DNA of 62,383 nt, the filler included. It is 3 parts of 3 records of this genome, joined end to end, with 100 filler letters (N's around TTAATTAATTAA, not from the genome) between each part and the next. Parts side by side here need not be neighbours in the genome. Positions count along the whole stretch, not along the records: positions 38,908 to 62,383 come from SRR31156797_16893; 2 more parts are not named here. One strand, written 5' to 3'. The translations under genes were made by a program, and so were the position numbers. Shown in pieces: positions 1 through 62,383 of this stretch. The notes beneath the pieces were generated by a model, which ran no database searches, had not been told where the DNA came from, and saw only the letters and a list, made by a program, of their open reading frames with translations. How positions within the stretch are numbered: the stretch's first letter is position 1; each line of letters opens with the position of its first letter.

Positions 1-78
1 GAAGTCGGGATCGTCGCCAATTTTTAAAAGTCTGTGCATCGAAAAATAAACAGGCTTTTTTTGTTTAAAGAAGTTCAT
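1..78 (-). CDS. Possible N-terminus of a gene running off the left edge (MNFFKQKKPVYFSMHRLLKIGDDPDF...)
   Basis: ATG at 78 on the minus strand with an open frame to position 1; only 26 codons visible. Confidence 0.3.
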   Translation of the reverse strand, partial: MNFFKQKKPVYFSMHRLLKIGDDPDF

Positions 79-277
79 GTAAAGGCAGCAGAGAAGTTAA
101 AGGATGTTGAGAAAAATATCGTATAGTTTGATTTAGTTAGAACGTAAGAAATGCAGAATAGCTTAATTTAGATTTAAAAATCTAAACTATCTTTATTTTA
201 CATTAAATATGAAATTTAAACTAAAAATAAATTGGAGTAGATTTTTTCTAAATAATCATAGAGAGAAGCAAGTCTTT

Positions 278-655
278 TTATTTTAAATATTTGGTAAGGG
301 TATCAATAACAGTTTTGATTCTTAGAGGCTTTGTGAGATAGTCATTGCAGCCTACCTGGCGTGTTTTTTCTTCTTCACCTGACATTACATAGGCAGTTTG
401 AGCAATTATTGGAATGTCTTTATTAAACTCCCGAATTTGCTTTGTTGCTTCGTAGCCATCCATTACAGGTAGTTTAATATCCATTAGAATTAAATCTAAT
501 TTCGTAGTTTTTGCAATATCAACAGCCTCATGACCATTCTCTGCACGTATAATTTGTGCTTGAGTTTTCTTCAATATCTCTTGTAAATATCTGAAGTTGA
601 TATGCTCATCTTCAACAATTAGAATTACTTTATCTTGCCAGTCGTGAGAAATCAT
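278..655 (-). CDS. Single-domain response regulator (CheY-like receiver)
   Basis: ILIVEDE, LILMDIKLPVMDG, IIAQTA and DYLTKP receiver motifs; ATG at 655 preferred over the ORF-track start at 673. Confidence 0.9.
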   Translation of the reverse strand: MISHDWQDKVILIVEDEHINFRYLQEILKKTQAQIIRAENGHEAVDIAKTTKLDLILMDIKLPVMDGYEATKQIREFNKDIPIIAQTAYVMSGEEEKTRQVGCNDYLTKPLRIKTVIDTLTKYLK

Positions 656-721
656 ATTGATTCGTTTTTGCACTTAAGTGCAATATATGGAATAAAGTTA
701 AAAAAAGAGAACTTAAAAAGC

Positions 722-765
722 AAAAAAGCAAGAGATATAAAGCTCAATTATACTTTATACCTCTT
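722..765 (-). terminator. Probable intrinsic terminator after fabI
   Basis: Minus-strand stem AAGAGGTATAAAG/CTTTATATCTCTT followed by GCTTTTTT. Confidence 0.5.
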
Positions 766-788
766 ATTATAAGGTTTATAAAATTGAT

Positions 789-1625
789 TTAATCACAGTC
801 TTTTTCTTCAAAACTTTTTTCATATTGGATCATTGCTCGTTTACTCATACCCATACTAGAAAATCCTCCATCGTGGAATAAGTTCTGCATGGTTACTTTT
901 TTAGTTAGATCTGAGAATAAAGTAATTGTAAAATCAGCACACTCATCAGCATTTGCATTTCCAAGTGGAGACATTCTTTCACTAAAGTCCATCAGCTTAT
1001 CAATTCCTTTTACTCCACTTCCTGCAGTTGTCAATGTTGGCGATTGTGAAATTGTGTTGATTCTAATCCTTTTACTTCGTCCATAAATGTAACCAAAGCT
1101 TCTTGCAATAGATTCTAACATAGCTTTTGCATCTGCCATGTCGTTATACTCAAATAACGTTCTTTGAGCTGCAACGTAAGTTAATGCTACAACAGAACCC
1201 CATTCATTTATTGCATCTAGTTTTTTAGCTGTTTGAATTACTTTATGAAATGATATGGCAGAAATATCTAGCGTTTTTTGAAGAAAATCGTAATTGAGAT
1301 CATCGTATGATCTCTTCTTTCTTACGTTTGGAGACATTCCAATGGAATGTAGTATGAAATCAAATTTGCCCCCTACGGCTTCCATTCCTTTTTCCATTAA
1401 ATTGGTTAAATCATTAACATCAGTAGCATCAGCAGGAATAATAGTGGAATTAGTTTTTTCAGCTAATTCATTGAGTGTTCCTAAGCGAATAGATACCGGT
1501 GTATTTGTAAGCACAAATTGAGCTCCTTCCTCATGAGCTCTTTCTGCCACTTTCCAAGCAATCGATTGATCATTTAGGGCTCCAAAAATAAGCCCTCTTT
1601 TACCTTTTAGTAAATTGTAAGCCAT
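789..1625 (-). CDS. fabI: Enoyl-ACP reductase (Bacteroidota type)
   Basis: SDR fold; GLIFGALNDQSIAW, YNDMADAK catalytic Y/K, QNLFHDGG. Confidence 0.93.
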   Translation of the reverse strand: MAYNLLKGKRGLIFGALNDQSIAWKVAERAHEEGAQFVLTNTPVSIRLGTLNELAEKTNSTIIPADATDVNDLTNLMEKGMEAVGGKFDFILHSIGMSPNVRKKRSYDDLNYDFLQKTLDISAISFHKVIQTAKKLDAINEWGSVVALTYVAAQRTLFEYNDMADAKAMLESIARSFGYIYGRSKRIRINTISQSPTLTTAGSGVKGIDKLMDFSERMSPLGNANADECADFTITLFSDLTKKVTMQNLFHDGGFSSMGMSKRAMIQYEKSFEEKDCD

Positions 1626-1664
1626 GATAGATTTTTTTTGTGGGTTTACCTTGTTTCCAACAAT

Positions 1665-3320
1665 TTAATTGGATAAAAGTTCTTTAGCATTTGCAATTGC
1701 CGCTTTGCCCGGGTTATCGGTGCTTAGCATTTGAGCAATTACATTTATTCTTTCAGAATCTGAGATTGCTTTAATTTGTGTTTGTGCAATATCATTTTCA
1801 TGTTTTTTGTATACAATATTATGATGGTCACCTTTTGCTGCGATTTGCGGTAAATGGGTTATTGCGATTAATTGCATGCTTTGAGCCATATTCTTCATTA
1901 TTTGACCCATTTTATTTGCAATTTCTCCTGATACGCCAGTGTCAATCTCATCAAATATTATAGTAGGTAGTGATTTTTTTGTAGCTACTAAAGATTTAAT
2001 TATTAGCATTATTCTTGAAAGTTCACCTCCTGAAGCAATCTTTGTTATTGCTTTTAATTCATTTTTACGATCTGCAGCAAAAATAAATGATAAAATACTT
2101 TTACCATATTTATTAATATCTTCAGAATAAGCGACTTCAGCTTTAAATATTGCTGTTGGCATACCTAATTCCTTTAATTGATCATTAATAACTTCAGATA
2201 ATTTTGCAGCTATTTGTTCGCGTTTGTGATGTAATTCGATTACTTGTTTATCTATAATCTGTTTTAGCTCACCAAGTTTTCTTTTTAGCAAAAGCAAGTC
2301 ATCTTCAAATGATTCAATAGCATTGATTTCATCACCTAAGTTGTTTTCAATTTCTAATAAGTCATCAATAGATGTTTTATTATGTTTTTGTTGCAGTGAG
2401 TAAATTATATTTAATCTTTTATTAATTTCTTCAAGTCTTATAGGGTCATATTGTATGGTCTCAGTTTTATCGATCAAGTCCTGTGAAATGTCGTTTAAAT
2501 CAATAATTGCAGAGTTAACTCTGTTTAATAATTCTTCACCATTATCAAAATAGTTAGATAATCTACCTATTTCTTGCTTTATATTATTCAATTCATCGAT
2601 AATACTATATTCATCTCTTGTAAATCGACCAATAGCAAGTTTTAAGTTTTCAGCTATTTCTTCACTATTAGAGAGTCTGTTTTGTTCTTGCTCTAGTTCT
2701 AATTGTTCGTTTGATTTCAGTTTAGCACTTTTTAATTCATTGTATTGGAATTGAATAAAGTCAAATTTTTGCTTTTGTTGGATATTTTTTTCTTTAAGGG
2801 CTTCTATTTGTTTTATAAGATCAAGATAATTAGAATAATTTTTTTGATAATTATTGAGTAAATCCACATTGTCTGAGAGTATATCCAATACTTCAAATTG
2901 AAATTTTTGTTGATTCAGCTCGAGGTTTTCGTGTTGAGAATGTATGTCAATAAGTTGATTACCGATTATTTTAACTTGATTTAGATTCACAGGAGTATCA
3001 TTGATAAATGCTCTAGACTTTCCTGTTGGAGTTATTTCTCTCCTTATAATAGTTTGGTGCTCATAATCAAGTCCGTTTTCTTCAAAGAATTTTTCTAATG
3101 AAAGCTTTTCAATGTTAAACTCAATTTCAACAATACATTTTTTATCTTTTTGTCTTAAACTATCACGATCAGCTCTTGATCCTAATGCTAATGCTAATGC
3201 ACCAAGTAAAATTGATTTACCAGCTCCTGTTTCTCCTGTTATAACGGTTAATCCACTCTGAAAATTAATTTCCAGATGATCGATTAGCGCGAAATTTTGA
3301 ACAAACAGTTTTTGGAGCAT
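1665..3320 (-). CDS. recN: DNA repair protein RecN
   Basis: GETGAGKS Walker A, IHSQH Q-loop, ASGGELSR signature, IFDEID Walker B, ITHLPQ. Confidence 0.97.
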   Translation of the reverse strand: MLQKLFVQNFALIDHLEINFQSGLTVITGETGAGKSILLGALALALGSRADRDSLRQKDKKCIVEIEFNIEKLSLEKFFEENGLDYEHQTIIRREITPTGKSRAFINDTPVNLNQVKIIGNQLIDIHSQHENLELNQQKFQFEVLDILSDNVDLLNNYQKNYSNYLDLIKQIEALKEKNIQQKQKFDFIQFQYNELKSAKLKSNEQLELEQEQNRLSNSEEIAENLKLAIGRFTRDEYSIIDELNNIKQEIGRLSNYFDNGEELLNRVNSAIIDLNDISQDLIDKTETIQYDPIRLEEINKRLNIIYSLQQKHNKTSIDDLLEIENNLGDEINAIESFEDDLLLLKRKLGELKQIIDKQVIELHHKREQIAAKLSEVINDQLKELGMPTAIFKAEVAYSEDINKYGKSILSFIFAADRKNELKAITKIASGGELSRIMLIIKSLVATKKSLPTIIFDEIDTGVSGEIANKMGQIMKNMAQSMQLIAITHLPQIAAKGDHHNIVYKKHENDIAQTQIKAISDSERINVIAQMLSTDNPGKAAIANAKELLSN

Positions 3321-3322
3321 AC

Positions 3323-4228
3323 TTATTTATTTTGCATAATTTTTCTATAATCGTCTTGTCTTCCCGGATCTAGTTGTGATAATAGATTGAAAACTCTACG
3401 TTTATTTTGAGGAGTTGCTTTTTGGAAGATACTTACCAGTTCATCAGATTTGGTCTCAAAAAATAAACGAAGTAAGTAACTATCAGGTCTTTTTCTTTGT
3501 AATGATCTAAGCCCTTCTACAGCTTCAATTATTTGGTTTCTAGCGGTCTCATTATCTTTCGTCATTGCGTCAAGTCCCTGTCTGTGATATTTGTAAAAAC
3601 ACTCTCTTAAGGGGCTGTAAAGGTCGTTTTGAATGTCTTCAATAATGGCTGCTCTGTTTTTGCCATCATCTTGAAAACTTCTCCAGCCAGGTGATGGATC
3701 ACTTTGAGCATTGTTTACAATTTTTTCAGCTATGTTGAAAAATTGTGCGCCACTCTTTAGACCAAAAGTATCGTAATCAAGACCAATAATTAGATATGCA
3801 TAATAAGTTAGAACTGAACTTAGGGTAGATGTATAACTATTTACATTAAATTCAATAGCATCCTGAGGGGCATATCTGAATTTCAAATTATTATCTAAAA
3901 GGTTTATTATTGGACTATTGTAATCAGAATTATAAATTGGTCTACTTGAGGTAACTTGAATTGTTCCTGTATAACTATCAGATCCGGTCTGTTCGTTCAA
4001 TGTAATTACTATATTGCATTCAATTCTTTCATCTACTTTGATTACATGATTAGTGAATACAGTGTTATTCATAAACTCAAATATTGTCCTTTGCATTTCT
4101 TCAAAAATAGAACGGTCACTTTTTTGAATTTGCTGATGTATAAGGTTTACCTGACACTTTAATTCTTGTGCAGATATATTTGATATTTGAGTAATTAAGA
4201 TTATTGCTAATATGATAAGTTTACGCAT
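3323..4228 (-). CDS. porD: DUF4835 family protein (type IX secretion PorD-like)
   Basis: Signal peptide ending SAQELKC; FMNNT, SSRPIYNS and IGLDYDTF motifs; typical Bacteroidota position between coaBC and recN. Confidence 0.75.
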   Translation of the reverse strand: MRKLIILAIILITQISNISAQELKCQVNLIHQQIQKSDRSIFEEMQRTIFEFMNNTVFTNHVIKVDERIECNIVITLNEQTGSDSYTGTIQVTSSRPIYNSDYNSPIINLLDNNLKFRYAPQDAIEFNVNSYTSTLSSVLTYYAYLIIGLDYDTFGLKSGAQFFNIAEKIVNNAQSDPSPGWRSFQDDGKNRAAIIEDIQNDLYSPLRECFYKYHRQGLDAMTKDNETARNQIIEAVEGLRSLQRKRPDSYLLRLFFETKSDELVSIFQKATPQNKRRVFNLLSQLDPGRQDDYRKIMQNK

Positions 4229-5444
4229 AATTATATTTTTCGATTATATATTGAACGATATCCTGGGCAACTTCTTTTTTAGATTTGAGAGAAAATTCAT
4301 TTTCATTACCTTTTGAATCAATTATAGTTATTTTATTAGTATCTGTATTGAAGCCAGCACCCTTATCTTTCATTGAGTTTAAAACAATAAAATCAAGGTT
4401 TTTCTTTTGAATTTTCTTTTTTGCGTTTTCTATGGCATTATCAGTTTCCAGTGCAAAACCAACAAGCAATTGTTTGTCAGTTTTAACCTGTCCAAGACTT
4501 GCAGCAATATCTTCATTGGCTGTAAGCTCAATGGTAAGGGCTTTATTGTCCTCTCTTTTTAATTTTTGTTTTGTGGTGTTTTTAACACGGTAATCAGCGA
4601 CTGCTGCAGACATAATAGCAGCATTACTCTGAGGAAAAAGTTGCATTGATTTTTCATACATTTCCTGTGCAGAAGTGACTTTGTGAATTGAAATATTTGG
4701 GTGACTTATTTCAATGCTAACGGGGCCTGAGACTAAATCAACTAAAAATCCACGATTTGCAAGTTCTTCAGCAATGGCATAACCCATTTTTCCGCTAGAG
4801 TGGTTTCCAATATAACGAACAGGATCTATTTTCTCAATTGTAGGTCCTGCGGTTACAAGAATTTTTTTAGATTTTATTTTTTTTTTTGAATCAAAAAATT
4901 TGATTAATGCTTCTGTGATCTTTTCAGGTTCTTCCATTCTACCTTTTCCGATAAGACCACTTGCAAGCTCTCCTGTATCAGGTTCAATAAAACTATGACC
5001 TCGCTTTTTTAAGATGTTAATATTTTCTAAGGTTGCCGGATGTTGAAACATATCCATATCCATAGCAGGAGCAAACATTACAGGACAGCGTACTGATAGG
5101 TATGTGGTAAGTAAGAGATTGTCACAAATACCATGAGCCATTTTAGCCATAGTATTAGCAGAGGCGGGGGCAACTAAGAATAGGTCAGCCCATAATCCAA
5201 GTTCTACATGGCTATTCCAGGCACCATCATCATGACTGAAGAAGTCTGAGATAACGGTATTTTGTGAAAGTGTAGCAAGTGTTACAGGCGTAATAAATTC
5301 TTTACCGTAAGGTGTAATTACAATTTTTACGGTGGCTCCTTGTTTAATCAATAGCCTGGTAAGTGTTGCAGCTTTGTAGGCTGCAATACTTCCGGTTATT
5401 CCAAGTATAATTTTTTTGCCTTCAAGTTGCTTGCTACTTGTCAT
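4221..5444 (-). CDS. coaBC: Bifunctional phosphopantothenoylcysteine decarboxylase/ligase
   Basis: GITGSIAAYK, APASANT, PAMD, VTAGPT.EKIDPVRYI.NHSSGKMG, VGFALET. Confidence 0.97.
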   Translation of the reverse strand: MTSSKQLEGKKIILGITGSIAAYKAATLTRLLIKQGATVKIVITPYGKEFITPVTLATLSQNTVISDFFSHDDGAWNSHVELGLWADLFLVAPASANTMAKMAHGICDNLLLTTYLSVRCPVMFAPAMDMDMFQHPATLENINILKKRGHSFIEPDTGELASGLIGKGRMEEPEKITEALIKFFDSKKKIKSKKILVTAGPTIEKIDPVRYIGNHSSGKMGYAIAEELANRGFLVDLVSGPVSIEISHPNISIHKVTSAQEMYEKSMQLFPQSNAAIMSAAVADYRVKNTTKQKLKREDNKALTIELTANEDIAASLGQVKTDKQLLVGFALETDNAIENAKKKIQKKNLDFIVLNSMKDKGAGFNTDTNKITIIDSKGNENEFSLKSKKEVAQDIVQYIIEKYNYA

Positions 5445-5446
5445 CT

Positions 5447-5773
5447 TTATTGAATTTCTTCGTCAGGATATTTATAGACTATATTTCCGTTTTTAAATTC
5501 TTCTGTTGCAATTAATCCTGCTTTAGGTAATCTTTCGTAGAACTTTGAAATTTCAATTTGCTCACGGTTTTCAAAAATCTCTTCAAGATTATCAGTAACT
5601 GAAGCAAATTCTTCCAATTTTCTTGTCAGCTCATCTTTCAATTCGGCATTGATTTGATTGGCACGTTTAGCAATGATGTTAATTGCTTCGTAGGTATTAC
5701 CAGTTTTAGCGGCAATTTCTTTCAAATCACGCGTTTCTGTTGTTGATGGAGCAGATACTTTTTTAAAGTCCAT
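5447..5773 (-). CDS. rpoZ: RNA polymerase omega subunit (Bacteroidota type)
   Basis: GNTYEAINIIAKRANQI and LEEIFENREQIEISKFYE; bamD-rpoZ-coaBC synteny. Confidence 0.9.
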   Translation of the reverse strand: MDFKKVSAPSTTETRDLKEIAAKTGNTYEAINIIAKRANQINAELKDELTRKLEEFASVTDNLEEIFENREQIEISKFYERLPKAGLIATEEFKNGNIVYKYPDEEIQ

Positions 5774-5781
5774 GATTATAA

Positions 5782-6570
5782 TTATTTTTTAATTTCTTCA
5801 ACTGATTTTGAATATATCTTTTCGGCTTCTCTAATTCTCTTACTTTCAGGGAACTCATCTACAAACGCAAAATATTCGTTAATTGTTTCCTGATAACGTT
5901 CTTTTTGAAGTGATTGGATGCTATTTTTCGCTAATAAAAAGTTCGATTTCATTATGAGATAAAGCAATTCTTCTCGGTATGGTGTGTCCGGATAATCATT
6001 AAGTGTATTCTTTAGCGCGATTAGAGCCGCTTTATAATCTCTTAATTTATAATATAATCTTGCATTCTCGTAGGATTTTTGCTCCAAACGCTTATGAAGA
6101 TCTTTAATTCTTTGGTTGGCAGTATCAACTCTAATTGAACTAGGATATTTATTTATAAAAAGCTGATAACCCTGAATAGCTTTCTTTGTATTTTGTTGAT
6201 CTAGATTATATTTAGGGGCTTCCATTCTGAAACATTCTGCTAACATATATTCACACTCCTGGGTTAATGGATCGTTAGGATATGTTTTAATGAAGTTTCT
6301 AAAATGATAACCTGCCAAAATAAACTCTTTTTGGTTATAGTGAGTATAGGCTTTCATGTAATATAATCTCTTCGCTTTTTTTGTCCCTCTAAAAACAGGT
6401 AGTACATCATTTATAAGAGATTGTGAGCGATACCAATCTTCATCTTCATAATACTCAACAGCTTTTTTATACTTGTATTCGTAATCTTTACTTTTTAATG
6501 CTTTCTGAAATTCGCTACAACCACTGAAGAGTGTTATGATAAATATTGCTAATAAAACTAATTTTTGCAT
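5782..6570 (-). CDS. bamD: Outer membrane assembly lipoprotein BamD
   Basis: Lipobox FSGC, TPR helices, LDQ..T..AI...QLFINKYP, A..Y.K...YKAA. Confidence 0.9.
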   Translation of the reverse strand: MQKLVLLAIFIITLFSGCSEFQKALKSKDYEYKYKKAVEYYEDEDWYRSQSLINDVLPVFRGTKKAKRLYYMKAYTHYNQKEFILAGYHFRNFIKTYPNDPLTQECEYMLAECFRMEAPKYNLDQQNTKKAIQGYQLFINKYPSSIRVDTANQRIKDLHKRLEQKSYENARLYYKLRDYKAALIALKNTLNDYPDTPYREELLYLIMKSNFLLAKNSIQSLQKERYQETINEYFAFVDEFPESKRIREAEKIYSKSVEEIKK

Positions 6571-6679
6571 ACCATGATTTTACATTGCTCAACGGTCAAA
6601 TGACCTAATATATTACACTTTCTACACTTTTTTTAATGAAACAAGAATTGTACCTAAAGGTTTCATCAAATTCAGCTTG

Positions 6680-6687
6680 CAAAGATA
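6680..6687 (-). promoter_or_regulatory. Bacteroidota primary-sigma -7 element for the bamD operon
   Basis: TATCTTTG matches TAnnTTTG on the minus strand, about 110 nt upstream of bamD. Confidence 0.6.
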
Positions 6688-6780
6688 GTGAATACCTGCT
6701 AAAAAAGCCATTAAAACAATTGTTTTTTTAATGGGTGTGTTGCTTCATTCGGTTTAATTGGGAAAAACAAATTAAAAAAG

Positions 6781-6788
6781 TAACTTTG
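6781..6788 (+). promoter_or_regulatory. Bacteroidota primary-sigma -7 element
   Basis: TAACTTTG about 30 nt before the ATG at 6820. Confidence 0.65.
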
Positions 6789-6819
6789 CGCGATAATTTA
6801 TTACAATATTCTGTTGATT

Positions 6820-8082
6820 ATGATTGATATATTTGAGAAAATACGACAAAACCGTGGACCAATTGGACAGTATCAAAAAGCGGGTCATGGTTATTTTTCT
6901 TTTCCTAAATTGGAAGGTGAGATACATCCTCATATGAAGTTTAGGGGAAAAGATGTACTAAATTGGAGTTTAAATAATTACATTGGATTAGCGAACCATC
7001 CGGAAGTTAGAAAAGCAGATGCTGATGCTGCTGTTCAATATGGAATGGCTTACCCAATGGGAGCGCGCATGATGAGTGGTCAAACTAAATATCATGAAGA
7101 GCTTGAGCGTCAATTAGCTAAGTTTGTTGGTAAAGAGGATGCATTTTTGTTAAATTATGGTTATCAGGGAATGCTTTCTATTATTGATGCTTTGGCAGGA
7201 CGTAATGATGTTATAGTTTACGATTCGGAGTCGCATGCTTGTATTATGGATGGAATCTTCTTGCACAAAGCAAAAGGAGGAAAAAGTTTCGTATTTCCTC
7301 ATAATGATATGACCCGTAGTAGAAAAATGTTACAGTTTGCTACTAAGCGAGCTGAAGAGAACAATGGTGGTATTATTTTGATTACTGAAGGAGTTTTTGG
7401 AATGGCAGGTGATCTTGGAAAATTGGATGAGATTGTGGCCATGAAAAAAGACTTTAATTTTCGTTTAGTAGTTGATGATGCTCATGGATTTGGAACAATG
7501 GGAAAAACTGGTGCTGGAGTTGGAGAGCATTTTGGTGTACATGAAGAAATCGATGTTTATTTCTCAACTTTCGCTAAATCAATGGCAGGTATTGGTGCTT
7601 TCGTAGCCTCCGATCATGATGTTGTTGATTTCTTACGCTATAACATGCGTTCACAAACTTTTGCCAAGTCACTTCCAATGCCTATGACGATTGGTGCATT
7701 AAAAAGACTTGAGCTTTTAAAATCTGAACCTGAATTGCGTGAGAACTTATGGAATGTAGCCAAAGCGCTTCAAAAAGGTTTGAAAGATAGAGGTTTTGAT
7801 ATTGGAGATACTGGTTCTCCTGTAACACCTGTAATGATGTACGGTGGTATTATCGAAGCTACAAATCTTGTAATGGATTTACGTGAGAATTTTGGTGTAT
7901 TCTGTTCTGTAGTAATCTATCCTGTTATTCCTAAAGGACATATACTATTGAGATTGATTCCAACAGCAATGCACACTATGGAAGATGTTGAAGTTACTCT
8001 GAATGCTTTTGAGGCATGCCGTGGTAAACTGCAAAAAGGAGAATATAAAACTGAAGAATTTCCAAAGATCCCTCAAGATTAA
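6820..8082 (+). CDS. PLP-dependent alpha-oxoamine synthase, probably cysteate acyltransferase (sulfonolipid/capnine synthesis)
   Basis: NNYIGLANHPEV, DDAHG and STFAK PLP motifs; FPKLEGE, YPMGARMMSG and RSQTFAKS resemble the Flavobacterium/Alistipes cysteate enzymes more than Bacteroides SPT. Confidence 0.75.
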   Translation: MIDIFEKIRQNRGPIGQYQKAGHGYFSFPKLEGEIHPHMKFRGKDVLNWSLNNYIGLANHPEVRKADADAAVQYGMAYPMGARMMSGQTKYHEELERQLAKFVGKEDAFLLNYGYQGMLSIIDALAGRNDVIVYDSESHACIMDGIFLHKAKGGKSFVFPHNDMTRSRKMLQFATKRAEENNGGIILITEGVFGMAGDLGKLDEIVAMKKDFNFRLVVDDAHGFGTMGKTGAGVGEHFGVHEEIDVYFSTFAKSMAGIGAFVASDHDVVDFLRYNMRSQTFAKSLPMPMTIGALKRLELLKSEPELRENLWNVAKALQKGLKDRGFDIGDTGSPVTPVMMYGGIIEATNLVMDLRENFGVFCSVVIYPVIPKGHILLRLIPTAMHTMEDVEVTLNAFEACRGKLQKGEYKTEEFPKIPQD

Positions 8083-8104
8083 AAATAAAATATAGATTAA
8101 GAAT

Positions 8105-8133
8105 AGCCGGGAGTAACTCTTCCGGCTTTTTTT
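8105..8133 (+). terminator. Intrinsic terminator
   Basis: AGCCGG...CCGGCT stem followed by a T-run. Confidence 0.85.
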
Positions 8134-8493
8134 ATGCTTTATTTAAATTTGTGTGTTACGTGGTTAGAAATGATCATATATCTTTAAAATCTCATCCAAC
8201 TAAATTTTTTAGATGTGAAGATTTTTTTTTATTAGCTTCAAATATTTTTTTAATCAAAACAAGTTGTTCATGCTCAAGAAACTGAAAAGTCAAAAGACAT
8301 AAAGTAGGTATATAAAATGATAGTTGATGAGCTAGTGAATGGAGAATTTTTCGGAGTTTTAAAAGCACAAAGTGAAAGTTCTTCAACTGCGATAGCCACT
8401 TTCAAAGTAATATATAAACAACAAATTGGTGATTTGGGTTACAAATCATTATTTGGACAATCTATATGATATGCCAGATGTGAAAGTTGAAAT

Positions 8494-8527
8494 AAAAAGA
8501 AGGCCGGAATTAATTTCCGGCCTTTTT
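8494..8527. terminator. Bidirectional-type terminator downstream of the TonB receptor
   Basis: AGGCCGGAA-loop-TTCCGGCCT flanked by A-rich and T-rich tails. Confidence 0.85.
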
Positions 8528-8555
8528 GTTAAGATTTTTCATGCAATAATTTGAC

Positions 8556-11015
8556 TTAAAATTTTAGGTTTATCCCTGTCATAAAATTTATTCCAGCTTG
8601 TGGATAATATCCATCTAAATAGTTTAGTTCTCCTCCATAATAAAACGGATAAATCCATGCATTTGTAATGTATTCTGTATCAAAAATATTGTTGACCTGG
8701 ATGTAAATAGATGCATTTTTTAACCAATTTGTCGATAGAGAGTAATCTAAACGAAGGTTATTTACAAAGTAAGCATCCAGTTTTCTTTCTTTACTTGATG
8801 TGTTGTCTATATATTGATCGCCCACGTATTGCGATATAAATAGAACATTAAAGTTTTCAATAGGAGTGACTTTAATATTAGCATTTGCAATAATATTTGG
8901 TGAAAATGATATATCGGTTGTTCCCAATTCTTCAATTTCTTGTTCTCCTGTTTCCCAATTGTCCCAATTGTCAGTGTATGAAGTGAAATTTAAGATTTTA
9001 TTCTGGCTCAGCGTTAAATTTCCTTGTATTTCAATCCATTCTATTGGTTTAACTCCTGCTGATAGCTCAATTCCCATACGGTAGCTTTTATCAACATTTT
9101 CCATTATTGGTCCGCCAACATCATTGATATTACCAGTTAGAACAAGTTGATCTTCATAAAACATCATATAAGCATTTGCATTGACTGACCACTTTTCGAA
9201 ATATAATTTGCTTCCTAATTCACCATTGTAGAGCCTTTCTGATGTGGGCTCTGGTTTATTAAGATCTGCATCAACTAAAGTAGATCTATTTGGTTCCCGA
9301 TTAGAGATGGCAAGATTAATATATGAAGAAATATTATCATTAAGTTTTGCAAATAACCCGGCTTTTGGATTAAAGAAGTTGTAATTATGTGCTTGTGTTA
9401 AATTTCTTCCATCATCGTCATAGCCTTCGATTTTATAGTTGATATTTCTATATTGAAGATCGATGTAAGTATAGAGTTTATCGGACACTTTGATGTTAGC
9501 TTTTGCATAAATATTTGCATCATCTTTTAATCCATTATTATCATAAAAGCGATTATTGGGAGAGAAGCTTGCCAATGAATTCTGGGCCCATATAACTTCT
9601 CCAAAATGATTGCCGTCATAGCGATTCCATCCACCTCCAATGGCTCCTTCTAAATTCGGGAAAGTGATTTTTAATGAGGCAATTCCTCCATAGAATATGT
9701 TATCTAGATACTTTCTATCAATTAAATCAGTTGATTCACCAATAGTATCATTGTTATTAATTAAAATTGTACCATTGTAATCCGTAATATCTTTATCATA
9801 TCTATATGACTCGTAGAACCCATATCCATTTGTTTGGTGGTAGGCTATGTTGGCTTCAAAGTTTTCGTTTAAATTACGAGTGTAAAAAAACTGGTAATGA
9901 TCTTGTTTATAATCATCCACTTGATTATCGTAAAGGTATCTATTGAATGTTCTTGGATCAGAATTAATTAAATTTTCTCTTTCTTCATCAGAGTATCCAG
10001 AGTAGTCGGCAAATTCCTGCATCCCTTCTTCGTCTTCCTCTAATTTGACTTTTGGGATACCTTCCCAGGCCTGGTAAGTGATTTCATGTCCTGAGAATAC
10101 ATTAAAACGAATTATATCTTTATCCCCATGATATGTGCCTGAAACATAAAATGCTTTCAGATCTGATGTGGCCCGATCGATAAAACCATCACTTTTGATT
10201 TGTGATAGACGTGTATCAAAACTAAAACGACCATCGATAAGTCCTGTTCCTGCTTTAATGGTATTTTTTATTGTGTTGAATGAACCAAAAGCATTATTTA
10301 TTTCAGCATATGGATCTGTGCTAACTGAATTAGTTTGCATGTTGATTGAAGCGCCAAATGCAGCAGCTCCATTGGATGATGTTCCAACACCTCTTTGAAC
10401 TTGAATGCTACTTGTACTTTCAATAAAATCCGGCATATTAACGAACCATACTCCATGGGATTCTGCATCGTTTAGAGGGATGTCATTAACAGTTACGTTA
10501 ATTCTGTTTAGATCTGTTCCTCTAATTCGAAAGTTCGTGTATCCAATGCCGGTACCAGCATCTGAAGTTGAAACCACAGAGGGAGTCAATTGTAATAAGT
10601 AAGGAATGTCCTGAACAGCTTTTCTTTTCTTAATCTCCTGTGTTGAAATTGTAGAAAAACTTGTTGGCGTATTTTCAGTTGCACGTGTTGTGCTTACAAT
10701 GATTTCTTTTGTTTGAAATACGTTTTTGACTAATGAAACTTTCAACACTGTTTTGCCATTTACTTCAATATTTTTTTTGTAGGGTTCAAATCCCAAATAG
10801 GTAACGAGAAGATTGTAGTTACCCTTTTTTACATTATTAATAACAAACTTGCCATTCCCATTCGAGATAGTTTCAAAGTCACCGGGACTTAGTTTAATGG
10901 TTGCTCCACTTAAAGGTTTATTTTCTTCGTTGGTCACAACCCCATTGATGAGATTTTGTGCATTGATATACGAGAAAAACATAACCAATACAACTGAGAG
11001 AATTGTACTCTTCAT
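8556..11015 (-). CDS. TonB-dependent receptor, probable thiamine uptake
   Basis: Signal peptide, carboxypeptidase-regulatory-like N domain, plug (RIRG...QVQRGVGTS..GAAAFGASIN), barrel ending in F; TPP riboswitch upstream. Confidence 0.9.
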   Translation of the reverse strand: MKSTILSVVLVMFFSYINAQNLINGVVTNEENKPLSGATIKLSPGDFETISNGNGKFVINNVKKGNYNLLVTYLGFEPYKKNIEVNGKTVLKVSLVKNVFQTKEIIVSTTRATENTPTSFSTISTQEIKKRKAVQDIPYLLQLTPSVVSTSDAGTGIGYTNFRIRGTDLNRINVTVNDIPLNDAESHGVWFVNMPDFIESTSSIQVQRGVGTSSNGAAAFGASINMQTNSVSTDPYAEINNAFGSFNTIKNTIKAGTGLIDGRFSFDTRLSQIKSDGFIDRATSDLKAFYVSGTYHGDKDIIRFNVFSGHEITYQAWEGIPKVKLEEDEEGMQEFADYSGYSDEERENLINSDPRTFNRYLYDNQVDDYKQDHYQFFYTRNLNENFEANIAYHQTNGYGFYESYRYDKDITDYNGTILINNNDTIGESTDLIDRKYLDNIFYGGIASLKITFPNLEGAIGGGWNRYDGNHFGEVIWAQNSLASFSPNNRFYDNNGLKDDANIYAKANIKVSDKLYTYIDLQYRNINYKIEGYDDDGRNLTQAHNYNFFNPKAGLFAKLNDNISSYINLAISNREPNRSTLVDADLNKPEPTSERLYNGELGSKLYFEKWSVNANAYMMFYEDQLVLTGNINDVGGPIMENVDKSYRMGIELSAGVKPIEWIEIQGNLTLSQNKILNFTSYTDNWDNWETGEQEIEELGTTDISFSPNIIANANIKVTPIENFNVLFISQYVGDQYIDNTSSKERKLDAYFVNNLRLDYSLSTNWLKNASIYIQVNNIFDTEYITNAWIYPFYYGGELNYLDGYYPQAGINFMTGINLKF

Positions 11016-11068
11016 AATTTAAGTTTTTTGAATTTTACAATATGCAATGGGGGGAGAAAAAAACGCGA

Positions 11069-11097
11069 TTCCCTTCGCCGGCATTACCCGGATCAGG
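11069..11097 (-). ncRNA. TPP riboswitch, 3' half (5' half lost at the contig end)
   Basis: Minus strand reads CCTGATCCGGGTAATGCCGGCGAAGGGAA, the conserved P4/P5 core of the THI box. Confidence 0.88.
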
Positions 11098-11197
11098 NNN
11101 NNNNNNNNNNNNNNNNNNNNNNNNNNNNNNNNNNNNNNNNNTTAATTAATTAANNNNNNNNNNNNNNNNNNNNNNNNNNNNNNNNNNNNNNNNNNNN
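11098..11197. other. Artificial contig spacer
   Basis: 100-nt N block with TTAATTAATTAA (stops in all frames) at 11142-11153. Confidence 0.98.
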
Positions 11198-11198
11198 T

Positions 11199-13139
11199 GA
11201 TATTTCTCATGAGAGTTTAATGCGGATATGGGAGGTTTTGGCCAATTGGCTTGAAGAGGAGCATGAAGCCATTAAAGAATATCTACATATTGCAGAAGCT
11301 GCTGAAAATCAGCAAACAGGCAAAGGCTCATTACTTAAATCACCAGAATTACAGCTTGCACTTAACTGGCGAGCAGAGAACAAACCAACCCGTGAGTGGG
11401 GAATTCGTCATAATGTGGCTTACGATCGCACTATGCAGTTTTTGAGTTACAGCGAAAAAAAGTTTTTACAGGAGCAAAGACTGAAAGAAAAGCTACAAAA
11501 AGTGCGATTAATGGTGTTTAAAGTTATTGCCGGAATTTTTGGTTTGGGAGCATTAATTGCAATGGCTTTTTTCTTTTATGCCCAGGAGCAACGCAAAGAA
11601 GCCCAAAAGCAACAAGAGCTTGCCAATGTGCAAAAAGAAAAAGCAACTGAACAGGCTATCATTGCTGAACAGAGTGCTAAAGAAGCTATGAAACAAAAAC
11701 ATCGTGCTGAAATTGAAAAAACTAAAGCAGTTGAAAGTCAGCGTATTGCCAATGAACAAAAACAGGAAGCATTAAAGCAAAGGGAGTTGGCTGAGAAAGA
11801 ACGACAATTTGCAATGGAACAAAAAGAGCAGGCTACCATTGCTGGACAGCGTGCACTAGAAGAAGAAAAAAAGGCCTCTCGGTTGCGCATGATCTCGATT
11901 GCACGCTCTATGGCAGTTAAATCATTGCAAGAACCAGATAAATTATTGAAAGCGCTATCTGCTCGTCAATCATACAATTTATTCACGCAATACGGAGGAA
12001 ATGACACTGATCCAGATATATACAGCGCCCTTTATTATGCGGTAAAAACATTACAGGGGAATACATTTAATACGGCGAAATCACATTTTGATAATGTACG
12101 GGAAATTGTAACACTTGATAATTCTGAATATATATTTTCAGCCGGTAGTGATGGACAGGTTTTTAGATGGCAAAAGGCAACAGATGGGTTTCAATCTAAG
12201 CTATTATTATTGTCACGAGGGAAAATTCACAAGGCTATGGATGCTACTACTGACGGCAAAACGCTTGTGGTTGGTGGGAATTATCCTTTTCTTAAGATTA
12301 TAAGCACTCATAATACAGATGAAATAAGAACTGTAGATATTCCAGTAAATGATGTACAATATCTGAAATTTACACCCAATAATAAAAAAGTAATTTACCT
12401 GGGAAGTAATAAGCAGATTATGGAGTATAATTTTGTGACTTCTGCAGTGATTGCGAAATCAAACACCAAAGTAAATGCATTAGATATGTCACCTGGTGGA
12501 AGGTTTTTAGCTGTTGCAAAGGCTAAAGGTGAAGTAATACTAATTGATTTAAATACACATGAACAAAAGGTTTTATACATTTCCACAAGTCGGTCAGATA
12601 TAACATCAGTAAAATATAGTCATACAGGTGATGTGCTGGCAGTGGGAGATATGAGTGGAATGGTCAGAATATTAAATCCTCAGACTGGAAAGGAGTTATT
12701 TAAATTACCGGGTCATACGGCAATGGTTAATAAGATGGTATTCAATCATAAAGGCGACAAATTAGCTACTGCAAGTTGGGATCATAGTGTGCGAATCTGG
12801 AATCTCAATAATCCATATTCGACACCAATTTTATTAAATGATCACAATGATTGGGTTTGGTCGGTTGCATTTAGTCATGATGATCAATACTTACTGGCCG
12901 GTTGTCGTGATAACCTTATTCGCACCTGGCTGCTTGATATGGATCGTATGGCTAGAATGATTTGTAAGAACAATGCTCTGGACAGAAACTTTACCCCAAC
13001 AGAATGGGAGAATTATGTGGCCAAAGATGTGGATTATGAATGCACGTGCAAGAAAAACCCACCTGAAACTGGTAATAGAAGAACTCAGTCAGACTCTTTG
13101 CAGGTTTTTTCAGGATCAGCAGATCAGATTTTAAACTAA
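11199..13139 (+). CDS. 5'-truncated STAND NTPase-type (nSTAND1-like) protein with TM, coiled coil and WD40 propeller
   Basis: Frame open from the contig edge (DISHESLMRIW..L..W), one TM helix, E/Q/K/A-rich coil, WD40 repeats such as GHTAMV...LATASWDHSVRIW. Confidence 0.8.
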   Translation, partial: DISHESLMRIWEVLANWLEEEHEAIKEYLHIAEAAENQQTGKGSLLKSPELQLALNWRAENKPTREWGIRHNVAYDRTMQFLSYSEKKFLQEQRLKEKLQKVRLMVFKVIAGIFGLGALIAMAFFFYAQEQRKEAQKQQELANVQKEKATEQAIIAEQSAKEAMKQKHRAEIEKTKAVESQRIANEQKQEALKQRELAEKERQFAMEQKEQATIAGQRALEEEKKASRLRMISIARSMAVKSLQEPDKLLKALSARQSYNLFTQYGGNDTDPDIYSALYYAVKTLQGNTFNTAKSHFDNVREIVTLDNSEYIFSAGSDGQVFRWQKATDGFQSKLLLLSRGKIHKAMDATTDGKTLVVGGNYPFLKIISTHNTDEIRTVDIPVNDVQYLKFTPNNKKVIYLGSNKQIMEYNFVTSAVIAKSNTKVNALDMSPGGRFLAVAKAKGEVILIDLNTHEQKVLYISTSRSDITSVKYSHTGDVLAVGDMSGMVRILNPQTGKELFKLPGHTAMVNKMVFNHKGDKLATASWDHSVRIWNLNNPYSTPILLNDHNDWVWSVAFSHDDQYLLAGCRDNLIRTWLLDMDRMARMICKNNALDRNFTPTEWENYVAKDVDYECTCKKNPPETGNRRTQSDSLQVFSGSADQILN

Positions 13140-13166
13140 TAATTTTCAGATTTTTAATAAACAATC

Positions 13167-14243
13167 ATGTATCAAAAAAAGCATCATTTTACAAATAAAG
13201 TTTTAACTATTACACTTTTATTATTTGTAGTAAACATATTATCAATTTCACATATTAATGCGCAAGAGTCATGTACTCAGAAACTGGAAAAAGCAGAAGA
13301 GCTCTATGAGATCGGGCAAATTGATAAAGTTGCTCCACTTTTGAATGAATGCTTGCAAAGTGGATTTAGTCGTGCAGAAAAAGTAAGGGCCTATCGATTA
13401 TTGACTTTGTGTCATTTATATTATAACGAGAATGAAAAGGCTTCAGAAGCCATGGGTAATTTGTTAAAAGTTAAACCCGAATATAAAATGACCGAATTTG
13501 ACCCCACTGAATTTTCAACCTTACATCAAACATTTCGCACTCGTCCTTTATTTATTTTAGGACTAAAAGCGGGAGTCGGTGCAATAGATATTTATCATAT
13601 TACTAACTATAATGATTTAAATAGCCTTGAGAGTGAAGGAGTTTATTATCCTGGTTTATCTTATAGTGCCGGATTAAGCGGTGAAACACCTATTATCGAT
13701 GAATTAAGCTTAGTATATGAAGTTTTTTATCACCAATCAGGATACAAATATGAAGATTTAATATTGGATTATGCCTCCGTAGAGTTTGAAGAACAACTTT
13801 CATCTATTGACATTCCATTGCTTGCACAATGGAATATTTTAAAAAAGGATTTTGCTCCATACATTAATGCAGGGGTGAGTTTGAATCTTTTAATTGCTGC
13901 AGATGGGACACTTGTGCGTCGAGATCGTATAGGAGAGTTTTACCGTGATCCTGTTACCATCGATTTGGATTTGCTCAATTCAAGAAACACCTTTAATTAC
14001 GGGTTTACTACAGGAGCTGGTTTTCGTTGGAAAAATCTTCTGGGGAAAGGCTATCTTACCTTTGATATGAGATATACACGGTATTTTAATCAAATTGTGG
14101 ATTCTGATAATCGAGCCCAGTCTCCTGAAATGGTTTATAGTTATTTTACTACAGACAATCCATTAAAAATGCAAAATTTTCAGGTTATGTTGGGATACAA
14201 AATGCCAATTTATTTTGCACGTCAGAAATCTAAATTTAGATAG
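13167..14243 (+). CDS. Outer membrane beta-barrel (PorT-like) with an N-terminal helical domain
   Basis: Signal peptide, helical TPR-like segment, then alternating beta strands (LGLKAG, IDIPLL, PYINAG, FDMRY). Confidence 0.7.
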   Translation: MYQKKHHFTNKVLTITLLLFVVNILSISHINAQESCTQKLEKAEELYEIGQIDKVAPLLNECLQSGFSRAEKVRAYRLLTLCHLYYNENEKASEAMGNLLKVKPEYKMTEFDPTEFSTLHQTFRTRPLFILGLKAGVGAIDIYHITNYNDLNSLESEGVYYPGLSYSAGLSGETPIIDELSLVYEVFYHQSGYKYEDLILDYASVEFEEQLSSIDIPLLAQWNILKKDFAPYINAGVSLNLLIAADGTLVRRDRIGEFYRDPVTIDLDLLNSRNTFNYGFTTGAGFRWKNLLGKGYLTFDMRYTRYFNQIVDSDNRAQSPEMVYSYFTTDNPLKMQNFQVMLGYKMPIYFARQKSKFR

Positions 14244-14307
14244 AACGTGTTTGCATATAGCTTTGTATTATTTGTGTGATTAACTGTTAAAGTCCCAAGC
14301 TTTATTT

Positions 14308-14315
14308 TATTTTTG
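14308..14315 (+). promoter_or_regulatory. Bacteroidota -7 element
   Basis: TATTTTTG upstream of the MORN-repeat gene. Confidence 0.45.
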
Positions 14316-14393
14316 CATTAGCATTCCCTCATTAATAATTTTTGGGGACGATGCAGCGTTTTGAAAATAGTTTTCAACCATAAATTGAAGTGT

Positions 14394-15206
14394 ATGCGTT
14401 ATATCTTAGTTTTTCTTTTAGGAATAATTACAGTTGGTATTGTGGCTCAAAATGTGGGTCAGGTTGGCGACACCTTGCTTAACTATAAGGATATTAATGG
14501 ATTGAAGCAAGGTAAGTGGATTAAGAAATATTATAGTGGGGAGAAAAAGTATGAGGGATATTTTGTGGATGATTTACCAAAAGGAGAGTTTATTAGATAT
14601 GATGAAAAAGGAAGAATGAAAACATGGCAATATTTTCATGGAGATAGTTTACAGGCGACCACCATCATGTTTTATCCAAATGGAGATACATTATCAACAG
14701 GTAAGTTTTACAACAAAAAGAAAGACAGCATTTGGCATTACTACAGCGAGGACAGGAAGTTAATGATGACAGAATCTTTCAAAAAAGGAGTTTATCACGG
14801 AGATTTTATTTATTATTACCCAAATGGAGCCAAATGGCAATATATTCATTATACAGATGGTAAAAAAGATGGAAACTGGAAACGATTTTATTCCAATGGG
14901 AAAATAATGTTTGAAGCAGTTTACAATGATGGATTGCGCCAGGATACTTTCAAGACGTATTACGAAAATGGTCAATTAGAAGTTAGCGTTCCCTATAAAG
15001 ATGATTTAAAGCATGGTAACTTTTACCTTTACGATGAAAATGGTAAGCTAATAGAACATCGCAAATATATTAAAGGTGTCGCCGAGAATCAGGCAGAATT
15101 AGATATGAAAGAATCGAAGGAAATAGAGGAACTTATTCGAAATCGTGGCAAATTTCAAGAGCCATACGATGAGATAAAGAAAATCTACAGGGATCGGGAT
15201 TATTAA
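14394..15206 (+). CDS. Secreted MORN-variant repeat protein (YwqK-like)
   Basis: Signal peptide; repeated G.W..YY.NG.....Y..G units. Confidence 0.85.
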   Translation: MRYILVFLLGIITVGIVAQNVGQVGDTLLNYKDINGLKQGKWIKKYYSGEKKYEGYFVDDLPKGEFIRYDEKGRMKTWQYFHGDSLQATTIMFYPNGDTLSTGKFYNKKKDSIWHYYSEDRKLMMTESFKKGVYHGDFIYYYPNGAKWQYIHYTDGKKDGNWKRFYSNGKIMFEAVYNDGLRQDTFKTYYENGQLEVSVPYKDDLKHGNFYLYDENGKLIEHRKYIKGVAENQAELDMKESKEIEELIRNRGKFQEPYDEIKKIYRDRDY

Positions 15207-15327
15207 ACCTAAATTTCTATCCAACAAAATTTTAGCATGTTTGTTGTGGAGTAATGTGTGGGAAAAACGGTAACCAAAATGACACGGGTCTTATGGTTTG
15301 AAGTTGAAATTTATTGAATTAGAAGAA

Positions 15328-16422
15328 ATGACAAAACGTGTATTACTCGCAATGAGCGGAGGAATTGACAGCTCAGTAGCTGGAATGTTATTGAGCGAGC
15401 AGGGTTATGATGTTTATGGTATTACCTATAGAACGTATGATTCGGTTAAAGATAGTTGTATAAGTAAAGAAACCGGTTGTTGCACAGTTGATTCCATGAT
15501 GGAAGCAAAACGATTATCCGAAAAGTTAGGTTATCCACATGAGATACTCGATTTACGTGAAAATTTTAAAAATACTATCATTAAGAACTTTGTTGATGAA
15601 TATTTGAATGGACGCACGCCAAATCCATGTGTTGTATGTAATTCTGATATTAAATGGGGTGAATTACTTGAACGAGCTGATGCCTTAGGTTGTGATTATA
15701 TTGCTACAGGACATTATGCCAGGGTTTTTAATGATAATGGCCGTTATTATTTGGCTAAAGGTGTTGATGATACGAAAGATCAAACATATTTTCTTTATGG
15801 ATTGGCTCAACAAGATTTGGCGCGCACATTATTCCCATTAGGTGGTTTTCAAAAAAGTGAAGTACGCAAGATGGCCGCAGAACGTGGTTTTGTGAAAATC
15901 TCAGAAAAGAAGGAAAGTCAGGAGATTTGTTTTATACCTGACAACGATTATCGTAGATTTTTAACTGACGAGGTTCCTGAAAGATTAGATCAAATTGGTA
16001 AAGGCGATTTTGTAATGGTTGATGGACAAAAGGTCGGTGAACATAATGGTTATCCTTTTTATACTATTGGCCAGCGCAAAGGGTTAGGTGTGGCAATGGG
16101 CTATCCTGTGTATGTGGTTGAAATCGATGCCGATAAGAATATTGTAGTTTTGGGTGAGAAAAAGCATTTACAGGGAGCTACTTTTACCGTAGGCAATGTA
16201 AATTTGATGAAATACGATTCTATTCCTGAAGAGGGATTAGAAGTAAATATCAAAATCAGGTATAGAAATCAGGGAACTTTAGGAAAAATATACCCAAAAG
16301 GTGATAAATTGCAGGTAGAATTATATCATACCGCTTCAGCTATTACTCCTGGTCAATCAGCTGTATTTTATGAAGGAGCTGATGTAGTTGGAGGAGGTTT
16401 GATTTTAAGTTTAAAAAGATAA
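15328..16422 (+). CDS. mnmA: tRNA 2-thiouridylase MnmA
   Basis: AMSGGIDSS, GRTPNPCVVCN, ATGHYA, KDQTYFL, ESQEICF, YTIGQRKGLG, PGQSAVFY. Confidence 0.97.
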   Translation: MTKRVLLAMSGGIDSSVAGMLLSEQGYDVYGITYRTYDSVKDSCISKETGCCTVDSMMEAKRLSEKLGYPHEILDLRENFKNTIIKNFVDEYLNGRTPNPCVVCNSDIKWGELLERADALGCDYIATGHYARVFNDNGRYYLAKGVDDTKDQTYFLYGLAQQDLARTLFPLGGFQKSEVRKMAAERGFVKISEKKESQEICFIPDNDYRRFLTDEVPERLDQIGKGDFVMVDGQKVGEHNGYPFYTIGQRKGLGVAMGYPVYVVEIDADKNIVVLGEKKHLQGATFTVGNVNLMKYDSIPEEGLEVNIKIRYRNQGTLGKIYPKGDKLQVELYHTASAITPGQSAVFYEGADVVGGGLILSLKR

Positions 16423-16425
16423 TAG

Positions 16426-17124
16426 ATGAGGTTTAAACTCGCTATTTTAATACTAATTTTAGTTTTGTCAGCTTGTAAAAAAGATGATAGCGAGTTTAAT
16501 TTGTCAGATTCAAAACGTTATTTTCCATTATTTGAAGGTAAAGAATGGGTAGATAGCATTGTAAATATATGGATTGATTCCCCAAGTAACATTTATGATA
16601 CATCCCTTATAATTTATAGGACAGTTGTTGATAGTGCTGTTTCTCAAAGCGTTAGCGAGCGTTATTATTGCTCCGTTTATAAAAAACAAAACGAAACATG
16701 GGTCATTGATCATGTCTTTTGGTATGAGATATCCACTACACAACTGACACGTTTTGAGGATAATACAATGTGGCTCGATATGGTTTACCCTTTAACTGAG
16801 GGCAAGGAGTGGAATCCATATGCCTACAATGTAAATTCAGATACAATCTTAAGAAACAGGGTTCATAGTATTAACGAATCAAGTTTAATTAATAATGTTT
16901 TTTACGATTCAACGTTAACTATATATCATCAAATGGATTCTACACTTATATACAAGTATACTGATGTAAGCAAATTTGCAGCTGGTATAGGTTTAATTAG
17001 TAAAGAAAAAGTTTCCATTATTTCTGACGATCCTAATTACGATTATACACTTCCAATTGACCAACGGATAAAAACAGGTCAATTTGTTAAAGTAAAAAGA
17101 AATTACAACTATGAGAACTATTAA
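16426..17124 (+). CDS. Lipoprotein of unknown function
   Basis: Lipobox LSAC followed by KKDD; YFPL..G..W motif. Confidence 0.8.
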   Translation: MRFKLAILILILVLSACKKDDSEFNLSDSKRYFPLFEGKEWVDSIVNIWIDSPSNIYDTSLIIYRTVVDSAVSQSVSERYYCSVYKKQNETWVIDHVFWYEISTTQLTRFEDNTMWLDMVYPLTEGKEWNPYAYNVNSDTILRNRVHSINESSLINNVFYDSTLTIYHQMDSTLIYKYTDVSKFAAGIGLISKEKVSIISDDPNYDYTLPIDQRIKTGQFVKVKRNYNYENY

Positions 17125-18745
17125 ATTCATATCAATAATCGCAGCGTGTTTAATACAGTTATCTGTATTTGCACAAGTGGCGCCAAACAAATATGTTGTT
17201 TATTTTACGGATAAGGATCAAACTCCTTTTAATGTTGAAAATCCGGAAGCTTTCCTAACGCAAAGAGCACTTGATAGAAGAGCAAATGCAGGAATTGATA
17301 TTGATTCTACAGATTTACCTGTAGATCCTGTTTATCTTGACAGTATTGAAACAACAGGAGCAGAGGTTCTATATAAAAGTAATTGGTTCAATTTTGCAGT
17401 TGTCAATGCCAATGAAGTTGACATACTGACCATTGAGGATTTTGGTTTTGTCAGTTCTGTTAGTAAGAGAGAGAACAAAACATTAGCAACTACTTCAAAG
17501 AATAAATTCGAAGTAGAGGTGGTGCAGAGTAAATCAGCAATGGCTACTTATACAGAAGTACAGGAGCAAATTAATGTAGATTATTTACATGATTTGGGTT
17601 TCCGGGGTGAAGGTATGCGAATTGCAGTTATTGATGCCGGTTTTACAGGAATGGATGTTAATAGTGGATTCACACATCTGTTTGATGAAGGAAGGTTAAT
17701 TGCTTCAAGAAATGTGGCCTCAAATGCTAATATTTTTAGTTCTCATACTCATGGCACATCAGTAAGTTCAATTATGTGTGCTGATTTAGGAGTAACATAT
17801 AAAGGTGTGGCAAATAAAGCAGAATATATTATTATACGTTCCGAAACTGGTGCTACTGAGCTTCTAGAGGAAGAGTTTGCCTGGGTTGCAGCTGCTGAAT
17901 TTGCGGATAGTCTGGGAGCAGATATTATAAACTCTTCTTTGGGTTATACTACTTTTGACTGGCCCGATCAAAATCACGATTATGATGACCTTGATGGGAA
18001 TACAGCTATAATAAGTAAGGCTGCAGGGCTTGCTTTTGCTAAAGGTATTTTGGTGGTTACTTCTGCAGGTAATTCAGGGAATGATTCCTGGTATTATATT
18101 AGCGTTCCTGCTGATCAACCTGATATATTGACTGTAGGTTCAGTAAATATAGATGGAGAAAAGTCTGATTTTAGCTCCTTTGGTCTCCCTGAACATCTTT
18201 ATAAACCAGATATATCTGCATGTGGTGAGAATGCACCCTATACTTATGCAGGGGAAGTATATACAGCAAATGGTACATCTTTTTCAAGTCCATTAGTGGC
18301 GGGAGCTGCAGCATGTTTATGGCAAGCTAATCCCACAAAAACAAACCAGGAGGTTGCTGCTGCAATTAGAGCAAGCGGTTCGTTATATCCCAGTGGGAAT
18401 CAGATGATTGGTTATGGAATCCCGGACTTTGCAGCAGCTCATGCTATTCTTAATGACTCATCAGGTTTGCCAACTAATCCAAATAGTGCTGAGTTTTTAT
18501 CAGCTTACCTGGCAGATGAAAATCAATTAATGCTTAAAATTTATTCTCCAGTTGCAACAAAAGTGAATATCAAAATATATGATTTGGCTGGAAAGATTAT
18601 GTTTCAGCAAAAAGCGGATTTACAAGGCAAGTCTGTGAATACGATCAATATGAATAATGGATTTTCTAACAATGACAATCAAATTATTTTGATTTATCTT
18701 GACGGTGATCTGTTTAACGAAACCCACAAAGTTAGCTTATTTTAA
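17111..18745 (+). CDS. Subtilisin-like S8 serine protease with probable T9SS C-terminal domain
   Basis: Triad IAVIDAGF / HTHGT / GTSFSSP, SAGNSG oxyanion motif, C-terminal IYDLAGK. Confidence 0.92.
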   Translation: MRTIKFISIIAACLIQLSVFAQVAPNKYVVYFTDKDQTPFNVENPEAFLTQRALDRRANAGIDIDSTDLPVDPVYLDSIETTGAEVLYKSNWFNFAVVNANEVDILTIEDFGFVSSVSKRENKTLATTSKNKFEVEVVQSKSAMATYTEVQEQINVDYLHDLGFRGEGMRIAVIDAGFTGMDVNSGFTHLFDEGRLIASRNVASNANIFSSHTHGTSVSSIMCADLGVTYKGVANKAEYIIIRSETGATELLEEEFAWVAAAEFADSLGADIINSSLGYTTFDWPDQNHDYDDLDGNTAIISKAAGLAFAKGILVVTSAGNSGNDSWYYISVPADQPDILTVGSVNIDGEKSDFSSFGLPEHLYKPDISACGENAPYTYAGEVYTANGTSFSSPLVAGAAACLWQANPTKTNQEVAAAIRASGSLYPSGNQMIGYGIPDFAAAHAILNDSSGLPTNPNSAEFLSAYLADENQLMLKIYSPVATKVNIKIYDLAGKIMFQQKADLQGKSVNTINMNNGFSNNDNQIILIYLDGDLFNETHKVSLF

Positions 18746-20127
18746 TGGAGCATGTTGGCATAACATTATCCCAACTGAACACACAAATCCGGGAAGCTAT
18801 TGAGGATCGCTTCAATGAGGAACTATGGATCATAGCGGAAATAAGTGAATTGAATGTCAATTCGAAAGGTCATTGTTATGTGGATTTCATTGAGCGCGAT
18901 GAACTTTCAAAAAAGATTGTGGCCCGGCAAAGAGCTACTATATGGGCTTTCCAATTTCGATTGTTAAAAGGCTATTTTGAAACTACAACGGGACAGGAAT
19001 TGAGTCAGGGTATGAAAGTATTAGTAAAAGTTAGAGTTAACTTTCATGTACTGTATGGATTTTCGCTCAATGTGGTTGATATCGATCCGGCATATACATT
19101 AGGAGAGCAGGCGAAACATCGTGAAGAAATTATCCGGCAATTGGAGGAAGACGGAGTGTTTGAGATGAATAAAGGCTTGGATTTAGCCTCTATACCGCAG
19201 AATTTGGCCATTATTTCTTCTGAATCAGCTGCAGGTTTTGGAGACTTTGTAAATCATTTGGAATTAAATGAATACGGATATGCTGTAAATTGGGAGCTGT
19301 TTAACGCCACAATGCAGGGCGATCAAACTTCAAAATCAGTTGTGGAAGCATTAGCTAATATATTTGATCGAGAAGATGAATTTGATGCTATTTTAATAAT
19401 TCGCGGTGGTGGTGCAAAAGCTGAATTAACAGCGTTTGATGATTATGATATTGCGTTTATGGTTACGCAATCGCCCATACCTGTGCTCACAGGTATTGGA
19501 CATGATAGAGATGAGTCTATAACTGATATGGTCGCCTGGCATGCATATAAAACTCCAACTGCTGTGGCAGATTTTATTATTAATCAATTTGCAGACTTTG
19601 AGAGTATTCTGGATGATACAGCACGAAGTTTTTTTAAATATGTATCTCATTTTATAGATAATGAAAATGCCGTAATGAATGAGCTTTATTTAAAGATGAA
19701 GAGTGCTAGTCAATTGATGTTGAATGAAGCTGGATATAAACTAGAACGAAGTATTTCAAAAATGCAGAATGCTTCAATGATTTTTATAGGTCAAAAAAGA
19801 TACTATTTAGAGGAAACTTTAAAAAGTGGACAAACTGCTGCAACCCGCCTTCTATTGCAAAAGGAGATGAATCTCGAAAGTTATCAGTCAAAGGTTGATT
19901 ATTTAGTAAAGCGTCTTTTTATTGGGCAATATCATCAATTGGCGATTTTATCTGAAAAAGCACTACAGAATGATCCTCACAAACTTTTGAAAAGTGGTTA
20001 TGGTTATATTACTAAAAATGGTAAGCGAATAAAGACTGTTAAAGAATTACAAGAGGATGATCAAATCAAAATAGCTTTCCAGGATGGCTTTGCATCCGCA
20101 AAAATTGAGGATGTTAAAAGAAGCTAA
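18745..20127 (+). CDS. xseA: Exodeoxyribonuclease VII large subunit
   Basis: WIIAEISE..GHCY OB fold, IIRGGG, TGIGHDRD, TPTAVA. Confidence 0.95.
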   Translation: MEHVGITLSQLNTQIREAIEDRFNEELWIIAEISELNVNSKGHCYVDFIERDELSKKIVARQRATIWAFQFRLLKGYFETTTGQELSQGMKVLVKVRVNFHVLYGFSLNVVDIDPAYTLGEQAKHREEIIRQLEEDGVFEMNKGLDLASIPQNLAIISSESAAGFGDFVNHLELNEYGYAVNWELFNATMQGDQTSKSVVEALANIFDREDEFDAILIIRGGGAKAELTAFDDYDIAFMVTQSPIPVLTGIGHDRDESITDMVAWHAYKTPTAVADFIINQFADFESILDDTARSFFKYVSHFIDNENAVMNELYLKMKSASQLMLNEAGYKLERSISKMQNASMIFIGQKRYYLEETLKSGQTAATRLLLQKEMNLESYQSKVDYLVKRLFIGQYHQLAILSEKALQNDPHKLLKSGYGYITKNGKRIKTVKELQEDDQIKIAFQDGFASAKIEDVKRS

Positions 20128-20246
20128 TTGGAAATACCTTTCTTGGAATTGCAATTCCCCAAAAAAGACAATAATATTTTAATTCTAACTTTTACTTCAT
20201 TGAACGTTATGTTATTTTTCTTAATTTTAAGCAAAATTGCAGATAC

Positions 20247-22835
20247 ATGACAAAACGTTTTCTCGCCCTTGCTTTGTTCTTAGTTATTTCCCTCATAAGC
20301 TTTGGAAATCCTATTGATAGCCTAAAGAAAGTTATAAAACGCAGTAGCGATAATAGAAAATTTGAATTGTGGACACAAGTGGGATTGCATTATCGAGAGG
20401 CTGGAAATTACGATAGTGCAAGGCTGTCTTTTGCTGAAGCTTTAAGGTACATGCAAAATGATAAACAAAAAGGTGACTATTGGCATAACCAAGGAAGTTT
20501 ACATTGGCGTTTTGGAAAATTTAATGAAGCTGTAAATTATTATGATAGTGCGTTGAATGTAAGATATAGGTTGACTGATACCGCAGGAATTATAAAGTCA
20601 CAATACTACCTCTCTTTGGTTTATAGAGACTTATCTGAGTATGATAAAGCACTAAATCTGACACGACAATTAATACTCCTGAATGAACAAATGCGTGATT
20701 CAAGTGGAATGGCCGATATGTATAATCAATTAGGAGGAGTTTACATTCGTTTAAATCAATATGACAGTGCTACCTATTGGTACGAAAAGGCGAATGAGAT
20801 TCGATTTGCAATGAATGATTCGGTTAAAATAGCAGATAGCTATTCTAATATGGGGAAAATTGCGCGGGAACAGAGCTCTTTTGATGATGCTGTGAATTAT
20901 TACAAAAAAGCATTGAAAATTTATGAGGTGTTAAATATGAAGCAAAAAGAAGCCTATACGCACTTACTTCTAGGTGGAACTTATTGGGCTTCAAAGCAAT
21001 ATCAAAAAGCACTGCAGCAATATCTAATTACACAGCGCAGATATGAAGCAATGAATAATAAAACTCAGGTTGCCTCCGTATTGAAAAATATTGGCCTGAT
21101 TTATCGTGATATCGGAAATATTGATAAAGCAGTAGAGTATCATCAGCAGTCGCTTGAATTATATCGACAAACTGATAATATGCTAATGGTAGGTATTGCC
21201 ATTAATATCTTGGCGGGTGATTATTGGTCAGTTGGCAATTTTAATCAGGCACTTGATACATACTTAAAAGCCTTGGAGGTAAGAAAAAAGCTTGGAAATA
21301 AAACACATATCGCAGGAAGCTATAATAATGTAGCTTTGGCCTATAAAAGTTTAGATAAAACAGACTCTGCCCTTGTTAATTATTATAGAAGTTTAAACTT
21401 ATATATTGATCTGAAAGACAGGCAAAATGAAGCAGCCATATATAACAATATAGGGAACCTTTATAAGAAAAATAAACAATGGGATTCTGCCTATTACTAT
21501 TTACAAAAGGCTTTGGCATTAAGAAAAGAGATTAATCACGCTCAAGGGATAGGGTACAGTTCATTTAATATAGCTCAGGTACTCATAGAGAAAAATCAGG
21601 TGCAGCAAGCAAGAATTTATCTTTTGGAAGCTGAAAAAGTAGCTCGAGAGTTAAATGATAATTACCTGATAAAAGAAAGTTGTTTAATTCTGTCAGAAAT
21701 TTATGACAATGCAGGTCTTCATAAGAAATCACTATACTATTACCGTGAATTTCATGATGCTGAGCGTAGAATGCAATTAGATGAGTCTATTCGAAGAGTT
21801 GCGGATATGCAAATTCGATTCGAAGCGGAGAAAAGACAACGCATTGTAGAAAAGAAAGATGCCGAATTGCAACAACAAAAAATGCGAATCTATTTTTTAT
21901 CAGGAGGAGTAATTCTATTGATAATCCTTATTATTTTGGCAATTGCTGCATTCCTGCAAAAACGAAAATCAAACAGATTATTGGCATTACGTAATAAAGA
22001 AATTGAAGAGCAAAAGGCTGAGATAGAAGCACAACGTGATCTTGCCACTGAACAACGTGATATGATTTCAGAGCAAAAAACTAAGATTACAGATAGTATT
22101 CTTTATGCCAGCAGAATACAAAACGCATTATTACCTCCTGAAAGTCAGATGGATAACCTATTGAAACAGCATTTTATTCTATTTAAACCTCGTGATGTAG
22201 TAAGCGGCGACTTTTACTATTTCAAAAAATATAAACAGTATACCGTAATTGTAGCTGCAGATTGCACTGGTCATGGGGTTCCTGGTGCATTTATGAGTAT
22301 GTTGGGTATTTCTATGTTAAATGAGATTATGGCTATGGAAAATCTTCAGAATGCAGGACAAATGCTTGATGTGTTGCGAAATAAAGTTAAACAAAACCTT
22401 CATCAAACATCAGTTAGTGAGTCAAATACTGATGGGATGGATTTAACGATGATTTTACTTGATCGCAATGAGCTTAAATTACATTTTGCAGGTGCAAATA
22501 ATCCACTTTTTATATTAAGAAATGGTGAAATGATTATCCACAATGGCGATAGAATGCCAATTGGTGTGCACATGTATGATGAAGATGATTTTACAAATCA
22601 TGAAATCCAAATAGAAAAGGGTGATAAATTATATATGTTCTCCGATGGCTACATGGATCAGTTTGGAGGCAAAAAAGGACGCAAATTAATGTCTAAGAAC
22701 TTTAAAAATTTATTACTTGAGACTTCAAAGTTTGAGTTAAAAGAACAACGGGAAAAGTTGAATGAGTTTCTTGAAAAATGGAGTGGCGAATATAGACAAA
22801 TTGATGACATTCTTGTTATTGGTTTAGAGATTTGA
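20247..22835 (+). CDS. Periplasmic TPR sensor with cytoplasmic SpoIIE/PP2C (RsbU-like) phosphatase
   Basis: Signal peptide, many TPRs, TM, coiled coil, VSGDFY, ADCTGHGVPGA, DGMD, FSDG, DDIL. Confidence 0.92.
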   Translation: MTKRFLALALFLVISLISFGNPIDSLKKVIKRSSDNRKFELWTQVGLHYREAGNYDSARLSFAEALRYMQNDKQKGDYWHNQGSLHWRFGKFNEAVNYYDSALNVRYRLTDTAGIIKSQYYLSLVYRDLSEYDKALNLTRQLILLNEQMRDSSGMADMYNQLGGVYIRLNQYDSATYWYEKANEIRFAMNDSVKIADSYSNMGKIAREQSSFDDAVNYYKKALKIYEVLNMKQKEAYTHLLLGGTYWASKQYQKALQQYLITQRRYEAMNNKTQVASVLKNIGLIYRDIGNIDKAVEYHQQSLELYRQTDNMLMVGIAINILAGDYWSVGNFNQALDTYLKALEVRKKLGNKTHIAGSYNNVALAYKSLDKTDSALVNYYRSLNLYIDLKDRQNEAAIYNNIGNLYKKNKQWDSAYYYLQKALALRKEINHAQGIGYSSFNIAQVLIEKNQVQQARIYLLEAEKVARELNDNYLIKESCLILSEIYDNAGLHKKSLYYYREFHDAERRMQLDESIRRVADMQIRFEAEKRQRIVEKKDAELQQQKMRIYFLSGGVILLIILIILAIAAFLQKRKSNRLLALRNKEIEEQKAEIEAQRDLATEQRDMISEQKTKITDSILYASRIQNALLPPESQMDNLLKQHFILFKPRDVVSGDFYYFKKYKQYTVIVAADCTGHGVPGAFMSMLGISMLNEIMAMENLQNAGQMLDVLRNKVKQNLHQTSVSESNTDGMDLTMILLDRNELKLHFAGANNPLFILRNGEMIIHNGDRMPIGVHMYDEDDFTNHEIQIEKGDKLYMFSDGYMDQFGGKKGRKLMSKNFKNLLLETSKFELKEQREKLNEFLEKWSGEYRQIDDILVIGLEI

Positions 22836-22923
22836 TAATCACGTTTTTTTGTTGTAATTTGTTGCAAATATCCTTTATAAGCAATGGATAACGTTTTGAT
22901 TTAATCAAAATGGAGGTTTAATT

Positions 22924-23679
22924 ATGAGACACAAATTAAATATACTGATAATAGATGATGATAGGGTCAGCCAAATATATTTGGGTGAACTTATTGATTT
23001 GATAATTGAAAATGTTCATGTTGTTAAAGCTGATGGGGGTGAGAAAGCAATAGAATTGCTCAAAAAGCAATCTTTTCATTTCATTTTCTCTGATATATTA
23101 ATGCCTGGTTTATCAGAAGAAAAGCTCTTTTGTGAATTAAAGGATGCTGTAAGACAAAGCCCCACAACAAAAATTATAGCTGTTTCCGGTATCGAAGATA
23201 TTGAAGAGATAAAAAAATTAGCACCAGGGGCTTCAATGGTACTTAAAAAACCAATTGATAGAGATGTGCTTAAAGAAATACTGCTTGAAGAAGGTGTAAA
23301 AGTCAAAGACGTTGATTCCGAAGACAGCGAAACCATTGTAATGGACCTTAATCTTCTTGTTAAATTGTATCAAAATAAACCGGATAAATTACTTAATCTT
23401 TTAAATCTTTACCGAAATACACTACCTAAACAATTTAATGCATTAAGAAATGCATATGACGAGGAGAATTCTGAGTTGGTAAAAACCAATGCACATTCCT
23501 TAAAAAATTCTTTTGCTTATCTGGGGGCTGCTTCACTAAGGGCCAAAGCATTATATATTGAAGAAAATGCCATAAATAAAAACAATCCGGATAGATTAAA
23601 AGTAAATGTAGATGATATACTCTCTTCAGAATCAATGGTAATAAATAAAATTGAAGAATTAATTCGCTCCTATGAATAA
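22924..23679 (+). CDS. Receiver-HPt fusion protein
   Basis: N-terminal receiver (ILIIDDD, FSDILMP, KKP) and C-terminal AHSLKNSFAYLGA HPt motif. Confidence 0.8.
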   Translation: MRHKLNILIIDDDRVSQIYLGELIDLIIENVHVVKADGGEKAIELLKKQSFHFIFSDILMPGLSEEKLFCELKDAVRQSPTTKIIAVSGIEDIEEIKKLAPGASMVLKKPIDRDVLKEILLEEGVKVKDVDSEDSETIVMDLNLLVKLYQNKPDKLLNLLNLYRNTLPKQFNALRNAYDEENSELVKTNAHSLKNSFAYLGAASLRAKALYIEENAINKNNPDRLKVNVDDILSSESMVINKIEELIRSYE

Positions 23680-26362
23680 ACGTTTTTTATTGATTGTGCT
23701 TTTTGTTTTATTTTACAATGTGGGAGCTATATCTCAGACTGATACTACGATTTATAAGCAAAAGGTTGATTATTATCTTTCATTTCTTAATGAGCATGCC
23801 AATAAACCTGATACATCCCTAAAAGTTGCAAATTATGGATTAAAACTTGCTCGCTCAGCAACTGATACTATATCTGTTATAGAGTTTAATTTATATATAG
23901 GGGATGCTTATAAAAATCTAAATCTTTTTGATAGTGCTATTCAAGCTTATGAAAGAGCAAATGATTTCTGTAGTCCATATCTTAGGCAAAAGTATTATGC
24001 ATCCACTAACAAAAAAATGGGAGCGTTGTACTGGAAGTTTAATCAGTTTAAGAATGCTTCAAGAAAATTTCAAAATGCGTTGAAAGCATATCAGCAAATG
24101 GGCATTGCAATTGAAGTAGGAAAAACATTTAATAATCTCGGGACTATTTGCAAGGAAGTTGCCCAGCTTGATTCTGCCTTATATTATCATCAAAAGGCAC
24201 TGGTAATTTTTAGAGAAATAAAAGATCAAAAATGGATATCCAATACATTTAATCTAATTGGAAATGTGCATTTAATTTTAAATAATGCAGCATTAGCGCG
24301 AAGTTATTATGAAAAGTCTCTGAATATCAGATTGGAATTAAAAGATACTGCTGAAGCCTCCAAATCCATAACCAATATTGCAAGGTCATATAAAAAGCAA
24401 CAGAAGTATGAAAAAGGGATTGCTGAATTTCAGAAAGCACTTGAGTTAAGGCAACAAATAAATGATTTGTCGTTAATTGCTTCATCGTTAAATGATTTAG
24501 GAGGGATTTATAGACAAATGAGTAATTATGCTAAAAGTATTGAGTACTTTCAAAAAGCATTGGTTATTCGAAGAGAGATTGGAGATCAATTTGTTATTGC
24601 AGCATCATTGCTTAATGTGGGCAGTATATATAAAGAACTCGATTTACATGAAACAGCTTTAGAATATCATGTGGAAGCTTTAAAAATATATCAAGCGCTT
24701 GGTGATGATATTAGAACAAGTAATTGCCTCAATTATATCGGAGGCGTATATTATAAGCAAGGTGAATTTGATCATGCTTTAGATTATTTTTTAAGTGCAT
24801 TGGGCTATCGTGAGGTAGTTGGGGATAAATTAAAAATTGCCGGCATAATGAACAATGTGGCTATGATTTACAAAAACATGGGAAACTATGAGAAATCATT
24901 GGAGTATTATACCCAGGCCATGAAGTATTATGATGAGATCGGAAATCGAAAATTGTTTGCTGCAACGCAAAATCATATAGGAAACTTGTATAAAGTTCAA
25001 AAAAAATATACGAAAGCAATAGAGTGGTTCAAAAAAGCATACAACGTTAGGAGAGATATCAACGATTCTCATGGTATAGCTCAAACAGCTCTTGATCTGG
25101 GGTTGGTTTTTATGGAGCAAAGAAATAAGTCTGCGGCTTTGGCATTTTATAATAAATCAATTGATATAGCTAAAACTTTAAATGATTTTCAATTGCTTCG
25201 GAATGTATATCATGCTTTATATGAGGTTAATAAAAAGATGAATCGTCAATCATCAGCATTACGGTTTCATGAGAAGTATACAGCCTGGAAAGACTCTGTT
25301 TTTAATCAAAATACGCTAGAGCAAATTACATTAGTGCAGATGCAAAATGAGGCCGAGCGAACAAGAATGAAACTCGCCTATGAGAATGATAGAAAAGAGA
25401 AAGAAATTGAGCAGTTAAAAAGTAAAAAATTAGAACAAGAAAAGTATTTTAATCTCAAAGTAAAATCTGAACGCGATGCCAGAAATTTCATTATTGCAGT
25501 AGCTGTTGGTTTGTTGCTGGTTATTGTGTTGCTAATAAATAGGTTTGTAATTAAATCAAAAGCAAACAAAAAGCTTAGAAAAGCTAATGATGAATTATCA
25601 GAATTAAACTCAAAATTGAATAAATCTGAGAAAGAATTGAAACTGCTTAATGTAACCAAAGATAAATTCTTCTCAATAATTGCCCATGATTTAAGAAATC
25701 CATTTACAGCGCTGGTTTCTCTTTCCGAAATTTTATCCAATAAGATGGATACGATGTCAATTGAAAGAAGAAAAGAAATTGTAGATCAAATAACTTATGC
25801 TGCTACAAATACTTATAGGCTGTTGGATAATTTGCTTGAATGGAGTAGGTCACAACAGGAAGGAATTAAGTTTGTCCCAGAAGTAATACCTCTAAATTCA
25901 CTTACGGAGGAGATTGTATCATTGCAAATGAATATGGTTACTCAAAAGGATCTGAAAGTATCTGTTGAGATAGAACCAAATCTTGATGTTGAGACAGACA
26001 AACATATGCTTTCATTTGTGATCAGAAATTTACTGGGGAATGCTATTAAATTTACACCAAAAGGAGGTAATATTTCATTGATTGCCAAAAGTGGTAAAAG
26101 TGGAATTATTTACTCAGTAACAGATACAGGTGTGGGTATGTCACGAAATGTAGTTGAAAACCTTTTTAATCTAAATCATCACCATACAACCGAGGGAACA
26201 AATAAAGAGAAAGGTATTGGGCTAGGATTAATATTGTCCAAAGAATTTATAGATAAAATGGATGGAATGATACGCGTTGAAAGTGTACCTGGGAATGGAA
26301 GTACTTTTGCATTTCAAATCCCGAAACGGCCTAAATCTGTAATAAGTAAACAAAAGAAATAG
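23672..26362 (+). CDS. Periplasmic TPR sensor histidine kinase
   Basis: Signal peptide, TPR array, TM, H-box IIAHDLRNPF, N-box NLLGNAIKF, G boxes DTGVG and GIGLGL. Confidence 0.93.
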   Translation: MNKRFLLIVLFVLFYNVGAISQTDTTIYKQKVDYYLSFLNEHANKPDTSLKVANYGLKLARSATDTISVIEFNLYIGDAYKNLNLFDSAIQAYERANDFCSPYLRQKYYASTNKKMGALYWKFNQFKNASRKFQNALKAYQQMGIAIEVGKTFNNLGTICKEVAQLDSALYYHQKALVIFREIKDQKWISNTFNLIGNVHLILNNAALARSYYEKSLNIRLELKDTAEASKSITNIARSYKKQQKYEKGIAEFQKALELRQQINDLSLIASSLNDLGGIYRQMSNYAKSIEYFQKALVIRREIGDQFVIAASLLNVGSIYKELDLHETALEYHVEALKIYQALGDDIRTSNCLNYIGGVYYKQGEFDHALDYFLSALGYREVVGDKLKIAGIMNNVAMIYKNMGNYEKSLEYYTQAMKYYDEIGNRKLFAATQNHIGNLYKVQKKYTKAIEWFKKAYNVRRDINDSHGIAQTALDLGLVFMEQRNKSAALAFYNKSIDIAKTLNDFQLLRNVYHALYEVNKKMNRQSSALRFHEKYTAWKDSVFNQNTLEQITLVQMQNEAERTRMKLAYENDRKEKEIEQLKSKKLEQEKYFNLKVKSERDARNFIIAVAVGLLLVIVLLINRFVIKSKANKKLRKANDELSELNSKLNKSEKELKLLNVTKDKFFSIIAHDLRNPFTALVSLSEILSNKMDTMSIERRKEIVDQITYAATNTYRLLDNLLEWSRSQQEGIKFVPEVIPLNSLTEEIVSLQMNMVTQKDLKVSVEIEPNLDVETDKHMLSFVIRNLLGNAIKFTPKGGNISLIAKSGKSGIIYSVTDTGVGMSRNVVENLFNLNHHHTTEGTNKEKGIGLGLILSKEFIDKMDGMIRVESVPGNGSTFAFQIPKRPKSVISKQKK

Positions 26363-26524
26363 GAATCAGGGTCTACTGTCATAATTTAACATTTCTACTC
26401 ATTCATATCTGAGAATTTTTTAGTAATTTTCACATGTTTATAGATGTTAAATATTCTGCAAGGGTTCTAATGCATTATATTTTAGAATACAATATGCATT
26501 TAGGCACCTAAAAAACGCATAGGG

Positions 26525-27724
26525 ATGAAAAAGATACTTTTAATCGTAATTTTTATTAATACAATTTTAAATTCATTTGCTTTTAATGTTGATATTTCTG
26601 CTGAGGAAAGGGTGGATAGTCTGCTGAGACAAGCACGTGAAATGATAGAGACCGATCCGGATAATGCATTGCTAATTCTGGACGAAGCTTTATCGTTAGC
26701 AGTGGATGGAGATTTCTTAAAGGCACAAGCCAATGCACTAAACTATAAAGGTTTGATTTTTTACGAGAAAAGAGATTTTCCTACTGCAATCAAACATTTT
26801 CAAGAAGCATTAAAAGTATTATTTAGGATTGGTGACAAAGAAAAAGTGGCCAATATGATGAAAAAGATAGGCTTAGCTTACCTTAATCAGCAAAAATATT
26901 CCAAAACAATTGAGTATTATAATTTCGCATTAAAGATTTTTGAACAGCTTGAACATGTTGGTCGAGAGGCATCTACACGTGTTGAAGTTGGCGTGATATA
27001 TCGTATTTCTGGCAGATATAATGACGCAGTTGAAGAATTTAATGCTGCAATCGAATTATTCAATAAACTTGATAATAAAGGTGGTCAGGCTGAGGCAATG
27101 CATCATTTGGCCAAAACATACCATGATATGGGCCATTTGAAACAAGCTGATAATTTGTTTCAAGAGACTTTAGATTTATACAATACTTATCTAGACTATA
27201 GTGGATTAAATACTGTCCTGAATAATTATGGTAGTTTGCTAATTGATTTGGAGAAATACCAAAAGGCTGAGGAAATATTAACTAAGGCTTTGGAGCGGTC
27301 AAATCAAGATAAGTCTATTATCTATGCTAAGGTGGCTGCTAATTATGGCACAGTCCAAGTATTTCTGGAAAAATATGAAGATGCTGAGAATTACTTAATG
27401 CAAGCTCTTGAAATAGCTCAAAAAGAAGAGGATACAGATTTAATGGCTCAGGTATATCGAATGCTTTATGAGTTAAACTTCAGAAATAACGATACCAAAA
27501 AAGCCTTGGTATTCTATCAAAAATATATTGCAGCTAAAGACACCACTGCAACATCCACATTATCAGAATTACAAGCCGGTGATTCCGGAGCCAATTTAAG
27601 TAATTTATTGATCTTCTTTACGGTGTTTGGAGCTATTGTAATTGTCGTTCTGGTTATATGGCTTTTGGCAGTTATTCGCCAGCGCGACAAAGCACTGGAA
27701 GAGCTTAAGAAGTTGAAAGAATAA
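26525..27724 (+). CDS. Membrane-anchored TPR protein with no cytoplasmic output domain
   Basis: Signal peptide, TPR array, C-terminal TM, about 15-aa charged tail. Confidence 0.85.
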   Translation: MKKILLIVIFINTILNSFAFNVDISAEERVDSLLRQAREMIETDPDNALLILDEALSLAVDGDFLKAQANALNYKGLIFYEKRDFPTAIKHFQEALKVLFRIGDKEKVANMMKKIGLAYLNQQKYSKTIEYYNFALKIFEQLEHVGREASTRVEVGVIYRISGRYNDAVEEFNAAIELFNKLDNKGGQAEAMHHLAKTYHDMGHLKQADNLFQETLDLYNTYLDYSGLNTVLNNYGSLLIDLEKYQKAEEILTKALERSNQDKSIIYAKVAANYGTVQVFLEKYEDAENYLMQALEIAQKEEDTDLMAQVYRMLYELNFRNNDTKKALVFYQKYIAAKDTTATSTLSELQAGDSGANLSNLLIFFTVFGAIVIVVLVIWLLAVIRQRDKALEELKKLKE

Positions 27725-27730
27725 TAAAAT

Positions 27731-28498
27731 TTACGGATACCAGTTATTTGATTCGTCAGTATATGTATTATATGCCGGGATTAACTCCTGTTTGAATTTA
27801 AAAAACAATTGTCCTGGTGCTGTATTTAAAATTATATTGAACAAGTTGAGCGTTTTATTTTTGGGAAAATATAGATATCCTCTTATGCTTTCTCCTTTGT
27901 ATAGTGTTGTTTTACGTAGTAATTCAGTGGCATAAAATGCCCGTTCTCTTTGTAATTGGTTACCTTCATGGTATCTTCTATCAATATTAGATTCAGTGGT
28001 TTGTCTTAAGTCTTCTCTGGTTTCTTTACGTGCAGCATTTTGTTCTGGTGTATCTTTTTTGGACATTGACATAGCTACATCTGCAGTGAGAGCTGTTGTG
28101 TTTACAATAAGACTGGTAAACTCCGCATTGGTTTGGGCTGCTTTATTTCTTGAAATCTTTTTATCAAGGCTTAGTAATAACGTTTCAGGATCAACTGCCC
28201 GTGTAGCATAATGATATAATCCACTATCAACTACAGGCTTAATGGAGAAATCGGTAGGAGAGATAGTGATTTTGGAATCGCTATTGTTAAGAATCTCTAC
28301 ATCAAAAACTAAATATCTTTTATCAGTTCTATCATATTTAATAGCGACTGTTAAACCCTTTAATTCTTTAGTTACAACCTGTTTACCCCATAACCAGTCA
28401 GTATTAGCTTCATGAGGAGTAATTTTTATAATATCCTGCGGAACAGCACAAGAAAAGAAAACAATAATTGATAAATAGGGTATTAATTTTTTAATCAT
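27731..28498 (-). CDS. Lipoprotein of unknown function
   Basis: Lipobox FFSC; 255-aa ORF convergent on the TPR gene. Confidence 0.75.
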   Translation of the reverse strand: MIKKLIPYLSIIVFFSCAVPQDIIKITPHEANTDWLWGKQVVTKELKGLTVAIKYDRTDKRYLVFDVEILNNSDSKITISPTDFSIKPVVDSGLYHYATRAVDPETLLLSLDKKISRNKAAQTNAEFTSLIVNTTALTADVAMSMSKKDTPEQNAARKETREDLRQTTESNIDRRYHEGNQLQRERAFYATELLRKTTLYKGESIRGYLYFPKNKTLNLFNIILNTAPGQLFFKFKQELIPAYNTYTDESNNWYP

Positions 28499-28572
28499 AG
28501 CTTATAATTATAAATTGCAGTATTAGGTTAACTTTTTTTTAAACGTCACAAACACGAATTAATTATTTTCAT

Positions 28573-29694
28573 ATGGATCTTGCAAACTTAAAAAATATTA
28601 GAGAATATCTACATAAGCACCCTGAATTGTCACATAATGAGGTTAAAACATCTAAATATCTACAGAAAAAAATTGAAGAAACACAACCTTTTTTTGTACG
28701 TAAGCAACTGAATGGATATGGCTTTTGGGCACGCTTAGGGAATGAAGGCAAAAGTATAGCTCTCCGAACCGATATAGATGCATTGCCTATTCAGGAGATT
28801 AATACATTTGATCATAAAAGCATATATGAGGGGGTGGCTCATAAATGCGGTCATGACGGTCATGCCACTTCAATGTTAGGTTTTGCTCATAGTATTTATA
28901 AAAATGTTGAGAATCCTATTGATTTGGTATTCCAGGCTGCCGAAGAAACCGGTAAAGGAGCTGAAGCATGGCTCAAGGATTCAGAAATGAAGGATTTTGC
29001 TCCTGAGAAAGTATTCGCCTATCATAATTTACCCGGGTTCCCATTGAATAGTATTATTGTTCGGAATGGTGTTTTTTCAGCTGCATCAGTGGGAATAATT
29101 ATAAAATTAAACGGTAAAACATCGCACGCTGGTCATCCTGAACGCGGAATTAGTCCTGCATTTGCACTAGCCGAAATAATAAAATATATTGAAGAACTGC
29201 CGCAAATTGAAAAATTTAAAGAATTTACATTAACTACTGTTATACATGCTTTACTTGGCGAAATAGCCTTTGGTACAGCTCCGGGTTATGCAGAGATCAG
29301 GGCAACATTGCGGTCATTTGATAATGATGATTTGAAAAGACTACAGAATCTGTGCGAAGAGTTTGCGAATAAAACCGCTCAAAAATATGGATTGAAGACG
29401 GAGATTACTTATACCGAATATTTTCCTGCCACAGAGAATAATTTTCAATGTGTTGATATAATAAGAAAGGCTGCGCAGAACCTTAATCTGCAAGTAATAG
29501 AAACTAATGAATCATTCCGTTGGTCCGAAGATTTTGCACATTTTACATTGAAATTTGAAGGTGCACTATTTGGCATTGGCGCTGGTGAGGATCATCCACA
29601 GTTACACAATCCGGATTATGATTTTCCTGACGAAATATTACCAACTGCAATCAATATGTTCACTGAAATATACAAAGTTTGCAATAATATGTAA
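28573..29694 (+). CDS. M20D family amidohydrolase
   Basis: HKHPELS, RTDIDALP, HKCGHDGH, QAAEE, SEDF, LHNPDYDF. Confidence 0.92.
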   Translation: MDLANLKNIREYLHKHPELSHNEVKTSKYLQKKIEETQPFFVRKQLNGYGFWARLGNEGKSIALRTDIDALPIQEINTFDHKSIYEGVAHKCGHDGHATSMLGFAHSIYKNVENPIDLVFQAAEETGKGAEAWLKDSEMKDFAPEKVFAYHNLPGFPLNSIIVRNGVFSAASVGIIIKLNGKTSHAGHPERGISPAFALAEIIKYIEELPQIEKFKEFTLTTVIHALLGEIAFGTAPGYAEIRATLRSFDNDDLKRLQNLCEEFANKTAQKYGLKTEITYTEYFPATENNFQCVDIIRKAAQNLNLQVIETNESFRWSEDFAHFTLKFEGALFGIGAGEDHPQLHNPDYDFPDEILPTAINMFTEIYKVCNNM

Positions 29695-29701
29695 TCTGCA
29701 A

Positions 29702-30109
29702 TTATTTGTATGCGCTTAAGTTGAAGTAATTCAAGTATTTACTGGTGCTTCTGCCGTATACTTCTACGCTCTTACCTTCCAATTTGTAGGTTGCTTCTTC
29801 GCCTTTGATTCTGGAAAAATGAATCTCGAAAGGAGCACCATCTTTGTCTTCCATAATGATATGTGCTAGCTCCTCCGATTTGTTAGAATTAAGGTTTTTG
29901 TGACAAGCTGGACAGAAAAACTTGAGTTTTTCTCCATGTGCAACATCAAAATTTTCATGGGAATCAACAGCATAGTTGCCTAACTCAGGATGCAGGAGGA
30001 TTAATCCATAATCCCCTTTTTCATTTTCTGCAGCTAATACTATTTGTTTACAAACATTCAAATAAGCATTGCATTTGGGACATCTGAAATTATTCATAAT
30101 AACCTCCAA
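29702..30109 (-). CDS. Small protein with two CxxC motifs (putative double zinc ribbon)
   Basis: FRCPKC and FFCPAC motifs. Confidence 0.7.
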   Translation of the reverse strand: MEVIMNNFRCPKCNAYLNVCKQIVLAAENEKGDYGLILLHPELGNYAVDSHENFDVAHGEKLKFFCPACHKNLNSNKSEELAHIIMEDKDGAPFEIHFSRIKGEEATYKLEGKSVEVYGRSTSKYLNYFNLSAYK

Positions 30110-30235
30110 TTTTTAATTAGACTTTATTCTTTTATACGTAAAATGACCAGAAAAGGTAGGCTTTTAAATGTTTTTTTGAGCAGTGGTGGACTATTTGTAC
30201 TGAAAAATAGAATATGAAATTAAACGAAACCTTCT

Positions 30236-30243
30236 TACCTTTG
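30236..30243 (+). promoter_or_regulatory. Bacteroidota -7 element for tilS
   Basis: TACCTTTG 50 nt upstream of the ATG. Confidence 0.6.
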
Positions 30244-30292
30244 AATCATACAAGGCTTTGGCCTCTGGAAAGCTGGTTAATAATTTTTATTT

Positions 30293-31633
30293 ATGGGATT
30301 AACTGTTAATGTTCAGGGATTTATAAATAAACATCAACTATTTGATGAAAGTAACCATATTATTCTTGGACTCAGTGGTGGAGCTGATAGCATGGCGCTT
30401 GCGCATTTTTTATTAATAAACGGGTACCAATTTACTGCTGCACATTGCAATTTTCATTTAAGAGGACAAGATTCTGATCTGGATCAACAACTTGTGCAGA
30501 AATGGTGTAACGATAATCAGGTTAAATTGAAAATAAAAGATTTCAATACACTTGAATACGCACATCATAATAAAGTTTCAATTGAGATGGCTGCTCGTGA
30601 TTTGAGATATAGTTGGTTTGAAAAGCTAACAAAAGAATTAAATGCTCAAGTAATTGCAGTTGCACATCATGTAAATGATCAAATTGAAACCTTTTTCCTA
30701 AATATGCTCAGAGGTTCTGGCATCCGAGGTTACAAAGGGATGCTTCCAGCTTTTGAAAAGATTGTTCGACCCTTTCTAAATACTCCAAGAGCTGAAATAG
30801 AAGATTATATCAATAAGTACCAAATTCCATATAGAGATGATCATTCGAATAAGGATACAACCATATTGAGGAATGCAATTCGGCATAAAGTTATTCCAGA
30901 GCTTGAGCAAATTAATCAGTCATTCGTTGATACCATGAGTAAAAATATGCAACGTTTGATTGGTGTTTGGTCTTTCCTGAAATTGCATTTTAATGAGATG
31001 GAAGAGAGAATGATTGAGCAGAGCCGAGAAATAACAAAAATTAAATTACCCGATGAGAAACAAAGTCATATCTATCTCGATTTTTTAAATTATTACTTTA
31101 CTCAGCATAACTATTCATTTCCAATGACAGAGGTTGAAGATATTATTGAGGGGCAGGTTGGAAAGTTATTAGCCCATAATGGCTTTGTTTTGACTAAAGA
31201 GCGCGGCTTTCTTTCTATATCAAAATTAGTAGATGCTACGAAGTTTAATTCGAATGTTGACAAAATTCCTTGTAGTATAAAATGGGGTAGATATGAGTTT
31301 TATTTTAAATATGTAAAACCTCAGGGTAAAAACTCTATACCAATTATCCCGGATAAAGTCTGGCTGAAAATTGGAGACAAGGATCTACCTCTCAAACTTC
31401 GAGTATGGGAACCGGGCGATGCAATGAATCCATTTGGTATGACAGGCACAAAAAAAATTAAAAATATGCTTACTGATGCTCAAGTGCCAAGTATACAAAG
31501 AAAGAATTATCCTGTGCTGGCTGTAAAAAATGATATTGCATGGTTACCCGGCATCAGGCCAAGTAGAAAATACATTGTTTCGGGAAATGAAGAACAAGTA
31601 TTGGAAATTAGGGTTTTATATAAGGAAAATTAG
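30293..31633 (+). CDS. tilS: tRNA(Ile)-lysidine synthetase
   Basis: SGGADSMAL PP-loop, HCNFHLRG, EMAARDLRY, AHHVNDQIET, RNAIRH. Confidence 0.96.
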   Translation: MGLTVNVQGFINKHQLFDESNHIILGLSGGADSMALAHFLLINGYQFTAAHCNFHLRGQDSDLDQQLVQKWCNDNQVKLKIKDFNTLEYAHHNKVSIEMAARDLRYSWFEKLTKELNAQVIAVAHHVNDQIETFFLNMLRGSGIRGYKGMLPAFEKIVRPFLNTPRAEIEDYINKYQIPYRDDHSNKDTTILRNAIRHKVIPELEQINQSFVDTMSKNMQRLIGVWSFLKLHFNEMEERMIEQSREITKIKLPDEKQSHIYLDFLNYYFTQHNYSFPMTEVEDIIEGQVGKLLAHNGFVLTKERGFLSISKLVDATKFNSNVDKIPCSIKWGRYEFYFKYVKPQGKNSIPIIPDKVWLKIGDKDLPLKLRVWEPGDAMNPFGMTGTKKIKNMLTDAQVPSIQRKNYPVLAVKNDIAWLPGIRPSRKYIVSGNEEQVLEIRVLYKEN

Positions 31634-31656
31634 AACTAATTAAAAAAAATAAGATT

Positions 31657-32556
31657 ATGAAAAATACTTTGATTGTATCAACAATGCTTTTTGCTTTTTT
31701 GATAATGCTTGCTTCATGTAATCAACCTTCTAAAGAAAATGCTGATGGTAAGGCTAAAGAGCCTGCAAAGGAAATGACAGAATACAAAGCAGAAAAAGTT
31801 TGGTCAACAGAACAGGTTTTTGATGTGCCTGAGTCTGTTTGTTACGATGCAGAAAGAGATATCCTTTATGTGGCAAATATTTCGGGAAAACCATCAGAAA
31901 AAGATGGAAAAGGATTTATTAGTCAAATGAAAACCAATGGAGAGATAGTTGATGTTGAGTGGGTTACAGGTCTTGATGCACCGAAAGGTATGGGTGTATT
32001 AGGCGACAAACTATACGTTACTAATATAGATGAATTAGTAGAAATCAGTATTACTGAAGGTAAAGAAATCGCTCGATACGCATGTGAAGGAGCTACATTT
32101 GCTAATGATATTGCCATTGATAAGTCAGGTGTAGTTTATATAACCGACATGCAAGGCGGAGGTATTTATAAGTTTGATGGTGAGAAGGTATCAATGTTCA
32201 AAGATCAGGGAACTTTCAATAGCCCAAATGGATTGTTTGCTTGCAAAGATTATTTGTACCTTGGTGTTGCTGATCGCGTTTTTAAGATTGATTATGAAAC
32301 TGCTGATACAGCAACTTACATTAAGGGAACTGAATCTGTTGATGGTTTAGAAAAAATATCAGCTACTGCTTTTCTTAAGAGTGATTGGCAGGGGAGAGTT
32401 CATCTAGTGGAACCTGGAAAAGAAAAGATTGAATTGACTAACACTATTGAGCAAAAAGTGAATGCTGCTGATATAGAGTACATTCCTGCTCAGAAACTAA
32501 TGCTAATTCCTACATTTTTCGATAATAGGGTAGTAGCATATAAAATATCACAATAA
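31657..32556 (+). CDS. SMP-30/gluconolactonase-like beta-propeller lipoprotein
   Basis: Lipobox LASC; PES, APKGM, ANDI, PNGL and DGL blade motifs. Confidence 0.8.
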   Translation: MKNTLIVSTMLFAFLIMLASCNQPSKENADGKAKEPAKEMTEYKAEKVWSTEQVFDVPESVCYDAERDILYVANISGKPSEKDGKGFISQMKTNGEIVDVEWVTGLDAPKGMGVLGDKLYVTNIDELVEISITEGKEIARYACEGATFANDIAIDKSGVVYITDMQGGGIYKFDGEKVSMFKDQGTFNSPNGLFACKDYLYLGVADRVFKIDYETADTATYIKGTESVDGLEKISATAFLKSDWQGRVHLVEPGKEKIELTNTIEQKVNAADIEYIPAQKLMLIPTFFDNRVVAYKISQ

Positions 32557-32568
32557 TATTTTTAGTTG

Positions 32569-32602
32569 TAACTACCTGGTATTAAGCAGGTAGTTATTTT
32601 TT
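32569..32602 (+). terminator. Intrinsic terminator
   Basis: TAACTACCTG-8 nt-CAGGTAGTTA then a T-run. Confidence 0.8.
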
Positions 32603-32611
32603 AATTGTTAT

Positions 32612-32657
32612 CAACTAAAGATTTAGTTGTAAAACTAAAATATTAGTTTTATGTTTG
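32612..32657 (+). promoter_or_regulatory. Two palindromic operators (AACTAA-N4-TTAGTT) abutting a -7 element upstream of blaI
   Basis: CAACTAAAGATTTAGTTG (32612-32629), AAAACTAAAATATTAGTTTT (32631-32650), TATGTTTG (32650-32657). Confidence 0.75.
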
Positions 32658-32719
32658 CGTTAGTAAAATATGATGAATGCACGCACGATTTTTGTTGCGA
32701 AATTAATTAAACAATAAAA

Positions 32720-33112
32720 ATGAATGAGTTAACCAAAGCAGAAGAACAGGTAATGCAGGAATTATGGAAGTTGGAGAAAGCTTTCGTAAAAGAGATAATT
32801 GCTGAATTACCAGAACCCAAGCCTGCCTATAATACAATAAGCACTATTGTGCGGATTCTGGAAAGAAAGGGTTTTGTTGCTCATGAAGCTTTTGGAAAAA
32901 CGCACCGTTATTATCCGCTGATTACGAAAAAGACCTATACAAAAGGATTTATGAAAGGTTTTTTGAATAATTATTTCAGTAGTTCAATGAAGAACCTTGT
33001 TTCGTTTTTTGCAAAAGATAAATCGCTCTCACTTTCAGAGATGGAAGAGCTTAAAAGTATGCTAGAAGACGAAATTGCCCTTCAAAAGGCCAATGAAAAA
33101 GATTCAAAATAA
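32720..33112 (+). CDS. BlaI/MecI/CopY family repressor
   Basis: LTKAEEQVMQ.LW, PAYNTISTIVRILERKG, YF..S..NLVSFF. Confidence 0.93.
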   Translation: MNELTKAEEQVMQELWKLEKAFVKEIIAELPEPKPAYNTISTIVRILERKGFVAHEAFGKTHRYYPLITKKTYTKGFMKGFLNNYFSSSMKNLVSFFAKDKSLSLSEMEELKSMLEDEIALQKANEKDSK

Positions 33113-33117
33113 AAGCT

Positions 33118-34455
33118 ATGACAGAAAACTGGATCATTTATTTATTAGAATCAGCCGTAATTCTGATGTTCTTTTGGACAGTTTATTGGCTGTTTCTCAG
33201 GTCTGAGACTTTTTTCAGACTAAATCGGATTTACCTACAATCAACATTAATTCTAGGTTTATTAATTCCCATGTTTGACTGGGTTATTGATATGAAAACG
33301 GCAGATGTGGTGAATGTCTATATTTTAGATACAATTGTTGTATCTGCGCAAGAGGTAGAAATAGGTACAATTGAAATGATTAATAAGTTTCAATGGATAC
33401 CGCTAATTTTGATGGCCGGGACAATTATTGCATTATTGCTCTTTGCTGTAGGGGTTTATAAAATCATTTTGCTTGTTAAACATAGCAAGACAATAAAAGA
33501 GGGAAAATATATATTTGTGTTGAATGATAAATTTACCCGACCATTTTCTTTTCTAAGTTTTATTTTTATTACTCCAGATGTATATAGTAATCAGGAAAAT
33601 ATACATATTATAAATCATGAAAAGGTTCATGTAAAGCAAAGACACTCTCTGGATTTAATATTTTCAGGTTTGGTTGGCGCTTTTCAATGGTTTAACCCTT
33701 TTGCATGGTTGTATAGAGAAGCATTTCGCGAAATTCATGAATATTTGGCTGATGAAGCGGTTTTGCATCAAGGTGAGGATCCAATCTTGTATAAAAAGTC
33801 GCTTATAAATGAGGCCGCCGGTTTTACACCGGGAATTATTAGTTTTTTTAATGTATCATTTACAAAAAGGAGGTTTAAAATGATGTCACGTATCAAATCA
33901 CCGCGTTCAAACGCATTCAAAGTACTGGTTATATTGCCGGTAGCTGCATTAATGGTTGTTGTATTTGCTTGCAGTCCAGATCAGGATGTTGAAAATGAAG
34001 TAACACTAAATCAACCAACATCGCAAACTGAAAATAATACAGTTGTCAATGATGTTGAACAGGAATCTGAAGAAAATATTACAAAGCAATCTGGTGATGA
34101 TCCTGTATTTAGCGTTGTGGAGCAAATGCCTGAATACGAAGGGGGAAGAGATGCTTTAATAGCTGATCTTGTGAAAGGAATTGTTTATCCTGAATCTGCG
34201 AAACAAGCCGGAGTTCAGGCAAAAGTTTTTATTGGATTTGTAATCGATAAAGAGGGTAATATTCAATCACCTGAAATTATTAAAATTGTTTCCGTTAATG
34301 GAGGCGAAATTTCTTTGGACGAATCCATTGAGGAAGATTTTACCAGCGCCGCTATAGAAGCTATTTCAGGACTTAAAAAATGGAAGCCTGGTATGCAGGA
34401 AGGAAAACCTGTAAAAGTTAAATATGCATTACCAATTGCATTCAAACTAAATTAA
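33118..34455 (+). CDS. BlaR1-like M56 metallopeptidase fused to a TonB C-terminal domain
   Basis: TM helices, HEKVH zincin motif, WFNPFAW, HEYLAD; C-terminal VEQMPEY.GG...YP..A...V...FVID..G...WKPG.Q.GKPV.V.Y.LPI.F. Confidence 0.92.
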   Translation: MTENWIIYLLESAVILMFFWTVYWLFLRSETFFRLNRIYLQSTLILGLLIPMFDWVIDMKTADVVNVYILDTIVVSAQEVEIGTIEMINKFQWIPLILMAGTIIALLLFAVGVYKIILLVKHSKTIKEGKYIFVLNDKFTRPFSFLSFIFITPDVYSNQENIHIINHEKVHVKQRHSLDLIFSGLVGAFQWFNPFAWLYREAFREIHEYLADEAVLHQGEDPILYKKSLINEAAGFTPGIISFFNVSFTKRRFKMMSRIKSPRSNAFKVLVILPVAALMVVVFACSPDQDVENEVTLNQPTSQTENNTVVNDVEQESEENITKQSGDDPVFSVVEQMPEYEGGRDALIADLVKGIVYPESAKQAGVQAKVFIGFVIDKEGNIQSPEIIKIVSVNGGEISLDESIEEDFTSAAIEAISGLKKWKPGMQEGKPVKVKYALPIAFKLN

Positions 34456-34462
34456 ATTTCTA

Positions 34463-35752
34463 ATGCGTGCATTCATCATCATTTTACTATTTTTCACGTA
34501 TTCATCATTTTCGCAAAATGTAAAACTTTACGATAGTCTTTTATCAAATTACAAATATTCAGAACTGTTTGAGAAAGCATTTGAAAAGGTTAGCATAGAT
34601 TCTTCGGATATTCTTTCATTAACATATTTAGCGCGGGCGGCTGAAAAGCAATATCTTGAAAATATTGCATTGGAAACCTGGCAAGCGGTTGTGGCTTTAG
34701 AACCTGATCATTATGAAGGATTGGCCGGTTGTAAGCGCATTTTAGTTAAGAAAGATCAATTTGAAACAGCATTACCATTTCTTCATAAGATGAACCGATT
34801 GAATCCTCGACAATTAAGAAATTATTGGGATTTAGCCTGGTGTAATTATAAGTTGGAAAAATATGAAGAAGCCATAAATTGGTGTGACACTTCTTTAGCC
34901 ACATACCATCCCAATGCCATGGTTTCAGACTTAAAGGCTCATAGTTATATTGGGTTAAAAGATACAGCATCAGCACTAGCCATTTGGTACGATTTAACTA
35001 AAAACTATTATGCCGATCAATATGCAAGGCAATTGGTTTTTAATGCTGCTGAAACAGAATGGACAGATACTGTGCTTAATTTGCTTTCCCAAATGCAAGA
35101 ATATGATACGTTAAATGCTTATTTGCCTAAAATGCATGGTTACTTGTTGTTTCGAAATAAAGATTATGCCGATGCAACCATTGCATTTCGCAAATCAATG
35201 GAATTAGGTGATTCAACTGAGTTCACACGTCGCTTCTGGGGCATGTCTGCCTTTAATTTTGAAGATTATTCGTCTGCATTTCACTTACTTAACTCACTAA
35301 AGGATATTAATGAGAATAACTCACTATTTTACATGATGAGTATTGCTCATGCCCGAGTTTACGCTGATACAACTTCTTATAGTCTGCTTCAGGATACATA
35401 TGATAAATTTTTTGATCCACCTTTTGTGGCTGGTATTTTAGATGAAATAAGTGAAACAACTAAATTAATTGCAGATAAATACGATCGCCGGGGTAAAGAT
35501 GAAATAGCTCGAGACTATTACCAAATGTCTGAAAGCTCTTTGTTTATGGCCAGAAAAATTCATTATAAAAATTCCAATAATCTAAGGCTGGCAATGCTCT
35601 ATGATATTTATAAAAAAGACTTGCATAAAGCATTAAAGTACTACAAGCAATATGTCGAGAATCATGTGGATACATCAAATCGAAATTTTAAATTCTCTAA
35701 AATGAGAGTGAAATTGATAAAAGAAGAACTTCATTTTAATGATGATTTGTAG
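34463..35752 (+). CDS. Secreted TPR-repeat protein
   Basis: Signal peptide ending SFSQ; degenerate TPR helices; 7 nt after the M56-TonB gene. Confidence 0.75.
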   Translation: MRAFIIILLFFTYSSFSQNVKLYDSLLSNYKYSELFEKAFEKVSIDSSDILSLTYLARAAEKQYLENIALETWQAVVALEPDHYEGLAGCKRILVKKDQFETALPFLHKMNRLNPRQLRNYWDLAWCNYKLEKYEEAINWCDTSLATYHPNAMVSDLKAHSYIGLKDTASALAIWYDLTKNYYADQYARQLVFNAAETEWTDTVLNLLSQMQEYDTLNAYLPKMHGYLLFRNKDYADATIAFRKSMELGDSTEFTRRFWGMSAFNFEDYSSAFHLLNSLKDINENNSLFYMMSIAHARVYADTTSYSLLQDTYDKFFDPPFVAGILDEISETTKLIADKYDRRGKDEIARDYYQMSESSLFMARKIHYKNSNNLRLAMLYDIYKKDLHKALKYYKQYVENHVDTSNRNFKFSKMRVKLIKEELHFNDDL

Positions 35753-35856
35753 GTAAAATTACCCTTTCTTTTTCTTAACAATTGGGGGGGTCAAATTCTG
35801 AGTAACATATCCTGCATAATTTTCGTATATTGCAATCTACCTATACAACTAGCCTG

Positions 35857-38364
35857 ATGTTAAAATTTATATGTGTTATAATGTTTGCTATAATCATACT
35901 GAATGGTTATGGTCAGGAATCAAGGAAAGATAGTATCGTAAATGCACTAGAAAATTATACAGAAAGAGATACAAATCGTGTAACTCTTCTTAGAGATTAT
36001 TCAATTGAATTAATTCAGGATACGATTCCAGAGCAATTATTGACAGTGGCAAATGAGGTATTATCAATTTCTAAAGAGCTAAAATATCCCGAAGGAATTG
36101 TATATGGAAATTTAATTCTCGCGAGGTATTACGAAAAAATAGGTAATCACAAAAAAACAAAAGATCAATATTTTTATACAATTAATAATTCTAAAGCATA
36201 TAGAAGTAGCTTAAGATATCCAATTTATCAAAATTTTGGACATTATTTTTATCGCTATAATCAATACGATAGTTCATTTTTTTATTATACAAAAGCATTT
36301 GAAATAATACCAACACATTTGGTTGATGAGACATTTCAATTGTTGTCAAATATTACAATATCTTCTTTCTATTCTTCTCAATTTGATACTACTATTTATT
36401 ATTCAAGAATTGCTCTGGATCATATTAAGAAAAATGAAATAAAAAATGGGGCAAGAGCTGCAGCTAATATTATTGCTTCAGCTTTCAAACGTAAAGGAGA
36501 TATTGATTCCGCGTTACATTATTTTAATATGGTTGTCGGATTTGCAGAAGAGGAAGAAGATAAATTTGCAGAAATGCAGGTTTATAATAATATGGCCAAT
36601 ATCTATGGCGATCAAGGAGACTATCCAAAAGCACTTGATTATTATTTACTGACCTTAAAGACCGCAGAAGATATTGATTCTGAGCTAGGTATGTTGGTTA
36701 CTTATAATAATATTGCAATTGTCTATTATACACTAAAAGAATACAAAGAGGCCTTAAACTATTTGCATAAAAGTTTTGAGCTAAGCAAAGACAATGAGAA
36801 TGTTGAGAATATGGTAAATACCATGAATAATATTGGAGAATTGTATTTTAATATTGATAGTATTGATAAATCATACTTTTATTATAAAGAAGCGGGGACA
36901 TTGTTAGAGGAAGCTGGTGAAAAGACATACTATATCTACAATTACAAAGGTAAAGGATTGATATTTGACCGAAAAGGAATGCACGATAGTGCAATTTTAT
37001 ATCTTAATAATGCGCTAAAAATAGCAAGGGAAATTGATTCTAAATTGGATATGGCCACAACAAATGTTGCCATAGCGCAGCATTATCTTCTAACAAATAA
37101 TTTACAAAAGTCACTTTATCATGCTAATCAGGGATTGAATTATGCCCAAGAGATTGGTTTAGTTGAAACAATAAGGGATGCTGCTGATGTTTTACACCAG
37201 GCCAATGCCAAATTGGTAAGACATAGAGATGCTTACAAATATCTCAAGGTTTATACTGAAATGAATGATAGTTTGTTAAACCAGGACAATACCAGAGAGG
37301 TTACACAGCTTGAGATGCAGTATAAGCATGATAAAGAATTGCATGAACGCGAAGCGCAGGAGACTATGCGGGAATTGGAACGTCAAAAAGAAATTACAAA
37401 GCAGAAAGGATTGCGAAATGCTTTTATCGTTGCTTTTATTTTGGTATTGTTGATTATTGTAATTGTAGTCAGAAGTATTAGACAGAAACAAAAAGCTAAT
37501 CAGCTATTAGCTTATCAAAAAGCAGAGATTGAAGAGAAAAATGAAGAGCTACAGCAACTAATGAGCGAAATATCAAGACAAAAAGATGAAATTGAAAGTA
37601 GCCACAACCTGATTAAAGGCAGTATTCGATATGCGGAGCGAATTCAAAATGCACTTTTACCTACTGAAGAAAACCTTTCTGAACTGTTTGTTGATCATTT
37701 CGTTTTTTACAAACCATTAGAAATTGTTAGTGGTGATTTTTATTGGGTTGAAAAAGTGCATGGAAATATTTTGATCGCAGCTGCAGATTGCACTGGGCAT
37801 GGGGTTCCCGGAGCAATGTTGAGTATGTTGGGTATCTCGTATTTAAATGATATTGCCAGACAACCTAATATTGTAGTAGCGAGCCAGGTACTGGAGTTGA
37901 TGCGTAAGCGAATAAAACGATCGTTGCATCAAACCGGTGATGTGCGCGAAGCTCGTGATGGAATGGATTTAGCATTTGCGGCAATTAATATTGAAGAACA
38001 AACACTAGACTATGCTGGAGCCAATAACCCAATTCTTATTTTCCGAAATGGTGAAATGATTGAATTAGAGCCGGATAAACAACCAATTGGAGTGTTTCAA
38101 AAAGAAGAGCCTTTTAAAAACCAGCTAATCAAACTTGAGAAAGATGATGTAATTTATCTCTTTACTGATGGATTTCTAGATCAGTTCAATGGGACTACTA
38201 ATAAAAAATACGGCAGTAAAAAATTCAAAGAATTACTAGGTAAAATTCACAGTCAACCAATGTTAAATCAGAAAAATATTTTGAGACAGGAACTGGATGA
38301 ATGGATGAATGGAACAACTACACAAATCGATGATATATTAGTTGCAGGATTTAGGTGGAAATAA
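35857..38364 (+). CDS. Periplasmic TPR sensor with SpoIIE/PP2C phosphatase (second paralogue)
   Basis: Same architecture as 20247-22835; VSGDFYW, ADCTGHGVPGA, FTDG, DDIL; ATG at 35857 preferred because TATATTG overlaps the TTG start. Confidence 0.92.
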   Translation: MLKFICVIMFAIIILNGYGQESRKDSIVNALENYTERDTNRVTLLRDYSIELIQDTIPEQLLTVANEVLSISKELKYPEGIVYGNLILARYYEKIGNHKKTKDQYFYTINNSKAYRSSLRYPIYQNFGHYFYRYNQYDSSFFYYTKAFEIIPTHLVDETFQLLSNITISSFYSSQFDTTIYYSRIALDHIKKNEIKNGARAAANIIASAFKRKGDIDSALHYFNMVVGFAEEEEDKFAEMQVYNNMANIYGDQGDYPKALDYYLLTLKTAEDIDSELGMLVTYNNIAIVYYTLKEYKEALNYLHKSFELSKDNENVENMVNTMNNIGELYFNIDSIDKSYFYYKEAGTLLEEAGEKTYYIYNYKGKGLIFDRKGMHDSAILYLNNALKIAREIDSKLDMATTNVAIAQHYLLTNNLQKSLYHANQGLNYAQEIGLVETIRDAADVLHQANAKLVRHRDAYKYLKVYTEMNDSLLNQDNTREVTQLEMQYKHDKELHEREAQETMRELERQKEITKQKGLRNAFIVAFILVLLIIVIVVRSIRQKQKANQLLAYQKAEIEEKNEELQQLMSEISRQKDEIESSHNLIKGSIRYAERIQNALLPTEENLSELFVDHFVFYKPLEIVSGDFYWVEKVHGNILIAAADCTGHGVPGAMLSMLGISYLNDIARQPNIVVASQVLELMRKRIKRSLHQTGDVREARDGMDLAFAAINIEEQTLDYAGANNPILIFRNGEMIELEPDKQPIGVFQKEEPFKNQLIKLEKDDVIYLFTDGFLDQFNGTTNKKYGSKKFKELLGKIHSQPMLNQKNILRQELDEWMNGTTTQIDDILVAGFRWK

Positions 38365-38433
38365 TTTAACGAATTATCCTGATTCTTTTTCCTTTAAATA
38401 ACTTTTCAATTTCTAATTTCCGCATTTTTATTG

Positions 38434-38441
38434 TATTTTTG
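38434..38441 (+). promoter_or_regulatory. Bacteroidota -7 element for ffh
   Basis: TATTTTTG about 27 nt before the ATG. Confidence 0.55.
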
Positions 38442-38468
38442 CACTCCAAATTACAAATTTGATTTGCT

Positions 38469-38807
38469 ATGTTTGACAATCTCTCGGAAAGGTTAGAAAG
38501 CTCCTTTAAACTGCTTAAAGGACAAGGAAGAATATCGGAAGTAAATATTGCCGAAACATTAAAAGATGTGCGCCGTGCTTTACTTGATGCCGATGTTAAC
38601 TACAAAATTGCCAAGGATTTTACTGATGAGGTGAAGGAAAAGGCGCTTGGTGCAAACGTATTGAATGCCGTGAAGCCAGGGCAGATGATGGTGAAAATTG
38701 TGCACGATGAGTTAGCAGAATTAATGGGCAGTAAAGCCGAGGAAATCAACTTGAAAGGACAACCAGCGGTGATTTTGATGGCAGGTTTGCAAGGTTCTGG
38801 TAAAACA
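38469..38807 (+). CDS. ffh: Signal recognition particle protein, truncated by the contig end
   Basis: [28 protein letters not shown]. Confidence 0.96.
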
Positions 38808-38907
38808 NNNNNNNNNNNNNNNNNNNNNNNNNNNNNNNNNNNNNNNNNNNNTTAATTAATTAANNNNNNNNNNNNNNNNNNNNNNNNNNNNNNNNNNNNN
38901 NNNNNNN
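38808..38907. other. Artificial contig spacer and organism boundary
   Basis: 100-nt N block with TTAATTAATTAA at 38852-38863; composition and gene families change after it. Confidence 0.98.
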
Positions 38908-38964
38908 AGAAACTTTTTGGAAAAAGTTTCTCTGGACACTTCAAAAACTTTTAATAAGCTTCGC
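38908..38964. repeat. REP-like palindromic element at the contig edge
   Basis: AGAAACTTTTT-GG-AAAAAGTTTCT palindrome, then CTTTTAATAAGCTTCGC shared with the element at 52654-52692. Confidence 0.55.
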
Positions 38965-38993
38965 TGTCTCAACTTCACAAATTTACCAGCCAT

Positions 38994-39031
38994 AAAAAAA
39001 GGAGAAACAGCCCTCAGGTCATTTCTCCTTT
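38994..39031 (-). terminator. Intrinsic terminator after the DRTGG gene
   Basis: AAAGGAGAAA/TTTCTCCTTT stem with a minus-strand T tail. Confidence 0.65.
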
Positions 39032-39060
39032 CAATTTAAATTCTTTTCTAACCGACAAAT

Positions 39061-40128
39061 CTAATATCTCAAGCCCAGCTGTTTTTTCAGGTAAGTAAAG
39101 TCGATATGTTTTTCCACCAGATTAACGCCGTGTTTGATCTTGGCTGATTCACGCAGCTTATGACGGGAAAGAATATCTTCCATCTTCTTGGCAACGCTGA
39201 AAGTATCGTCCCGGACCACTATGATGGGTGTTTCCAGCACTTCTGAGCGGGTCAGGATGATATCATTCGGGTAAAGGTTACCGGTCAGCACCAGACAGGG
39301 ACATTCGCCTTCAAGAGCCACCAGCTGAACATCTGAACGGTCACCACCGACAATAACAGCGGAATTACGGTGTCTGCGAAAATGGGTCATAAAGTTTTCC
39401 ACCTGCATGGTACCGATAAGAAAACTTTCCACAGGCTGGTCGATGCGGTTGTGAGCAGTGATGATCTTGCCACCGAGACGATCAGCAAGGTCACCAACCT
39501 TGATGGTACCCATAAGCGGGTCCTTGGGAATTACGCCAAGCACCTTAACGCCTTTGCGTTCAAGGAACGGCTTAATCAGGGTGGTAATCTCATCCATAAA
39601 AGTCGGTGGGATATCATTGAGCACAACACCTGCCAAATGATCGCCCAAAGCTTCCTTGAGCACGACCAAATAATCGTAATTAAGTTCCTTCTGAAAGCGG
39701 TCGATGACCACGCATTTGATACCCAATTTCTTGACCAGATGAATGCCATCCACTCCGCAATATTTGCCGGAGTACATGGAACCGGACCCGGCAACCAGAG
39801 TCAGGTCTTTACCCGCGCTAATCTTGTCATAGCCGTCAACAATAGGCTGAACATGGTCCTCGACCTTGCCGTTAAAGGCCTGCACTTTGAAATCGTGAGT
39901 CACAACCACCGGGGTAACAACATTCGGAGGATTGGAAACACCGAGCACATCCTGAATAAAGAAAGCATCCTCATCGCCCAATCGTCCATCCACCTCCGCA
40001 GGAATGGCTCCCACGGGCTTCATGTACCCGAGGCTGATACCCTGCTTCTGAAAATGCAAACCCAAGCCCATGACAATCATGTTCTTGCCGGAATAGCCGC
40101 TAGTAGAACCAATATATAAACCGGACAT
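39061..40128 (-). CDS. Phosphotransacetylase N-terminal-like protein (BioD-like P-loop plus DRTGG)
   Basis: STSGYSGKN, GYMKPVG, IVGGDRSDVQL.ALE, LVLTG. Confidence 0.88.
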   Translation of the reverse strand: MSGLYIGSTSGYSGKNMIVMGLGLHFQKQGISLGYMKPVGAIPAEVDGRLGDEDAFFIQDVLGVSNPPNVVTPVVVTHDFKVQAFNGKVEDHVQPIVDGYDKISAGKDLTLVAGSGSMYSGKYCGVDGIHLVKKLGIKCVVIDRFQKELNYDYLVVLKEALGDHLAGVVLNDIPPTFMDEITTLIKPFLERKGVKVLGVIPKDPLMGTIKVGDLADRLGGKIITAHNRIDQPVESFLIGTMQVENFMTHFRRHRNSAVIVGGDRSDVQLVALEGECPCLVLTGNLYPNDIILTRSEVLETPIIVVRDDTFSVAKKMEDILSRHKLRESAKIKHGVNLVEKHIDFTYLKKQLGLRY

Positions 40129-40144
40129 AATGTCCTCCTTGTAA

Positions 40145-42253
40145 CTAACTTACTGTCATCCGCATGTTGGCGACAACTGCTCCATCCGGGCCTGCGATAA
40201 CCGGGTTGAATTCAGCTTCCTGAATTTCCGGTAGATCCGAAGCCATCTGGGACACCATGAGCAGCACATCCTCCAGAGCACCGAGATTCACCGCCGCGCC
40301 GGAGCGTACTCCCCGTAAAATAGGATAAGCCTTAATCTCACGGATCATTTCCTGCGCATCATTAAGCGCCAGCGGAGCCAGCCGTGATGATACATCACCA
40401 AGCAGGTCCACGTGAAGCCCCGCAAGGGAAAAATTTATGAGCGGACCGAACTGAGGGTCACGCTTGAAACTGACCACAACTTCATGGGAATCCTTCGGCC
40501 CCATGGCCTGAACCAGACACCCGGTAATATAGGCATCTTTGCACCTTCTGGTCGCCCGGGTGGTAATCTGCATAAACGCCTTACGCAGGGCCTGCGGAGT
40601 CTGGATATCTGTGACAACCAAGCCAAGCTCCTGCTTGCGGGAAATCTGGGGCGAAGCCACCTTGAGTGCCACTGGATACCCAATCCTCTTGGCGGCCTTG
40701 GCAGCCTGATTTGAGGTCCGGGCCAAGACAGTCTCAGGAACCGGAAGCTCATAAGCTGAAGCCAACTGCTGGGCGTCTAATTCTACAAGTTCGGTCAAAC
40801 CGGTCTTGCGACAGTTATCTACAATGGACTTGGCCTTGGAATAATCGCGCCTGAAGCAGACATCAATAGGCCAATCTTTTTTCTGCCAGCGGTAACAACG
40901 GGTCATGGCATCAAGGGAACGGACCGCAGCTTCAGGAAATTCATAGCAGGGAATTCCTGCAGCGCGGAGCATCCTGCGTGCCTTTCTGGTCGAATGGTCA
41001 CCCATAAAACAGGTGATGATGGGCTTGTCGCACTGCTTTTCCAGTTCAATAATATCTACGGCGGCTTTTTCCACATCTTCAAGGATATTGGCAGCCGGGG
41101 TCAGGATAACCAGAATGGAATGAAAGACATCATCCTCGGCAACAGCCCTAAGAACCTTGTGGTACGTATCCGCTTTTGCATCCCCAAGCATATCGATGGG
41201 GTTGTACAAAGAAGCATAACGAGGAAGGACTTCCCTCATTTTTTCAAGAGTAGCCGAAGACGGCCGGGAAATATTTAAAGTTCCCTTCTCCGCCATATCG
41301 GTGGCGAGAATTCCGGGGCCGCCAGAATTGGTGACAATAGCAACATTGGACCCGCTGGGCAAAGGCTGACAGGAAAAAGCATGGGCAAGATTGAACATGT
41401 CTTCAATATCTACGGCCTGCATCACCCCGGTCTGGTTGAACGCAGCATTGTATGCGGTGGTTGCCCCGGTCAAATGTCCAGCATGAGCGGACGCAGCCCT
41501 TGCACCGGAAGGGGTTTCCCCGGCCCGCAACAGGATGAGCGGTTTCTTGAAAGTGGTATCATAGGCCGTACGCAGGAAATCTTGTCCGTCATTAAGGGTT
41601 TCGCAATACCCGACAATAACCTTTGTATCTTCGTCATTGGCAAGATAATTAAGCATAGTTGCTTCGCCAAGTACGGCCTTGTTGCCAAGACTGATAAACT
41701 TTGCAAAGCCAACCCCTTCGCTGTTGGCCCAGTCAAGAGCAGTGCTGCACATGGCCCCGGACTGGGATAGAAAAGCAATATTACCTTTAAGGGTAAAATC
41801 AGGATCAAGACTGGCGTTCATAGACAAAGCGGAATTCATAAGTCCCATACAATTGGGACCGAGAATAATCATGTCGTGGTTCTTGGCTGTTCTTGCCAAT
41901 TGTCGTTCCAGACGATAACCTTCGCGTCCGGTCTCTCCGTAGCCTCCGCTGGTGACAACCGCAGCCCGGACCAAAATTTCTGAAAGTTCGTCCACAGCCT
42001 GAATAGCATCAGCTGGTGACAGGCAGATCAAGGCCAGATCGATTCCACGAGGAAGTTGGGAAACAGAAGAAAATGCGCCAAGTCCGTGAACTTCGGCTCC
42101 TTCCCCATTGACGGGGAATATTTTTCCCTTATATCCAGAGGCAAGAAGGTTGGCAGTAATTATGCTGGCCTTATCCTGAGGATCGGCAGAAATTCCGATT
42201 ACGGCAATCGCTTTGGGCTCAAACAAGGCCTTTAGACATGAATATGAGTACAT
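40145..42253 (-). CDS. ADP-forming acetate/acyl-CoA ligase (fused alpha-beta)
   Basis: GPNCMG, SQSGA, SLGNKA, phospho-His AHAG, TNSGGPG, NPIDMLGDA, ATP-grasp GYPVALKV and DPQFGP. Confidence 0.9.
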   Translation of the reverse strand: MYSYSCLKALFEPKAIAVIGISADPQDKASIITANLLASGYKGKIFPVNGEGAEVHGLGAFSSVSQLPRGIDLALICLSPADAIQAVDELSEILVRAAVVTSGGYGETGREGYRLERQLARTAKNHDMIILGPNCMGLMNSALSMNASLDPDFTLKGNIAFLSQSGAMCSTALDWANSEGVGFAKFISLGNKAVLGEATMLNYLANDEDTKVIVGYCETLNDGQDFLRTAYDTTFKKPLILLRAGETPSGARAASAHAGHLTGATTAYNAAFNQTGVMQAVDIEDMFNLAHAFSCQPLPSGSNVAIVTNSGGPGILATDMAEKGTLNISRPSSATLEKMREVLPRYASLYNPIDMLGDAKADTYHKVLRAVAEDDVFHSILVILTPAANILEDVEKAAVDIIELEKQCDKPIITCFMGDHSTRKARRMLRAAGIPCYEFPEAAVRSLDAMTRCYRWQKKDWPIDVCFRRDYSKAKSIVDNCRKTGLTELVELDAQQLASAYELPVPETVLARTSNQAAKAAKRIGYPVALKVASPQISRKQELGLVVTDIQTPQALRKAFMQITTRATRRCKDAYITGCLVQAMGPKDSHEVVVSFKRDPQFGPLINFSLAGLHVDLLGDVSSRLAPLALNDAQEMIREIKAYPILRGVRSGAAVNLGALEDVLLMVSQMASDLPEIQEAEFNPVIAGPDGAVVANMRMTVS

Positions 42254-42281
42254 TCGTTAATATAAATTCAAGCAGGTTTGT

Positions 42282-42986
42282 ATGGTAGAAGATTTTTCTC
42301 GCCTCCAGCAAGGTATCCACTATCGATTTTCTCAAGTCAAGCATTTAGCCACGGCACTTACTCATAGTTCCTGGGCAAATGAGCAATCTGAGCCTGTTGA
42401 AGACAACGAAAGACTGGAATTTTTAGGTGACGCAGTACTGGAACTCTGCGTTACAGAAGAGCTTTTTAAACGGTTTAAAGGTGCGCATGAAGGCCAGCTG
42501 ACCAAGATTAGATCAAAGCTGGTCAAAGAAAAAAGTCTTGCCACAATTGCCCGGGAACTGGACATCAACGAGTTTCTGAAACTGGGACGAGGCGAAGAAG
42601 CACAAGGCGGTCGCAACCGATCTTCCCTGCTGGCCGATGCCATGGAAGCAGTTATCGGGGCCGTATTTCTGGATGGAGGCTATGCTGAAGCCCAAAAATT
42701 CATAATGCGAATTTTTGAAGATAAATGGCCTGCAACTTTCAAAATAGAAAGTTCCAAGGATTTCAAGAGCAAATTGCAGGAAGTTACTCAGGCCAGATTC
42801 AAAGAACGTCCGACCTACGTGCTGACCGGAACCAAAGGCCCGGAACATGAAAAAATATTTATGGTGAATCTGAATCTCCCGAACGGGAAATCATTTGATT
42901 CGGAAGGTTCCAGCCTAAAAAAAGCCGAGCAGACTGCCGCGGCCAAGGCTCTGGACTATCTCACTGAAAACGAAAGCCCATCTTAA
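42282..42986 (+). CDS. rnc: Ribonuclease III
   Basis: ALTHSS, NERLEFLGDAVL, ADAMEAVIGA, dsRBD DFKSKLQE...AEQ.AA. Confidence 0.97.
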   Translation: MVEDFSRLQQGIHYRFSQVKHLATALTHSSWANEQSEPVEDNERLEFLGDAVLELCVTEELFKRFKGAHEGQLTKIRSKLVKEKSLATIARELDINEFLKLGRGEEAQGGRNRSSLLADAMEAVIGAVFLDGGYAEAQKFIMRIFEDKWPATFKIESSKDFKSKLQEVTQARFKERPTYVLTGTKGPEHEKIFMVNLNLPNGKSFDSEGSSLKKAEQTAAAKALDYLTENESPS

Positions 42987-43030
42987 TAAAGAACAAAGCC
43001 TTCAGGCTGTTCTTTCCTCTAAAAATGTTC

Positions 43031-43070
43031 AAGGACTGGGAGGCGGTGATCAATCGCCTCCACAGTCCTT
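43031..43070. terminator. Hairpin between convergent rnc and flagellin
   Basis: AAGGACTG-GGAGGCG...CGCCTCC-A-CAGTCCTT long stem. Confidence 0.6.
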
Positions 43071-43098
43071 AATCTTCACCCGATTATCTCAAGCGGTT

Positions 43099-43971
43099 TT
43101 AACCGCCAATGAGCTGCATTGCCATCTTCGGCAGTGAGTTAGCCTGCGAGAGCATCGCTACCGCGGACTGAGTGAGAATCTGGTTACGTACGAATTCGGT
43201 CATTTCGGTTGCTACGTCCACGTCGGAGATACGGGACTCTGCAGCCTGAACGTTTTCTGCCTGAATGGAGAGGTTGGTGATAGTGTTTTCCAACCTGTTC
43301 TGCATGGCACCAAGATTCGCACGAATCTTATCTTTTGAAATAATTGCCTGCTGAAGCTTATCGAGAGCCTGCTGCGCCAAAGCCTGTGTGGAGATGGAAG
43401 TCTGCACACCGAGGGCGGAAGCGGTGGATTCACCGATTGCGATGTAATAATAGTCTTCAGCGGAGTCGTTACCGGTTCCGAAGTGAACCTTTAGCGGTCC
43501 AGTGGAATGGAGTCCGTTACCGTTATGAGAACCGGTGTTGCCGGAAAGGTTACCGTTAAGCAGATGGATACCGTTGAAGTCGGTAGCATTTGCGATACGG
43601 GTAATTTCCGAGGCCATGGCCTGGAATTCAGAATCGATGATAAGGCGCTGGTCGGAGTTGTAGGTACCGGTGGATGCCTGGGTTGCCAGCTCTTTCATAC
43701 GGATGAGCTTTTCATCGATTACCTGAAGTGCACCGTCTGCGGTCTGAATCATGGAAATCGCGTCGTTAGCGTTTCTCATACCCTGGTTAAGGGATTTAAC
43801 ATCAGCTCGCATAAGTTCACGAATTGCGAGACCTGCAGCATCATCAGCTGCGGTACCGACTCTCAAGCCTGAGGAGAGGCGGCGGGTAGAAGTACCGAGA
43901 TTGCCGTACGATTCCTGAAGATTTCGCGAGGCATGCATCGCCATAAGGTTGTGGTTAATGACTAAGGACAT
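43099..43971 (-). CDS. fliC: Flagellin (short, 290 aa)
   Basis: MSLVINHN, RLSSGLR..TAADDAAGLAI, RANLGAMQNRLE, AESRISDVDVA.EM, QANSLP. Confidence 0.96.
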   Translation of the reverse strand: MSLVINHNLMAMHASRNLQESYGNLGTSTRRLSSGLRVGTAADDAAGLAIRELMRADVKSLNQGMRNANDAISMIQTADGALQVIDEKLIRMKELATQASTGTYNSDQRLIIDSEFQAMASEITRIANATDFNGIHLLNGNLSGNTGSHNGNGLHSTGPLKVHFGTGNDSAEDYYYIAIGESTASALGVQTSISTQALAQQALDKLQQAIISKDKIRANLGAMQNRLENTITNLSIQAENVQAAESRISDVDVATEMTEFVRNQILTQSAVAMLSQANSLPKMAMQLIGG

Positions 43972-44022
43972 ATCTGAACCTCCTTGTAGTTCACAAAATT
44001 CCGTTTTTGTTAACCAACCTTA

Positions 44023-44038
44023 AGCAGAGCGTGTGCCA
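44023..44038 (-). promoter_or_regulatory. Sigma54 -24/-12 promoter of flagellin
   Basis: TGGCACACGCTCTGCT (GG-N10-GC) about 50 nt upstream of the ATG. Confidence 0.85.
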
Positions 44039-44347
44039 AAACTATTTTTTCATTAAAATTCAAGCATTTAAATATGTAAATAAAGTCTAGACTTCTTTAT
44101 ATTAGGCTGAAGAGTCAATTTTTTCCCGCTCTTTCGAAGCATTAACTGTCATTTTTTAGAACAACGGGAAAAGCCGTCCCTCCCCCCTTCCAAACAACCG
44201 TTATTTATTACTTTTCAGCATAGCAAAGGATAACAACTAGGCATTTCCTGCCGCTCCAGCCACCAATCCTTCCAGAAGGAAGCATCAAGAAATACAAACC
44301 AATTAATATGGAGAAAACCTTTCTTAAGGTAGGCAAGAAAAAGAAAT

Positions 44348-44398
44348 AAAAAAGGGAAACCCCACTTCCGAAACGGCATTTTCGGGAGTGGGGTTTCC
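44348..44398 (-). terminator. Strong terminator after flgE
   Basis: About 19-bp stem GGAAACCCCACT...AGTGGGGTTTCC with a minus-strand T6 tail. Confidence 0.85.
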
Positions 44399-44494
44399 GG
44401 GTACCTGTGCAGTCGGGGGAGTCAGTCCCGTCTGCGGAGGTTGTAGAAGGAGTTTTCCTATATATTCAGCATCATTCAGGATACTTCATTCACT

Positions 44495-46144
44495 TTAGCG
44501 CTTGAGCTGGATAAGTTCGCCCATCATGGAGTCTGTTGTGGTAATAACCTTGGAGTTCGCCTGAAAACCGCGCTGGGTTGTGATCATGCTTACGAACTCA
44601 ACCGCAAGGTCCACGTTGGACATTTCAAGAGAGTTTGAGGCGATGGAGCCCTTACCGCTGCTGTTTGGTAATCCGGTCAAAGCATCACCGGATTCCCTTG
44701 TCTGGGTAAAAAGGTTACCGCCTTCACGTCGCAGCCCCCAGTCATTATTGAACGAGGCAATGGTCAGTACGTAGAGTTCCTGAATCTGACCGTTAGAATA
44801 ACGTCCGGTCAGAACCCCGTCCCTGCTGACAGAAGTACTCTGCAGAAAACCTGCGGTGTAACCGTCCTGAGACTGGAACAAAGTGGTGGAACCCGAGCTG
44901 TAACTGGTTGTGGACAGTGCACTCTTCTCAGCATCACCGAAATTGGGAATATTGCTTATGTCAGTAATATTCGTGCCGAGCAAACTAGCGTTTGATACTG
45001 TCGCCCCACCCCAACCTTTAGTCGTTCCGGTTCCAGAAAGGTCCTTGTTGTTTAATCCAAAATTCATCTCAACTGTTACCGGATCGTTGCTGGCATCAGT
45101 AAAGCTCGCATTTGACCTTGAAAGGAAGTTGGCTGTCAGAACAGGCAGACCGTCTTGCGAAAATTCTGCCAGAGACCATTCATCGGCATTTCTAAGGTCT
45201 GCCGCAGCAGTACCGCCGTTACTCTTAAGGGTAAAGGCTGATACACCTGTCAAATCACCGGCTGCGTTGAAAGTCATGGTTCCGGTCATGAGCATCCCGG
45301 CTGCGGAAGTTCCGGCGAAGTTTACACCGTCATCGGAGATACGACCGTCTTCTTCGGGGTCGCAGGTGACAATGAATTCCCAAACTTTCTTACCACCGGC
45401 ATTACTGAGGGTAACCTGATCAAAATACGTAGTCACGTTATGGGCAGAACCGTTGGCGTCATAGACCTTGATAGTAGACTGGTAGCCGTACAAAGAATCA
45501 CCCAGCGGCGGTTCAGCTGCACCATCCCATGAATTAAATAGGGAAAGGTAAGGAGCTGTACTATCGGTTGAACGGCTTGCTTCCCCTGAATCAAGGTTGG
45601 TAATCATATTAATAGTAGTAGTGGCCTTCGGTGCGGACTGAAAGTTCTCCAGCCTGATGTCGGTAGGCACACCGACGGTACGTACAGCATTACTGGTGCT
45701 CACACTGCTGCCGGTAGCAACCTGTGAATTACTCTCATCCTGTACCTGCCAGCCCTGCAGCACATAACCGTGCGGATCGGTAAGGTAACCGTCTTTATCA
45801 AAACGGAAGTTACCGGCTCTGGTGTAGTAGGAAGTCTCTTCATCCTTGGGAGAGACTATGAAAAATCCGTCACCACCGATTGCGAGGTCGGTGGACTCAG
45901 AGGTTGTTTCAAAAGACCCCTGAGCGAAGTCGGCATAAATTGCCCCAACCTGCACGCCTCGACCTACCTGTGCAACACCGGTAGCAGTAGACATGTCCTG
46001 ACTGATGGCGTCTTCAAAGTGCATTTTGGCACTTTTAAAACCGACTGTGTTTACGTTTGCAATGTTGTTACCGAGCACGGACATCTTGTCACCGTGTGCC
46101 TGCAAACCTGTGATTCCTGAGAATAATGATGCTGATAAACCCAT
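44495..46144 (-). CDS. flgE: Flagellar hook protein
   Basis: GNNIANVNTVGFK, TDLAIGGDGFF, YTRAGNF, LEMSNVDLA.EF..MITTQRGFQANSK. Confidence 0.96.
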   Translation of the reverse strand: MGLSASLFSGITGLQAHGDKMSVLGNNIANVNTVGFKSAKMHFEDAISQDMSTATGVAQVGRGVQVGAIYADFAQGSFETTSESTDLAIGGDGFFIVSPKDEETSYYTRAGNFRFDKDGYLTDPHGYVLQGWQVQDESNSQVATGSSVSTSNAVRTVGVPTDIRLENFQSAPKATTTINMITNLDSGEASRSTDSTAPYLSLFNSWDGAAEPPLGDSLYGYQSTIKVYDANGSAHNVTTYFDQVTLSNAGGKKVWEFIVTCDPEEDGRISDDGVNFAGTSAAGMLMTGTMTFNAAGDLTGVSAFTLKSNGGTAAADLRNADEWSLAEFSQDGLPVLTANFLSRSNASFTDASNDPVTVEMNFGLNNKDLSGTGTTKGWGGATVSNASLLGTNITDISNIPNFGDAEKSALSTTSYSSGSTTLFQSQDGYTAGFLQSTSVSRDGVLTGRYSNGQIQELYVLTIASFNNDWGLRREGGNLFTQTRESGDALTGLPNSSGKGSIASNSLEMSNVDLAVEFVSMITTQRGFQANSKVITTTDSMMGELIQLKR

Positions 46145-46193
46145 TAGAACCTCCTAAAGTCCTGTTGACTCGCGAATGTTTCCTTATCTCTTA

Positions 46194-46209
46194 AGCTGTG
46201 GCCATGCCG
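46194..46209 (-). promoter_or_regulatory. Probable internal sigma54 promoter for flgE
   Basis: CGGCATGGCCACAGCT (GG-N10-GC) in the flgD-flgE gap, 50 nt upstream of the ATG. Confidence 0.55.
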
Positions 46210-46218
46210 TTGGCCTGA

Positions 46219-46947
46219 TTAGCTTGAAGATGAATCGGATGATTCACTTGATGAATCAGAAACATCCGTCGGACTTACTACTTCTCTGATGTTGAGGAAG
46301 TTGATGTAGCGACCGTCTTTAAGGTGCAGGTATTGCTGCCCACCCTCGGAAACAACTCCGGAGACTTCACCACTGACTTCCGTCTTAACCATTACCGGAC
46401 TGCCCTTAGCGTCTTCCGCTGCCATGGCGATGGTGTAAACACCATCCGGAACATCCTTGCCTGCCCAGTTCTTTCCATCCCATTCGAACTCAAAGGTCCC
46501 TTCAGCCTTTGAACCGAGTTGAACAGTGCGGACAAGGTTTTTATTATTATCGTAAATATTAATGAACGCGTTTGCCACAGGCTCGCCGAGACCGTAGAAG
46601 ACCTTGCTGATCTTTCCGTTATCGCGGCTGATGGAATACCCTTCCGCCTTTACTTCTTTGCCGATGAAGCCAACTGCGGAGACCATCTGGTCCTGAGTGT
46701 TGTTATTGATCATAGTCTTGATGTTGCTATTCACCTGAGTGAGCTGTTCAAGACTGGAGAACTGTGCCATCTGCGCCATGTACTCTTTATCTTCCATGGG
46801 GTTTGCCGGGTCCTGGTTCTGCATCTGGGTAAGGAGGAGCTTCAGGAAGTCATCCTGTCCCAGCTGACTTTTATGTGTTGGCTGGTTGCTTGCTGCCATG
46901 TCGGCCTCTGCCCTGCCAAGTATGTTACTGAACCCTACGTATCCCAT
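46219..46947 (-). CDS. flgD: Flagellar hook capping protein
   Basis: DFLKLLLTQMQNQDP.NPM...AQMAQFSSLEQ, WDGK...G..VPDG.Y. Confidence 0.95.
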   Translation of the reverse strand: MGYVGFSNILGRAEADMAASNQPTHKSQLGQDDFLKLLLTQMQNQDPANPMEDKEYMAQMAQFSSLEQLTQVNSNIKTMINNNTQDQMVSAVGFIGKEVKAEGYSISRDNGKISKVFYGLGEPVANAFINIYDNNKNLVRTVQLGSKAEGTFEFEWDGKNWAGKDVPDGVYTIAMAAEDAKGSPVMVKTEVSGEVSGVVSEGGQQYLHLKDGRYINFLNIREVVSPTDVSDSSSESSDSSSS

Positions 46948-46989
46948 GACTACACCTCTTTATTTTTACTAAGCGGGGCTAAATTTATG

Positions 46990-48732
46990 TTAAGCCACTA
47001 TGTAAAGCCCGCTCTGGGAAATTTGTGCCTTCTGTTCTACAGATTGCATTTCCTGGGCCAAAGAGGTTCCTTCCTGTCTTAAAGTCTGCCAACGCTTACG
47101 CATTTCGGACATCATCTCCTGATATTGCGCGGCGTTATGGTCCTCAGCATTTTTCCATGAAGAGTCTGTCTGACCATCTGAAATACCGGTCTGGACTTCA
47201 AGTTTTTCCACCTTGAGACCCTGCTCTTCCAATGCCTGCTTCACAACTTCAAGCTGCTCGGCAATAACTTTCGCCGTATCAGGATTTTCCGCCCTGATTA
47301 TAGCCTGGACATCCTTATTCTTGACCTGCAGCATAACGTTAACTGTGCCGAGATCATGAGGATTAAGCTGCAATGTCAGTTGCTTGCGCCCCTGTCCGAG
47401 ATTCTTGAAAACACCTTCCTGAACCTGTTCCAGAATATTGGAACGGGCAGTTTTTTCCCACATAGTATCGGTCTTACCAGCCTGAGCAGACTTGACCGCA
47501 CTCTGCAGGGAGCCAAATCCATTACCGAAGATATTTCCGTTGAGATTTCCTTCGCCCTTCACGAAGGATTCATCGGAAAGCTTACCGAAAAAATCGTTCC
47601 AGCTGTCCTGATCATCGGAATCTGAAAGAAGCTGTTCCAGCCAGTGACGATTGGAATTCTTATCCTCAGCCTGTCCGGCATTCTGCTTGCCAGCATTGGC
47701 GTCACCTTTTAGGTCGGCACCATTCTTGGAAGGATTATTATCTTTCTGAGCTGGGTTTTCTCCATTCTGTCCATCCTGCTTGGAGCTCTCACTGATCTCC
47801 TTAGACGCACCCATGGAATCGCTGATCACATCAGCCGAGGCCATGCGCACAGTACTGGGAGATTGGTCGGAAGCTTTTTCCATGGCAGAATGCAGGGAAT
47901 TAGCTACAGTCTTGACTAACTTGAGATCCTTTCCATCCTGCTCAGCCTGCTGTTGGGCAAGTGCTGACTTGAGAACAGAAAAACCTTTTTTAAAATCACC
48001 GACAGTAGCCCCTTCAGCAGTAAGAAGCTGGGTAATTTTCTTACCCGCTTCCCCGTTAAGCTTAAACAGGTCGGTTAAGGTCTTGGTCTCATCTTCAGAA
48101 AGCTGAAGCTTTTCGGAGTCTGGCATGGCTGCCAGCTTGGCCTGCATTTTCTCAACTACATTGCCAAGCTTACCCTGACGAATGGAGGCCAACAGCCCCT
48201 TGGATTCATCCGGGGTAAAACCGAGCTGGGAAAAAATAGAGTTCAAATTTTGTTCTTGAATAGGGCTGAGCGTAATACCCTTCATACCCTTCATCATGCC
48301 GGAAAGTTCGGACACCAACTGGCCGTAAGTGATACCGTTTTCGCTCATTACCTTCTCTTCAAGATCGGCAATGTCTTTTTTATCAAGCCCGTACTCTTCA
48401 AGCTCTTCCTTGATTTCATTCCAGTCTTCACGGCTTACCGTAATATCCTGCGGCTGCTCTTCGACAGACTGCATGGCTACATTTTCCGCAGCTTCATCAA
48501 TATACTCAGCTGCGGCTTCAGGCTCGGCATAGGAAGTCGCTTCCTCATAAACGGAAGCAGCATCATGCACGAGATCTTGAACCGGCTGGTACGCTGCCTG
48601 AGCCTCGGACTGGCTGGAATAAAGGAAATTATCGAACATAGATGAGCGAAAAGACTCCTCAGACAGTGATGTTCTGTCCAGAAGATTGCTCAGGTCCTGA
48701 TTAGTTTGTTCGTGATGCGGAAGTATTTTCAT
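46990..48732 (-). CDS. fliK: Flagellar hook-length control protein
   Basis: C-terminal LQLNPHDLG.V.V...LKVEKLEV domain; low-complexity N part; ATG at 48732 has a GAGGAG SD. Confidence 0.88.
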   Translation of the reverse strand: MKILPHHEQTNQDLSNLLDRTSLSEESFRSSMFDNFLYSSQSEAQAAYQPVQDLVHDAASVYEEATSYAEPEAAAEYIDEAAENVAMQSVEEQPQDITVSREDWNEIKEELEEYGLDKKDIADLEEKVMSENGITYGQLVSELSGMMKGMKGITLSPIQEQNLNSIFSQLGFTPDESKGLLASIRQGKLGNVVEKMQAKLAAMPDSEKLQLSEDETKTLTDLFKLNGEAGKKITQLLTAEGATVGDFKKGFSVLKSALAQQQAEQDGKDLKLVKTVANSLHSAMEKASDQSPSTVRMASADVISDSMGASKEISESSKQDGQNGENPAQKDNNPSKNGADLKGDANAGKQNAGQAEDKNSNRHWLEQLLSDSDDQDSWNDFFGKLSDESFVKGEGNLNGNIFGNGFGSLQSAVKSAQAGKTDTMWEKTARSNILEQVQEGVFKNLGQGRKQLTLQLNPHDLGTVNVMLQVKNKDVQAIIRAENPDTAKVIAEQLEVVKQALEEQGLKVEKLEVQTGISDGQTDSSWKNAEDHNAAQYQEMMSEMRKRWQTLRQEGTSLAQEMQSVEQKAQISQSGLYIVA

Positions 48733-48757
48733 ATTCTGACTCCTCGTTCTTTTTGTA

Positions 48758-48773
48758 TTCACGAGGCGTGCCA
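48758..48773 (-). promoter_or_regulatory. Sigma54 promoter of fliK-flgD-flgE (variant -12)
   Basis: TGGCACGCCTCGTGAA: canonical -24, GA instead of GC at -12. Confidence 0.65.
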
Positions 48774-48868
48774 AAAATAAAAACCCTACATTTCAGGTAG
48801 TTAAAAGAAAAACATTCCATACTAAGATGGAACATTCTTCCCTTTTAAGAAAAATAATTCAGTGCTGC

Positions 48869-50287
48869 TCAGCTTTTGCTAAGAATCGCTGCAAGCTGCT
48901 CATAATAGGAAAGGACTCTGATCCATGATTCGCGGCTGTAGTCATTGTTTTGCAGAAAAAGTTGTATAAAACCTGTAAATTGCCGTAAAACTAACGGGCA
49001 TGAATTCCAAAAAGAATCATCCAAAGGCGCACTACGGGCCAATCCATTGCTGAACTCTTTGCCCAGTCGGGGAAGATGATTTATCATTTTCATAGCTAGA
49101 GCGGGCTTTTCCCTGATAAATGCCGACCAAAACATCTCAACATCAGTTGCATCCCATAAACCAAAAACAAAACCAAAATACTGTTGCCAAAACCTTCCCA
49201 GCAAATCTCCTGCCTGCGCCCGACTGCCACACAATTGGTTTAAATGATACATTCCCTTAGCATTACGAGCAGTTACTGATATACGCAATCCAGGTATATT
49301 CAGTTTTCGAAGCCCTTCACGATCATCCCGAATGATCCGCTTTGCCGCCACAACTATACGGGAAGGCGAAAACTGACTGTGACAGTAGAGCTTATCCCGT
49401 GAACATGACCAACACCCCAACGCACAACTCATTGAAGACCGAAGAACATAATGCCCTCGCTGAAAAGGTCCTGTTTCCCAAGGATTCACATTACCCATGG
49501 AAAGATTGAGCACCTTCAGCCCAGACCATGCTGCAAGGTGCATAGGCCCAGTATCCGGGGTAATAAAAAGTTGCAAAGACTGCCCTACCGCACCCAGTTC
49601 TCCAAGGTTGAGTTTACCGGACATATCCAACACAGGCCCTTTTAAAAGCCGACTTACTTCCTGTCCCATCCCCTTTTCGAGAGGACCCCCAAAAAGCACC
49701 GGACGCAATCCCTGATCCAGCAATTCAGAACACAAACCAACCCAAAATTTAACAGAAGGACGCTTAGCCTCCTCACTTGCACCCAGGAACAAACCTATAC
49801 GGTTAGACTCACTGTTAAGCGTTCTAGGAAAAGGCCATTTTGTAGATCCAATTGTGTTAACAGGAACACAATCTAAAGCATTAAGGTCCGCCCAATGATA
49901 AAGGTTGTGGCGATTATTTTCCACGACACTAGCCCGATATAACTGCCAACTGCCGAGGATATGGGTCACCCCATCCTTCGATGCCACCGGACCGAGTTTT
50001 GTTTCAGCCTGCAACTCCCCGGCAAGATTTGCGGCCTGACTGCGGATACTCAAGTTGACAATCAACTCGTATTTATTCGTGCGCAACACCTGAACACCTT
50101 CCCAAGGGAAGTAAGTAACCCTCGGGCTGATCGGCATAAGCGGACGGAAAAATTTTTCCTCGGCCACCACCCAGATAGGGTGACCGGGATAGGTTCTCTC
50201 CAACCAGAGAAAAAGCGGAAAAGAGAGGATCAAATCCCCCATGCGCTGCATTTGAAGAACAAGTATCGGACGTTTGGACATGAGCAC
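48869..50287 (-). CDS. Glycosyltransferase family 9 protein
   Basis: LQMQRMGDLI, GASEEAKRP, ITPDTGPMHLAA. Confidence 0.88.
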   Translation of the reverse strand: MLMSKRPILVLQMQRMGDLILSFPLFLWLERTYPGHPIWVVAEEKFFRPLMPISPRVTYFPWEGVQVLRTNKYELIVNLSIRSQAANLAGELQAETKLGPVASKDGVTHILGSWQLYRASVVENNRHNLYHWADLNALDCVPVNTIGSTKWPFPRTLNSESNRIGLFLGASEEAKRPSVKFWVGLCSELLDQGLRPVLFGGPLEKGMGQEVSRLLKGPVLDMSGKLNLGELGAVGQSLQLFITPDTGPMHLAAWSGLKVLNLSMGNVNPWETGPFQRGHYVLRSSMSCALGCWSCSRDKLYCHSQFSPSRIVVAAKRIIRDDREGLRKLNIPGLRISVTARNAKGMYHLNQLCGSRAQAGDLLGRFWQQYFGFVFGLWDATDVEMFWSAFIREKPALAMKMINHLPRLGKEFSNGLARSAPLDDSFWNSCPLVLRQFTGFIQLFLQNNDYSRESWIRVLSYYEQLAAILSKS

Positions 50288-50332
50288 AGCTTACAGTAAT
50301 ATTTTATAAAATTCTATGGGGAGGTAGGAAGC

Positions 50333-50364
50333 AAAAAACCCGGTCCTCCATACGGAAAACCGGG
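50333..50364 (-). terminator. Intrinsic terminator after transaldolase
   Basis: CCCGG...CCGGG stem with a minus-strand T6 tail. Confidence 0.65.
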
Positions 50365-50391
50365 ATATAAATCAAAAAACAATCACAAAAA

Positions 50392-51036
50392 TTACTTGGT
50401 CAACTTTTCCCAATCCGCATTGAATGCAGCCAGTCCCTTATCAGTCAGGGGGTGGGCGGCAAGTTGACTGATCACACTATAAGGAATGGTCGCCACGTCA
50501 GCACCGATCAAGGCAGAATCAAGCACGTGCATGGGGTGACGAATTGAAGCCACTAAAATCTTAGTGGGGAAATCATAATTATCAAAGATAGTACGGATCT
50601 GACCGATAAGCTCCATGCCATCATGGGCTATTCCGTCCAAGCGGCCTACAAAAGGACTTACATAAGTAGCCCCGGCCTTAGCAGCCAGCAGAGCCTGCAA
50701 GGGAGAAAAGACGAGGGTCACGTTGGTTTTCACACCCTTACGGTAAAGGCTTTCAGTAGCCACTAGACCCTCGTTGGTCATGGGCACCTTGATAACCACG
50801 TTATCACCAAATGAAGCAAGATCTTCAGCCTCACGGATCATTTCTTCGGCACTATCACCCACAACTTCAAGACTAACCGGACCTTCCACTTCCGCACAGA
50901 TGGCTTCAGCCTGCTTACGCCAGTCCCCGCCCTCGCGGGATAGCAGTGTCGGGTTGGTGGTGACACCGTCCATCAGCCCCTGAGCCTTAGCCTTCCTGAT
51001 CTCCTCCAGATTCGCGGTATCCAGAAAGAATTCCAT
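50392..51036 (-). CDS. fsa: Transaldolase / fructose-6-phosphate aldolase family
   Basis: [50 protein letters not shown] at 51036 with a GAGG SD. Confidence 0.93.
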
Positions 51037-51213
51037 GCACACCTCACAATTAACTTCTAATATTATTGACACTTAACCATCGAAACTGCATTTTCCACAA
51101 CACATATTGTCTCCAACATAGCCCATTTTTCATTTGATAAAAAGAGCTATATTTATAAATAACCAAGACTTAACCTGGATAAATATAAAATAAGCTTCTC
51201 AAAATACTCCCGG

Positions 51214-51242
51214 TTGACAACTCCAAAGGAGCGGGGTAAACA
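51214..51242 (+). promoter_or_regulatory. Sigma70 promoter of the trp leader and trpB
   Basis: TTGACA (51214-51219), 17-bp spacer, TAAACA. Confidence 0.65.
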
Positions 51243-51252
51243 CTTTCTCACT

Positions 51253-51306
51253 ATGAACGTTTCTTACTCCAACTTTACCCTTTATTTTTGGTGGTGGCGC
51301 AGCTGA
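51253..51306 (+). CDS. trpL: Trp attenuator leader peptide MNVSYSNFTLYFWWWRS
   Basis: 17 codons with three consecutive TGG codons, directly upstream of trpB. Confidence 0.9.
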   Translation: MNVSYSNFTLYFWWWRS

Positions 51307-51360
51307 TGCGTCGCGGTTGGTTACGTTCAAAAAACAGGTAACAAATAAAAAATTTTATAG

Positions 51361-51394
51361 AACCGCGACAGTGAAAACTGATCGCGGTTTTTTT
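51361..51394 (+). terminator. Attenuator terminator
   Basis: AACCGCGA...TCGCGGTT plus T-run; alternative partner TCGCGGTT at 51311-51318. Confidence 0.88.
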
Positions 51395-51437
51395 ATGCCT
51401 GCACAGCACTGTCGTAGAAAAAATTCAGGAGAGAAAA

Positions 51438-52649
51438 ATGACTGACAACGCAACTATCAATGCAGATGGCTTTTTTGGTGAATACGGTGGACAGTATGTT
51501 CCCGAACAGCTTCTTCCCATCCTGAACGAGCTGGCGGAAACATATGAAAAATTCAGAAAAGACCCTGAATTCATCAAAGAATTTCAGTACTATCTGGCAA
51601 AATATTCCGGACGTCCTACTCCTCTCTACCTCTGTTCTAACCTCACCGAAGAACTCGGCGGTGCTAAAATCTATCTCAAGCGCGAAGACCTCAACCATCT
51701 CGGTGCGCACAAAGTAAACAACACCATCGGCCAGATCCTGCTGGCAAAACGTATGGGCAAGAAAAAAATTATAGCTGAAACCGGTGCCGGACAGCACGGC
51801 GTAGCTACTGCCGCAACCTGCGCGCTCATGGGTATGAAATGTACCATCGTCATGGGCGAAGTAGACATGGAACGCCAGAAGCTGAACGTATTCCGCATGC
51901 GTATGATGGGTGCAGATGTTGTAGCCGCTAAATCAGGCCAGAAGACCCTCAAAGAAGCCGTAGATGAAGCCCTTACCGCATGGATCGGTGATGCTGAGAA
52001 CACATTTTACCTGCTCGGTTCCGCTGTAGGCCCCCATCCTTATCCGATGATGGTCCGCGACTTCCAGTCCGTGATCAGTAAAGAAGCCAAGCAGCAGTGC
52101 CTTGAAGACGAAGGCCGCCTGCCTGATTACTGCGTTGCCTGCGTAGGTGGCGGCTCCAACGCCATCGGCATGTTCGCAGAATTCATCGCAGATGAATCCG
52201 TTAAACTCATCGGGGTTGAACCTTCCGGACGCAGCCTTGAACCGGGTGAACACGCTGCAACCCTCTGCCTTGGCGAACCCGGCGTAATGCACGGCTTCAA
52301 CTCCTACATGCTCAAGGACGAGAAGGGCGAACCTGCTCCGGTTTACTCCATCTCCGCAGGTCTCGATTACCCCAGCGTAGGACCCGAACATTCCCACCTA
52401 AAGGACCTCGGCCGCGCTGAATACGTCCATGCATCTGACAAGGAAGCCACCGACGCATTCTTCAAGCTTTCCCAGACCGAAGGCATCATCCCCGCACTCG
52501 AATCCTCCCACGCACTGGCCCATGCTCTCAAGCTGGCACCGCAGCTCGACAAGGACAAGATCATCATCGTCAACCTTTCCGGTCGCGGCGACAAAGACGT
52601 GGCCCAGATCGAAGACATGATCAGCAAAGGTGAACTTGAATTGCCTTAA
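51438..52649 (+). CDS. trpB: Tryptophan synthase beta chain (stand-alone)
   Basis: [59 protein letters not shown]. Confidence 0.97.
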
Positions 52650-52653
52650 AGGC

Positions 52654-52692
52654 ATGCCTCCGGCGGCTTAAACCCTTTTAATAAGGCTTCGC
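52654..52692 (+). repeat. Short REP-like element after trpB
   Basis: ATGCCTCCGGCGGC head and CTTTTAATAAGGCTTCGC tail shared with 38948-38964. Confidence 0.45.
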
Positions 52693-52706
52693 CATCATAT
52701 AAGAAC

Positions 52707-52743
52707 AAAGCGGCCCGTTTTCTTATGAAAACAGGCCGCTTTT
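52707..52743. terminator. Bidirectional terminator between trpB and the YkgJ gene
   Basis: AAAGCGGCC.GTTTTC...GAAAAC.GGCCGCTTT. Confidence 0.85.
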
Positions 52744-52764
52744 ATTGATATAGCTTTATATTAC

Positions 52765-53523
52765 TTACATTTGACCATTCAACTTTTCACCTGCCAGCCA
52801 CTTAGTATACGCAGATTCAAAATCGGTCAGAATCTGAGCCAGCATAGGCATGAATGATCCTATGCCGCCCTCAATGCCAAACCCGGCCAGATAAGCCTGC
52901 TGTCCGGTGAAAACCAGATCCTTCTGGACCATGATCAATGCATTCTGCGGAACAGTGACCTTATTTTTTGTGCTGAAACTTTTCTTACAAGCTTCAAGAT
53001 CAGTTGAAATCCAGTTACGGCACAGGATGGGCCGCACTTCGTAGATGGAGCACTGGTCGTCTTTTAAAAATGGACAGGACTGAAAATATTTTTGTGCAAA
53101 TTCCTTAAGCTGACCGGGAACAAAATCCGCGGCAGCAGCCATACATTCCTCGGTCAGCCGAACAAATTCATCTTCAGAACAATTAGCCGCCAGATGCAGG
53201 GCAATCCGAAAAACTTCCTGCGGGGTAACTGTGATGTGAGAAGAGCAGCAATAAGAACATCCGGCAGCACAGACGGCCTTGAAATCTGAGTCCAGACTTT
53301 CTACCTGTCCCAGCATGGCACTAAAATTTGCACCGAATAGAGCAAGCCCCTTTTCAGCTAGCAAGACAGGGAATTGCTGCATTTCGGGAGTAATATTTGC
53401 GCAATCCGCACACACTGCCATGCTCATATCCCGCAACAATTTGATCATCTCCGGGTGACCTTCAAAAAAGGGAAAGGCATGAGCAAGACCGTTGTCGATG
53501 ATTCCATCAAGACTGTTTTTCAT
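52765..53523 (-). CDS. YkgJ family (CxxxCxxCC) cysteine-cluster protein
   Basis: CAAGCSYCC, CPFL, CSIYEVRPILCR. Confidence 0.88.
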   Translation of the reverse strand: MKNSLDGIIDNGLAHAFPFFEGHPEMIKLLRDMSMAVCADCANITPEMQQFPVLLAEKGLALFGANFSAMLGQVESLDSDFKAVCAAGCSYCCSSHITVTPQEVFRIALHLAANCSEDEFVRLTEECMAAAADFVPGQLKEFAQKYFQSCPFLKDDQCSIYEVRPILCRNWISTDLEACKKSFSTKNKVTVPQNALIMVQKDLVFTGQQAYLAGFGIEGGIGSFMPMLAQILTDFESAYTKWLAGEKLNGQM

Positions 53524-54451
53524 TCTTCTCTCCTGAAGAAATTACTCGGTTACGGTTCGCGAGCAATATCCCCGAAATATTATGCCAGAGGCTGAACAAG
53601 GCCCCAGGCAATGCACTCGCAATCCCAAAATATTTAGTAGCCAAAGCCACGCCAAGACCGGAATTCTGCATGCCCACCTCGATAGCGAGAGTAACGCTGT
53701 CTCGATGACTGAATCCGGACAGTCTGCCGACTCCGTACCCGGCCCCCAGTCCACCGGCATTGTGCAGGATAACAGCAATGAAAACAAGAAGCGGAAAAGA
53801 AGCCAGCATATCATGGTTCAGCCCGATAATGCAGGCGATCAACATAGAGATCACAATGATAGAGATGGAAGGAAAAATATGCAGCAACGGGTCCAGCCTG
53901 CTACGCAAAAGCCTGCGTAGCACCAAACCGTCCACCAGCGGAAAAATGACAATCCAAAATACGGATTTAACCATGGGCAGGAATGAAATTTCAATCTGCT
54001 GGTTAAGAATGGTATAAATAATCAACGGGGTCAGCAGCGGAGCAAGGCAGGTCGAGACAAGGGTCATGGTCACAGAAAGGGCCACATTTGCCTTTGCCAG
54101 ATGGGCAATTACATTCGAAGCCGTTCCGCCGGGACAAGCTCCGACCACAACCATTCCGATCAAAGCTTCCTGAGGTAATCCGCATAGAGCGGAAAGTCCC
54201 ACCGCTAAGGCTGGCATGACAGTATACTGAAGCAGAACACCCAGCCCTACCACTTTATAATTGCATATAGCCGCCGCAAAATCACTAAATTCAAGGGTCA
54301 GTCCCATGCCAAACATAATAATGCCCAGACTAAGGGCAATATGGGGCTTCATCCATGTAAAAAGCGCTGGATCCAGAAAAGCAACGCAGCTCAAAACCAC
54401 TGCCAGCAAAAGAAAATGTTTTTCTATAGTACGACATAAAGTACCAATCAT
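53507..54451 (-). CDS. Bile acid:sodium symporter (BASS) family transporter
   Basis: IMFGMGLTL, QYTVMP, CPGGTASNV, EVGMQNSGL; ATG at 54451 has an AGGAG SD. Confidence 0.92.
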   Translation of the reverse strand: MIGTLCRTIEKHFLLLAVVLSCVAFLDPALFTWMKPHIALSLGIIMFGMGLTLEFSDFAAAICNYKVVGLGVLLQYTVMPALAVGLSALCGLPQEALIGMVVVGACPGGTASNVIAHLAKANVALSVTMTLVSTCLAPLLTPLIIYTILNQQIEISFLPMVKSVFWIVIFPLVDGLVLRRLLRSRLDPLLHIFPSISIIVISMLIACIIGLNHDMLASFPLLVFIAVILHNAGGLGAGYGVGRLSGFSHRDSVTLAIEVGMQNSGLGVALATKYFGIASALPGALFSLWHNISGILLANRNRVISSGEKNEKQS

Positions 54452-54600
54452 CTTCACTCCTGCGAAAACAAAATTGCAAACTTTACGTTGCTGTAGAGCA
54501 TAATCCATCACCCTGCAAGCAAGTACATGCATACCCCTTGAATATGATTCAAGTTCTGATATTTAATAAGGTGTAAACGTTTAGCTTTATTTAGTTAGCC

Positions 54601-55327
54601 ATGAATTTACACAAATCAGCACAATTTAGTTTCTTTCAGAGTAATGATCCGGAATGTGTTCCGACACTACTGCCCTACCTAAAAATGTACGGCAACAGAT
54701 GCATGTCCTATTCGACAACACAACCGGGGTTGAGTCATGCCCTGCTGAAATCCAGCGGTTATATTTCATGGTTGGAAGTCAAAACACTCATGCATGGGAA
54801 AAACGCGGTACTTCTGTCCGAACCGGTCGCCGCCCCAGCCCAAAAGTTATTTCTTATAAAAAACTTGAACAACATTTAGGCCAAATAACTCTCATCCAGA
54901 TTGGGGAAAATTTGGCTGAAACACTTTTTAATGAAGGATACAACATTTATCAGATCGGGGTGGAAACCGAACTGGACATCCAAACATATTCCCTGAACGG
55001 AAAGCACAAAAGCTCACTTCGCCGATGGAACAACAAAGGACGGAAATCCGGACTTATCGTAGAAGAAAAGAAATTTTCAGAAATGGATCAACAGGAAATC
55101 AATAAACTCTGTCAGGATTGGAACAGGGCTACAATCTTTCCAGACCGTTGCAAAAACTTGCTCAACTCTTCTATGATGTTGGAGAAAAAGTATATCCGTT
55201 CAAGGGAAACGCCAGACATAAGTCTAAATTCTGCGGCAAAAGGAAAAAAGTATATGTAGCGAGCAATGCAGGCTGGTTCAGGACGATGATAGCGGCAGCT
55301 ACTGCGTGCGGACTGGAGTTATCATAA
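54601..55327 (+). pseudogene. Broken DUF2156 (lysyl-PG synthase C-terminal-like) gene
   Basis: Family-like sequence split over three frames: VLLSEPVAAP; YQIGVETELDIQTYSLNGK...SLRRW.NK; YPFKGNARHKSKF. Confidence 0.7.
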
Positions 55328-55343
55328 GCGAAGCAGAGCCTGA

Positions 55344-55661
55344 TCAGCTGACCTGTACTTTCAATTCATCAAGGTAGTAACGGTACTTTTTCACTAAAGG
55401 CTCAAGAGCATCATCCAATCCAAGCTTGGAAACGTCTTGAATTGCCAGGCCCAGCCGGGAAAGGGGATCAAGACAAAAATTAGCAGCAGCACCTTTCAGG
55501 CTGTGCCCCAGCCGACCTACTTCTTTAAGGTCTCCTGCCTCAAGGCTATTTTCCATCTGCTGTAACTCGTCAAACTGATGGACCACAAAATGCGGGATCA
55601 ATTCTCTAAGATCATCATTGATGATGAACAAGTCTTGTCCTGCGTTCTCTCCAGAAATCAT
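55344..55661 (-). CDS. Stand-alone HPt phosphotransfer protein
   Basis: GHSLKGAAANF motif, 105 aa, 3 nt after the kinase. Confidence 0.9.
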   Translation of the reverse strand: MISGENAGQDLFIINDDLRELIPHFVVHQFDELQQMENSLEAGDLKEVGRLGHSLKGAAANFCLDPLSRLGLAIQDVSKLGLDDALEPLVKKYRYYLDELKVQVS

Positions 55662-55664
55662 TTT

Positions 55665-58052
55665 CTACTCCAGAATAGTAATATCTTCAGGAAGATCACC
55701 TTTCGCGGCAACTGCCGAGACAGTAGATCTAATGGTATCCCATTTCACCGGTTTGGATATAAACCCGTCACATCCAGCCTGTGCCGAATCCTTCCGGTTA
55801 GAACTGTACGCTCTGGCGGCAAGAGCTACAATTATAGATTTTTGCCTTTCGCTGCCGAATTCGAACTCACGCATCCGCCTCACGGCCGTGATCCCATCCA
55901 TCACCGGAAGCTCCAGATCCATGAACACAAGGTCGTAACTGTTATCGGTAAAAAGCTGCACGGCCTGCAAGCCATCCACCGCAACGGTTATGTCTGCTCC
56001 GGTATCAAGGATGAAAAGTTCAAGAATCTTACGGTGGTTTTCATTATCTTCCACCAGTAAAACATTAAGCCCATGTCCAGCCCTATTTCTATCTTTGGAG
56101 GAATCCCCCACAGAAGCCAGACAGCGGATCAGATCCGCATCGAAAACAGGCTTGATTAATGTGTAATCGGCTCCGACCAGTCGGGCATTCTGCCTGTCTT
56201 CTTCTGTACACCCGGCAGAAAACATCATTGCCACGCGTCCGGGAAGCAAACCTTTCTGCTGTGCTTTTGAAAGGAAGTCAACCCCCGGCATATCCGGCAT
56301 ATCGCTGTCTACAAGCAGCAAGTCGTAAGCTTTCTCAGGATCTGCTGCGGCAGCGAGATAATCAAGTCCCTCCGGCCCATTGGAAGCCATAACCGCATCA
56401 ATACCGAATGATTGCATCCTCCGGGCCAGCACCTCACGAACAGTATAATTGTCGTCAACAAGCAAAACGCGTGTGCCGGAAAAATCAGCCACGCTACGCA
56501 ACGGTTCATACACGGATTTTTTAAAAGGGATGGAAAAATAAAAGATGCTCCCCTTCCCGCTTTCGCTCTCAAAACGAATTTCACCATCCATAAGGACCGC
56601 CAGACGTGACGCGGCCGCCAGCCCCAATCCAACCCCGCCGTACTCACGGGAAGTCGAACCATCCGCCTGCACGAAACTGTCGAAAATGCTTTCCTGACGC
56701 CCTTCGGGAATTCCGATCCCGGTATCGCGGACAGTAAAAAGCATCCGTTCAAAATCCTCACCTGATTCTTCAAGACTCAAGCGAACTTCAACCTCACCGC
56801 TGGAGGTAAATTTTACGGCATTGGAAACAATGTTCAGCAATATCTGACGCACCCGAACCGGGTCACCTACGACCTGTGCCGGAACTCCCTGATCCACGTC
56901 ACAGATAACTTCAATATCTCTTGCATGTGCGGAATGGGCCACACTTTTACATACGCTTTGCACATCCCGGGAAGGGTCAAACGGAACCGGGACCAACTCA
57001 ATCTGACCGGATTCAATCTGCACAAAATCAAGAATATCATTGATAATTTTGAGCAAAAGTTCTCCAGACCCCCTGAAAATTTCAACATATCCCATCTGTT
57101 CAGGATCAAGTTCAGTCTCAAGCAATAAATCTCCCATACCGAGTATGGCATTCATGGGAGTCCTGATCTCATGACTGATCATGGCTAAAAACTGACTTTT
57201 GAACTGGCTGGCTTTTTCTGATTTATCCTTAGATTTCTCAAGTTCACGAACAGTAAAAGAAAGCTCTTCCAGAGCAGCATTCAAATCCTTTTCAGTTCTG
57301 CGACGGTTTTCAACCTCATCCTGAAGCTTGTGGTTTATTTTACTAAGTATTTCGGTTCGTTCACTAACCTTTTGATCCAGTTCAGACTGAATTCGGTTAA
57401 GCTTATCAGTGATATGTTCAAGGGACCCACTCAAACTTCCTATCTCATCATCCCTGTCCAGCTCCTCAAAAACAACCATTTCCCCCTGTTCAGCGCGTTT
57501 TGCCTGCTCCGAGATCCTGATAACAGGAGAAATAACAGTCCTGCCGATGAACAACCGCAGACCGAATCCTCCGATCAGTGCCGCCCCAAAAAGCAAAGGC
57601 AAAATATAAGTTAGAGCAAAAGAGACATTGTTGGCACGACTATCATTCAGGACTCCAACACGGACATACCCCAAATACTCGCCATCTTTGAGAATACGCT
57701 TTTCAACATAAAAGATATTGTTAGTTTCCTGCCCTTCATCCAATTCCTGAAAACGGCTAAAAACAGTCCCGGACTGATTATATACGGCACAAGAGACAAC
57801 AACCTCGCCAGCACAGGCATTTTTGACCAGCTCTTCAAGTTTATAGTTCTGAAAATTCAGAATTGCCTCACTGCTTGAAAAAGCCACCAAAGAAGCCGCT
57901 AAACGACCTTTAGACTCAATGGAATTATCTACTTCTGCCTGATAGAGTTCGCTGAAAACATAACCAAGCGGCAATAAAATTGCTGCCAGCACCACCACAA
58001 GTCCCAAAGTAATTCTGCGCTTTATCCTGAAGAAATTAGCCATCAAAAACAC
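55665..58052 (-). CDS. Hybrid sensor histidine kinase (TM-periplasmic-TM-HAMP-HisKA-HATPase-REC-REC)
   Basis: DDEIGSL HAMP, SHEIRTPMN, NAVKFT, DTGIG, GLGL, two receivers (VDSDMP, FMDLELP). Confidence 0.94.
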   Translation of the reverse strand: MFLMANFFRIKRRITLGLVVVLAAILLPLGYVFSELYQAEVDNSIESKGRLAASLVAFSSSEAILNFQNYKLEELVKNACAGEVVVSCAVYNQSGTVFSRFQELDEGQETNNIFYVEKRILKDGEYLGYVRVGVLNDSRANNVSFALTYILPLLFGAALIGGFGLRLFIGRTVISPVIRISEQAKRAEQGEMVVFEELDRDDEIGSLSGSLEHITDKLNRIQSELDQKVSERTEILSKINHKLQDEVENRRRTEKDLNAALEELSFTVRELEKSKDKSEKASQFKSQFLAMISHEIRTPMNAILGMGDLLLETELDPEQMGYVEIFRGSGELLLKIINDILDFVQIESGQIELVPVPFDPSRDVQSVCKSVAHSAHARDIEVICDVDQGVPAQVVGDPVRVRQILLNIVSNAVKFTSSGEVEVRLSLEESGEDFERMLFTVRDTGIGIPEGRQESIFDSFVQADGSTSREYGGVGLGLAAASRLAVLMDGEIRFESESGKGSIFYFSIPFKKSVYEPLRSVADFSGTRVLLVDDNYTVREVLARRMQSFGIDAVMASNGPEGLDYLAAAADPEKAYDLLLVDSDMPDMPGVDFLSKAQQKGLLPGRVAMMFSAGCTEEDRQNARLVGADYTLIKPVFDADLIRCLASVGDSSKDRNRAGHGLNVLLVEDNENHRKILELFILDTGADITVAVDGLQAVQLFTDNSYDLVFMDLELPVMDGITAVRRMREFEFGSERQKSIIVALAARAYSSNRKDSAQAGCDGFISKPVKWDTIRSTVSAVAAKGDLPEDITILE

Positions 58053-58060
58053 ATCCCGCT

Positions 58061-59083
58061 TTACTCAGCTGAAGGTTCCAGCTTGATTTTCCCCGAAATC
58101 AGATCGTTCCTCAAATTTTCGAGCAGACCAAGAACATCAGGAGTAATCAAATGTTTACTGTATTTCATTTCAGTTAACCCGACACCGCCATCCGCGAGGC
58201 CATATGCCTTACGCCCCGGCACAAAGGTCCCATTCAAAACAGCAAGGCATTCTTTGTATACGGCCACATCAAGCCTTTTCATCATGCTGGTCAAGACCGT
58301 TCCCTTAGCCATGTGATCCTGATTAGAATCAACACCGACAACCAGATTACCTGTATCTCGTGCAGCCTGGATTATACCGTTACCGGAAAGACCGGCAACA
58401 GCATAAATGATGTCCGTACCGGAACTGAACATATTCAGAGCCAGAGCATTAGCCTGTTGCGGATCTTCAAACCCTTTCTCGGAATTTCCCCTGCGCACGA
58501 ACTTAACATCAACTTCAACATCTCTGCCGGTAAACTCCACTCCCCGACGAAATCCGTTTAAAAATTCCTTGATTACGGGCAGCTCATTTGCACCGATAAA
58601 ACCGATTTTGCCAGTTTTTGTCTGCCATGCGCATAATGCCCCGACCAGACACGACCCCGGACCATGTCCATAATCAATTGAAATAATATTCGAATATCCT
58701 TCAAGCGCAGAATCATTAAAAATGAAAACGACATCAGGATGATCAAGAGCCATTTCGCCAAAACGGTTTCCTGACGGCATACTGTTGACCACAACAATTT
58801 CGGCACCTTCGCCAATTGAGGATTCAACAGCATCAGTAACGGTCTCTAGAGTAAACCCTCCCCTGCGGACCACCACCTCTATTTGACGCTCCTTTTGCAA
58901 ACGGCGCAATCCGGCAGCAACCATTTCATTGAAGGAATTATCATTAATAGTATCACCGGAAGCGACAAATCCGATTTTCACAACTGCAGCACGGCAAATA
59001 GACTTATTTCCAAAAATGAAAATAAAGATAAACAGGAATATCATCATTCCAACATATGCTTTTGCCCTGATCATGAAATTCAC
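58061..59083 (-). CDS. BMP/PnrA family periplasmic solute-binding protein
   Basis: Signal peptide; DNSFNE, TKTGKIGFIG, DIIYAVAG.SG.G, VGVDSNQ, TSMMKRLD. Confidence 0.9.
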   Translation of the reverse strand: MNFMIRAKAYVGMMIFLFIFIFIFGNKSICRAAVVKIGFVASGDTINDNSFNEMVAAGLRRLQKERQIEVVVRRGGFTLETVTDAVESSIGEGAEIVVVNSMPSGNRFGEMALDHPDVVFIFNDSALEGYSNIISIDYGHGPGSCLVGALCAWQTKTGKIGFIGANELPVIKEFLNGFRRGVEFTGRDVEVDVKFVRRGNSEKGFEDPQQANALALNMFSSGTDIIYAVAGLSGNGIIQAARDTGNLVVGVDSNQDHMAKGTVLTSMMKRLDVAVYKECLAVLNGTFVPGRKAYGLADGGVGLTEMKYSKHLITPDVLGLLENLRNDLISGKIKLEPSAE

Positions 59084-59092
59084 CTAAAAAAG

Positions 59093-60601
59093 TCAAGCTT
59101 CATCTGTGCTATCTGGATCAAGCAAACCGCCGAGATCGGCTCCAAGAACCCGCCCGGGCCATTTGTAAAAACAATATCCATGTTCCTCGACAAACTTCCT
59201 GATCTTCTGCTGCCCCCCACGGGCAAAGGGCAATGAAGCAAAGCCGATGTGCTCCTTAGTCACCTCAATATCCCCAAACAGATACATCAGGTTGAACGGG
59301 ACAGCTTTTTCAGGATGTATCTCGGCAGGAACAACCAGATGCATAGCCTGCGAGTTACTTCCCCTGAAAACATTAATCTTCCCGGTCAGCTCCTTGCGCT
59401 CTTCAACCTCATCCTTGAAAAAAGGTTCAATCAAACGTTTTAAAGTTCCATCAACCTTAGCAACGGCAAGCCCATAGTTAGTGATGGGAACATGCTGGCG
59501 GTCACAATCCCTGATCCGTCTAAGCATATCAGCCCGTTCAGCCATGCAGGCACCGCAATGGACCACCAGCTTATATTCGGAAAGATCAATAGGCAAACCG
59601 CATCCAGTTTTAGATTCAAAAATAATATTGCGTTTTGTATATCCGGCAATCCTTGCTGGAATCATCTCCTTACCAAGGTCCTCAGCCTTGGGGTGGTGAG
59701 GACAAGCCTCGACAATAAGCACCTTGTCCCCGTCCTGAAGATTCTCAATAGCATTGGCCCCCTGGACAAGTTGTTCCAGATTACCCTTATGGCGGGCAAA
59801 AAGGATAGGAAAGGTAGTAAGGGAAACATCACGCGGAATGAGGTCCATAACTTTCTTAATAGGCTCGGAGTCTGCAATCACAAGTGCCGGACGCCGCTTA
59901 TGCCCGGAAATGGTCTGGTAAAGCTCTCCTTCCTTAACGATAACCGCAATCCCCCCGGCATCAAGGATTTCACGCAGCACCTGTGACTTAGGAAGTCCCA
60001 ACCTACCTTTGGGGGAAACCGGATCTTCAGAAACAACACAGACCACAAAATCCCCCCTGCCCATAAGGTCACGGGCCAGCACGGGATCAAGCATATTTTC
60101 TTCCGGCGCAAGAGCCATGATGGACTTCTTGAGCCGCTCAATACCCCGGCCGTCAACAGTAGAAGTAGCCACAAAACGGACTCCGCGTGAACCGCAGAAT
60201 TCCATATCAGCAAGACTGGGCCGCCTAATATCCGCCTTGTTGAAAACCATCACGCAGGGGATGCCACGATCCCGTAACAGGTTGGTTAGTTCCCGTTCTT
60301 CATCGAGAATGCCGGAATCATCGGTAACAATGACCGCCACATCCACACTGTATAAGGCATCTTTAATGACCCGTGCCCGATCATCACCGGGAACATGGGC
60401 ATCAGTATCATAAATGGTAACAGGCCCCAACGGATGGATCTCCGCCCTTGTCAGGGGATACATTTCATCTTCACTGGCCACAGGGCTGACTTCGCCGCTT
60501 TCAACCCCTGAAAGGGCACGTATTATTGAAGACTTACCAACATTACTTCTTCCGGCAATGGCTATAGCAAGCTTGGAACCGCTTTCAATTTCAGCAGTCA
60601 T
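59093..60601 (-). CDS. hydF: HydF-like Fe-S/GTPase protein with degenerate switch motifs and a C-terminal extension
   Basis: GRSNVGKSS, HPLGPVT, NKAD, PKGRL.LP, EACPHH...VHCGAC, PITNYG; about 100 extra C-terminal residues. Confidence 0.8.
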   Translation of the reverse strand: MTAEIESGSKLAIAIAGRSNVGKSSIIRALSGVESGEVSPVASEDEMYPLTRAEIHPLGPVTIYDTDAHVPGDDRARVIKDALYSVDVAVIVTDDSGILDEERELTNLLRDRGIPCVMVFNKADIRRPSLADMEFCGSRGVRFVATSTVDGRGIERLKKSIMALAPEENMLDPVLARDLMGRGDFVVCVVSEDPVSPKGRLGLPKSQVLREILDAGGIAVIVKEGELYQTISGHKRRPALVIADSEPIKKVMDLIPRDVSLTTFPILFARHKGNLEQLVQGANAIENLQDGDKVLIVEACPHHPKAEDLGKEMIPARIAGYTKRNIIFESKTGCGLPIDLSEYKLVVHCGACMAERADMLRRIRDCDRQHVPITNYGLAVAKVDGTLKRLIEPFFKDEVEERKELTGKINVFRGSNSQAMHLVVPAEIHPEKAVPFNLMYLFGDIEVTKEHIGFASLPFARGGQQKIRKFVEEHGYCFYKWPGRVLGADLGGLLDPDSTDEA

Positions 60602-60748
60602 TCTTCAACCTCCGGTTCATATCTCAATCAATCAAAACAACAGTTCGAAATTCAGTATTATTAATTACTCAAGAAATAGCACTTTATACAAAACATTTCA
60701 TCCCAATTATCCCGAACCAATTTATAGCCGGAAAACGCACGCGGAGGC

Positions 60749-60780
60749 AAAAAAAATGCGGGACCCTTTAAGGACCCCGC
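60749..60780 (-). terminator. Terminator after glnS
   Basis: Minus-strand GCGGGGTCC-TTAAA-GGGTCCCGC then A and T8. Confidence 0.75.
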
Positions 60781-60813
60781 AAAATTCTACCCAACACCCG
60801 CAAGGGTACGGTA

Positions 60814-62382
60814 TTACTTTTTCTGATTCTTGGCAATTTTCTTCCAAGAATCACGCAAAGTGACTGTTCTGTTAAAAATAATTTTTTCAGGAGTAGAATC
60901 CCGATCGGCACAGAAGTAACCGATTCGTTCAAACTGGCAACGGAAGCCGGACTCCACGTTTGCAAGAGAACGCTCCAAATAAGCGGTACGCACTTCAAGG
61001 GAATCAGGGTTGATATGATCCTTGAAATCGGAGCCATCTTTGCTGTCCATGGGATTCTCTTTGGTAAAGAGATGATCGTAAAGACGTACTTCAGCCTCAA
61101 CAGCATGATCCACAGAAACCCAATGGATAGTTCCCTTGACCTTGCGGCCGTCGTTAGACCAACCACCACGGGTTGCAGGGTCGTAAGTACAGCGGAGTTC
61201 CACGACTTCGCCATTCTCATCTTTAATCACATCGGTGCAGGTCACATAATATGCTGCACGAAGGCGGACTTCACGGCCCACGGAAAGCCTGAAGAATTTC
61301 TTGGGCGCGTCTTCCATGAAATCGTCACGCTCAATATAGAGAGTCTTGGAAAAAGGAACCTTGCGAGTTCCGGCTGCCTCATCTTCAGGATTGTTCTGGA
61401 CTTCGAATTCCTCGACCTGACCTTCGGGGTAGTTATCAATAACCAGCTTAATAGGATTAACTACACCCATAACCCGGTTGGAGTGGGCGTTAAGGTCTTC
61501 ACGCACGGAAAACTCAAGCAGTGCGAAGTCAACCATGTTGGCAGCCTTTGCCACCCCGATGCGTTCGCAAAAATTACGGATGGAAGCCGGAGAATAACCA
61601 CGTCTTCTCATACCGGAAATTGTCGGCATACGCGGATCATCCCAGCCGGAAACGTGCCCTTCTTCCACAAGCTGAATCAGACGGCGCTTACTCATTACAG
61701 TATAGCTCAGGTTGAGCCTTGCGAATTCAATCTGCTGCGGACGGTAAACCCCAAGGGTCTCAAGGGTCCAATCGTAAAGTGCACGGTTATTTTCAAATTC
61801 AAGGGTGCAGATGGAATGGGTAATTTTTTCCAGTGAATCGGAAAGACAATGGGTAAAATCGTACATGGGATAAATGCACCACTTATCACCGGTACGGTGA
61901 TGGGGTGCCTTCCTGATACGGTAGATAGTGGGGTCACGCAGGATTACATTAGGAGAAGCCATGTCGATCTTGGCACGTAGCACGTGCTTGCCATCTTCAA
62001 ATTCACCGTTTTTCATACGCTCGAAAAGATCAAGGTTCTCTTCAATGGAACGATCACGGTAAGGACTATTCTTGCCCGGTTCAGTGAGGGAACCACGGTA
62101 TTCACGGATTTCCTCGGCAGTGAGGCTGTCCACGTAAGCCTTACCTTCTTTGATCAGCTGGACGGCAAAACCATAAAGCTTGTCAAAATAATCAGAAGAA
62201 TAGTGCATCCTGTCTTCCCAGTCGAAACCGAGCCAGCGAACATCCTTTTCAATGGACTCCACATATTCAGTATCTTCCTTGACCGGGTTGGTGTCGTCAA
62301 AACGCAAGTTGCAGGTGCCGTTGTAATCTCTGGCAAGACCGAAATTCAGGCAGATGGACTTGGCATGGCCGATATGCAGGTA
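60814..62382 (-). CDS. glnS: Glutaminyl-tRNA synthetase, 5' end outside the window
   Basis: YLHIGHAK at the window edge, [39 protein letters not shown]. Confidence 0.96.
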
Positions 62383-62383
62383 A

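Follow-up and report, generated by a model that had tools for sequence, protein, structure and literature searches.

HydF is regarded as a family with one function, and its members are taken to mark [FeFe]-hydrogenase maturation. The portion of PMC3226654 concerned with it defines the family by co-occurrence with HydE and HydG. An extract from PMC9431212 quotes the [4Fe-4S] motif of HydF as C-x-H-x(46-53)-C-x(2)-C, and defines the P-loop as G-x4-G-K-[ST] alongside an [NT]-K-x-D motif. According to an extract from PMC6212873, it is the binding of GTP, not its hydrolysis, that triggers a conformational switch in HydF via switch 1 and switch 2, and GTP alters the EPR signal of the cluster. The locus described here also recalls systems outside maturation. 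HoxBC is an H2-sensing regulatory hydrogenase that acts with the kinase HoxJ. The LuxP-LuxQ-LuxU and TorT-TorS systems resemble the genes next to our HydF-like gene, and E. coli YcgL (DUF709, PF05166) resembles one of its domains.

The window, by which we mean the whole 62,383-nt stretch of DNA analysed, encodes a HydF-like protein whose frame opens with an ATG at 60601 (Table 1). The stretch consists of two contigs, each from a different organism, with a spacer in between; the gene lies in the right-hand one. Its body has the architecture of canonical HydF, with a GTPase domain (MMR_HSR1, PF01926, aa 13-122) followed by the HydF_dimer and HydF_tetramer domains in Pfam. Over aa 8-395 it is 40-48% identical to canonical HydFs, and the same segment aligns to the HydF structure 5kh0, which with two others, 5lad and 3qq5, is among its closest solved structures. 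The variant is real and undescribed, within the known HydF family; in the full-text literature, no description of a HydF paralogue of this kind or of a HydF-kinase link was found among the matches listed.

Table 1. Features of the HydF-like gene, its product and its neighbours, in positions of the window.
Feature	Position	Strand	Evidence
Intrinsic-terminator-like hairpin after glnS, 11 pairs (7 GC) then T8	60757..60781	-	sequence scan
Shine-Dalgarno-like GGAGG, 7 nt 5' of the ATG	60609..60613	-	sequence reading
HydF-like paralogue, 502 aa (stop codon included in coordinates)	59093..60601	-	open frame, Pfam/NCBIfam, alignment
GTPase-like domain, aa 1-172	60086..60601	-	Pfam, alignment, motif regular expression, dN/dS
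G1 GRSNVGKS, aa 17-24, kept	60530..60553	-	alignment with canonical HydFs
Switch I remnant SEDEM, aa 43-47, opposite canonical GTTTD	60461..60475	-	alignment
G3 remnant DTDA (aligned DT-DA), aa 65-68, opposite DTAG/DTPG	60398..60409	-	alignment
G4 NKAD, aa 121-124, kept	60230..60241	-	alignment with canonical HydFs
HydF dimerisation domain, aa 175-273	59783..60079	-	PF18128, E 1.1e-37
HydF tetramerisation / [4Fe-4S] domain, aa 277-393	59423..59773	-	PF18133, E 1.6e-43
Ligand motif CPHH, aa 300-303, kept	59693..59704	-	alignment
Ligand motif HCGAC, aa 348-352, kept	59546..59560	-	alignment
C-terminal extension, aa 395-502, YcgL-like alpha/beta domain (predicted)	59096..59419	-	alignment, predicted model, structure searches
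Bmp/PnrA-family substrate-binding protein, hydrophobic N-terminus	58061..59083	-	PF02608, E 1.2e-49
Membrane hybrid histidine kinase: two hydrophobic segments, HAMP, HisKA, HATPase_c, two receiver domains	55665..58052	-	Pfam, NCBIfam
Stand-alone Hpt phosphotransfer protein	55344..55661	-	PF01627, E 1.8e-11

The earlier note had read G1, G4 and the cluster ligands as kept, with switch I changed from GTTTD to SEDEM and G3 from DTPG/DTAG to DTDA. Alignment with canonical HydFs agrees on each point, and adds a 4-residue deletion at G3/switch II. Like canonical HydF, the protein has a P-loop with Asn and an NKxD motif, which match the quoted definitions, and a C-x-H-x46-C-x2-C ligand set with neighbouring HH and ED residues. 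The 46 residues between H302 and C349 fall within the range quoted for HydF, and C300, H302, H303, D308, H348, C349 and C352 are invariant columns in the clade alignment. In contrast to canonical HydF, the protein has neither GTTTD nor D-x2-G. The switch I Thr of GTTTD and D-x2-G contact the gamma-phosphate and Mg2+. By regular expression, 108 of 109 canonical matches (P0012-P0120) have the G2 motif and all 109 have DTxG, whereas both score 0 of 11 among the clade members (P0001-P0011); because of this difference, the motif loss, as read from the sequences, is not a matter of chance. The replaced switch regions have become conserved within the clade in their own form, for example as (E/D)D(E/D)MYPLT(R/K) and YDTDAH, and the full-length predicted model has low confidence at aa 42-47.

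At the level of sequence, these features are those of a pseudo-GTPase, in which the G-domain fold and the binding motifs are kept and the catalytic and switch motifs are lost. We infer that the protein has retained the ability to bind both a [4Fe-4S] cluster and a guanine nucleotide, and that the canonical GTP-driven switch or hydrolysis cycle is probably beyond its reach. For the mechanism of HydF, it would represent a natural variant that separates cluster binding, as predicted, from the GTP switch.

The clade's most distinctive gain is a conserved C-terminal domain absent from canonical HydF, ~105 aa long and with a folded core at ~aa 408-490. This domain had been missed in the earlier note. 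Its predicted model (pLDDT 83) has the alpha/beta sandwich of YcgL, and the NMR structure of the E. coli protein, 2H7A, comes first in two structure searches: Foldseek gives it a probability of 0.94 and a TM of 0.52, and VIA-align superposes aa 403-482 with a Z of 8.1 (rmsd 2.7 over 73 residues, 23% identity), the next chain reaching only 4.4. On the predicted model, we assign the domain to the YcgL-like fold. Unlike E. coli YcgL, it is fused to a HydF body, carries a signature of its own, VPFN ... GYCFYKWPG, and falls short of the YcgL gathering score in Pfam, with no match even at E up to 10. The domain family also exists as small stand-alone proteins, two of which give weak YcgL matches in Pfam (E 0.09 and 0.21; 13.5 and 12.4 bits against a cut-off of 25). 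It is rare, forming 6 clusters at 50% identity among 1.84 billion representatives, and a metagenome scan with the domain alignment recovered four loci, three in the HydF-like clade and one stand-alone-like at a contig end. A domain profile run against PDB sequences returned only noise (Pizza repeat proteins, E 0.055 or worse), the ESM Atlas returned only 'hypothetical protein' clusters with low recognition (scores <=0.90), and a literature search on YcgL gave nothing relevant among the matches listed. The fusion gives a handle for testing what the YcgL fold does.

The note had further taken the gene for a paralogue and proposed looking for a canonical hydEFG elsewhere. We tested the paralogy in relatives with 81-98% identical proteins, and a canonical hydA-hydG-hydE-hydF cluster is present elsewhere in all five related Maridesulfovibrio genomes checked. 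Across the genus, the variant is found in 26 of 26 genomes and canonical HydF in 25. The tree and the motif counts bear out a separate clade with conserved degenerate motifs, and neither the substitutions nor the synteny are strain-specific, as both hold across the genus. In the tree, which was built by a 'quick' method with a midpoint root and with P0121 left out, the variant forms a clade of 15 rows on a long stem (1.61 changes per column, 100% SH-aLRT) with short internal branches. From the G001 copy to that of G005, the path length, summed by hand, is ~0.29 for the variant versus ~0.52 for canonical HydF. Against L004, dN/dS is ~0.02-0.04 in all four domains, with dS near saturation, and ~0.04 in the GTPase-like domain, which indicates from coding sequence that the variant is under strong purifying selection. 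The HydF-like protein is a paralogue with a constrained form of its own, which is confined to Maridesulfovibrio. Throughout the genus there is a second HydF-derived protein under strong constraint, which lacks two of the catalytic motifs of the family, has acquired a foreign domain and is encoded apart from the hyd genes.

Around the gene, several statements of the earlier note could be verified. The terminator placed between glnS and the HydF-like gene is found as a hairpin, and the downstream genes do follow closely: bmp begins after 9 nt if its start is the GTG at 59083 and after 18 nt if it is the ATG at 59074, the bmp-kinase gap is 8 nt and the kinase-hpt gap 3 nt, with no hairpin-plus-T-run site at the junctions of the row. 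Neither hydE, hydG nor a hydrogenase gene is adjacent, Pfam finding no such domain in any scanned ORF of the right-hand contig (38908-62383). The bmp-kinase-hpt row itself holds in the window and does not hold as a constant unit. In the genus, bmp is a variable member, missing or truncated in 4 of 23 loci, and the kinase of the deepest lineage is a plain one, lacking receiver domains, with hpt absent there as well. A same-strand histidine kinase follows the variant in 10 of 10 species loci, in L076 and in 23 of 23 genus loci, and it still follows where bmp is lost (L010, L040, L047, L059) or truncated (L003, L057). An apparent internal stop in the L010 kinase was rejected: the tblastn range had read through the natural stop, and the gene is unbroken. 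Conservation across the genus loci extends to the flanking glnS and SBF genes; as all of this lies within one genus, the kinase adjacency is inherited and is not independent functional evidence.

With its Bmp-family protein, membrane hybrid kinase and separate Hpt, the downstream row resembles LuxP-LuxQ-LuxU and TorT-TorS. It differs from them in that bmp, the receiver domains and hpt are inconstant across the genus and in that Pfam finds no response regulator gene in the row. The best NCBIfam matches of the kinase are TorS, BarA and LuxQ, and for none of these does the score come near the cut-off. By Pfam the kinase has no PAS or GAF domain, and no cytoplasmic sensor domain beyond HAMP.

As the most likely role we hypothesize, tentatively and with somewhat less than even confidence, that the HydF-like protein is co-transcribed with the adjacent kinase and may serve as a cytoplasmic, cofactor-bearing accessory input to it, as gene order suggests. 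The protein keeps the dimer and tetramer scaffold of HydF, all the [4Fe-4S] ligands, the P-loop and the motif for guanine specificity, and the true maturase HydF is encoded elsewhere with hydA, hydG and hydE. In this model, the variant would report Fe-S, redox or hydrogen-metabolism status to the kinase; where there is periplasmic input, the Bmp protein would supply it. The sensor role is suggested by adjacency within a single genus. The interpretation in the earlier note, a hydrolysis-impaired HydF linked to the phosphorelay, is borne out in part: paralogy, a clade of its own and genus-wide motifs and synteny hold, impaired hydrolysis is what the sequence suggests, and the phosphorelay link is what gene adjacency suggests. 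A complex prediction of the HydF-like protein (502 aa) with kinase residues 170-520 gave a score of 0.00, in a run that had no controls and did not use alignments, and speaks neither for nor against the pairing.

A more specific version, which we regard as improbable, is that a maturase scaffold was recruited as a sensor, with a [4Fe-4S] cluster carrying an exchangeable ligand, locked by nucleotide without hydrolysis, and signalling through the YcgL-like domain. The protein might then carry a 2Fe precursor made by the canonical HydE/HydG, and the status passed to the kinase would be that of H2, CO, redox or the supply of H-cluster precursor. The likeness to HoxBC-HoxJ is one of proposed principle, a soluble metallocofactor protein from hydrogen metabolism signalling to an adjacently encoded kinase; HoxBC has no homology to the HydF-like protein. 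If the sensor reading were true, the protein would be the [FeFe]-side counterpart of that hydrogen sensor, and the YcgL fold would for the first time have a function assigned to it. The locus offers a lead on the means by which Fe-S or hydrogen status might be coupled to a phosphorelay in a sulfate reducer.

The protein might instead act in hydrogenase biogenesis, where it would hold, store or regulate the H-cluster precursor or the maturases in a specialised role, with the kinase incidental. This is rather unlikely in our view, although the parts best conserved in common with canonical HydF are the cluster-binding, dimer and tetramer domains, and the variant co-occurs with canonical HydF in all but one of the genus genomes. 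In addition, each of five genomes checked has two HydA genes, and four of the five have a single canonical hydF. Examples of such a role would be mixed oligomers with canonical HydF, or service to one of the two HydA enzymes. Against it, the variant lies ~1.9 Mb from the hyd cluster in G001 and is never accompanied by hydE, hydG or hydA, either in our contig or in 10 loci with 8-kb flanks; the HydE/HydG/HydA neighbourhood that serves as a proxy for a HydF role is thus missing in a family otherwise defined by co-occurrence with HydE and HydG (PMC3226654, in the portion cited above). The regions replaced are also those thought to govern the GTP-dependent conformational switch (PMC6212873, in the extract cited above).

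Alternatively, function could be set by the YcgL-like module on a HydF-derived oligomeric body, and be common to the stand-alone YcgL-like proteins, with kinase and hydrogenases unrelated. No fused or stand-alone form departs from the signature VPFN, GYCFYKWPG, and stand-alone genes occur in housekeeping contexts: 5 of 10 are flanked by an AddB-type nuclease gene on one side and xerC-like plus dprA genes on the other, and 2 of 10 come after a DJ-1/PfpI gene. One of the 10 (L013) is beside signalling genes, two for receiver domains and one for a PAS-GGDEF protein, and we rejected the stand-alone genes as an independent tie of the domain to signalling. In one relative, P0121, the HydF-like body and the YcgL-like domain remain while the P-loop, NKxD and Cys ligands are gone, so that in this one sequence cofactor binding is, as judged from its motifs, dispensable for the architecture. 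An important caveat is that P0121 is a single sequence from one source. Its genome was not found among 401 family genomes, where nothing comes closer than the Maridesulfovibrio variant, at 34-37% identity, and the four metagenome loci supplied no genomic context for it. In the Maridesulfovibrio clade, by contrast, the P-loop, NKxD and cluster ligands are invariant and under purifying selection, and therefore cofactor binding probably matters there. We consider this explanation, too, doubtful.

It is very improbable that the protein is an ordinary, redundant HydF that hydrolyses GTP in a non-canonical way and matures HydA. Its score with the NCBIfam HydF equivalog model (TIGR03918), 361.3 bits, does exceed the cut-off of 325.55, and relatives carry the name HydF in public sources. 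However, the variant scores 346-367 bits across the genus against 490-559 for canonical copies, ~200 bits lower in the same genomes, besides its extra domain and the absence of G2 and G3 motifs that canonical matches nearly all have. One genus genome, G347, shows the HydF-like copy alone, but it is a many-contig assembly with the variant match on contig C78, so the loss of canonical HydF from it is not established. For annotation, the equivalog model over-calls the HydF-like clade by ~35 bits. Finally, a decaying, functionless copy, which the loss of motifs essential in the parent family might suggest, can practically be set aside, being already contradicted by comparison of the genes: the frame is intact in all 26 genus genomes (499-514 aa, no internal stop), dN/dS is ~0.03, and the replaced switch regions are themselves conserved.

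By domain architecture and family score, the HydF-like variant classes as a member of the HydF family. It reaches 361.3 bits with TIGR03918, the NCBIfam HydF equivalog (cut-off 325.55), and its closest solved structures are the HydF entries 5kh0, 5lad and 3qq5 (E 5e-71 to 2e-69, aa 7-399). Pairwise alignments to 5kh0 and 5lad and an 18-sequence alignment show that the variant retains G1 (GRSNVGKS), G4 (NKAD) and the cluster motif CPHH...HCGAC, with 46 residues between H302 and C349. This spacing fits the HydF motif C-x-H-x(46-53)-C-x(2)-C given in a section of PMC9431212, which has C-x-H...C-x2-C binding a [4Fe-4S] cluster and the P-loop, DxxG and NKxD binding GTP and Mg2+. The G2/switch I motif is lost, with SEDEM opposite the canonical GTTTD, and at G3 DT----DAH stands opposite DTAG(L/V)DD, which removes the DxxG glycine and four residues.

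Coordinates of features in the window and in related genomes
Feature	Position	Strand	Detail
HydF-like variant ORF	59093..60601	-	502 aa
Variant start ATG	60601	-	GGAGG 7 nt upstream
50S-ribosome-binding-type GTPase domain	aa 13-122 of variant		Pfam
HydF_dimer	aa 175-273 of variant		Pfam, E 1.1e-37
HydF_tetramer	aa 277-393 of variant		Pfam, E 1.6e-43
Terminator-like hairpin, strong	60781-60757	-	ends glnS, upstream of variant
201-aa ORF	54654-55259	+	between hpt and SBF transporter
Spacer	38808-38907		N...TTAATTAATTAA...N, between two contigs
TPR-SpoIIE phosphatases, two	20247-22832, 35830-38361		left contig
REC-Hpt protein	22924-23676		left contig
TPR histidine kinase	23672-26359		left contig
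TPR protein	26525-27721		left contig
hydA, hydG, hydE, hydF of relative G001	starts 471509, 473330, 476813, 477774		one row
Second hyd cluster of relative G002	203356-211223		complete
Second hydA-hydG-hydE of G001	from 3730183		chromosome
Near-identical hydA-hydG-hydE of G001	14499-21216 of contig C3
Stand-alone YcgL-like gene	L070-L074, ~5.9-6.4 kb in each		five Desulfovibrionales genomes
Stand-alone YcgL-like gene in signalling context	L013 (= L066), 7947-9524

The earlier note had described, from sequence alone, the retained G1, G4 and cluster ligands and both substitutions; the alignments and motif counts confirm this in all particulars and add the deletion at G3. Among the best 120 database matches, regular expressions find G2 in 108 and DTxG in all of the 109 sequences of ~400 aa, and neither in any of the 11 members of the ~500-aa clade, which makes the loss exceptional. 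Because the variant lacks two defining catalytic motifs as well as the association with hyd genes, it should not be annotated as a maturation GTPase.

We examined paralogy in relatives, using a species-representative genome scan that yielded 10 Maridesulfovibrio or 'Desulfovibrio sp.' loci (proteins 81-98% identical), with a closer check of the five genomes behind L001, L002, L004, L007 and L008. All five encode a canonical HydF (401-419-aa open frames at 555-559 bits), one genome twice, in addition to the variant (503-508-aa open frames at 348-367 bits), together with two HydA large-subunit genes each and HydG and HydE above cut-offs. The canonical hydEFG genes that the earlier note proposed to look for elsewhere are present in each, in a hydA-hydG-hydE-hydF row; in G001 the variant, at 2340145, lies ~1.9 Mb from this row. 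Across G001's genus the variant occurs in 26 of 26 genomes and canonical HydF in 25, the exception (G347) being a many-contig assembly; three genomes have two canonical copies. The variant is thus a genus-wide paralogue, as had been supposed, and in 25 of these genomes not the sole hydF. It is confined to this one genus. Among the papers listed, our full-text literature search found no description of a switch-less HydF paralogue or of a HydF-kinase link.

Some Maridesulfovibrio genomes also have a second hyd cluster. That of G002 is complete and gives this genome a second canonical hydF along with hydA, hydG and hydE. G001 has near-identical hydA-hydG-hydE stretches on the chromosome, where hydE is a short fragment, and on a further contig; a second hydF was not found in this genome.

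A maximum-likelihood tree (quick method, 76 rows, with every second canonical match used and the degenerate relative P0121 omitted) places the 15 variant rows on one stem of 1.61 changes per column (SH-aLRT 100), with inner branches of at most 0.16. The tree called for in the earlier note resolves the variant as a separate clade, one with its own conserved degenerate motifs. The canonical copies from Maridesulfovibrio cluster with a HydF of Solidesulfovibrio. The attachment point of the long variant stem is untrustworthy, since the tree is midpoint-rooted. The best canonical matches of the variant are Desulfovibrionaceae sequences (44-48% identity), consistent with an origin inside Desulfovibrionaceae HydF. 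Between G001 and G005, the summed branches (added by hand) come to ~0.29 for the variant versus ~0.52 for canonical HydF, making the variant the slower of the two.

The earlier note overlooked a conserved extension of ~105 residues behind the HydF body, present in all clade members in the 18-sequence alignment. The domain belongs to a rare family. When the extension was run exhaustively with HMMER against 1.84 billion cluster representatives, only six clusters came back: the variant clade, the 483-aa fused P0121 and four stand-alone proteins (104-157 aa). The variant's C-terminal domain has no Pfam match at any E up to 10, and two stand-alone relatives match Pfam YcgL weakly, below cut-off (E 0.09 and 0.21). 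In a Foldseek search of the PDB, an AlphaFold2 model of the domain (10-row alignment, pLDDT 83) finds E. coli YcgL 2h7a first (probability 0.94, TM 0.52; all other rows TM at most 0.26). An independent all-against-representatives structure search likewise ranks 2h7a first (Z 8.1, rmsd 2.7 over 73 residues; next chain Z 4.4). Because 2h7a leads both searches, we call the domain YcgL-like by predicted fold; by sequence it falls outside PF05166. The signature VPFN plus GYCFYKWPG is invariant and particular to this domain. A literature search on YcgL gave nothing relevant among the papers listed.

Of 401 sampled genomes of the order, 33 have the domain, as fused ~500-aa frames in 23, all of which are also in the 26-genome genus list, and as short stand-alone frames in 10. 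The contexts of these 10 stand-alone genes are mixed, two being of no clear type, and do not tie the domain to signalling. Five lie between an AddB-type PD-(D/E)XK nuclease gene and xerC-like and dprA genes, sometimes with an intervening PCC-domain or GNAT acetyltransferase gene, which is a conserved housekeeping context. Two follow a DJ-1/PfpI gene. The only signalling context is L013, where two single-domain receiver genes come after the YcgL-like gene, which itself faces a sensor-PAS-GGDEF gene.

The fused relative P0121, a single-source protein in one cluster, is colinear with the variant over aa 70-495 (31% identity), and its body also matches canonical HydFs (residues ~70-375, E 1e-10 to 1e-19). 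It has no P-loop, NKxD or cysteine ligands and retains the YcgL-like domain (62% identity to the variant's); its genome was absent among the 401 family genomes searched. This one sequence hints that a HydF-shaped body with a YcgL-like domain can persist without cofactors, and counts somewhat against a purely cofactor-based reading of the variant.

A strong terminator-like hairpin separates the variant from glnS, as the earlier note had it. Downstream on the same strand, Pfam identifies a Bmp/PnrA-family binding protein, a 795-aa membrane hybrid kinase (HAMP, HisKA, HATPase_c, two receiver domains) and a 105-aa Hpt protein, with gaps of 9-18 nt (variant-bmp), 8 nt (bmp-kinase) and 3 nt (kinase-hpt). 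The best NCBIfam matches of the kinase are TorS, BarA and LuxQ, all far below cut-offs.

All 10 loci taken with 8-kb flanks keep the gene order (glnS, variant, optional bmp, kinase, hpt), with bmp missing in L010 and a remnant in L003. In 23 of 23 short loci from as many genus genomes the kinase follows, behind bmp in 19, directly behind the variant in three and behind a bmp remnant in one. The synteny is thus not strain-specific, a possibility raised earlier, although all of it comes from a single genus, where glnS and SBF on either side are conserved as well. Several Maridesulfovibrio lineages have lost bmp (L040, L047, L059, L010) or keep a remnant (L003, L057), and variant and kinase stay adjacent there. 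In the deepest lineage (L076, the same locus as L059), where the variant has the same protein sequence as P0011, named M. bastinii, the next gene is a 508-aa kinase with HisKA and HATPase_c only, and the one after it an SBF transporter; bmp, receiver domains and hpt are all missing. Of the bmp-kinase-hpt row originally described, therefore, only the kinase proves constant, and the lasting pair is variant plus kinase core. The two genes are stably co-located and probably co-transcribed; synteny does not demonstrate a functional link between them.

A possible gene remnant is the short ORF that separates hpt from the SBF transporter: it matches the lysyl-phosphatidylglycerol synthase C-terminal domain over profile positions 68-159 of 298, and its relatives also match only part.

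What the variant does may be considered against canonical HydF, in which, according to PMC6212873, switch 1 (residues 31-46) and switch 2 (68-86) mediate a conformational change that is set off by GTP binding and not by hydrolysis, and GTP alters the cluster EPR signal. The HydF cluster is essential for maturation, judging by the title of a 2025 paper (PMC12752695). We hypothesize that the variant would still bind a cluster and guanine nucleotide, would lack the canonical GTP switch and hydrolysis, and would serve a new partner through its YcgL-like domain and remodelled switch surfaces. The adjacent kinase has no cytoplasmic sensor domain, and we tentatively prefer to see the variant as its accessory cytoplasmic input. 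A role in hydrogenase biogenesis, independent of the kinase, seems rather unlikely, and a role unrelated to either and set by the YcgL-like module strikes us as similarly improbable. That a protein with both switch motifs replaced is an ordinary redundant HydF is very doubtful. A dead gene can be dismissed almost outright, since Nei-Gojobori comparison with L004 puts dN/dS at 0.017-0.039 for all four domains, even the degenerate GTPase domain (dS is 1.4-2.0, near saturation, and saturated in deeper comparisons), and the sequences that stand in place of the switch motifs are conserved in turn across the clade in the 18-sequence alignment. The variant is under purifying selection and, on these two grounds, is not decaying.

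The window itself is a mixed bin or concatenation, not one replicon. Left of the spacer (1-38807, 38.8 kb, GC ~33%), the housekeeping genes are of Bacteroidota type: DUF4835, CoaBC, BamD, a TonB-dependent receptor with a CarboxypepD_reg domain, MnmA, XseA, TilS and an ffh truncated at the spacer. The sequence to its right (23.5 kb, GC ~47%) is Maridesulfovibrio and wholly contains the HydF-like finding. The left contig also holds, at 20247-38361, a cluster of TPR-rich signalling proteins.
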